A DNA stretch of 32,000 bases from positions 120,001 through 152,000 of the forward strand of contig CP064993.1 in the NCBI GenBank assembly GCA_016699955.1, given 5' to 3'. The position numbers and the translations under genes were made by a program. Within the stretch, counting starts at the first letter, position 1. Every line of letters begins with the position of its first letter. Under the pieces are notes generated by a model, which did not search any database, was not told the origin of the DNA, and worked only from the letters and a program-made list of their open reading frames with translations. Below, in pieces: positions 1 to 32,000 of the stretch. This DNA comes from Candidatus Saccharimonadota bacterium. Its GTDB lineage: Bacteria; Patescibacteriota; Saccharimonadia; Saccharimonadales; UBA4665.

Positions 1-2313
1 GCTGGCGCCAATGCGAAAATCAACGAGTGATAGTAACGGAGTGGCGTTAGAAACTTCGGTACTTGCGCCGGCCACTGCCTGCCGCTCTGCGACAATACGG
101 TACAATGCGCCGTCGCGGGCGTAATAGAGATCGCCCATGCTATTGATTGCAACCTGTGAACCGCTTGCAATCACGGTGTCATGAAAGTCACTAAGACGTA
201 TTTGCATGATTTTACCGCTCACAGAGGCGTAAAGCTCGCCTTGGTGGAAAACAAGGTTTCCCGGAGCAGCGGTGTCATAAAATGCTTTCGTCTGAACCAC
301 GGTTTTTGTTACCGTGTCTAGCTCAAACAAAGTGTTACCGGCAACGCCGTACAAATGTCCGTTTGGCCCAACGGCAAGGCTTGAGATACTTTTTGCTTTA
401 GGCACTGGCGTTAGGCGCGCAGTGACGCTGCGGCTGTTTATGTCAAACGCAACGAGCGTCGCCCCACCTGAACTAGTTTCTTTCGCTTGTGGCACTGAGC
501 CACCAGCGTAAACCGTTCCGCCCAAAAACACAGCACTTGCAAGCACCTGATCGGTCAGTATTGGCTGAGCCGAGACTTCGACTCTGTTTGTGGAGGTGTT
601 GTATAGCCCTAGCGCTGCACTTGGCGTTTGACCCACTTGGCTGAGACCAAACGCAACCAGCTTGTTCCCTGCCTGCACCAGTGTTGTCACACTCCCAGCG
701 CCTACTGATACGCTGTTTTCAAACCTGGGCGTACTCGTTTCATGACTTGGATCATACCGGGCAATGGTGCCCTCGCTCGTACCGGCGTAAACACCTGCTC
801 CTGACGGCAGTAGAGCGGTTGTAGCACCACGGGAACTCGCAATCATTTTCCGGAGTGTTGTTTTGTCACGGTCAAGCTGAAGCGTCGTTGCACGAGTCGT
901 ACTCGCGGCGGCGTACACCGTGTCGTCCGGCGCGACTACCAACGCCGAAACCGGCTGATAGCCCCCTACTAGTGGCGAAGGTGTTGCCACCTCAACCTTA
1001 CGGGTCGTAGACCGAGCAATGCCTAGTCTGCCTTCTGGACTGTAGACTACGCAGCGCGTAGCGTCTATCCAGCAGTTTCCGCTAACTGGTTGCAAAGCAT
1101 GGTCAGTGCCAAAACTGGTGGTCGACTTCACAGCCGCGTCATACTGCTTGAGCGCTCCGTAGTAGATGTGTGACGGCACAACTTCGGGCACAACCGCTAC
1201 AGTTGGCTGGGTTTGGGTTGCCTGGGCTGGCACCGCGTTCGCTGGCGCTGGAGTCGTTTGTGACGGTGCATCCGGTTTTGTCTCTGCCGTACGTGTACTG
1301 TTTTGGTTGCCGTTCTGGGTAGTAACGGTACCCGTTTGAGACTGCGTAGGCGGTTGGTTGGCGGTAGGTTCGGTTTGGGGCACTTGTTGCGGCGTGATTT
1401 GTTCCGGCTGCGCTACGGGTTTTTCCGATACTACTGGCGCTGGTGCTGGCTTTGGTAGCGGAAATGGTAGCGATACTCGTCCAAAAACGGGTTGGCTGTC
1501 TACTAGCTGCAACGTTTTAAGGTTATAGGCCAATGTTTGGGCGCTCACTCCGGTTGCTGTGACGTAAAGATACTCTCCGGAGATGGCATCTACTTTTAAG
1601 CTGGTTGTACCGGTAGGTAAACCCGCTAGACTCAGCTGTTGCCCGGAACCGCCAGATGCCGCAAATACCGATATCGATGGGCTAGCGCTGCTGCCAGTAA
1701 AGAGCTTGTTGTCGTAGTAGGCTAAACCGCTGGCTTGCGGCACCTGACCAACTTGACGCCAGTCCGCCGTGACGGGGTTAAATCCATATATGTACTCACC
1801 GCCAGTTGCCCTAGCGGTAACATACACCGTGGTTGGGTCGCCTCCTGTAGTAGCAGTGCCAAAGGAAAGGCCGCTAACCGCTGGTACAGTTTGTTCGATG
1901 ACGGTCAGCTTGTCTGGATCTACATCGTAAACAAACCCCGTCGACGTGCCAATAAAGACATGTCGATTTGGCAGAGTTGCGTAGGCTTCGGCGCTGACGT
2001 AAGCGCCGTCTTTGCGTTGCTCTTCCCAGTAAACACGCTTCATTGTCTGTAAGTTAATTATTTGCAGCGGCGCATTTATGCCTGCGGGCATTGTTACCGC
2101 ATAAGCAACCCCCTTACTGTCTTTTGTCACTCCCATACCGCCAATGTTTGTAGCAACAAATGGCTTTGCAGCAATACGTTCTTCTTGAGCCTGCGCGTAA
2201 ACGAGTGTAGCGGCGAGCTGTAGCAGCAGCCAACTCAGGGCGAAAAGCCCGTACCCCAGCAGGATAAGACGTTTTTTCGCCATACAGCGAACTGAGAGAG
2301 AGCTTTTTTTCAT
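1..2313 (-). CDS. Secreted repeat protein (two beta-propeller-like halves joined by a Pro/Thr/Gln-rich linker); its C-terminal end lies beyond the left window edge
   Basis: Absent from the ORF track because no stop lies in the window. Reading the minus strand in the frame of plus triplets 1-3, 4-6 ..., I found no TTA/CTA/TCA from 1 to 2316; an in-frame stop sits at 2317-2319. ATG at 2313 (or 2283) gives MKKSSLSVRCMAKKRLILLGYGLFALSWLLLQLAATLVYAQA, which looks like a signal peptide. Recurrent G-x-[VL]-Y-[VA] strand-like motifs flank a low-complexity linker PKPAPAPVVSEKPVAQPEQITPQQVPQTEPTANQPPTQSQT (about 1190-1460). Confidence 0.7.
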   Translation of the reverse strand, partial: MKKSSLSVRCMAKKRLILLGYGLFALSWLLLQLAATLVYAQAQEERIAAKPFVATNIGGMGVTKDSKGVAYAVTMPAGINAPLQIINLQTMKRVYWEEQRKDGAYVSAEAYATLPNRHVFIGTSTGFVYDVDPDKLTVIEQTVPAVSGLSFGTATTGGDPTTVYVTARATGGEYIYGFNPVTADWRQVGQVPQASGLAYYDNKLFTGSSASPSISVFAASGGSGQQLSLAGLPTGTTSLKVDAISGEYLYVTATGVSAQTLAYNLKTLQLVDSQPVFGRVSLPFPLPKPAPAPVVSEKPVAQPEQITPQQVPQTEPTANQPPTQSQTGTVTTQNGNQNSTRTAETKPDAPSQTTPAPANAVPAQATQTQPTVAVVPEVVPSHIYYGALKQYDAAVKSTTSFGTDHALQPVSGNCWIDATRCVVYSPEGRLGIARSTTRKVEVATPSPLVGGYQPVSALVVAPDDTVYAAASTTRATTLQLDRDKTTLRKMIASSRGATTALLPSGAGVYAGTSEGTIARYDPSHETSTPRFENSVSVGAGSVTTLVQAGNKLVAFGLSQVGQTPSAALGLYNTSTNRVEVSAQPILTDQVLASAVFLGGTVYAGGSVPQAKETSSGGATLVAFDINSRSVTARLTPVPKAKSISSLAVGPNGHLYGVAGNTLFELDTVTKTVVQTKAFYDTAAPGNLVFHQGELYASVSGKIMQIRLSDFHDTVIASGSQVAINSMGDLYYARDGALYRIVAERQAVAGASTEVSNATPLLSLVDFRIGAS

Positions 2314-2513
2314 ATTTTATTTCTGTTTATTGTTTATGTGTGGTTTTGTACTTTTTATTATAAGTAGTACTCGCTTATGGTAGCAGGCAATAAATAGCCC
2401 GTCAAGTTGTAAGCACAACTTCTTTGGTTTGTTGTATATTTTACTCTAAATTACCCGCGCCTTAAGGCGCTATGAAAGGTGCTTACACCGGGTTGTTAGT
2501 TAAATGCTCACCG

Positions 2514-3647
2514 CTAGGTGGCGATGCCGCCGCCTAGGACGCGCGTGTTGTCGTAAAGGACGGCAGACTGGCCAGGAGTAACAGCGCGAACAGCTTGCTC
2601 CAGGTGAAGCTCGCCTCTGTTATTTTGGTCATCCTGGGTGAATGTTGCCGGAACAAGCTCAGCTCGGTACCGTGTCCTGACCTGATACGTCTTACCCGGC
2701 TGAGGCGGTTCGTTTATCCAATGCAGCTCAGCCAGGTGTAGTGTGTCGCACCATAAACCTGAATCTTGCAGGTCGGTCGTAACATACACCTCGTTTTTTG
2801 CCATGTTTTTGCCAGTGACATAGTATGGCAGACCACCGCCTACCCCAAGTCCCTGTCTCTGCCCAATAGTATAAAAGATGGCACCGTCATGCTCGCCAAT
2901 ACGAACACAATTTTGGTCGAGGATATCACCGTGTGGCTGCTCGCCAAGTTCATGCAACAGAAAGTCCTTTATACCCACCTTGCCGACAAAGCATATCCCC
3001 TGGCTATCCTTTTTACGAGCTGTTGCGAGACCGCGTTTTTCGGCCTCTGCGCGCACCTCTGCTTTTGTCGTAAACTCGCCGATTGGCATGAGGCTACGTC
3101 CGAGCGCCTCTTTGGTAACGCGGTAAAGGAAGTAGGTCTGGTCTTTGTCAAGATTTGCAGCCATATGCAGTGAGGCCGCGTTGGGCGCCGCCGAACTGGG
3201 CACTACTCGGGCGTAGTGGCCGGTAGCAATCATGTCGGCTCCATCAGCGAGAGCCGCTTCTAGAAACAGCTTAAATTTCACTTCTTGGTTGCACATAATG
3301 TCTGGGTTCGGCGTGATACCACGCTGGTATCCATCAAGCATGTAGTCGACCACCTTTTCACGATATTCCGCTTCAAAATCATAAAGTTTAAAAGGTATGC
3401 CCAGCTGCACGGCGACACGCTTGGCATCTTGGTAGTCTTCTTGCCAGGGGCATTTCATGCCAGGCAGATCCTGACTCCAATTCTTCATATACACCCCAGT
3501 GACATCGTAGCCCTGCTCGACAAGCAATGCCGCTGTGAGCGAACTGTCTACCCCCCCGCTCAACCCAACAAATACACGCATATCGCACCAGCCAGCCTGC
3601 TTGCCGGCAGAGCCGTCAACACTGCTGGCTTCTTTAAACTCCTGCAC
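2514..3647 (-). CDS. mnmA: tRNA-specific 2-thiouridylase MnmA (tRNA U34 2-thiolation)
   Basis: PP-loop motif MRVFVGLSGGVDSSLTAALL, then YMKNW, GHYAR, QTYFL, SQGICFVG and a C-terminal RYR...PGQSAVLYD block, all typical of MnmA/TrmU. The track start at 3647 is a GTG (plus strand cac). The ATG at 3581 (MRVFVGLSGG) is an equally plausible start. Confidence 0.9.
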   Translation of the reverse strand: MQEFKEASSVDGSAGKQAGWCDMRVFVGLSGGVDSSLTAALLVEQGYDVTGVYMKNWSQDLPGMKCPWQEDYQDAKRVAVQLGIPFKLYDFEAEYREKVVDYMLDGYQRGITPNPDIMCNQEVKFKLFLEAALADGADMIATGHYARVVPSSAAPNAASLHMAANLDKDQTYFLYRVTKEALGRSLMPIGEFTTKAEVRAEAEKRGLATARKKDSQGICFVGKVGIKDFLLHELGEQPHGDILDQNCVRIGEHDGAIFYTIGQRQGLGVGGGLPYYVTGKNMAKNEVYVTTDLQDSGLWCDTLHLAELHWINEPPQPGKTYQVRTRYRAELVPATFTQDDQNNRGELHLEQAVRAVTPGQSAVLYDNTRVLGGGIAT

Positions 3648-3828
3648 ATTTTTCCTTTCCAGTACCCTCTCGCCTTACCTTAAGTACGGCTCGTTCCGTG
3701 CTTCGAGGAGAAAATGCACATGGACTCAAAGTGCGAAATGCGTGATGGACTTTCATACTACCTATGATACAGAGTTAAAAAGTTTTTTCATCAGGAAAAA
3801 ACAGTGTCTGGGCGCCGTAGGGCGAGCC

Positions 3829-4752
3829 TTACCTCTGAATTTCGTTGCCGTACATGCGAGACTGTTCCTCGAGCTGCCTGTGAATGGCTGATAATTCGTA
3901 GCGCTTACCAACCCAAAACATTGCAAGCAGTAGCGGCAGCATGAAAAGTAGCGGCCACCAGATATAAACGACCTTTGTCGTGCCGCCACCGTTTGTACCA
4001 CCCTTGCTGCCTGTAGTACTCTGCGTAACATCCCCTGCCCCAACACCGACAAGCTGCAAAAATGCAGTGGCACCGGTAACATCTGTTGCTTTAACGACAA
4101 CCCTATAAATACCTGCTGATTTGTAAGTATGAGTGATATCAAACGTCCCCGCAAACGGTTGACTTTTTAGGTCGGCAGCAGTGCCATCTCCCCAGTCTAC
4201 GGTGATGGCATACGGTCCGCTACCGCCGCTGAGTATAATTGGCCATGTTAGAGACTGCCCAACCGGCGCGCCGAGTTTTGCCAAGTTACTTAGGAGGCTA
4301 ATTCGCTGACCAAAGGCTGCAAACTGATTATCCTGAAACGTCACCGTTACTTTGTTACTGTCTGGACCAGCTTGGTCAAGAGCATCGTACACCCGCGCAA
4401 TTAGGTCGTTTTGGCCGCCAAATAGGTCTACCTGGATACTGTAGCTCCCCCCTGCACAATCGGCCGAACCAATAAAAATGTCGTTGCTAAAAATTTTAAC
4501 TAGCAGCCCCGTCTTGCAGAGACCACTCACCGTTATCGGGATAGCGTCAAATGTCCGGCCTGATATTGGTGACGATATTGTCGCCGGCGTTGTTGGAGCA
4601 GGACTTGGAATCTTACCCTGTAAGCCGGTTGTGCCCGATTGGGTGGGGTTAGGGCTTCCCAACTGACCGTAGACCGGGGCGACCAAACTGATGCAAAGCA
4701 GAATGCTAAGTATGAGAAAAGGAAGGATGCGTATTGTTCGTTTTAGTGTCAT
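3829..4752 (-). CDS. Surface protein with N-terminal signal peptide, Ig-like region, PKD domain and C-terminal transmembrane anchor
   Basis: Signal peptide MTLKRTIRILPFLILSILLCISLVAPVYGQ. PKD-type signature ITVDWGDGTAADL...FDITHTYKSAGIYRVVVKATDVTGATA. C-terminal hydrophobic helix VVYIWWPLLFMLPLLLAMFWVGKRY followed by a charged tail. Confidence 0.75.
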   Translation of the reverse strand: MTLKRTIRILPFLILSILLCISLVAPVYGQLGSPNPTQSGTTGLQGKIPSPAPTTPATISSPISGRTFDAIPITVSGLCKTGLLVKIFSNDIFIGSADCAGGSYSIQVDLFGGQNDLIARVYDALDQAGPDSNKVTVTFQDNQFAAFGQRISLLSNLAKLGAPVGQSLTWPIILSGGSGPYAITVDWGDGTAADLKSQPFAGTFDITHTYKSAGIYRVVVKATDVTGATAFLQLVGVGAGDVTQSTTGSKGGTNGGGTTKVVYIWWPLLFMLPLLLAMFWVGKRYELSAIHRQLEEQSRMYGNEIQR

Positions 4753-4823
4753 ACTTTCGCGCTCATGTTTACCTTTAGCATAACGGAAACTTTGAACAAG
4801 TCATAGCCTTTGAGCTACTTTTT

Positions 4824-5819
4824 TTACCGACGATTTGCCTTTCGCACAACCTTTGCATTGTAGCGCTTGATTGCCCTTGGCAAGCCAATGATTGCTCCGA
4901 TTAGCCCCGCCAAAAGTAGAAGCCCAATAATAATGAAAGTCAGCGGAATCACCGTAAAGCTAGTTTTACCACTGAGGAGCTGGCCGTTTGCACCATAGCC
5001 AAAGTTGCCCTCAACAGTGTATTTACCCCACAGGCCGACTTTATCAAGCTTGACGCTAAATCGGCGGACGCTATCTGGTAGAACATTCCCCTTTGGCTCG
5101 CTGCTGTTTATTTCCACTGTTTGGACGATTTTTCCGCCTTTTTTCAAGACAACCTTACCAAATGGCTGCTCGTGCGCGTTGCCGTTGTTGGTAAACCGCG
5201 CAACAGCATAGAGGTTTTTATTGGAGGTGAAAAATGAGCTTCCTTTGTCTGCTTCTTCGCTTGTGCGAACATCAAAACTAGTCAGCTTCATGTTTTCTAT
5301 GATGTCACCGGGCACTTTCACGAGCATAAGCGAGCCAACACTGGCTGCAAGCGTAATATTGCGCCCCTGCTTACCTGATACAGGCAGGAATCGCACTGCG
5401 CCGTAGTAGCCACCAGCGGCAGCATCTTTAGGAATTGTGATTGTCACGGTTATTGTTTTGGACTTGCCGGAGGGCACAGTAACATTTGTCAGAGGACTTA
5501 TGTAACGCTTTAGACTATGACTCGGCGCAAATTTGTCGGCATCTAGGATTAGTGCTGGCTGTCCGAATTCGTCTTTGCCGGCAACAAAATCGTTGATAAC
5601 TGCTTGATATTCCGTCTCGGCGCCAGTAATGTTATTGACCGTGACATTTACTGTACGCACGCTGCCTGGCGCCATCACTAAGTCGGTTCTAACAGGCGAA
5701 ACGCGCAAACCACTTGCCGCGTCCTTTTGCTGCGCAAATGCTTGTGGCGCAAGAATTGCTATATTAAAAACAGTGGTGAGCGCCAGAAGTATCGCTGTAA
5801 ATCGTAACGTATAACGCAT
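4824..5819 (-). CDS. DUF916/DUF3324-like (CscA-like) cell-surface protein with C-terminal transmembrane anchor and basic tail
   Basis: The track ORF extends to 5849. I prefer the ATG at 5819 because it is preceded by AAGAGGGAAAT (Shine-Dalgarno) and gives a clean signal peptide MRYTLRFTAILLALTTVFNIAILAPQAFAQ. Two Ig-like halves: LRVSPVRTDLVMAPGSVRTVNVTVNNITG...GGYYGAVRF, then LMLVKVPGD...ARFTNNGNAHEQPFGKVVL...GKYTVEGNF. These are followed by the helix FIIIGLLLLAGLIGAIIGL and RAIKRYNAKVVRKANRR. This matches the remembered DUF916+DUF3324 architecture; not verified by HMM. Confidence 0.55.
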   Translation of the reverse strand: MRYTLRFTAILLALTTVFNIAILAPQAFAQQKDAASGLRVSPVRTDLVMAPGSVRTVNVTVNNITGAETEYQAVINDFVAGKDEFGQPALILDADKFAPSHSLKRYISPLTNVTVPSGKSKTITVTITIPKDAAAGGYYGAVRFLPVSGKQGRNITLAASVGSLMLVKVPGDIIENMKLTSFDVRTSEEADKGSSFFTSNKNLYAVARFTNNGNAHEQPFGKVVLKKGGKIVQTVEINSSEPKGNVLPDSVRRFSVKLDKVGLWGKYTVEGNFGYGANGQLLSGKTSFTVIPLTFIIIGLLLLAGLIGAIIGLPRAIKRYNAKVVRKANRR

Positions 5820-5880
5820 ATTTCCCTCTTTTTTTCTTATTATCTCCATTATGGTACCAGAAACGTAACCGTTTACAAAA

Positions 5881-5910
5881 GTGCTTTGTGGTGCTTTGTG
5901 GTGTTTTGTA
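5881..5910. repeat. Three tandem decamers GTGCTTTGTG GTGCTTTGTG GTGTTTTGTA
   Basis: Read directly from the sequence. Lies in the 161-nt gap between the 351-aa gene stop (5981) and the DUF916-like gene start, 60-90 nt upstream of the ATG at 5819. Confidence 0.8.
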
Positions 5911-5980
5911 GTCCTTCGTAAACTTTAAAGCCGCGTAACTAGTCCGTTTTTAGGCTGACTGGTGTGATATGCGTATCCGG

Positions 5981-7036
5981 CTAAAATGTGGCGTTTGCTA
6001 TGTAGGTAAACGTGCTCACATACACGCCTGGCGCCTGGTTAGCAGAAACATTAACTATGTAGGAAATAGTATACTTTGCTATGTCTGGGTTGATCGCTTG
6101 GACTAGTGTATCGCCATTGTTAAACATGTAGTAGTTGGGTTGGTTATAACTGGGAGCAATAGCAGATGAAATCAGCATGCCTTCCGGTTCTTGGCCAACA
6201 CTGGGCGCGCTATTTGCCCTAAGGTTGAGTCCAAATTGCGAAACACCCGTTCTGGAGACATCTGGACTAGCGAGCGCCGGGATGGTGTTGATGCCGGAGG
6301 TTAAAGTTGTACCTTGTGCGACAACCGTAAAGCCAAAGTCGGCGTTTGTGGCAACAATAAACTGCGTCTTTGCCGATGCCGTGCGGCTTGGCGCAAAATC
6401 TCCAAAGTCTATGTAATTTCCTTGGGCAGTGTTGCAATCTTGCCCCTGTATGGTGTTGGCTACACAAAACAGCAGATACGGCGGGACAACCGATTGCACA
6501 CTGACCGTGGCCGGCAATATGGCATACGCTAGGCCTGATCCATCTTTGCGAGGCCCCGTGGCGTCAATACTCGCAAAGGTTTCAAGCCTGCCATAGTACG
6601 TTCCTGCCGCTGAGGGATTAATAACAGACGCAATCTCAAACACAACTTGACCTGGAATACTCGCACCCGGTACTCTCGTTAAAATAAGCTCGTTGGCTGT
6701 TGTACTCGGGTGAATACTAAACCCAGTCATACCACTTTGTGCAATAAGCGCGGCGCCGAGGAAACTAAGCCCAGCTGGACCGCTGCACGGTTCTCCAGGA
6801 AACGGGTCTTCAATGCACAGTTGTAACCGGACTGAACCGACAAGACCAGCTGACTGCCCGGATAAACTTATCTTGTAGCGAGACGAGCTGCCTGCTACTG
6901 ATTCAGAAATTTGCAATTGCCTGCTCGCCAGGTTGGCAGCGACAACAGTTGATAAGGGCAGCGGCCCTGTTACGCTTAGTAACAAGGCCGCTACGAGACC
7001 GATTCCAGTTAGGGTGTGCAACCGGTTCAGGCGCAT
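5981..7036 (-). CDS. Secreted surface protein, paralogue family member (N-terminal module shared with the 409/410-aa proteins, C-terminal module shared with the 255-aa protein)
   Basis: ATG preceded by GGAGATATAATTC. Signal peptide MRLNRLHTLTGIGLVAALLLSVTGPLPLSTVVAA. Paired cysteines (LCIEDPFPGEPC, FCVANTIQGQDC). Shares YYGRLETFA with FYGRITTYA, QFGLNLRANSAPSVG with QFGLNLRNNATPNVG, and YTISYIVNVSANQAPGVYVSTFTYIANATF-stop with the neighbours. Confidence 0.8.
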   Translation of the reverse strand: MRLNRLHTLTGIGLVAALLLSVTGPLPLSTVVAANLASRQLQISESVAGSSSRYKISLSGQSAGLVGSVRLQLCIEDPFPGEPCSGPAGLSFLGAALIAQSGMTGFSIHPSTTANELILTRVPGASIPGQVVFEIASVINPSAAGTYYGRLETFASIDATGPRKDGSGLAYAILPATVSVQSVVPPYLLFCVANTIQGQDCNTAQGNYIDFGDFAPSRTASAKTQFIVATNADFGFTVVAQGTTLTSGINTIPALASPDVSRTGVSQFGLNLRANSAPSVGQEPEGMLISSAIAPSYNQPNYYMFNNGDTLVQAINPDIAKYTISYIVNVSANQAPGVYVSTFTYIANATF

Positions 7037-7061
7037 GAATTATATCTCCTCTGAGGTATCT

Positions 7062-8294
7062 TTAGAACGTACCGACTCCAATAAGGCTGAAGTATTCCGA
7101 ATAGATACCAGCTGGCGTTGTAGGTGAAGCAACCGCCGCAAATGTAATGGTGTTATTGACACTATTCGCCTGCTTCGGATCTCCACCACTGGTTTCAGCT
7201 ATTTTACTACCGTAGGTGCTGATGACGTTGTCATTGGCTGTGGCAGTGTCCATGATGTATGTGCTGCCTGCGCCAGACCAACGAGCGACTGCGGTGTTTG
7301 CGCCGGTACCGCCAGTTGCGGCCGTGCCGTTGCTTACGAAGGCACCGAATTCAGCTGTATTGTTTGTGAAAGCAATGGATGTTGCAGCACCAGAGTTAAT
7401 GGGAGGTATTTCACAGTTAGTACCACCGTCTCGGCTGAGGCCACCATTACCACCTGCACAGCTTGTGTTCGCGGCACGTAGGTACAGGGCATAGCCTTGT
7501 GAGGCGTTTGTGGAAAGCTGCGTGTAGATATTTGCTGAGGATGGGGTAGCTCCGGTGTAGCCCAGGACGTAGTCCGGTGAAGAACCAAGTGTAATAGCAG
7601 GGGCTGTTGCTGAGCCGCATGAGCTAGCAGCTGTCAAGTTATTGGCATTTGTAACAGCCACACCACCTGAGGTACAGAGCGACAATTGCTCCATGACGCG
7701 GGCGGTAACGGTGATAGTGTTAACCGTGCTCATGGCGACACCGCCGTAATCTACGTAGTTACCAGTGCTGGCTGCGCTAGCGTAAGTGCCGTAAGTAGCG
7801 TTTGCATAGGTAGTAATACGACCGTAGAAAGATCCGAGTGTGCTTGGGTTTGTAATGCCCGTAACTTCAAAGGTGAAAGCACCGGCAGATTGCGAGCTGG
7901 TATTTGTGAACTCCAAATGACCAGCCGTAAGTGTACCGAGCGACCAGGTGCCGTTTGCCGTTAGGCTGGCGGTAGAGACATCTAGGTCTGTTGGCGCCGT
8001 ACATGTGTCGTTAATGAGCGGCGAAGCGCTACAGAAATCGACAACAAAACTTTGCACGGCGGCTGCTGTTGTGAACTTAATTTTATAGGCAACGCTTGTA
8101 CCGCTACCGACACCACTAGGGATGTTGGCGTTGCCGCTGGGACCGGAATCGCTCAGCTGGATTGAGCGGAAGGTCAGCTGGGCGGCTGAGGCTTTTTGAT
8201 TGGTAACGAACACGGGAGCAACTGCTCCAACAAGTATCGCCGCAGCTGCAAACAAGGCGACTGGGCGCTTAAATGAGTTGCGAGTAATACTCAT
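7062..8294 (-). CDS. Secreted Ala/Thr/Ser/Gly/Asn-rich surface protein, tandem copy 1 (410 aa)
   Basis: ATG with GGAGA Shine-Dalgarno. Signal peptide ...AAAAILVGAVAPVFVTNQKASA. Three Cys pairs. C-terminus TTPAGIYSEYFSLIGVGTF-stop. Only 25 nt upstream of the next gene, so probably co-transcribed with it. Confidence 0.85.
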   Translation of the reverse strand: MSITRNSFKRPVALFAAAAILVGAVAPVFVTNQKASAAQLTFRSIQLSDSGPSGNANIPSGVGSGTSVAYKIKFTTAAAVQSFVVDFCSASPLINDTCTAPTDLDVSTASLTANGTWSLGTLTAGHLEFTNTSSQSAGAFTFEVTGITNPSTLGSFYGRITTYANATYGTYASAASTGNYVDYGGVAMSTVNTITVTARVMEQLSLCTSGGVAVTNANNLTAASSCGSATAPAITLGSSPDYVLGYTGATPSSANIYTQLSTNASQGYALYLRAANTSCAGGNGGLSRDGGTNCEIPPINSGAATSIAFTNNTAEFGAFVSNGTAATGGTGANTAVARWSGAGSTYIMDTATANDNVISTYGSKIAETSGGDPKQANSVNNTITFAAVASPTTPAGIYSEYFSLIGVGTF

Positions 8295-8353
8295 TATATC
8301 TCCTTAATTTTGTTTATTTTAGTAGTAACTTCAGAACTATACCACGCTTGTGT

Positions 8354-8389
8354 TTAAAAAAACAAGCCCCTTTTCAAGAAAGGGGCTTG
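8354..8389 (-). terminator. Rho-independent terminator downstream of the 8431..9660 gene
   Basis: Minus strand reads CAAGCCCCTTT-cttga-AAAGGGGCTTG followed by TTTTTTTAA. This is an 11-bp perfect stem, 42 nt after the stop codon. Confidence 0.75.
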
Positions 8390-8430
8390 GAGGCTGTGGA
8401 TAACTAGTTCGAGTCGAAACTCGCAATCGG

Positions 8431-9660
8431 CTAGAACGTACCCACGCCAATCAGGCTAAAATTCTGACTATATATACCGGCTGGAGTAATCGGAGAAGCA
8501 ACTGCCGCAAACGTAATGGTGTTGTTTACGCTGTCAGCCTGCTTCGGATTTCCACCACTGGTTTCAGCTATTTTACTACCGTAGGTGCTGATGACGTTGT
8601 CATTGGCTGTGGCAGTGTCCATGATGTATGTGCTGCCTGCGCCAGACCAACGAGCGACTGCGGTGTTTGCGCCGGTACCGCCAGTTGCGGCCGTGCCGTT
8701 GCTTACGAAGGCACCGAATTCAGCTGTATTGTTTGTGAAAGCAATGGATGTTGCAGCACCAGAGTTAATGGGAGGTATTTCACAGTTAGTACCACCGTCT
8801 CGGCTGAGGCCACCATTACCACCTGCACAGCTTGTGTTCGCGGCACGTAGGTACAGGGCATAGCCTTGTGAGGCGTTTGTGGAAAGCTGCGTGTAGATAT
8901 TTGCTGAGGATGGGGTAGCTCCGGTGTAGCCCAGGACGTAGTCCGGTGAAGGACCAAGTGTAATAGCAGGGGCTGTTGCTGAGCCGCATGAGCCAGCAGC
9001 TGTCAAGTTATTGGCGTTTGTAACGGCCACACCACCTGAGGTACAGAGTGACAGTTGCTCCATGACGCGGGCGGTAACGGTGATAGTGTTAACCGTGCTC
9101 ATGGCGACACCGCCGTAATCTACGTAGTTACCAGTGCTGGCTGCGCTAGCGTAAGTGCCGTAAGTAGCGTTTGCATAGGTAGTAATACGACCGTAGAAAG
9201 ATCCGAGCGTGCTTGGGTTTGTAATGCCCGTAACTTCAAAGGTGAAAGCACCGGCAGATTGCGAGCTAGTGTTTGTAAACTCCAAATGACCAGCCGTAAG
9301 TGTACCGAGCGACCAGGTACCGTTTGCCGTTAGGCTGGCGGTAGAAACGTCTAGGGCTGTTGGGGCCGTACAGTTGTCGTTAATGAGCGGCGATGCGCTA
9401 CAGAAATCGACAACAAAACTTTGCACGGCGGCTGCTGTTGTGAACTTAATTTTATAGGCAACGCTCGTACCGCTACCGACACCACTAGGGATGTTGGCGT
9501 TGCCGCTGGGACCGGAATCGCTCAGCTGGATTGAGCGGTAGGTCATTTGCGCTGCAGACGCAACTGAGGTCAGCAGCACGGGCATTGCTGCACCAACTAC
9601 TAACGCCAGCGCCGAAAGTGCGGCCGCTGGGCGCCGAAGTGCATTATAGTTGATATTCAT
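8431..9660 (-). CDS. Secreted Ala/Thr/Ser/Gly/Asn-rich surface protein, tandem copy 2 (409 aa)
   Basis: ATG with GGAGA Shine-Dalgarno. Signal peptide ...ALALVVGAAMPVLLTSVASA. The mature part is nearly identical to copy 1. C-terminus ITPAGIYSQNFSLIGVGTF-stop. Has its own terminator. Confidence 0.85.
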   Translation of the reverse strand: MNINYNALRRPAAALSALALVVGAAMPVLLTSVASAAQMTYRSIQLSDSGPSGNANIPSGVGSGTSVAYKIKFTTAAAVQSFVVDFCSASPLINDNCTAPTALDVSTASLTANGTWSLGTLTAGHLEFTNTSSQSAGAFTFEVTGITNPSTLGSFYGRITTYANATYGTYASAASTGNYVDYGGVAMSTVNTITVTARVMEQLSLCTSGGVAVTNANNLTAAGSCGSATAPAITLGPSPDYVLGYTGATPSSANIYTQLSTNASQGYALYLRAANTSCAGGNGGLSRDGGTNCEIPPINSGAATSIAFTNNTAEFGAFVSNGTAATGGTGANTAVARWSGAGSTYIMDTATANDNVISTYGSKIAETSGGNPKQADSVNNTITFAAVASPITPAGIYSQNFSLIGVGTF

Positions 9661-9708
9661 GTCTATTTCTCCTTCTGTTGTAAAGAGTTAGTTAATATTT
9701 ACATCACT

Positions 9709-9737
9709 AATGTATCATCCTGGTTTGTTGTATGCAA
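9709..9737 (-). promoter_or_regulatory. Candidate sigma70-type promoter for the 8431..9660 gene
   Basis: Minus strand: TTGCAT (9737-9732), 17-nt spacer, TACATT (9714-9709), about 50 nt upstream of the ATG at 9660. Confidence 0.3.
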
Positions 9738-10002
9738 TAGTACTTACAGATAAAATGATAGTATTGTTGTAAGAAATAATACTAATCGTTGTCATAAATA
9801 ATATTCCCGCCACTCTACACCAGTCATTTGATGATAATCGTGTACTGCTTATCGCTAATGCCTGAGTGTCAAAATTACTCCTGAAGGCTTCGCTCTCCCT
9901 CGCCAAGCGCCTGAAGACGCTAACAGCCGTACCTACACACCGAGCTGGAGTCACTTAATCATAAGTGCTCCTTTGATTGCGGCCATGGCTAGGGGCGGTT
10001 TG

Positions 10003-10770
10003 TTAAAACGTCGATGTCGCAACAAGCGATTGGTTTGTGGTATATGTGCCACCAGGTGTGATTTCAGTAACGTTCATAATGTATGAGATTGTATAGTCAG
10101 TGTACCCCGAGCTGCTAAGGGACTCGGCAATAACATCACCATCGACATATTTGAAGTTATCGGCTGTACCGTAAGTGGCTGCGTACGTTCCGAACGAAAA
10201 TGTACCGTCCGGTTGCTGCACAGGATCGGCTCCAACATTTGGTGTTGCATTGTTGCGCAGATTTAAACCAAACTGCTCAGTCCCAGTCGCAATTGTGCTT
10301 GCAACACTAAGGGGGGTGATTTCATGGCCAGCATTTGTAGGAGCCGACCCATGAATTTGTACTACATAGCCGTGAGCAAGGTACGATTTAACAGTGAAGG
10401 TAGCGTAGTCATACCCTGTCGTCGAGGGGCTAATATCTCCCAGGTTAACGCCTGCTTTTGTGAGGTCTATTTCGAGCCAAGGAGTGCGGTCTGTGTTAAA
10501 CCCTGCCTGTGCTTGGTAGGCGGTTCCTTTGGTGTTACCGACTGTCAGTTCACCGGCTGACTGTTTTGCACAATACTGATTCCCTGAGCAAGCATTTAGC
10601 TCTCCACCCGTTCCAAAGAATGTTTCACTTACCCCGTACTGGTTGCCGCTACAGGCCTGTTGATCCGGGTTGGTGGCGCACTGTGCGAACGCTACACTAG
10701 CCTGAAACAAAACGCCAAAAAACAGAGCAGTGAGGGACAACCAAGCAAGCATGTGTTTTTTGCGTTTCAT
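10003..10770 (-). CDS. Secreted surface protein (255 aa), smallest member of the paralogue family (C-terminal module only)
   Basis: The track ORF runs to 10911, but that N-terminus overlaps the divergent gene start. The ATG at 10770 gives the ideal signal peptide MKRKKHMLAWLSLTALFFGVLFQASVAFAQ. Duplicated CSGNQY motif. C-terminal EQFGLNLRNNATPNVG ... YTISYIMNVTEITPGGTYTTNQSLVATSTF-stop. Confidence 0.75.
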   Translation of the reverse strand: MKRKKHMLAWLSLTALFFGVLFQASVAFAQCATNPDQQACSGNQYGVSETFFGTGGELNACSGNQYCAKQSAGELTVGNTKGTAYQAQAGFNTDRTPWLEIDLTKAGVNLGDISPSTTGYDYATFTVKSYLAHGYVVQIHGSAPTNAGHEITPLSVASTIATGTEQFGLNLRNNATPNVGADPVQQPDGTFSFGTYAATYGTADNFKYVDGDVIAESLSSSGYTDYTISYIMNVTEITPGGTYTTNQSLVATSTF

Positions 10771-10887
10771 AATACTCGTGTTTATTTTCTCCCATTTTGC
10801 AGTTTGACGCAAATACTGCAACATTATTATTCCTTTTACTGAGCTAGTGAGGTATGATAACAGTAAGCATAAGCACGAGAGAAATAT

Positions 10888-11907
10888 ATGGCAGAAGACA
10901 ATGAAAAGCAAAATGACGAGAATTTGGCCGCTCCAGGTTCCAGCAGCCTTGAGTCAGCTGATGACACAAGCCCACTAGAGTCAACGGTCGATGACAACAG
11001 TCTCGAAAACGACGCCTCCAGCACGGGGAAAATAGATGACACCCCTGTCTCTGACGAAAAAAAAGGGCCAATGCTTCAGCGCTTCGGCAAAAAAATCAAT
11101 ATCTATTTTCTGCTATTTTTACTGCTGCTCTGTATCGCTGGCGGCATCATTTTAGTCACCTACCTTGCGAGCAAAAAACAAGAGAAGAGTACTGTACAAA
11201 CTCAGTCTCTTAGCCAAGATACCCTGAAGCAACTTGCTACGAGCGACGTAACGGTCGGACAACCAAAACAGGTGTTGAGTGTGCAAAGTAACGCAGTTTT
11301 TGCCGGTAAAGTACTTATACGCGATAGCTTGGAGGTGGCTGGCCCTATTCAGGTCGGCGGTAGCCTCAGCGTACCAGGGATTACTGTGTCTGGGAACAGT
11401 ATTTTTGAGCAAATACAAGTCAATAAGAACCTTACTGTTCAAGGCGACATTTCTGTTCAAGGACAGCTTACGGTGCAGAAAGGTTTGAGCGTCGCTGGTG
11501 GCGGTACGTTTAGCGGCTCGCTCACAGCTCCGGCAATAACGGTAAATGCACTGCAGCTCAACGGCAACTTAACGCTTACACGGCACATCATCATTGGCGG
11601 ATCAACACCCGACCGAGATAACGGAACAGCCTTAGGCGCTGGTGGCACGGTTGCGCTTAGCGGTTCAGATACGGCTGGCAGTATAAACATAAACACTGGC
11701 TCAGGGCCGGTAGCTGGTTGTTTCGCAACGCTTAACTTCACCCAAAAGTACAATTCAACGCCAAATGTCATCGCCACACCGGTAGGATCTAACGCTGGTT
11801 TGGTCGGTTATTACGTCAATCGCTCAACATCGAGTTTTAGCGTCTGTGCCGCAAACACCCCCCCTGCAAATGCCAGCTTTGGCTTTGATTATTTCATTGT
11901 AGAATAA
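10888..11907 (+). CDS. Type-II membrane-anchored protein: acidic disordered N-terminus, one TM helix, extracellular beta-helix-like repeats and a compact C-terminal domain
   Basis: TM helix INIYFLLFLLLLCIAGGIILVTYLA. Repeats such as LEVAGPIQVGGSLSVPGITVSGNSIFEQIQVNKNLTVQGDISVQGQLTVQKGLSVAGGGTFSGSLTAPAITV. The C-terminal FATLNFTQKYNSTPNVIATPVG...SSFSVCAAN...FGFDYFIVE resembles an H-type-lectin-like pattern (weak, from memory). Confidence 0.7.
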   Translation: MAEDNEKQNDENLAAPGSSSLESADDTSPLESTVDDNSLENDASSTGKIDDTPVSDEKKGPMLQRFGKKINIYFLLFLLLLCIAGGIILVTYLASKKQEKSTVQTQSLSQDTLKQLATSDVTVGQPKQVLSVQSNAVFAGKVLIRDSLEVAGPIQVGGSLSVPGITVSGNSIFEQIQVNKNLTVQGDISVQGQLTVQKGLSVAGGGTFSGSLTAPAITVNALQLNGNLTLTRHIIIGGSTPDRDNGTALGAGGTVALSGSDTAGSININTGSGPVAGCFATLNFTQKYNSTPNVIATPVGSNAGLVGYYVNRSTSSFSVCAANTPPANASFGFDYFIVE

Positions 11908-11951
11908 CCCGAACTAGGCGTAAGCTCTGAGTTCTAAAGCCCGGCTCTAGG

Positions 11952-12635
11952 CTACCGAAATGTCATGCTAGTAAGAATATCGTAAAACGTATTGTAATCG
12001 GGGTTAATGTTGTTGTCTGTGTATGTAAAGAACAGTTTATACGTCTTGCCGCTGGCGGTAGTAACAAGAATAGTGTTCAGGCCATCGCTAGATATTGCTC
12101 CTACCACCGCACGGCTGTGATTCGCCATGTCACACAAGAAATCAACCTGCTGCCACTTGGCAGGGCTAATCCCCGTTTGGAGGTTTTTCTTATTGCTGTC
12201 AGTGAAAGTCACACAGTTATCAGAAACAGCATCATGAGTCAGCGCACCATCTTCGCTTCGCACCACAACTACTTTATTGACGGCACGTCCTTGGGGTGGA
12301 TTGTTCAGATATATCTCTAAAATTTGTGCATTTTTTACATTCTTATAGACATACCGAGGGCTGATGTCTGACTGTGGAACTGGTGTTTCTTTCCAGCCAG
12401 AAGTCGCTTCAAACTGGAGCTCGGGTTTACTAAAAGTTACTTTTTCTTCTGTGCTAGCTTTAAATGCATTGCTGAGGGATGAGGGATTTCTGACATCTTG
12501 CTTTGGTGCAATCCGTAGCTGGAACAACCCATACACTATGCCAATAGAGAGCACAGCCAAAGAAATCCATATCACTCTTCGTTTTAATTTTGTGTGTTTG
12601 TGTGTGCGTTTGTTGTACTGATACATAGCAGTCAC
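11952..12635 (-). CDS. Hypothetical N-terminally anchored extracytoplasmic protein
   Basis: 227-aa ORF. Basic N-terminus followed by the TM helix VIWISLAVLSIGIVYGLFQL. No recognisable motif. Confidence 0.6.
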   Translation of the reverse strand: MTAMYQYNKRTHKHTKLKRRVIWISLAVLSIGIVYGLFQLRIAPKQDVRNPSSLSNAFKASTEEKVTFSKPELQFEATSGWKETPVPQSDISPRYVYKNVKNAQILEIYLNNPPQGRAVNKVVVVRSEDGALTHDAVSDNCVTFTDSNKKNLQTGISPAKWQQVDFLCDMANHSRAVVGAISSDGLNTILVTTASGKTYKLFFTYTDNNINPDYNTFYDILTSMTFR

Positions 12636-12677
12636 TCTCTTTGAATACTATACCATAACCGTCATAAGACCGCGTGC

Positions 12678-13001
12678 TTAGACATCCAAAAACACGACAA
12701 CGCTGTCAGACTTTACGTGCATAATGCCGTTTTGGATGCGGATTTTTTCTTCGTCTTTGTCGGTGCGCACCACAATGTCGCACGGAACAAGCAAGGTAAT
12801 AAAGCTGTGATGATGTGGCAGAATGTCAAAAGGACCGGTCTGGTTCTGGGCACTGATGCTTATGGCTTGACCCTCAAAATACACCTTGTAGGGAGCATAC
12901 ACCTTGACAAACATGTGGCCATAAGTTGCTTGAGTTGTTACGCCTTGAGCGCTACTGTGCTCAGCTGCTTCGCCCTGCCCATCACCTTGATTGGTTGCCA
13001 T
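12678..13001 (-). CDS. atpC: F1 ATP synthase epsilon subunit, beta-sandwich domain only
   Basis: Last gene of the atp operon, starting 1 nt after the atpD stop. VKVYAPYKVYFEGQAISISAQNQTGPFDILPHHHSFITLLVPCDIVV...NGIMHVKSDSVVVFLDV matches the epsilon N-terminal domain pattern. The protein ends there, at 107 aa. Confidence 0.8.
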   Translation of the reverse strand: MATNQGDGQGEAAEHSSAQGVTTQATYGHMFVKVYAPYKVYFEGQAISISAQNQTGPFDILPHHHSFITLLVPCDIVVRTDKDEEKIRIQNGIMHVKSDSVVVFLDV

Positions 13002-13002
13002 G

Positions 13003-14310
<1,308 letters not shown>

Positions 14311-14455
14311 CTACCTCCTTCAGAGCAAGCATTCTTCAGCCCACCATTCATAATTTTCAAAATGTTGTCGTTGTTTAGGGGGCAAATAACGGCAACGTGT
14401 AAAAATTGGGGCTTGATATTTCTCTGTAAACTGAACGTTGAAACGTAAAAATGGT

Positions 14456-15325
14456 TCATGCTGCTGCTCCGGCTTTGCTTTTTTTCATACCGTTTATGAT
14501 TTCCTTGAGACGCTCGTCTTTGACACCACGGCGAGCGCGGTTATATGCAAGGTGTAAATCGGATTTTTCTTCATCGGCGCGCTGATGACTGGCACTCATT
14601 GCTCGGAAACGCGAGGCATACTGCGCGAGCTTTGACTGGAGTATTAGTTGGCCGAGTGCAATTTTCATCATAGAGCGTTCTAGATGCGCTGCAACCGCAA
14701 AACTTGTCGGTTCAAAAATATAGTTTGCTTCACTAATGACTTCGTCGGGTTTGTCGCTCACCAAGCCAGCGGTACGCACCGCCATAGACAGCGATATACG
14801 CTTTACTTCTTGGTTCATAAGCGATATATACTGCTGGTAAAAGACGCTGCACTTTTTGTATTCCTGAACTTCACGGATGATAGGTGCGACGTTAATATTT
14901 TTGTCTTTACTCGGCAGCTTGTAGTACTTGCGAAACGACACGCCACGTTGACTTAGCTGCATAGCGCCGTGGTGGCCAATCACAATGATGTCGTTTTTTT
15001 CCTTGTCATAGGCCTCAAGCATAGCATGAACGAGTTTCTGGTCGATATCGCCACTAAACCCGCCCTCTGCGGTAATAATGATGTAGAGCTCCTTGTCCAG
15101 AATGACTTTGTTTTTATCTGACTCTTCGCGCCCAAAACTAAACAGGCTATCGACTCGCAGCTGCGTGTAGATTTTCCAAAGTTCATCAAAAAATTTGGTC
15201 GACTCGAGCACTTGATTTTTCGTTTGAGCTATCCGCATGCTCGCTATACCTTCGAAGACACTCGTCAACTCAACCAATGTAGACATGCTTGCTTCATCTT
15301 TGGCTATTTCGTTTGGGTGTCTCAT
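14456..15325 (-). CDS. atpG: F1 ATP synthase gamma subunit
   Basis: Positioned between alpha and beta. N-terminal [13 protein letters not shown] and C-terminal [22 protein letters not shown] coiled-coil helices are typical of gamma. Its ATG overlaps the atpA stop by 4 nt. Confidence 0.85.
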
Positions 15326-17298
15326 GGCTTTTTCTCCGGCTTGACAGCGTCCATCACTTTGCCCGTTGCCGTCTTCGCTTTTTGCTTTTCTAACTCTACC
15401 GACATCATTTCATCCACTTTTTGCTCTTCAGTATCTGGCTGAACGTTTTTTTCGGCCGGCTTATCATCACTACGAGCGGATTTGTTTTCCTTTGAGAAAA
15501 GCGAGTGCACAAAATCGGACTTTTTTTCCTCGTGAGCGGGCACGGCTGGGACTGAAACGGCTGGCTCGGGCACATCGTCTTGCTTTATTTCTGGTTGTTC
15601 ATTGGTAGATTCATCCGCTGTTTCTTCGGCAGGGGGTTCTTTTACCGGTTCGTCTGAATTATTGTCGCTCGTATTCTGTTCGTCAGGTGGTTCATCCACC
15701 GGTTCTGCTGCCGGCATTTGCGGCGTGGCGGGCTTCTCAGCCGGTGCTTCTTTAAGGGGGCTTTCAGCCGAAGTTTCTTCTGGTTTTTCTACTGGTTTAT
15801 TTTCGGCGATTTCAGATACTTTTTTCTCGTCAGAAGGTTCGCTGCCGCCCTTTTTTTCTTTCGTTTCGGCTTTTGGTGCAAATTTAACGCACTCTTTCAT
15901 TAGCATGTCGTGAACTTTTTGATAATCCTCGTCTTTTTCCACCTTCTTGGCGAAGTCATTCCCATTTAGTTTCAGCGAGTTAATGTCGAGAATCGCACCC
16001 TCTTCTAGGTTGAGTACAATGTCGAGCATCAGCTGCTGTGCCATCAGCGAAAAAGTATCTCCCGGTGCCTGCGTCAGCAGCTCAAACACTCGCTTACCCG
16101 CTGCGAGAGCTTTTTTGGCTTCGAGTCCAAGCTCAGAGCCAAAGTGCGAAAATTCTTCTGCCTGACGGTAGGTTGCAAGCATTTTGAGGGTTTGGGCGGC
16201 CAGTTCCTTCTGGCGTTTATTGTGTCCGACTCCACCGGCGCGGGTGACACTGAGACCAATATTGAGGGCCGGACGAATACCGTTTCGGAATGTGTCCATG
16301 TCAAGAATCCACTGGCCATCCGTAATCGACATGATGTTCGTCGGTAAATACGCGGTAATGTCGCCGTTGGCAGCATGCACTACCGGTATGGACGTTAGGC
16401 ATCGCCCGGTGCTATCAAGCCGTCCCGCGCGCTCTAGCAAGCTTGAGTGAGCATAAAACATATCGCCAGGGTAACTGTCTCGGCCTGGACTAACGCCAGA
16501 AAGCAACGCCACTTCTCGGTAGGCATGGGCGTGACTGGTTAAATCATCGTAGACAATGATGACATCTTGGTCACACTTTTGCCATAAGTATTCTGCCATG
16601 GCGCAAGCAACATAGGGCGCAATATAGCTCATTATGAGCGACTCAAACATTGTGCTCACTACGACTATAGCTTTTTCCATTCCTCCGTTTTCCTGGAGCC
16701 GGGTCAGAAGGGTGTCCACATCACTGCGACGCTTAGCAATTAAACAGTACACCACAATTTGGTCAGTGTTTTTCTGGTTTATAGCGAGCTGCGTCACCAC
16801 GGTGCTCTTGCCCGATTTGCTATCACCCAGTAGCGCCATGCGCTGACCGCGCACCATCGGAAACAGTGAGTCAATAGCCGTTACACCGCTTTCCAGCTGA
16901 TCTTCGACCAGCTTACGAGCGTACAGTGGCGGTGCTGTATTAAACACTGGCCAAACTGCATCAGCCGGAATCGGCCCCTTACCGTCCAAGGCATCACCCG
17001 TAACTGATACAACCCGTCCAACAAAATCTTTCCCAACCTTGCTAACGAGCTCCTGGTGCTGCAAGACTGCCACAATACCAACACTAAGTGGCTCTGCACC
17101 AAGATGCAGAACCAGTACATAGTCCTGTTGCACTTGGTTAATAAAGCCCTTACTACCATCTTCGAACATTACAAGCGCATGAATAGTACAGGGCTGCAAT
17201 CCACTCACCTGCACGAGGAACCGATCGACGGCAATTACCTCGCCAACTGGCTTGCCCGCCTCCACTAACTTTTCAAAATGCTGGTTACTAAAACTCAT
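15322..17298 (-). CDS. atpA: F1 ATP synthase alpha subunit with a long disordered C-terminal extension
   Basis: Walker [10 protein letters not shown], then [44 protein letters not shown] and ITDGQWILD. The core of about 473 aa is followed by about 185 aa rich in E/K/P/D/A/S (15325-15879). One uninterrupted ORF of 658 aa. Confidence 0.9.
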
Positions 17299-17840
17299 GC
17301 CGCTACCTCCACAGGAGCCTTTTGCGGTACGGGGGAGGCTACTTCTTGAACGTTTGTTTCGCGCAGCCGTTTCATGAGCAGTTCGCGGCTACCGGCAAAT
17401 GATTTACTGAGTGACATGTCAAAATAGCGATTTGTTGTTCTTAAGACACATCCCGCCCCAATCCCTGGCTGCAACCCAACCGCAATCAGCACGTGGGGAT
17501 GTATGTGCGTTCGCAGCCAAGAAATTAGTTTTGCCAGAAAAACCGGAGATGGGTCGGCACTGAAGCTCATGTGAATTTTGGGAGCATCTTTGCGCAGCAG
17601 CTTTAAAAATTCGAGCAAACTGCTCCGAGCATGAGCGTCTCGCAAATCGAGCTTATTCGTTTCCGCAAGCTGATCCAGTAATGCGCTCAGTTTTGGTAGC
17701 TGAACGCTGGTGCCGGTGCGTATTGTTTCACTCATAAGTGAACTTTCAAGACGTTCGAGCTCACGAATCAGTCTTCCTAGGTCTACCATGCCCACAACTC
17801 CTATCGGTAGTACCGGTGCGGCCTGACTGTCAGGCACCAT
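17295..17840 (-). CDS. atpH: Putative ATP synthase delta (OSCP) subunit
   Basis: Positioned between b and alpha, with 4-nt and 11-nt overlaps. 181 aa. The C-terminal [29 protein letters not shown] resembles the OSCP C-terminal motif. The N-terminal half is divergent. Confidence 0.6.
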
Positions 17841-18453
17841 GGTTAATATCCTGAATTATTGCTTCGCGGTTAGCTTCTAGGTCAGCCAAAATATATTCAA
17901 GCTGATCATTCAAGTCAATTTGGTCGCCAATAGCCGCAAGCACATAATGGTTGATTATATCGGTCATATTTTGCTCAAACCGTTCAACTAGCTGTTGTTT
18001 TTCGGCAACAATTTGAGCCTGGACTTGCTGACCAAGCTGCGCACGCTGTTCTTCAATAGCTGTATTCGTTTTTTGGATTGAGTCAATCGCAAGCTGCTTT
18101 GCGTCATTAATAGATTGCTCGTATTTGGCAAATTCTTCCTTAAGATTACGCGTAATCTCATCTTTCATGTACTCGTTCAGCTGGCTAGTGGTCAAACGTA
18201 AATCTTGCTGGAGAAACATTGCATTTTCGGAAATGATTTTTTCGAAATGCAGCCTACCCCTGTTACGAAGCTCTTCGCGGAACGTATCGTTAAAAATATG
18301 CTCGACGTCTTCCTCGGCAGCTTTTTCTATGTCGCTAGTGACATCTTTATTTTTTTTGACGCCACCGTTACCGACGCGCACAGCCAACCACATAAACGCC
18401 ACGGTTGCCGATAGCAGACTGCCAAGTATGAGTGCAAGCTGCCAAGTTGTCAT
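17830..18453 (-). CDS. atpF: ATP synthase Fo b subunit
   Basis: One N-terminal TM helix (WQLALILGSLLSATVAFMWLAV) followed by a long charged coiled-coil-like region. Sits immediately upstream of delta. GGTGGGGA Shine-Dalgarno. Confidence 0.7.
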   Translation of the reverse strand: MTTWQLALILGSLLSATVAFMWLAVRVGNGGVKKNKDVTSDIEKAAEEDVEHIFNDTFREELRNRGRLHFEKIISENAMFLQQDLRLTTSQLNEYMKDEITRNLKEEFAKYEQSINDAKQLAIDSIQKTNTAIEEQRAQLGQQVQAQIVAEKQQLVERFEQNMTDIINHYVLAAIGDQIDLNDQLEYILADLEANREAIIQDINHGA

Positions 18454-18484
18454 GTCTATTTCCCCACCTCTATAGCACTTATGA

Positions 18485-19318
18485 TTATAACTTTAATAAT
18501 AAGTATATCGCGACTAGCCCGATAACAAAAACGATTAACCCCAGAACCACAACCTGGATCAGTCCTCGCAAAATTGACTTCTTGGCTAGCGGATTACGAC
18601 CAATGGACACGAGACTGCTACGGACACCGCCGTACAGAAGACTACCCGTCATAAAAATGGTAATGAGCAAAATTGCCAGACTTATGTAGAGTCGCACAGT
18701 GCTGACCGGCTTACCGGCAATACTCTCGCCAGACTTGCGAAGGAACGAAGGCACCGGTGGACCACTGACAGATACGGCAAGCGGGTTTCGGGAAATACCA
18801 ATGTCTATTTGCACAAACCCTATTGAAACTTGCTTATTACCGGAAGAGGTAGCGAGGGCGGCGTTGCCGCTCACATTTTTTGTGCCGTCAAAACTGCCCA
18901 GCGCCTTACCTAAGATTACGTTTTGACCGGCGTCCGCTTTCATACCGATTCCGTCAAGGGCAGAAATGCTAATGATATCCCCGCTTTTTATGGAACCGTT
19001 CTGGGTGCTCACGAGCGCTTCATACTTGCCGTTTGAGGCCACATAGACTTGATTGGTACTGTTGTCGCCACCCAGCGAGACCACCGTATCATTTGCAGAC
19101 ACAACAACGCCATGCATGGCTTTATCGGTTTTGTTGGTAAGCGCCGTGACTTTGCGACTGTCTTTCGGGTCAAGCATAACAATCATGCCCTTTTGCACTA
19201 TACCCGTTACACCGTAGCCTTGCGAGACTGTTTGAGCGTGGACAAGAGCAGGCGCAAGGAGCATGCCTAACATACCACTCAGGACAACCAGACGATACCA
19301 AATTTGTCGTCGAAGCAT
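18485..19318 (-). CDS. Secreted-domain protein with a C-terminal two-helix hairpin resembling an Fo c subunit (RNP loop, no carboxylate); first gene of the atp operon
   Basis: Signal peptide MLRRQIWYRLVVLSGMLGMLLAPALVHAQ. Soluble domain of about 175 aa. Then LYISLAILLITIFMTGSLLYGG-VRSSLVSIGRNPLAKKSILRG-LIQVVVLGLIVFVIGLVAIYLLLKL. Occupies the position usually held by atpE, 31 nt upstream of atpF. Confidence 0.7.
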   Translation of the reverse strand: MLRRQIWYRLVVLSGMLGMLLAPALVHAQTVSQGYGVTGIVQKGMIVMLDPKDSRKVTALTNKTDKAMHGVVVSANDTVVSLGGDNSTNQVYVASNGKYEALVSTQNGSIKSGDIISISALDGIGMKADAGQNVILGKALGSFDGTKNVSGNAALATSSGNKQVSIGFVQIDIGISRNPLAVSVSGPPVPSFLRKSGESIAGKPVSTVRLYISLAILLITIFMTGSLLYGGVRSSLVSIGRNPLAKKSILRGLIQVVVLGLIVFVIGLVAIYLLLKL

Positions 19319-19327
19319 TTCTATTCA

Positions 19328-19357
19328 AGTATAACCGTTTTATCAGCGGCGTCACAA
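19328..19357 (-). promoter_or_regulatory. Candidate promoter of the atp operon giving a near-leaderless transcript
   Basis: Minus strand: TTGTGA (19357-19352), 18-nt spacer, TATACT (19333-19328), then only 9 nt to the ATG at 19318. No Shine-Dalgarno. Confidence 0.3.
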
Positions 19358-19390
19358 GTGTTTTTACATGTTTTTTAGTGTTTTTTAAGC

Positions 19391-19396
19391 TATACT
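19391..19396 (+). promoter_or_regulatory. Candidate -10 box (TATACT) for the GalU-like gene
   Basis: TATACT lies 10 nt upstream of the ATG at 19407. No Shine-Dalgarno and no convincing -35. Confidence 0.25.
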
Positions 19397-19406
19397 ATGG
19401 CTTACT

Positions 19407-20237
19407 ATGTCAATTACAAAAGCAATCATCCCTGTTGCCGGCTGGGGTACACGCCGGTTACCAATTACAAAGGCTGTTGAAAAATGCATGCTACCAATTG
19501 GTAATCGGCCAATTGTTGATTATGTGGTTCAGGACTGTGTTACAGCAGGGATTACCGACATTTACTTCGTCGTTGGCGAACAAAGCGAACAACTTCATAC
19601 CTACTACCGCGAAAATGTCGAGCTCACCGATTATCTCCTGAGAAACGGCAAACAGGACATGTTGCCCCTCATCCAGACACCACTTGTCCGTTTTCACTAC
19701 ATTGTTCAGCCAAGTTACGGCAAATACGGTACCGCCGTGCCCGTAGACCTCACAATGCCCTACATCAATGAAGGCGAATCGGTAGTTGTTGTCATGGGAG
19801 ATGACTGTCTCTACAACCGAGATGGTAGTTCGGATATTGCTCGGCTGGTTGCCGCTACTCCAGATGGCCAAAGTGCTATTTTGGGCGTACCTATCCCCGA
19901 CGGTGACACCGCTATCCAGCGCTACGGTCACATTGTCTCTGACGATAAGGGCAATCTTGTACGGATTGTTGAACACCCCGACCCCTTGCCGAAACAGTTT
20001 ATAAAAAATGTCAGCAAGTACGTCCTCAACTACGACATGCTGAAAGCAGTTAGTGGGTACGTGGCTCAAGAAATTGACACAGGCAAAGAGTATTACATAT
20101 TCCACCCCTTCCAGCAGGTGATTGAACAGGGTGGCATAATGAAGGTTGTCGCTGCTACCGGCCAATACCTAGATGCAGGAACTGTCGACGGCTGGCTCCA
20201 CGCCAACCAAACCGTTATCAATAATTCCGCAAGCTAG
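19407..20237 (+). CDS. galU: UTP--glucose-1-phosphate uridylyltransferase-like sugar nucleotidyltransferase
   Basis: N-terminal KAIIPVAGWGTRRLPITKAVEKCMLPIGNRPIVDYVVQD matches the GalU-family signature A-G-x-G-T-R-x-L-P-x-T-K. Later VVMGDD and RIVEHPDP blocks. Confidence 0.7.
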   Translation: MSITKAIIPVAGWGTRRLPITKAVEKCMLPIGNRPIVDYVVQDCVTAGITDIYFVVGEQSEQLHTYYRENVELTDYLLRNGKQDMLPLIQTPLVRFHYIVQPSYGKYGTAVPVDLTMPYINEGESVVVVMGDDCLYNRDGSSDIARLVAATPDGQSAILGVPIPDGDTAIQRYGHIVSDDKGNLVRIVEHPDPLPKQFIKNVSKYVLNYDMLKAVSGYVAQEIDTGKEYYIFHPFQQVIEQGGIMKVVAATGQYLDAGTVDGWLHANQTVINNSAS

Positions 20238-20294
20238 CATCTACCGCCTTCGCAATCACTACCGCAACAAACCCAACTAAACCAATTTCGGGAA

Positions 20295-20350
20295 ATTTTG
20301 GGAGGACAGTCCTCCGAGGATGGTTCTGAAACAGATTGGGGTTTTGTTGT
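20295..20350. repeat. Small repeat element, intergenic copy, containing the perfect palindrome GGAGGAC-A-GTCCTCC
   Basis: ATTTTGGGAGGACAGTCCTC (20295-20314) is identical to 23111-23130. The tail TTGGGGTTTTGTTGT (20336-20350) resembles TTGGTTTTTGTTGT (23137-23150). Lies between the convergent GalU-like and cysteine desulfurase genes. Confidence 0.8.
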
Positions 20351-20368
20351 ATCTGTAGAGTAGTTGTT

Positions 20369-21514
20369 TTATTTACTTTTTGTTATCTCTGTTAGAGCAT
20401 GCACGCATTTATCAATATCGGCTTTAGTCGTAGAACGACCCATGGTTATACGTAAGCTGCTGCGAGCCGCCTCGTCGCTCATGCCCATTGCGCCAAGAAC
20501 ATGGCTCGGCTGCTCGCTACTAGCGCTACAAGCAGACCCGGCAGCGGCAAGTACCCCTTGCAGCTCTAGCTCTAGCAGCACGCGTTCGTTATCATACCCA
20601 GGCAAGGTAATATGGATGTTGTTCGGAAGCCGATTGCTTAGTGAACCATTTACGATTGCACTTGGGATTTTTTGGCTCAAGAGGCGAATTGCTTCATTTT
20701 TCACTTGGTTCAGCCTTTTTGCCTCAACATGGCGCATCGTTTGAGCCTTACTGAGCGCTACCGCAAAACCGATAGCCCCAGCAACATTTTCAGTACCGCT
20801 GCGCAAACCTTGTTCCTGGCCACCACCGCGAATCAGTGGCGAAAGTTTGACATGCCTGGCGGCGTACAAGGCGCCAGTTTGCTTTGGGCCATACATTTTT
20901 CCACCATTTAGTGTCATGAAATCAACACCAAGCTTTTCAACGTGCAGATCGAGATAGCTTGCCGCTTGGCAAGCGTCGGTATGGAAATACAGAGGGAGTG
21001 CATTACCCTGTCTTTTTCTTTCTGTCTTAATGTCGTTTATAAGCATAGAGATTTGGCGCAGAGGCTGGATAGTACCGACTTCATTATTGGCATACATAAC
21101 ACTTACAAGCACAGTGTCGTCGGCAATTTTCTGCCGTAAACTGTCCATATCTACCCTACCCTGCTTTGTCGAAAGCGCAACGTAGCAATTGAACTGTCTG
21201 GCGGTTGCTAAAACAGATTCATGCTCGAGTGCACTTACCGTAACGGAGCAATTCGGAAATTTGGCCATAACTCCTGCAATCGCCAAATTATTTCCTTCAG
21301 TTCCCCCACTTGTAAAAATAACTTCGGTCGGCCTAGCTCCTAGACACTGCGCAACCCTCCCCCGAGCTGCTTCAAACGCTTCCCTTGCCTGCCGCGCGGG
21401 CAAATAAGTGGCCGAGGGGTTGTAAAAAACATCAGAAAAATACGGCTGCATCGCAGCCAAAACTCCCTCATCAACCGGCGTCGCCGCCGCATGATCCAAA
21501 TATACGTATTTCAT
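20369..21514 (-). CDS. Cysteine desulfurase (class V aminotransferase, NifS/IscS family)
   Basis: YLDHAAATP, FTSGGTEGNNLAI, HTDACQA, a PLP-lysine region LNGGKMYGPKQTGALY, RSGTENVAG and a catalytic-Cys loop GSACSASS. Confidence 0.9.
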   Translation of the reverse strand: MKYVYLDHAAATPVDEGVLAAMQPYFSDVFYNPSATYLPARQAREAFEAARGRVAQCLGARPTEVIFTSGGTEGNNLAIAGVMAKFPNCSVTVSALEHESVLATARQFNCYVALSTKQGRVDMDSLRQKIADDTVLVSVMYANNEVGTIQPLRQISMLINDIKTERKRQGNALPLYFHTDACQAASYLDLHVEKLGVDFMTLNGGKMYGPKQTGALYAARHVKLSPLIRGGGQEQGLRSGTENVAGAIGFAVALSKAQTMRHVEAKRLNQVKNEAIRLLSQKIPSAIVNGSLSNRLPNNIHITLPGYDNERVLLELELQGVLAAAGSACSASSEQPSHVLGAMGMSDEAARSSLRITMGRSTTKADIDKCVHALTEITKSK

Positions 21515-21532
21515 AGATGGTATTGTAGCCGA

Positions 21533-21916
21533 TTACGGCTTGACCGGGAGATACGGCGCAAGCTCTTGGTCTATGAGTTCATTGTATTTCCGCATGGCAA
21601 CAAGCAATCGTCTAGCTTCTTCTTTTTGCAGAGGCCGGTATGGCTGGCCGTCTTGCGCTTTGAATACACCCTGAGGACGTATGTCGTAACGTGTTGTCCT
21701 GACTTGGTGTCGACCCTGCTCATCATTCCACTCTTCGTGCCATACCCACGTATGCTCGTCAAGACAGAAAAACTCTCGGCGAGTGCCTTTCGGGATTTCA
21801 CCGAACACACGTCCGCCCACTTTAGCCTCCTCTTGAATAGCCTCTCGGTATGCGTCGACGCGTCGTTTATCAGCACTTTTAGTTAAAATGCCACTGAAAA
21901 CTTTTGGTAAAAGCAT
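21533..21916 (-). CDS. Hypothetical protein (127 aa)
   Basis: ORF with an ATG 2 nt after the upstream gene stop. W/E-rich core EFFCLDEHTWVWHEEWNDEQGRH. No recognised family. Confidence 0.6.
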   Translation of the reverse strand: MLLPKVFSGILTKSADKRRVDAYREAIQEEAKVGGRVFGEIPKGTRREFFCLDEHTWVWHEEWNDEQGRHQVRTTRYDIRPQGVFKAQDGQPYRPLQKEEARRLLVAMRKYNELIDQELAPYLPVKP

Positions 21917-21918
21917 CT

Positions 21919-22533
21919 TTATGCCGCCCTTTTTAGGACCGGCCCACTTTCACTGGAAGCAGGATACTCTGCAGTCACTGGAGGTTGACTACCGTTTGGT
22001 CCAAATATGTTCTGTATCTTGAGACGAGCACCTTCGGCCATGATGTCCGCCGGAATGCGCGTATGCTCTTCAGCCCCTGAGGCCCTACGGGCTGCTAGGT
22101 CAACTGGAGCATCTCCAACCATATCTACAGGACTGGGCGTATGGTCTTCAACTACAGGGCGTGTTTCATTTGAGGCCCTACGGGCTGCTAGGTCAACTAT
22201 TGAAGCGAGCTGTTCTTCTGCTGCTGAAGCTACTGCCGCCTGCTGGGCTCCTTCAAGCACTACTTTATATTTATTATATTCTCCGCCAGTTGCAATACTG
22301 CCGGTAGTTACTCCCGCGAATTGTCGTGCCTGATTTGCGGCCTCTGTAGTTATTCCGGCGGGAGGTTCTGGAAACGTTCTGTTTATTGTTTCTTCGCCTT
22401 TCCTAAAACTACCCCAACGAATAGGCCAACGCTCATAAACCGCTTTTATTCGGTTATCTGATAATCCTCTGCGAGCCAGCTCAGGGGATATAGTAGTATT
22501 ACGTCTGTCTGATGGTGGAGGAACTTTTTTCAT
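21919..22533 (-). CDS. Hypothetical protein (204 aa) with an internal 31-residue tandem repeat
   Basis: ATG 14 nt after the tatD stop. VDLAARRAS...E[DE]HT..P.D[MI] occurs twice. Confidence 0.6.
   Translation of the reverse strand: MKKVPPPSDRRNTTISPELARRGLSDNRIKAVYERWPIRWGSFRKGEETINRTFPEPPAGITTEAANQARQFAGVTTGSIATGGEYNKYKVVLEGAQQAAVASAAEEQLASIVDLAARRASNETRPVVEDHTPSPVDMVGDAPVDLAARRASGAEEHTRIPADIMAEGARLKIQNIFGPNGSQPPVTAEYPASSESGPVLKRAA
22078..22198 (-). repeat. 28-nt perfect direct repeat, two copies 93 nt apart, inside the 204-aa ORF
   Basis: TGAGGCCCTACGGGCTGCTAGGTCAACT at 22078-22105 and 22171-22198. Confidence 0.9.
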
Positions 22534-22546
22534 ATGTTACATAATT

Positions 22547-23416
22547 CTATAAATTGAATAATTGCTTCGCATTTGTGGTAGATACGGCTGCGAGGTCAGT
22601 GAGATTAATTCCACGCAACTCCGCTAAACATTCCGCCGTGTCAACTACATGCTTCGGCTCACAGATTTTACCACGAAAGGGCTTGGGTGTCAAGAAAGGA
22701 GCGTCCGTTTCTAACAGGAGTCGTTGTTGTGGAATTGTGCAATATGTCACAATTTGCGCTTCATTTTTTGTGAAGGTCGCAATGCCGTTTACGCCAATGT
22801 ACAAACCCCGTTCAATAGCCCTTTCCATGTTTATCTGACTATCTGTAAAACTGTGCAAAACACCACGTATTCCGTGGTAGCTGTCAAATATGCGCCAGAA
22901 GTCGTCAAATGCTTCACGCACATGGAAACTGAGTGGTAAATTATGCTCAAGCGCCAAATCTATCTGAAAACGTAAAACAGCCTCTTGGTCTGCTTTCGGC
23001 GAATGTTCGTAGTAATAATCCAGCCCGCACTCCCCCACTGCCACTACCTTTGGTTCCCGTACCAGCTCCCCAATTCGCCTAGCGATTTCCGGCAAAACAA
23101 CCGTAATATCATTTTGGGAGGACAGTCCTCGTGAAGTTGGTTTTTGTTGTTTGGTATAGTTTTTTGCTTCGTGAGGGTGTAGTCCTACGGACGCCCAGAC
23201 GTTTTCGTGATCTTGAGCAAACCGGACGGCCAAATCGCTATCTTCTAACGTGGTACCGACAACGATAATGCGGTTTACACCAACCTTGCGAGCCGCCCGC
23301 AACACTTCCGTCGCAGTTCGCTCTGCGCCGTCGCTCTGCCATTTGTCATGTACCGGCGTCAGAGCAGCTTCTAGCTCATGCACGTGACAGTGCGTGTCAA
23401 AAAATTCCTGCACCAT
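22547..23416 (-). CDS. tatD: TatD-family metal-dependent hydrolase/DNase
   Basis: FFDTHCHV, GLHPHEA, AVGECGLDYYY, LPLSFHVREA, GVLHSFT, LLLETDAPFLTP. Immediately downstream of metG, a commonly conserved pairing. Confidence 0.9.
   Translation of the reverse strand: MVQEFFDTHCHVHELEAALTPVHDKWQSDGAERTATEVLRAARKVGVNRIIVVGTTLEDSDLAVRFAQDHENVWASVGLHPHEAKNYTKQQKPTSRGLSSQNDITVVLPEIARRIGELVREPKVVAVGECGLDYYYEHSPKADQEAVLRFQIDLALEHNLPLSFHVREAFDDFWRIFDSYHGIRGVLHSFTDSQINMERAIERGLYIGVNGIATFTKNEAQIVTYCTIPQQRLLLETDAPFLTPKPFRGKICEPKHVVDTAECLAELRGINLTDLAAVSTTNAKQLFNL
23111..23150. repeat. Small repeat element, copy embedded in frame in tatD (codons 90-102, QQKPTSRGLSSQN)
   Basis: 20/20 identity to 20295-20314, plus a similar T/G-rich tail. 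23149 is exactly the first base of tatD codon 90. Confidence 0.8.
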
Positions 23417-23425
23417 ACTTTGCTG

Positions 23426-24874
23426 CTACTCCGACTTTGGTTGATCCAGTTTCGGAAATAGAGTCCCCTCGTGCGCGTGCACTAAGCCTTCGGCGAACAT
23501 GGCCTGTATTTTGGCCGCGGTCGACGGCAAGAATGGTTCAAGGAGCTGGGCAATTTCTAACAAATCACTCGCAAATCCGGCAAGCACTTCTCGTAAGTGA
23601 TCCTGGTCGTCCGTCTTGGCGATTTCCCACGGCTTTTCGGCTTCAATAAGCTGATTGAGCCCACGTATCTGTTCCCAGACACTGTCGAGTGCTCGGTCAA
23701 ATTTACAGAGCTCGACCGCCTCATAATAGGCTCCCATGTCGTGCTCTGGCTCTGGGATATCTCCTATTATACCCCCCTGATATTTCTGAATCATGGCTGT
23801 AGTACGCTGCACCGCGTTACCAAGCTCATTCGCAAGCTCGTTGTTGTACGCTGCTTCAAACGCCTCCCAGCTGAAATCTCCGTCGTCGTAGCTTGGCACG
23901 TGACGTAGGAAATAGTAGCGAAACGCATCGGCACCGTATTTCTGAATTATATCGTGCGGGCTTACGGAGTTGCCGAGTGATTTGCTCATTTTTTTGTTGT
24001 CAACTGTAACGTAGCCGTGCACGTAAAGTTGTTTCGCAAGCGGCAAGCCAAGCCCAAGTAAAATCCCTGGCCAGATTGCAGCATGAAAACGCAAAATACC
24101 CTTGCCTACTACCTGCACATTGGCTGGCCAATACTGTTTGAAGTCTTCGTGCTCTGGATAGCCCAGCACCGTAATGTAGTTGAGTAGCGCGTCAAACCAG
24201 ACGTAAATCACTTGTGTGGGGTCACCCGGTACTGCTATACCCCAGTCTATTTTTTCTTTTGGCCGGGAAATACTTATGTCGTCAAGCCCCTCGCGCAAAA
24301 GCGCCAAGATTTCATTGCGACGCGTTGCAGGAGTCACTAAAAATTCGTTTTTTTCGATGGCCTCGCGAATTGGCTGGGTGTAGTTACTGAGTCTAAAAAA
24401 ATAGTTTTCTTCTTCAATTTTTTCATACGGTCGGTTGTGGTCTGGACAAACACCCTTGTTATCCTGCACAACTGTTTCGGTGAAAAATTCCTCATCTCCG
24501 GTACAATACCAACCAACATATTTATTTTTATATATGTCACGAGCGAGCGCTTTCCAAATAACTTGTACCCGTTCTTTGTGTGCGGTGTCAGTTGTACGAA
24601 TAAAGCGATCCGGTTTAACCTCAAGCGCAGTTATTAGTTCGCGGAATTTTTCTGACATTTGATCAGTGAATTTTTGCGGGTCTAGCTGAAGTTCGGTTGC
24701 CTTTTCTGCAATTTTGCCACCGTGTTCATCGGTGCCAGTACTAAAAAGTGTCGTTTCACCACGAGCCCGTGCTGCCCGCGCCAAGACATCGGCCATGACA
24801 AATTCCATAGCATGACCAAGATGCGGCTCACCGTTAACATAGGGTATAGATGTCGTTACGTAGTATTTGCTCAT
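23426..24874 (-). CDS. metG: Methionyl-tRNA synthetase (short form lacking the C-terminal dimerisation/tRNA-binding domain)
   Basis: HIGH-type motif PYVNGEPHLGHA and KMSKS motif NKKMSKSLGN. 482 aa. Confidence 0.95.
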   Translation of the reverse strand: MSKYYVTTSIPYVNGEPHLGHAMEFVMADVLARAARARGETTLFSTGTDEHGGKIAEKATELQLDPQKFTDQMSEKFRELITALEVKPDRFIRTTDTAHKERVQVIWKALARDIYKNKYVGWYCTGDEEFFTETVVQDNKGVCPDHNRPYEKIEEENYFFRLSNYTQPIREAIEKNEFLVTPATRRNEILALLREGLDDISISRPKEKIDWGIAVPGDPTQVIYVWFDALLNYITVLGYPEHEDFKQYWPANVQVVGKGILRFHAAIWPGILLGLGLPLAKQLYVHGYVTVDNKKMSKSLGNSVSPHDIIQKYGADAFRYYFLRHVPSYDDGDFSWEAFEAAYNNELANELGNAVQRTTAMIQKYQGGIIGDIPEPEHDMGAYYEAVELCKFDRALDSVWEQIRGLNQLIEAEKPWEIAKTDDQDHLREVLAGFASDLLEIAQLLEPFLPSTAAKIQAMFAEGLVHAHEGTLFPKLDQPKSE

Positions 24875-25135
24875 CTGTCTATTCTACCTCATTTTAATCT
24901 CAGTCCCACAAAAGTAGCGCCGATTTTCCACAATCTCAACCAAAGTGAGCGAAGCAAACGAGCCAAAGAACTAACTTTACGGAGGGTAGACACCCCTTTT
25001 ACGAATAATGCCCTGGAAGTGAAGACAGTAGGTTAACTGTCAATATGTGAATGTATTGGCCTATAGGTAATTTTATTCACATGGGTATTTATTAAAAAAA
25101 TAAATAAAAAAAAGGGGGGTTTATTTGGCGGGGGT

Positions 25136-25555
25136 TTATTTTAAAAGCTTAGTGACTTCTTTGGCTTCGGTTAGGTCAAGTTCGGCAAAAAGTTGGCTGT
25201 CGTATGTCTCACTTACTTGATAGATGTAATCGTTTTGTGTTCTTGGCACAGCGTGATAGTGAATGTGGCGCACACTCAGTTTGCCTTTTTGCATAAACGG
25301 CCGATAGTTTTGGCGCACATCTACACCATCTCCAAGCTTGGCAGAAATAAGTTTTTGCGATACCCAGTCGAGCAGTTCGAATATATCACGCCGTTCTTCG
25401 GCCATCAGTTCCCATGGCTCTTCGACATGCCGCTTTGGGATAACCAACGCGTGACCCGGCACCTTGCGCGGGTTACTGAGTAGCACATAAGCGTAAGTGT
25501 TTTCGGTAATAACCCGCTCGTGAGCGTTACAAAACGGACATTGGTTTGCAGCCAT
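25136..25555 (-). CDS. HIT-family (histidine triad) nucleotide hydrolase/transferase
   Basis: N-terminal CPFC, then VPGHALVIPKRH and the histidine triad HIHYHAVP. Confidence 0.85.
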   Translation of the reverse strand: MAANQCPFCNAHERVITENTYAYVLLSNPRKVPGHALVIPKRHVEEPWELMAEERRDIFELLDWVSQKLISAKLGDGVDVRQNYRPFMQKGKLSVRHIHYHAVPRTQNDYIYQVSETYDSQLFAELDLTEAKEVTKLLK

Positions 25556-25579
25556 AGCATCAGTATAACACCAGGGGCT

Positions 25580-26440
25580 TTACCGTTCGAGGTCGCGCAG
25601 CCGGTTGTGCGCGACAAATAAGACGCCAAATAGAATGAGCTGAATAACCAGAACTACTACAGCTCGGCCAGTCGTGAGTAGTGTGCCCAATCCGGTTATA
25701 AAGCTCAGCCCCGACAGCAATAAACCCTGGCCAATCAGCGCAAGTAGCACTAGTGTGGCGGTGGTTGCACCTCGCACGCTGGCAGTAAAAAACAAATAGA
25801 TAAACATTGATGTGTAGATAATAATTTGAATGAGAGTTGGAGCTGCGAGTCGAAAAAATGCTCCGCTCATGTACTGGTGAGATACCGAGAATACCAGGTA
25901 GAGCGTGAGACCAAATAGCACCATGCCGACGACAGCCGCAACTTGCAGCATAGAGACACGGGCAGCGACCCGACCCGTGGTTGACATCTCGCGCTCATCC
26001 TGCCGTAAGTCCTGGCCAGCGTGATTGGGTTCTGGCGAGACAGGGGGCATAAGCGAGACTTGTGGAGTTGCCAATAGACTGTCCGATACGGCGGGGGCTA
26101 CCCCGGGCGTTACAACGGACGCCTGCGGAGCTAAGTTTGTCGGGGCTGGTGTTGCGACAATGCCTGGCTGTTGCGCTGGTGTACTTGAGGTTGTTTCCGT
26201 GGCTCGAGGTATTGACGGCGCAACGGAATAGCCTGACAAGTCATTTACTGGAGTCAACGTAACTTTTTTCGCCGCCGAGAACGTTGTCTGTGATTTGCTA
26301 GTTACGTCTGCCCCGCCTGAAAATTGAGACTGGCCACCGGCCACAAAACTGTCGTCAGCTGTTCTGAGACGCTCTTCTTCGAGCGCTGCCATTTCAGCGG
26401 GTGAAAGATGTGGCTGAGTCGCCGGTTGATCTTCATCCAT
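25580..26440 (-). CDS. Hypothetical membrane protein: disordered Pro/Thr/Ser/Ala-rich N-terminal half, 4-5 TM helices in the C-terminal half
   Basis: 286-aa ORF. Hydrophobic stretches VAAVVGMVLFGLTLYLVF, LIQIIIYTSMFIYLFF, ATLVLLALIGQGLLLSGLSFITGL, VVVLVIQLILFGVLFVA. Confidence 0.65.
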   Translation of the reverse strand: MDEDQPATQPHLSPAEMAALEEERLRTADDSFVAGGQSQFSGGADVTSKSQTTFSAAKKVTLTPVNDLSGYSVAPSIPRATETTSSTPAQQPGIVATPAPTNLAPQASVVTPGVAPAVSDSLLATPQVSLMPPVSPEPNHAGQDLRQDEREMSTTGRVAARVSMLQVAAVVGMVLFGLTLYLVFSVSHQYMSGAFFRLAAPTLIQIIIYTSMFIYLFFTASVRGATTATLVLLALIGQGLLLSGLSFITGLGTLLTTGRAVVVLVIQLILFGVLFVAHNRLRDLER

Positions 26441-26513
26441 GCTTCGTATACCCTTTGTGTGAATATTACTTGCTTAAGGCTCAACAATCAAGCAACAAAT
26501 AGTCATATTTAAG

Positions 26514-26601
26514 TGGTGGGCGAGGTGGGACTTGAACCCACAAGGTTGTTGAGACCAGCGGATTTTAAGTCCGCCGCGTATACCAATTCCGCCACTCGCC
26601 C
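26514..26601 (-). tRNA. tRNA-Leu (anticodon UAA), type II with long variable arm, CCA encoded
   Basis: Folded by hand. Acceptor GGGCGAG/CTCGCCC. Anticodon stem GCGGA/TCCGC with loop CTTAAAA. Long variable arm. Canonical T arm GTGGG-TTCAAGT-CCCAC. Discriminator A plus CCA. Confidence 0.9.
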
Positions 26602-26771
26602 GCGTGAATCGACAGCTTCACTCATTTTACCAAATATGTTTCCGGATTCCTTATGAAACATGCTGAGATTCTTAAGAAAAGACAGCAAACTGCGTACGGA
26701 CTAGGAGGGTCACGCGTTTTACCCTGTAAGTTTACGCCTCTAAACCTCGACATATGTGAGACTAAGGTTGG

Positions 26772-27719
26772 TTACCAGGAGCCGCCGGAGCCGCCGCCAC
26801 CGAAACTGCCGCCACTGAAACCACCAAACCCGCCACCTGAACCGCTGCCAAAACCGCCACTTCCCCCAAAGAAGCCGCCGCCGCTACCCCAAAAACCGGT
26901 ATTGTCGCCGCTGGCGGCTCGCGCTCGATAGTTTTTCGATAGCAGATAATCCAATAAAAGACCGAAGAGTAATCCCAGGCTAAAAACTACAGAAGCCAGA
27001 AGTGCAGTCGCAGTGAAAAAGAGGATCACGCCTGGCAAAGCGCCAAACACCCCGCCTGCCCACCAACTCTTACTTCGAGCTAGGAACGATAAGAGGTAGG
27101 CCACCACGAAGAATCCAGCATAAACAAAGAACTCGATAGCGCTACTACTCTTAGTGGTCTTTTTGGGCTCGCTGAGTCTTTCACCGCCTATGACACTAAT
27201 CATGCTTTCGACACCGGCTGTAATACCAGCTGTGTAGTTACCTTTTTTAAATTCAGGGTTCACCTTCTGACTCAAAATCAGGCTTGATTGTAGATCAGTC
27301 AGGTACGGTTCCAACCCCCGCCCTACCTGAATGTAATCTTTGTGGTCTTCGACGGCTACAAAGAGCAGTGCGCCGTTGTTGGCTTGGCTGCTACCAATGC
27401 CCCAGGCCTGAGCAACCCGGTGGCTGTACTCAAAATTATCCTCACCCTGCAGGCTTTGTATAGTCAGCACCGCGATTTCGTTGCCTGTTTTGGCTTTATA
27501 GTCGATGAGTTTCTGACTAAGCTGCGCCTCGGCCGCGTCGTCAATAACCTTTGCTTGGTCCAGGATGGCTGTACGCGACGGCGCGGTCGGCACATCGAGC
27601 GCAAAAACCGGGCGCGAAAAACTTATCGTCAATCCTAAGACTGCTGCAGATATGATTATATGTTTTCGTGTCATGGTGAAGTACGCAAGCCAAAGTTGAA
27701 ACCCTTCGGCGCGTCGCAT
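26772..27719 (-). CDS. TPM-domain (YgcG-like) protein with TM helices and a Gly-rich C-terminal tail
   Basis: ILDQAKVIDDAAEAQLSQKLIDYKAKTGNEIAVLTIQSL...NGALLFVAVEDHKDYIQVGRGLE is a TPM-type pattern. The tail GGGFFGGSGGFGSGSGGGFGGFSGGSFGGGGSGGSW is typical of this family. Alternative start at 27674 (MTRKHIIISAAVLGLTISFSRPVFA). Confidence 0.8.
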   Translation of the reverse strand: MRRAEGFQLWLAYFTMTRKHIIISAAVLGLTISFSRPVFALDVPTAPSRTAILDQAKVIDDAAEAQLSQKLIDYKAKTGNEIAVLTIQSLQGEDNFEYSHRVAQAWGIGSSQANNGALLFVAVEDHKDYIQVGRGLEPYLTDLQSSLILSQKVNPEFKKGNYTAGITAGVESMISVIGGERLSEPKKTTKSSSAIEFFVYAGFFVVAYLLSFLARSKSWWAGGVFGALPGVILFFTATALLASVVFSLGLLFGLLLDYLLSKNYRARAASGDNTGFWGSGGGFFGGSGGFGSGSGGGFGGFSGGSFGGGGSGGSW

Positions 27720-27728
27720 AAGTCAAAT

Positions 27729-28304
27729 CTAGTTAGTTAAATTGACTTTTGGAGCAGTCTCTGCCCCTGAGTCTGCAGTGTAAAGAGCTTTTTTCTCAAA
27801 GCCGAACATACCAGCCAGAATATTCTTCGGGAAACGCTGAATCATTGTGTTGTAGGTGGTTGCAGCGGCACTATAATTATCGCGCTCTACCTTGACACGA
27901 TTTTCTGTACCCTCAAGCTGAATCATGAGGTTCTGGACTGTTTCAGTACTTCTAAGCTCGGGGTAATTTTCTACCACCACAAGCAAGCGACTCAGCGCAC
28001 TTTCGTATTGCTGAGAGGCAGCCAGTTTATCTTCAGTTGTTTTGGCACCGCCATACTGTGTCCGAGCGGCGGCGATATCACCAAAAACTTTTTGTTCCTG
28101 TGCCTGAGCGCCCTTCACACTTTCGACTAGGTTTGGCACTAGGTCGAATCGGCGCTGGTAAGCGCTAGCGAGCTGGGCAGCCGCCTGATCCACTTTATTA
28201 CGCTGCGTCACCATACCGTTGTAGCCGCCGACAAACCAGCCGAGCAGGCTCAGCAGCACGACGCCAACAACGCCCAGAGTTATAAGACCCTTTGATAACT
28301 TCAT
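27729..28304 (-). CDS. lemA: LemA family protein
   Basis: N-terminal TM helix, then GYNGMVTQRNKVDQAAAQLASAYQRRFDLVPNLVESVKG and ENRVKVERDNYSAAATTYN. GGAGGA Shine-Dalgarno. Forms the usual lemA-TPM pair. Confidence 0.9.
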   Translation of the reverse strand: MKLSKGLITLGVVGVVLLSLLGWFVGGYNGMVTQRNKVDQAAAQLASAYQRRFDLVPNLVESVKGAQAQEQKVFGDIAAARTQYGGAKTTEDKLAASQQYESALSRLLVVVENYPELRSTETVQNLMIQLEGTENRVKVERDNYSAAATTYNTMIQRFPKNILAGMFGFEKKALYTADSGAETAPKVNLTN

Positions 28305-28532
28305 TTTGTTTCCTCCATTAGTAATATCAATTATATCACTCTACGGAAGTATTATAAGGCAAATATTTAACCCTTGGGTGCTAGACTGTCGCTCGCTTGC
28401 ACCTGAAGACGCTAACGGTCGTGTTTACGCCATTACACAATCGTAGCATTGAGTATACTGCGATACTGTTGCGCTGGTCGGTAGGAAAGCTGTGACATAG
28501 GAAATTCGTTTGCAACTTATGCTTATGGTGCT

Positions 28533-30323
28533 ATGATGAGCTTCAGTATGTGGGTACAGATCCCCAATCCTTTTGATAACATCGGCTTGTCTGCGCTGGT
28601 TGCAGCAGTGCCTATAGTGGCCCTATGCGTTATGCTGCTCAGCCGCAAAGTGGCCGGGTGGCTGGCTAGCATTATTACGCTCGCCCTGGCACTCTGTGTA
28701 GCCCTGTTTGCTTTCGGCATGCCGGCAGACTTGGCGGTACTTTCGACAGCCTACGGTGCGCTACAGGGGCTGTTCCCAATTGGTTGGATTGTACTAAATG
28801 CTGTGCTTTTATATAACATCTCGGTGCGAACTGGCAGTTTTGCCATTGTGCGCGACACCATAGAGTCCATAACCGTCGACCGGCGGCTTCAGGCGCTGCT
28901 GATTGCGTTTTGTTTTGGAGCCTTTTTGGAAGGATCGGCTGGCTTCGGCGCACCCGTTGCAATAACGGCGGGGATGCTTGTTGGTCTAGGCTTTAACGCA
29001 CTCTATGCTGCCGGTATTTGTCTTATTGCAAATACCGCTCCAGTTGCGTTTGGAGGAATCGGCATTGCAGTCATTACGGCCGGTACGGTTACGGGAATAG
29101 ACCCAAACCTTATCAGTAAAATGGTCGGTCATCAGCTGCCATTCATTGCCGCTATCATTCCGTTGTGGCTAACCGTGCTCATTTCTGGCTGGAAGGGCGC
29201 AAAAGAAATCTGGCCGGCGCTATTAGTCGCAGGTGGCTCGTACGCGCTTACCATGTACGTTGTTGCTTCGTTTGTTGGGCCAATGTTGCCAGACATTCTT
29301 TCGGCGGTCGTCTCCATTAGTGCCATGGTACTATTGCTCAAGTTCTGGCAGCCGAAAACTGTCTGGCGGTTTCCAAAGGAACGCACTGAGAAAGCGAGCG
29401 TGCACCGCAAAACACACAGCCACTCCACGAGTACCATCATACGTGCCTGGACACCGTTTGTGCTCTTGGTAGTATTTGTCGGCAACTGGGGTAGCACCGG
29501 CATAAAAGCTCTGCTTGACCACACCAGCCTGAAGATGCCTTTTGGCGCACTCAATGAAGCAATTGTTGTTGGCGATAAAACAAAAGAAGTCGTTTACAAT
29601 TTTGGCTGGCTTTCGGCAGCCGGCACCGCCATACTACTGGCGGCAATTCTTTCTGCGATATTACTACGCATGCCGTGGCGCGCGTTTTGGGAAACCGTTA
29701 GACACACACTAAACGAGCTGGCTAAGCCACTGCTCACCATTGCCGCCGTGGTTGGGTTTGCCTATCTTGCAAATTTCTCCGGCATATCGGCGGCGCTTGG
29801 CAAGGCACTTACAGTAACCGGACATTGGTTCCCGCTCATTGCACCGCTACTCGGTTGGCTGGGTGTGTTTATAACAGGTAGCGACACATCATCGAACGCA
29901 CTATTTGGCGGCATACAACAACAAACTGCACGTACACTCGGTATTGATCCAACTTTGACGGTTGCTGCCAACACAAGCGGCGGCGTCACTGCGAAAATGA
30001 TTTCACCACAAAGCATTGCGGTTGCGACGGGTGCGACGGGACTGACTGGCCAGGAGGGTACGCTTTTTCGTTTTACCATTTTGCATAGCCTTGCGCTCGT
30101 AAGCATCATTGGCATCATGACCTATGTGCAAGCCTACTACGTGCCGTGGATGATACCGCAAGCCCACGGTGCCGCCGTAACAAGCAGTAGCAACGGACTT
30201 GGTTCAGGCGAGCTGACGTTAATTGTTATTTCAGTTGTAATGATTGTAGCCACCGCCGTAATCGCTCTGCGGCGCCGTCTTCCCGCACCGAAAAACCTAG
30301 CCGATTCCGCAGTAACAGAGTAA
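28533..30323 (+). CDS. lctP: L-lactate permease (LctP family)
   Basis: About 13 TM segments. N-terminal W.Q...P....LSALVAAVPIV. LEGSAGFGAPVAITAGMLVGLGF and GSDTSSNALFG blocks are characteristic of LctP/LldP. Confidence 0.85.
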   Translation: MMSFSMWVQIPNPFDNIGLSALVAAVPIVALCVMLLSRKVAGWLASIITLALALCVALFAFGMPADLAVLSTAYGALQGLFPIGWIVLNAVLLYNISVRTGSFAIVRDTIESITVDRRLQALLIAFCFGAFLEGSAGFGAPVAITAGMLVGLGFNALYAAGICLIANTAPVAFGGIGIAVITAGTVTGIDPNLISKMVGHQLPFIAAIIPLWLTVLISGWKGAKEIWPALLVAGGSYALTMYVVASFVGPMLPDILSAVVSISAMVLLLKFWQPKTVWRFPKERTEKASVHRKTHSHSTSTIIRAWTPFVLLVVFVGNWGSTGIKALLDHTSLKMPFGALNEAIVVGDKTKEVVYNFGWLSAAGTAILLAAILSAILLRMPWRAFWETVRHTLNELAKPLLTIAAVVGFAYLANFSGISAALGKALTVTGHWFPLIAPLLGWLGVFITGSDTSSNALFGGIQQQTARTLGIDPTLTVAANTSGGVTAKMISPQSIAVATGATGLTGQEGTLFRFTILHSLALVSIIGIMTYVQAYYVPWMIPQAHGAAVTSSSNGLGSGELTLIVISVVMIVATAVIALRRRLPAPKNLADSAVTE

Positions 30324-30393
30324 AACCTTTCTCTGTTATTTGACCATCCTAGGTGAAATTAGCTCTTAAACGTTAGGATTTTATCAGGCAAAG

Positions 30394-30792
30394 TTACAAA
30401 ATTTGCACGAGCTTTTTAGGACTAGCGATCACTTTATCTATGAGTGCGTCACGGCATGGGTCGCCCGTTTTTGGCTCAAGCGCAAATATGGGTTTGCCAA
30501 GCGCACTAGCATAGGCCATTTCCATCGTCACGCTCGCCCCAACATAATCATCTTTATTAAACACATAGCAAACTTCGGCCTTCCTAATCCAATCAAAATG
30601 CTCAAGCGTCAGGCCTTTGAAAACTTTGCTGGTAATAAACTCTGAGTGGAACGTGTCGGTTTCTGCCACTATATTATTTCCGCTCGGAAAACTTGGTTCA
30701 AAAACGAGCACACCAAACTTTTCCAGCTCTGCACAAAACGCCGCAATTTCCTCGCGGTATTTCTTACTGCCACAGACAACAACAGATTTCAT
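30394..30792 (-). CDS. Nucleoside 2-deoxyribosyltransferase-like small Rossmann-fold protein
   Basis: The track ORF extends to 30963, but that extension overlaps a hairpin and the 3' end of tRNA-Cys. The ATG at 30792 gives MKSVVVCGSKKYREEI... The pattern WIRKAEVCYVFNKDDYVGASVTMEMAYASALGKPIFAL resembles the NDT-like family (from memory). Confidence 0.5.
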   Translation of the reverse strand: MKSVVVCGSKKYREEIAAFCAELEKFGVLVFEPSFPSGNNIVAETDTFHSEFITSKVFKGLTLEHFDWIRKAEVCYVFNKDDYVGASVTMEMAYASALGKPIFALEPKTGDPCRDALIDKVIASPKKLVQIL

Positions 30793-30920
30793 ACGTTTAT
30801 TACCCCTAGATGCATCATACAGTCCACCCTGCATAAATCCAAAATAGCATGTTCTACAGTATGAGATAGCGCACATCATATGACAGAATGCGCAGGAGCT
30901 TAAACCAGACTTACATAAGA

Positions 30921-30954
30921 AGGCTCGTAGCCGAGCCCGTTTTCTAAAAAAAAA
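30921..30954 (-). terminator. Possible terminator region downstream of tRNA-Cys (T9 run plus GGCTCG-gcta-CGAGCC hairpin)
   Basis: On the minus strand the tRNA 3' CCA is followed directly by TTTTTTTTT, then the hairpin 30937-30922, then TTCTTATGT. Confidence 0.35.
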
Positions 30955-31028
30955 TGGAGGCACCTACGGGTAACGCTCCCGTCTACACGGTTTTGCAGAC
31001 CGTTGCCTAACTTCTCGGCCAAGGCGCC
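30955..31028 (-). tRNA. tRNA-Cys (anticodon GCA) with non-canonical T-loop and D-loop, CCA encoded
   Basis: Folded by hand. Acceptor GGCGCCT/AGGTGCC (one G-U pair). Discriminator U, the Cys identity element. 3-bp D stem with a G13-A22 mismatch. Anticodon stem ACGGT/ACCGT with loop CTGCAAA. T stem ACGGG/CCCGT. The T-loop is AGCGTTA instead of TTCRAnn, and the D-loop AGAAGTT has a single G. Confidence 0.75.
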
Positions 31029-31141
31029 AACAGAAGATAGTATATACCGACCACTGTATCTGACCAAATGACTAAACGCGGCTGTGATTTGACAATTGAG
31101 AGTATAATACGCTTAGTATTTCACTCAACAGAATAATAATC

Positions 31142-32000
31142 ATGCCGGAAATTGCGCAACCAGCCTCATTGACGGATCTTATGGGCACAGGCTACGAAGA
31201 TCGACTGTTCGATGCGCCCGAACCTCTTCGTCAAAACGCCAACCTCCCGGGCGGCATGGGTCCTATTATCACAATGCTACTAGAACAGCAGCGAGCTGCC
31301 TGGAAAGATCTAAGTATAAATTTTGCGGGGCTAGAGAAATTGAAACAGAGCCAGATGCGCCTAGCAGAAACGAGCGTGGTTATACAGCTCAATGAAAGGC
31401 GGGCTGGACGCGGAAAACCAACATGCTTTCTTGACGCACAAAGTCTGCCTGCAGAGCAAAAAGGAGTGTCATTAGCGGGCTTATTTGTGGCTTTTAACCC
31501 CTACGCTGTTCTTCTTCAGCATACCACTGGCATATTCCCACAGCATACTGACCAGTCGCTGGACAAACTGCTTGCCGCTTCTCTGAGGCTTGCAGTAGGC
31601 CTCGGCCAACCATCGGCAGTTTTTTATAATGGACCGCTGGCTGGCGCTTCAGCCCCACATCATGCACACATTCAGGCCGTACGCCACCCTCAGTTCCCCA
31701 TTGAGGCTAGCCTAGCGAGATTCGACAAAACTTCGGAGCAAAAAGCAGGGCAGTCAATATTGTACCTGCCGGAAAACTTAGGACGCACCGTTTTAGCTAT
31801 AGATAGCCCTAATATATCCAGTGCAGAAGATGCTGTGCGAAAGGTAATCGAGCGTTTACCCATGACGCCAGAAGACGGATACAACGAGCCTCGTGTCAAC
31901 CTCATGGTGCGGGCATTGGGTACGGGAACCCTGCGTGTTTTTATAGCGCCCCGAGAGGCAAGAGTAGTTACTCTGAAAAATGGATCCAAGCTTCGACCAG
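31142..32000 (+). CDS. GalT/Apa-branch HIT-superfamily nucleotidyltransferase/phosphorylase-like protein (ATP adenylyltransferase/DUF4922-like); 3' end beyond the right window edge
   Basis: Not in the track because it has no stop. I translated 286 codons from the ATG at 31142 and met no stop. The motif YNGPLAGASAPHHAHIQAV matches the N-x-G-x-x-A-G-A-S-x-x-H-x-H-x-Q signature of that branch. Confidence 0.6.
   Translation, partial: MPEIAQPASLTDLMGTGYEDRLFDAPEPLRQNANLPGGMGPIITMLLEQQRAAWKDLSINFAGLEKLKQSQMRLAETSVVIQLNERRAGRGKPTCFLDAQSLPAEQKGVSLAGLFVAFNPYAVLLQHTTGIFPQHTDQSLDKLLAASLRLAVGLGQPSAVFYNGPLAGASAPHHAHIQAVRHPQFPIEASLARFDKTSEQKAGQSILYLPENLGRTVLAIDSPNISSAEDAVRKVIERLPMTPEDGYNEPRVNLMVRALGTGTLRVFIAPREARVVTLKNGSKLRP

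Follow-up and report, generated by a model that had tools for sequence, protein, structure and literature searches.

To our knowledge, F1-like ATPases coupled to something other than an a/c ion channel have been studied functionally in mycoplasmas only, namely in the gliding motor and in the MIB-MIP antibody-cleavage system. According to PMC12994834 and PMC3369863, the Type 2 mycoplasma F1-like X0 ATPase is the G1-ATPase of the Mycoplasma mobile gliding motor (MMOB1610-1670). The Type 3 enzyme (MMCAP2_0575-0581, MSC_0618-0624) works with the surface MIB-MIP system, which requires it (PMC12994834). Clusters of both types encode a protein that has a signal peptide followed by an ectodomain and, at the C-terminus, two TM helices (MMCAP2_0577 and MMOB1650), and the Type 3 protein was co-purified with the ATPase under cross-linking (PMC12994834). 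In the AlphaFold3 model of Type 3, gamma and epsilon are placed on a 12-TM protein and the two-TM protein is distal; a stalk-like role was suggested for the latter by the authors (PMC12994834).

Related arrangements are known from other reduced bacteria. As described by Seymour et al. 2023 (PMC10066038), a "symbiotic" non-respiratory F-type ATPase of Omnitrophota adjoins type-4a pilus genes, and its beta subunit clusters with that of Saccharimonadia. Across CPR lineages, ATP synthase subunit genes are reported to adjoin pam operons consistently (bioRxiv 10.64898/2026.03.03.709456). The saccharibacterium Southlakia epibionticum has a complete canonical atpZ-B-E-F-H-A-G-D-C operon, SEML1_0349-0358 (PMC10633639): its a, c, and b subunits match PF00119 (8e-45), PF00137 (1e-14), and PF00430 (1.3e-25), respectively, and its beta and epsilon genes are 1377 nt (about 458 aa) and 426 nt (about 141 aa) long. 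In the literature, no paper joining an "F1-like" ATPase with Patescibacteria was found.

The 32-kb window (the whole stretch of DNA analysed, 32,000 nucleotides from a Candidatus Saccharimonadota bacterium) contains seven overlapping or closely spaced genes in the order X, b-like, delta-like, alpha, gamma, beta, and epsilon:

18485..19318, minus strand: gene X, an ORF of 277 aa, first gene of the operon
17830..18453, minus strand: b-like peripheral-stalk subunit of 207 aa with one N-terminal TM helix and a long helical region, assigned from weak matches
17295..17840, minus strand: delta/OSCP-like subunit of 181 aa, assigned from its family profile
15322..17298, minus strand: F1 alpha-like subunit of 658 aa with a C-terminal tail of ~200 aa rich in acidic residues, Lys, and Pro (PF00006, 2.6e-67)
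14456..15325, minus strand: F1 gamma-like subunit of 289 aa (PF00231, 6.3e-31)
13003..14307, minus strand: F1 beta-like catalytic subunit of 434 aa, ~25-30 residues under the usual length (TIGR01039)
12678..13001, minus strand: epsilon-like subunit of 107 aa, a beta-sandwich only (PF02823, 9.4e-14, residues 30-105)

The ORF calls agree with a sequence-only reading of this DNA, in which a 277-aa gene was placed at the head of an atp-like operon: the stop of gene X is 31 nt upstream of the b-like ORF. The divergent GalU-like gene noted beyond it is also present, as an NTP_transferase gene (19407..20237, plus strand) separated from gene X by an 88-nt intergenic region. The same reading held that no a or c subunit gene is linked. 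Indeed, a search of the 32-kb window and of ±10 kb around 80 GTDB loci yielded none; it combined a c-subunit HMM and an a-subunit motif scan on 8,512 ORFs with Pfam scans of the main window ORFs. The gene lists of the two most distant loci (L081 and L082, from NCBI and JGI assemblies) likewise contain no PF00119 or PF00137 gene.

All 80 GTDB loci keep the seven-gene order as far as their contigs extend, with X identity as low as 42%, and so do L081 and L082, where X shows ~31% identity in the best tblastn segment. Gene X is immediately 5' of the b-like gene in these 82 loci, even where the flanks differ completely (L081 and L082). Relatives of X occur in at least 171 GTDB species, and all those with informative names are Saccharibacteria. 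One search gave 560 homologues and another 7,094 clusters (50% identity) at E≤1e-3, with 542 at E≤1e-30, so that the family is far beyond chance.

The catalytic head is recognizable but divergent from the canonical models. The alpha-, gamma-, beta-, and epsilon-like subunits all score under the NCBIfam equivalog cut-offs (alpha, TIGR00962, 375.6 bits vs 484; gamma, TIGR01146, 88.4 vs 194; beta, TIGR01039, 410.7 vs 462.85; epsilon, 41.9 vs 67). The best PDB match of the beta-like subunit is 2qe7_D at 349 bits, and the beta subunit of the G1-ATPase (9io5) is matched at 274 bits. In the alpha-like subunit, Walker A is kept, as is the SVTR[AV]G arginine-finger region; among beta orthologues, GGAGVGKT is found in 61 of 65 and GERIRE in 62 of 65. 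Judged by the conservation of Walker A, GER..E, and arginine-finger motifs, the F1-like head is likely to be active. The epsilon-like subunit lacks the C-terminal helical domain, and its orthologues are mostly 100-115 aa long.

The two putative stalk proteins are further removed from their canonical counterparts. The b-like protein matches ATP-synt_B (PF00430) at E 0.056 and alt_F1F0_F0_B at E 0.0063; it is highly conserved in its family (69% mean column identity), and its family profile gave no b-subunit match in the PDB. The delta-like ORF has no Pfam match as a single sequence. Its family profile, searched against the PDB, hit OSCP/delta in 15 of 18 matches (best E 0.018) with the C-terminal-domain motif aligned, and the orthologue at L081 has a faint match to PF00213 (OSCP).

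The operon shares its phylum with that of Southlakia, and b, delta, alpha, gamma, beta, and epsilon follow the membrane genes in the same order. In contrast to Southlakia, it has X in place of a and c, a barely recognizable b, a beta of 434 aa, and an epsilon of 107 aa. The operon does not fit the canonical F1Fo type of eight subunits, with a and c absent from it and the F1 subunits below the cut-offs. An alternate F1Fo (N-ATPase) was rejected: the alt_F1F0 scores are 371 vs 752 for beta and 314 vs 750 for alpha, and the operon contains no AtpQ, AtpR, a, or c gene. A type III secretion or flagellar ATPase was rejected too, as the scores for these are far under those for the F1 models. The operon is probably a distinct, conserved seven-gene F1-like unit, and not an ordinary synthase in which one piece was swapped.

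The nearest precedent for the operon is the mycoplasma Type 2 and Type 3 F1-like X0 ATPases. Like their clusters, it consists of seven genes that include alpha-, beta-, gamma-, and epsilon-like ones but no a or c gene; X has the same layout of signal peptide, ectodomain, and two C-terminal TM helices; and the bacterium is reduced and host-dependent, with genes for a surface system adjacent. The differences are also clear. The window operon has b-like and delta-like stalk genes but no 12-TM or small cytoplasmic subunit, and the ectodomain of X is small (~150 aa) and resembles a phage beta-barrel. The window alpha and beta score higher on the canonical models than on those for MSC_0618/0619 or glide_MMOB1660/1670, with all scores below the cut-offs (NCBIfam, window subunits: MSC_0618_beta, 357.7 vs 570; MSC_0619_alpha, 246.6 vs 520; glide_MMOB1670, 325.7 vs 850). 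Homology of X to the mycoplasma X0 subunits was rejected: none of 25 homologues gave an NCBIfam match to them at E≤10. It should be mentioned that gamma and epsilon contact the 12-TM protein in the mycoplasma model, and that the lack of a 12-TM gene here is a mismatch with that model.

The X protein itself has no Pfam or NCBIfam match in single-sequence scans. Its parts are as follows:

19235..19318, minus strand: signal peptide, residues 1-28 (...ALVHA|QT), with an RR n-region, a hydrophobic core, and a V-H-A cleavage-type site
18788..19234, minus strand: exported beta-rich domain, residues 29-177 (~150 residues), all-beta by AlphaFold2
18776..18796, minus strand: ISRNPLA motif in the exported part, residues 175-181, with N178 and P179 invariant
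18488..18700, minus strand: C-terminal two-helix membrane hairpin, residues 207-277, c-subunit-like in shape by AlphaFold2
18584..18601, minus strand: invariant cytoplasmic loop, G240-R-N-P-L-A245, from homologue alignments and the predicted topology

The N-terminal segment is modeled as a helix (residues 2-25), and Ala28 and Gln29 are near-invariant among homologues; the signal peptide would be cut at the V-H-A site. The topology was deduced from this signal peptide, with the N-terminal domain outside and the loop in the cytoplasm, and on this prediction the region of the GRNP loop would be the sole cytoplasm-facing part of X.

In the AlphaFold2 model, the hairpin consists of two helices of ~35 residues each (207-241 and 243-276) connected by a tight loop, and folded alone it has a pLDDT of 96. 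A Foldseek search of the PDB with the hairpin alone gave F-type c subunits as matches 1-38, with rmsd values of 1.2-1.7 Å. The best superposition was with 9itt_I (TM-score 0.80/0.88, rmsd 1.2 Å, 67 aligned positions), at an E-value of 0.05, which is not significant; the E-values against c subunits ranged from 0.05 to 1. These statistics are weak, since the fold, a long helical hairpin, is simple and is represented in the PDB mostly by c subunits. Like a c subunit, X is predicted to have two long antiparallel helices joined by a tight, polar cytoplasmic loop, with both termini outside, and gene X sits directly before the b gene, as c genes do. Mitochondrial c subunits carry R-N-P loops (ARNPS and SRNPS) that resemble the loop of X.

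The loop is the most conserved segment of X and, on the predicted topology, is on the cytoplasmic side and not exposed at the surface. GRNPLA is invariant in 25 of 25 aligned homologues. Across 77 orthologues from other species, as well as in A1, A2, and A6, GRNP does not vary, and among the 148 listed representatives (clusters at 50% identity) all that have kept the C-terminal loop carry it.

The likeness to c subunits does not extend to the residues by which they work. In helix 2, the 77 orthologues and the 148 listed representatives have no conserved Asp or Glu, mid-membrane or otherwise; the position corresponding to Asp61 of E. coli, 18 residues past the loop Pro, is Leu261. In the homologue alignments, helix 1 has no GxGxGxG motif and is rich in Ile, Leu, and Phe, with a lone GG near the cytoplasmic end. 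These bulky residues mean that tight, c-ring-like packing is not assured. X differs from c subunits in lacking the helix-2 carboxylate in any orthologue, the helix-1 GxGxGxG, and a nearby a-subunit gene, and its hairpin is preceded by a signal peptide and an exported domain of ~150 residues. Much of this had been described from the letters alone: the two-helix hairpin, the loop VSIGRNPLAKK, the c-subunit topology (which holds as a prediction), the absence of GxGxGxG, and the additional ISRNPLA motif in the exported part all reappeared here. The description of helix 2 as free of Asp and Glu at or near the ion-binding position also stood, whereas its single polar residue, given as Gln254, is in fact Gln255; this position is variable (Q/E/K/R) and lies at the membrane edge, not mid-membrane.

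Sequence and profile comparisons gave a different result from the structural one. PF00137 matched none of 28 X-family hairpins even at E≤10, and the hairpin HMM found no c subunit among PDB sequences at E≤10. The hhalign probabilities of the hairpin profile against a set of seven c subunits were 2% and 9.8%. The hhalign alignment is in register over 72 columns, and its score of 19.7 exceeded 300 of 300 column-shuffled controls (mean 9.3, sd 2.1), a lenient control that destroys the TM-loop-TM layout common to any two-TM hairpin. A small hmmsearch gave 1-9 bits, and one of 25 X homologues faintly matched an NCBIfam "subunit C" model (E 0.16). Since all the sequence and profile tests are negative or below accepted thresholds, X is not called a c subunit, and that assignment was rejected; homology of the hairpin to c subunits is unsupported by sequence or profile. 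The sequence-only reading had suggested that X may be derived from, or associated with, a c-ring, and profile-level similarity to c subunits was not borne out by PF00137 or hhalign. That reading was to be given up on lack of profile similarity combined with lack of linkage to atp genes, and the linkage holds: X homologues are tied to atp-like genes at every locus reaching far enough.

The exported domain resembles phage structural modules in its fold. Foldseek matched it to the Sf11 and BB1 capsid proteins in the PDB (E 3e-4) and to a "preneck appendage protein barrel," DUF2190, and the Mtd N-terminal domain in BFVD (E 1e-8). Two X homologues lie on either side of the 27-bit cut-off of PF23982 (XM1_gp53_minor_capsid): P0086 at 26.6 bits and P0091 at 28.1 bits. 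The Pfam scan gave no PF23982 match for the X protein of the window itself. The likeness to phage beta-barrel modules (PF23982, DUF2190, the preneck appendage barrel, and the Sf11/BB1 capsid accessory proteins) is one of fold; in contrast to those modules, the beta domain of X is fused to a membrane hairpin and is encoded by a cell, within an ATPase operon, and not by a phage. The second R-N-P motif of X, ISRNPLA, has the family consensus I-[SA]-[HR]-N-P-[LI] in the homologue alignment.

Downstream of the epsilon gene lie the genes for a surface system:

10888..11907, plus strand: bactofilin-like membrane protein of 339 aa (Bactofilin match, E 3.8e-5)
3829..10911, minus strand: probable Pam-type pilus cluster, assigned from gene content and shared C-termini

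The cluster encodes four secreted proteins resembling pilins, together with a putative chaperone and a PKD-domain protein that each have a TM helix at the C-terminus. Its sequences have signal peptides and common ...TPAG.Y...GTF C-termini, and Pfam matches to PKD and WxLIP/Fn3 are present. The architecture matches the pam operon of bioRxiv 10.64898/2026.03.03.709456, and the cluster is likely to encode a Pam-type pilus; the bactofilin-like protein is probably the "tail fibre-like protein" of the Pam neighbourhood. In the PDB copy searched, which presumably lacks the PamA and PamB entries, the pilin sequences had no match. Among the 55 loci with enough sequence, the bactofilin-like gene is 3' of epsilon in 53 and pilin-like genes are 3' of epsilon in 51. 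No pilus genes follow at L081 and L082. Unrelated flanking genes are also syntenic, and therefore the adjacency of operon and pilus genes is weak evidence of a functional link. A link between the ATPase and the pilus, or between the operon and the bactofilin-like protein, might nevertheless exist. The Omnitrophota ATPase is similar by its description, an F-type ATPase homologue beside pilus genes in ultra-small host-associated bacteria, but the pilus of the window is of the donor-strand-exchange (Pam-like) type and not type IV.

In Candidatus Mycosynbacter amalyticus, abundant alpha (QHN42722, 55.3 kDa) and beta (QHN42726, 50.2 kDa) subunits were reported (bioRxiv 10.64898/2026.03.03.709456). 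Their protein ids are ~550 away from those of the pam genes (QHN43268-43274). As ATP synthase genes also lie beside pam operons, this suggests two sets of ATPase genes in one genome.

As the best explanation, we give about an even chance to X being the membrane ("X0") subunit of a second, non-respiratory F1-like ATPase conserved across Saccharimonadia, and not a modified subunit of the ordinary synthase. X would then be physically associated with F1, and a canonical F1Fo would presumably coexist in this genome. In the mechanism proposed, alpha3beta3 would hydrolyse ATP and drive gamma/epsilon, while the b-like and delta-like proteins would make up a peripheral stalk, held in the membrane by the one TM helix of the b-like protein. 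X would be exported via its signal peptide and stay anchored by the long, c-subunit-shaped hairpin, with the beta domain outside. It may oligomerise, probably as a ring that rotates, and its GRNP loops might serve as the docking surface for the gamma/epsilon foot, like the R-Q/N-P loop of c subunits. Since the operon has no a subunit and X carries no carboxylate within the membrane, a/c-type ion translocation is not expected, and the enzyme would work without ion coupling. ATP-driven torque or conformational change would instead be transmitted through X to the exported domains and hence to the cell surface, as has been proposed for the Type 2/3 F1-like X0 ATPases of mycoplasmas. The obvious candidate for a client would be the neighbouring Pam-type pilus cluster. 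An extension of this mechanism seems doubtful to us: a carboxylate-free, c-ring-like rotor of X with an outer crown of phage-like beta domains, held against a b/delta stator without an a subunit, might act as a drive shaft that delivers torque at the surface, for instance in assembling, rotating, or tensioning the Pam pilus, so that the output would be extracellular work and not ion transport.

The operon could alternatively belong to the cell's only F-type ATPase, with atpB and atpE elsewhere supplying the a subunit and the c-ring. X would be an accessory, assembly, or regulatory protein, AtpI-like or c-ring-associated, and the low scores would reflect fast evolution in CPR. In several groups of bacteria, F0 and F1 genes occupy separate loci; the operon's six genes from b-like to epsilon make a full F1 and stalk set; and a and c genes do occur in such organisms. 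However, in Southlakia a and c are held in one canonical operon with their own b, delta, alpha, gamma, beta, and epsilon. The canonical size of the M. amalyticus subunits, the distance of their ids from the pam genes, and the reported ATP synthase genes beside pam operons imply two sets; the window beta is roughly 48 kDa by estimate. An epsilon without the regulatory C-terminal domain and a b-like protein that scarcely matches PF00430 also speak against this explanation, as does the placing of Saccharimonadia beta in a "non-respiratory" clade, as reported in PMC10066038. We regard a split operon as unlikely.

It is likewise improbable that X belongs to the F1-like complex without forming a rotor ring, its two TM helices anchoring the stalk or holding the complex at a surface structure, and the partner of gamma/epsilon being encoded elsewhere, like the 12-TM subunit of mycoplasmas. 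The distal position and suggested stalk-like role of the two-TM protein in the Type 3 AlphaFold3 model (PMC12994834) would fit such an arrangement, and so would a helix 1 without the small-residue packing motif of c-rings. On the other hand, stalk proteins of b-like and delta-like type are already supplied by the operon, and no conserved multi-TM gene was found in or beside it at the 80 loci or at L081 and L082. There would also be no obvious reason for the GRNP loop, which corresponds to the F1-binding loop of c subunits, to be absolutely invariant.

That X is an envelope or pilus-related protein merely co-transcribed with the ATPase genes, such as a phage-like domain on a membrane anchor with a coincidental R-N-P likeness, is very unlikely: it would suit the lack of significant similarity to any ATPase subunit, the phage-module-like N-terminal domain in a neighbourhood rich in surface proteins, and the tendency of these small genomes to keep the order even of unrelated genes, but X precedes the b-like gene in 82 loci down to ~31% identity, including those with different flanks and no pilus genes following, its most conserved segment is cytoplasmic by prediction, and two independent mycoplasma F1-like clusters have a protein of the same architecture, the Type 3 one co-purifying with its ATPase under cross-linking.

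If X is the membrane subunit of a second F1-like ATPase, a large CPR branch has an independent version of such an enzyme with a much simpler membrane part. This part would be one small protein whose hairpin resembles a c subunit from which the ion site has been removed, accompanied by a recognizable peripheral stalk, and would make an attractive minimal system for how an F1 motor could power extracellular work. It would also be a concrete, testable candidate for the "ATP synthase components" beside the Pam operon, which on the current view requires no energy source of its own. Surveys of saccharibacterial genomes would have to be cautious about counting these alpha and beta genes as evidence of chemiosmotic ATP synthesis.

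Just 5' of gene X, one further feature was found:

19328..19357, minus strand: weak sigma-70-like promoter match, TTGTGA-18-TATACT, 9/12 positions

This site is suggestive only, since such sites in the region are no commoner than in shuffled sequence. Upstream of the operon, three genes unrelated to it, which encode a NifS-like protein, TatD, and a 127-aa protein, are kept at 49 to 75 of the 80 loci.

Seven open reading frames (ORFs) are arranged head to tail on the minus strand, tightly packed, and the first of them encodes X, a 277-aa protein.

ORFs of the F1-like operon, in gene order
18485-19318, minus strand: X, 277 aa
17830-18453, minus strand: b-like protein, 207 aa, with a single N-terminal transmembrane (TM) helix
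17295-17840, minus strand: delta-like protein, 181 aa
15322-17298, minus strand: alpha, 658 aa, Pfam/NCBIfam match
14456-15325, minus strand: gamma, Pfam/NCBIfam match
13003-14307, minus strand: beta, 434 aa, Pfam/NCBIfam match
12678-13001, minus strand: epsilon, 107 aa, Pfam/NCBIfam match

The end of X is separated from the next start codon by 31 nt, and there are several overlaps of 4-11 nt among the later genes. On the 5' side of X, 88 nt of intergenic sequence separate it from a GalU-like NTP_transferase gene of divergent orientation. Alpha, beta, gamma, and epsilon were recognized by both Pfam and NCBIfam, all four under the curated equivalog cut-off of NCBIfam (375.6 versus 484, 410.7 versus 462.85, 88 versus 194, and 42 versus 67, respectively). 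The 207-aa protein showed only faint matches to b subunits (ATP-synt_B, E 0.056; alt_F1F0_F0_B, E 0.0063). The 181-aa protein as a single sequence had no match; with a profile from 21 orthologues, 15 of 18 PDB matches were OSCP/delta (best E 0.018), and the characteristic motif of the OSCP/delta C-terminal domain was aligned. X had no match by sequence in Pfam, NCBIfam, or the PDB.

The AlphaFold2 model of X consists of four parts: an N-terminal helix, interpreted as a signal peptide with ...ALVHA|QT at its end; a domain of beta structure only, at about residues 30-177; two short helices; and a C-terminal hairpin of two helices of about 35 residues each (207-241 and 243-276). The exported beta domains are phage-like. 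The hairpin proposed in the sequence-only reading is thus borne out, and when it was modelled alone with 30 diverse homologues the pLDDT was 96. The R-N-P loop, which that reading had likened to the loop of c subunits, is real: all 25 aligned homologues share G240-R-N-P-L-A245, GRNP does not vary among the translated sequences of 77 orthologues from other genomes, and among 148 representatives of 50%-identity clusters it is present in every one that keeps the C-terminal loop. The membrane part of helix 2 has no conserved acidic residue in any of these three sets, in line with the earlier claim for X; its sole polar position, Q255, varies among Q, E, K, and R and lies at the membrane edge. Inspection of the homologues likewise agreed that helix 1 is without a GxGxGxG motif. 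The loop motif does recur as ISRNPLA, also noticed earlier, at residues 175-181 (18776-18796, minus strand), with N-P invariant. This second copy precedes the cytoplasmic IGRNPLA by about 65 residues, in what is predicted to be exported, and could be a trace of internal duplication or a separate functional motif.

Judged from the models, the structural resemblance of the hairpin to F-type c subunits is close. The C-terminal part of the whole X model matched them in Foldseek (best 9itt_I; TM-score of 0.88, rmsd of 1.2 Å), and in a PDB structure search with the hairpin only, matches 1 to 38 were all c subunits. The E-values of these matches, 0.05-1, are not significant for a fold so small and simple. 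At the profile level, the similarity that the sequence-only reading would lead one to expect did not appear. A PDB search with the hairpin HMM at E<=10 gave no c subunit, and PF00137 matched none of 28 hairpins in a Pfam scan at the same threshold. In hhalign against seven c subunits, the probability was 2%, or 9.8% when the hairpin profile was more diverse. Over 72 columns the hairpin and the c subunits align in register, and none of 300 column-shuffled controls (mean 9.3, maximum 18.7) reached the score of 19.7, although this control is lenient because shuffling removes the TM-loop-TM layout common to any such hairpin. Sequence homology to c subunits is therefore not demonstrable from these profiles. 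X resembles an F-type c subunit in its shape and topology, its loop, and the position of its gene, but fails in the defining carboxylate, the glycine motif, and the profile match. As these family-defining tests failed, X was rejected as a c subunit and is not filed as one.

The most parsimonious reading, to which we give about an even chance, is that a distinct F1-like ATPase has X as its membrane partner, probably as a ring under gamma and epsilon with no ion path. X is the only membrane protein of the unit besides the single-helix b-like protein. According to its predicted topology, X faces the cytoplasm solely with the invariant GRNP loop, whose position corresponds to the c-subunit loop that holds gamma and epsilon. 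An X oligomer, probably a ring, would thus lie beneath the gamma/epsilon foot, and the exported phage-like beta domains would be the output end. The oligomer would have no ion path, since the operon has no a subunit and X has no carboxylate. The claim that no atpB or atpE is linked stands: a c-subunit HMM and an a-subunit motif scan found neither gene in the window or in the best 80 loci of a scan with one genome per GTDB species.

The a and c subunits might be encoded elsewhere, with X as an accessory subunit of a split operon, but this seems improbable. In Southlakia epibionticum, a saccharibacterium in culture, the canonical operon is complete, atpZ-B-E-F-H-A-G-(DUF4406)-D-C, with a, c, and b subunits matching PF00119 (8e-45), PF00137 (1e-14), and PF00430 (1e-25). 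No second ATPase gene set was found in its gene table, and all components of the canonical operon were dispensable in Tn-seq (PMC10633639). The proteome table of Ca. Mycosynbacter amalyticus contains abundant alpha (QHN42722, 55.3 kDa) and beta (QHN42726, 50.2 kDa), with ids about 550 from those of the pam genes, QHN43268-43274 (bioRxiv 10.64898/2026.03.03.709456). This distance is indirect evidence of two ATPase gene sets in that organism, if the ids follow gene order. A role of X as a stator or anchor, and not as a rotor, is equally improbable.

Relatives of X were found in at least 171 species. The best 80 loci were almost all from Saccharibacteria or Saccharimonadales MAGs, a few being labelled merely "uncultured bacterium," "bacterium," or "Patescibacteria group bacterium." In every sufficiently long locus among them, down to 42% X identity, X is followed by b-like, delta-like, alpha, gamma, beta, and epsilon, so that the homologues are indeed linked to atp-like genes. 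A second search with a distant member as the query again gave named matches only from Saccharibacteria, and two contigs from it, with about 31% X identity, carry the same seven genes in quite different flanks. That X is an unrelated envelope protein, simply co-transcribed with the ATPase genes, is the least probable reading. The X family is large: 7,094 clusters reach E<=1e-3, and 542 reach E<=1e-30. One complete saccharibacterial X-type operon is on a 562-kb contig titled "Nevskiaceae bacterium" (DATLCF010000001.1); the label or the binning of this MAG is probably wrong.

By its conserved residues the F1-like part seems to be active, although it departs from the canonical form. GGAGVGKT and GERIRE of beta are kept in 61 and 62 of 65 orthologues, respectively, and alpha retains its P-loop as well as the arginine-finger region SVTR[AV]G. 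Beta is consistently about 434 aa long. Its distance to the various solved F1 betas is roughly equal (349 bits for 2qe7_D), and it scores 274 bits against the M. mobile G1-ATPase beta. Epsilon is a beta-sandwich alone, without the C-terminal helical domain that inhibits hydrolysis in canonical enzymes. Among the non-catalytic subunits, conservation is highest in the b-like protein, with 53 invariant positions in 21 species and a mean column identity of 69%, compared with 59% for X and 36% for the delta-like protein. About 25 residues past its TM helix is a nearly invariant stretch, IFNDEFREELRNRGRLHFEKI...NAMFLQQDLRLTT, which suggests a specific conserved contact near the membrane. The C-terminal ~200 residues of alpha (15322-15960, minus strand) form an extended tail of low complexity in which Glu, Lys, and Pro abound. 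It varies widely in length among orthologues (alpha of 475 to 686 aa), and such a tail seems unusual on an F1 alpha.

The literature already offers two glimpses of odd F-type ATPase genes in Saccharimonadia, and F1-like X0, the general kind, is known from mycoplasmas. In the Type 2 and Type 3 clusters of mycoplasmas, alpha-, beta-, gamma-, and epsilon-like genes are accompanied by a 12-TM protein and a small cytoplasmic protein (PMC12994834; PMC3369863). These clusters also encode a protein with a signal peptide, an ectodomain, and two C-terminal TM helices, which is the architecture of X, and the Type 3 ATPase is required for the surface MIB-MIP system (PMC12994834). In Omnitrophota, according to Seymour et al. 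(PMC10066038), a "non-respiratory" F-type ATPase adjoins type-4a pilus genes, and its beta is reported to cluster with that of Saccharimonadia. The literature search gave no description of the X membrane subunit or its c-subunit-like, carboxylate-free hairpin, nor, for an F1-like X0-kind unit, of retention of a b-like and delta-like stalk or absence of the 12-TM subunit.

Pilus-type and bactofilin-like genes follow downstream of epsilon, and other genes are kept upstream of the operon.

Genes flanking the operon
Within 3829-10911, minus strand: four pilin-like secreted proteins, 302, 409, 410, and 351 aa, with a common ...TPAG.Y...GTF C-terminus
Within 3829-10911, minus strand: two-domain, chaperone-like protein, 341 aa, with WxLIP/Fn3 matches and a C-terminal TM helix
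Within 3829-10911, minus strand: PKD-domain protein, 307 aa, with a C-terminal TM helix
10888-11907, plus strand (opposite to the operon): bactofilin-like membrane protein, 339 aa
20369-23416, minus strand: NifS-like class-V aminotransferase, 127-aa protein, and TatD-type hydrolase, upstream of the operon

The region 3829-10911 is a probable Pam-type (donor-strand-exchange) pilus cluster; the likeness is one of gene layout, which matches that of the pam operon of Ca. Mycosynbacter amalyticus, whose Pam pilus was described in a 2026 preprint (bioRxiv 10.64898/2026.03.03.709456). Besides its bactofilin-like beta-helical region, the 339-aa protein has a single TM helix and an acidic N-terminus; it is probably what is called the "tail fibre-like protein" in the Pam neighbourhood. 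Of the 55 loci that extend far enough, 51 have pilin-like genes after the operon, and 53 have the bactofilin-like gene just downstream of epsilon. The upstream genes are also conserved (NifS-like in 75, the 127-aa protein, which has no Pfam match, in 66, and TatD-type in 49 of 80 loci). This shows that in these small genomes even unrelated genes keep their order to a marked degree. As the two most distant loci, moreover, have no pilus genes downstream, a functional link between the ATPase operon and the pilus is proposed as a hypothesis, not a result.

The proteins of two tandem pilin-like genes (7062-8294 and 8431-9660, minus strand) are 92% identical. The differences fall mainly in the signal peptide, a pattern suggestive of gene conversion or a recent duplication. 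At 1-2316 (minus strand), a very large ORF of >770 aa runs off the window start. It has an N-terminal signal/anchor sequence, a Pro/Thr/Gln-rich linker, and repetitive beta-rich sequence, and looks like another surface protein.
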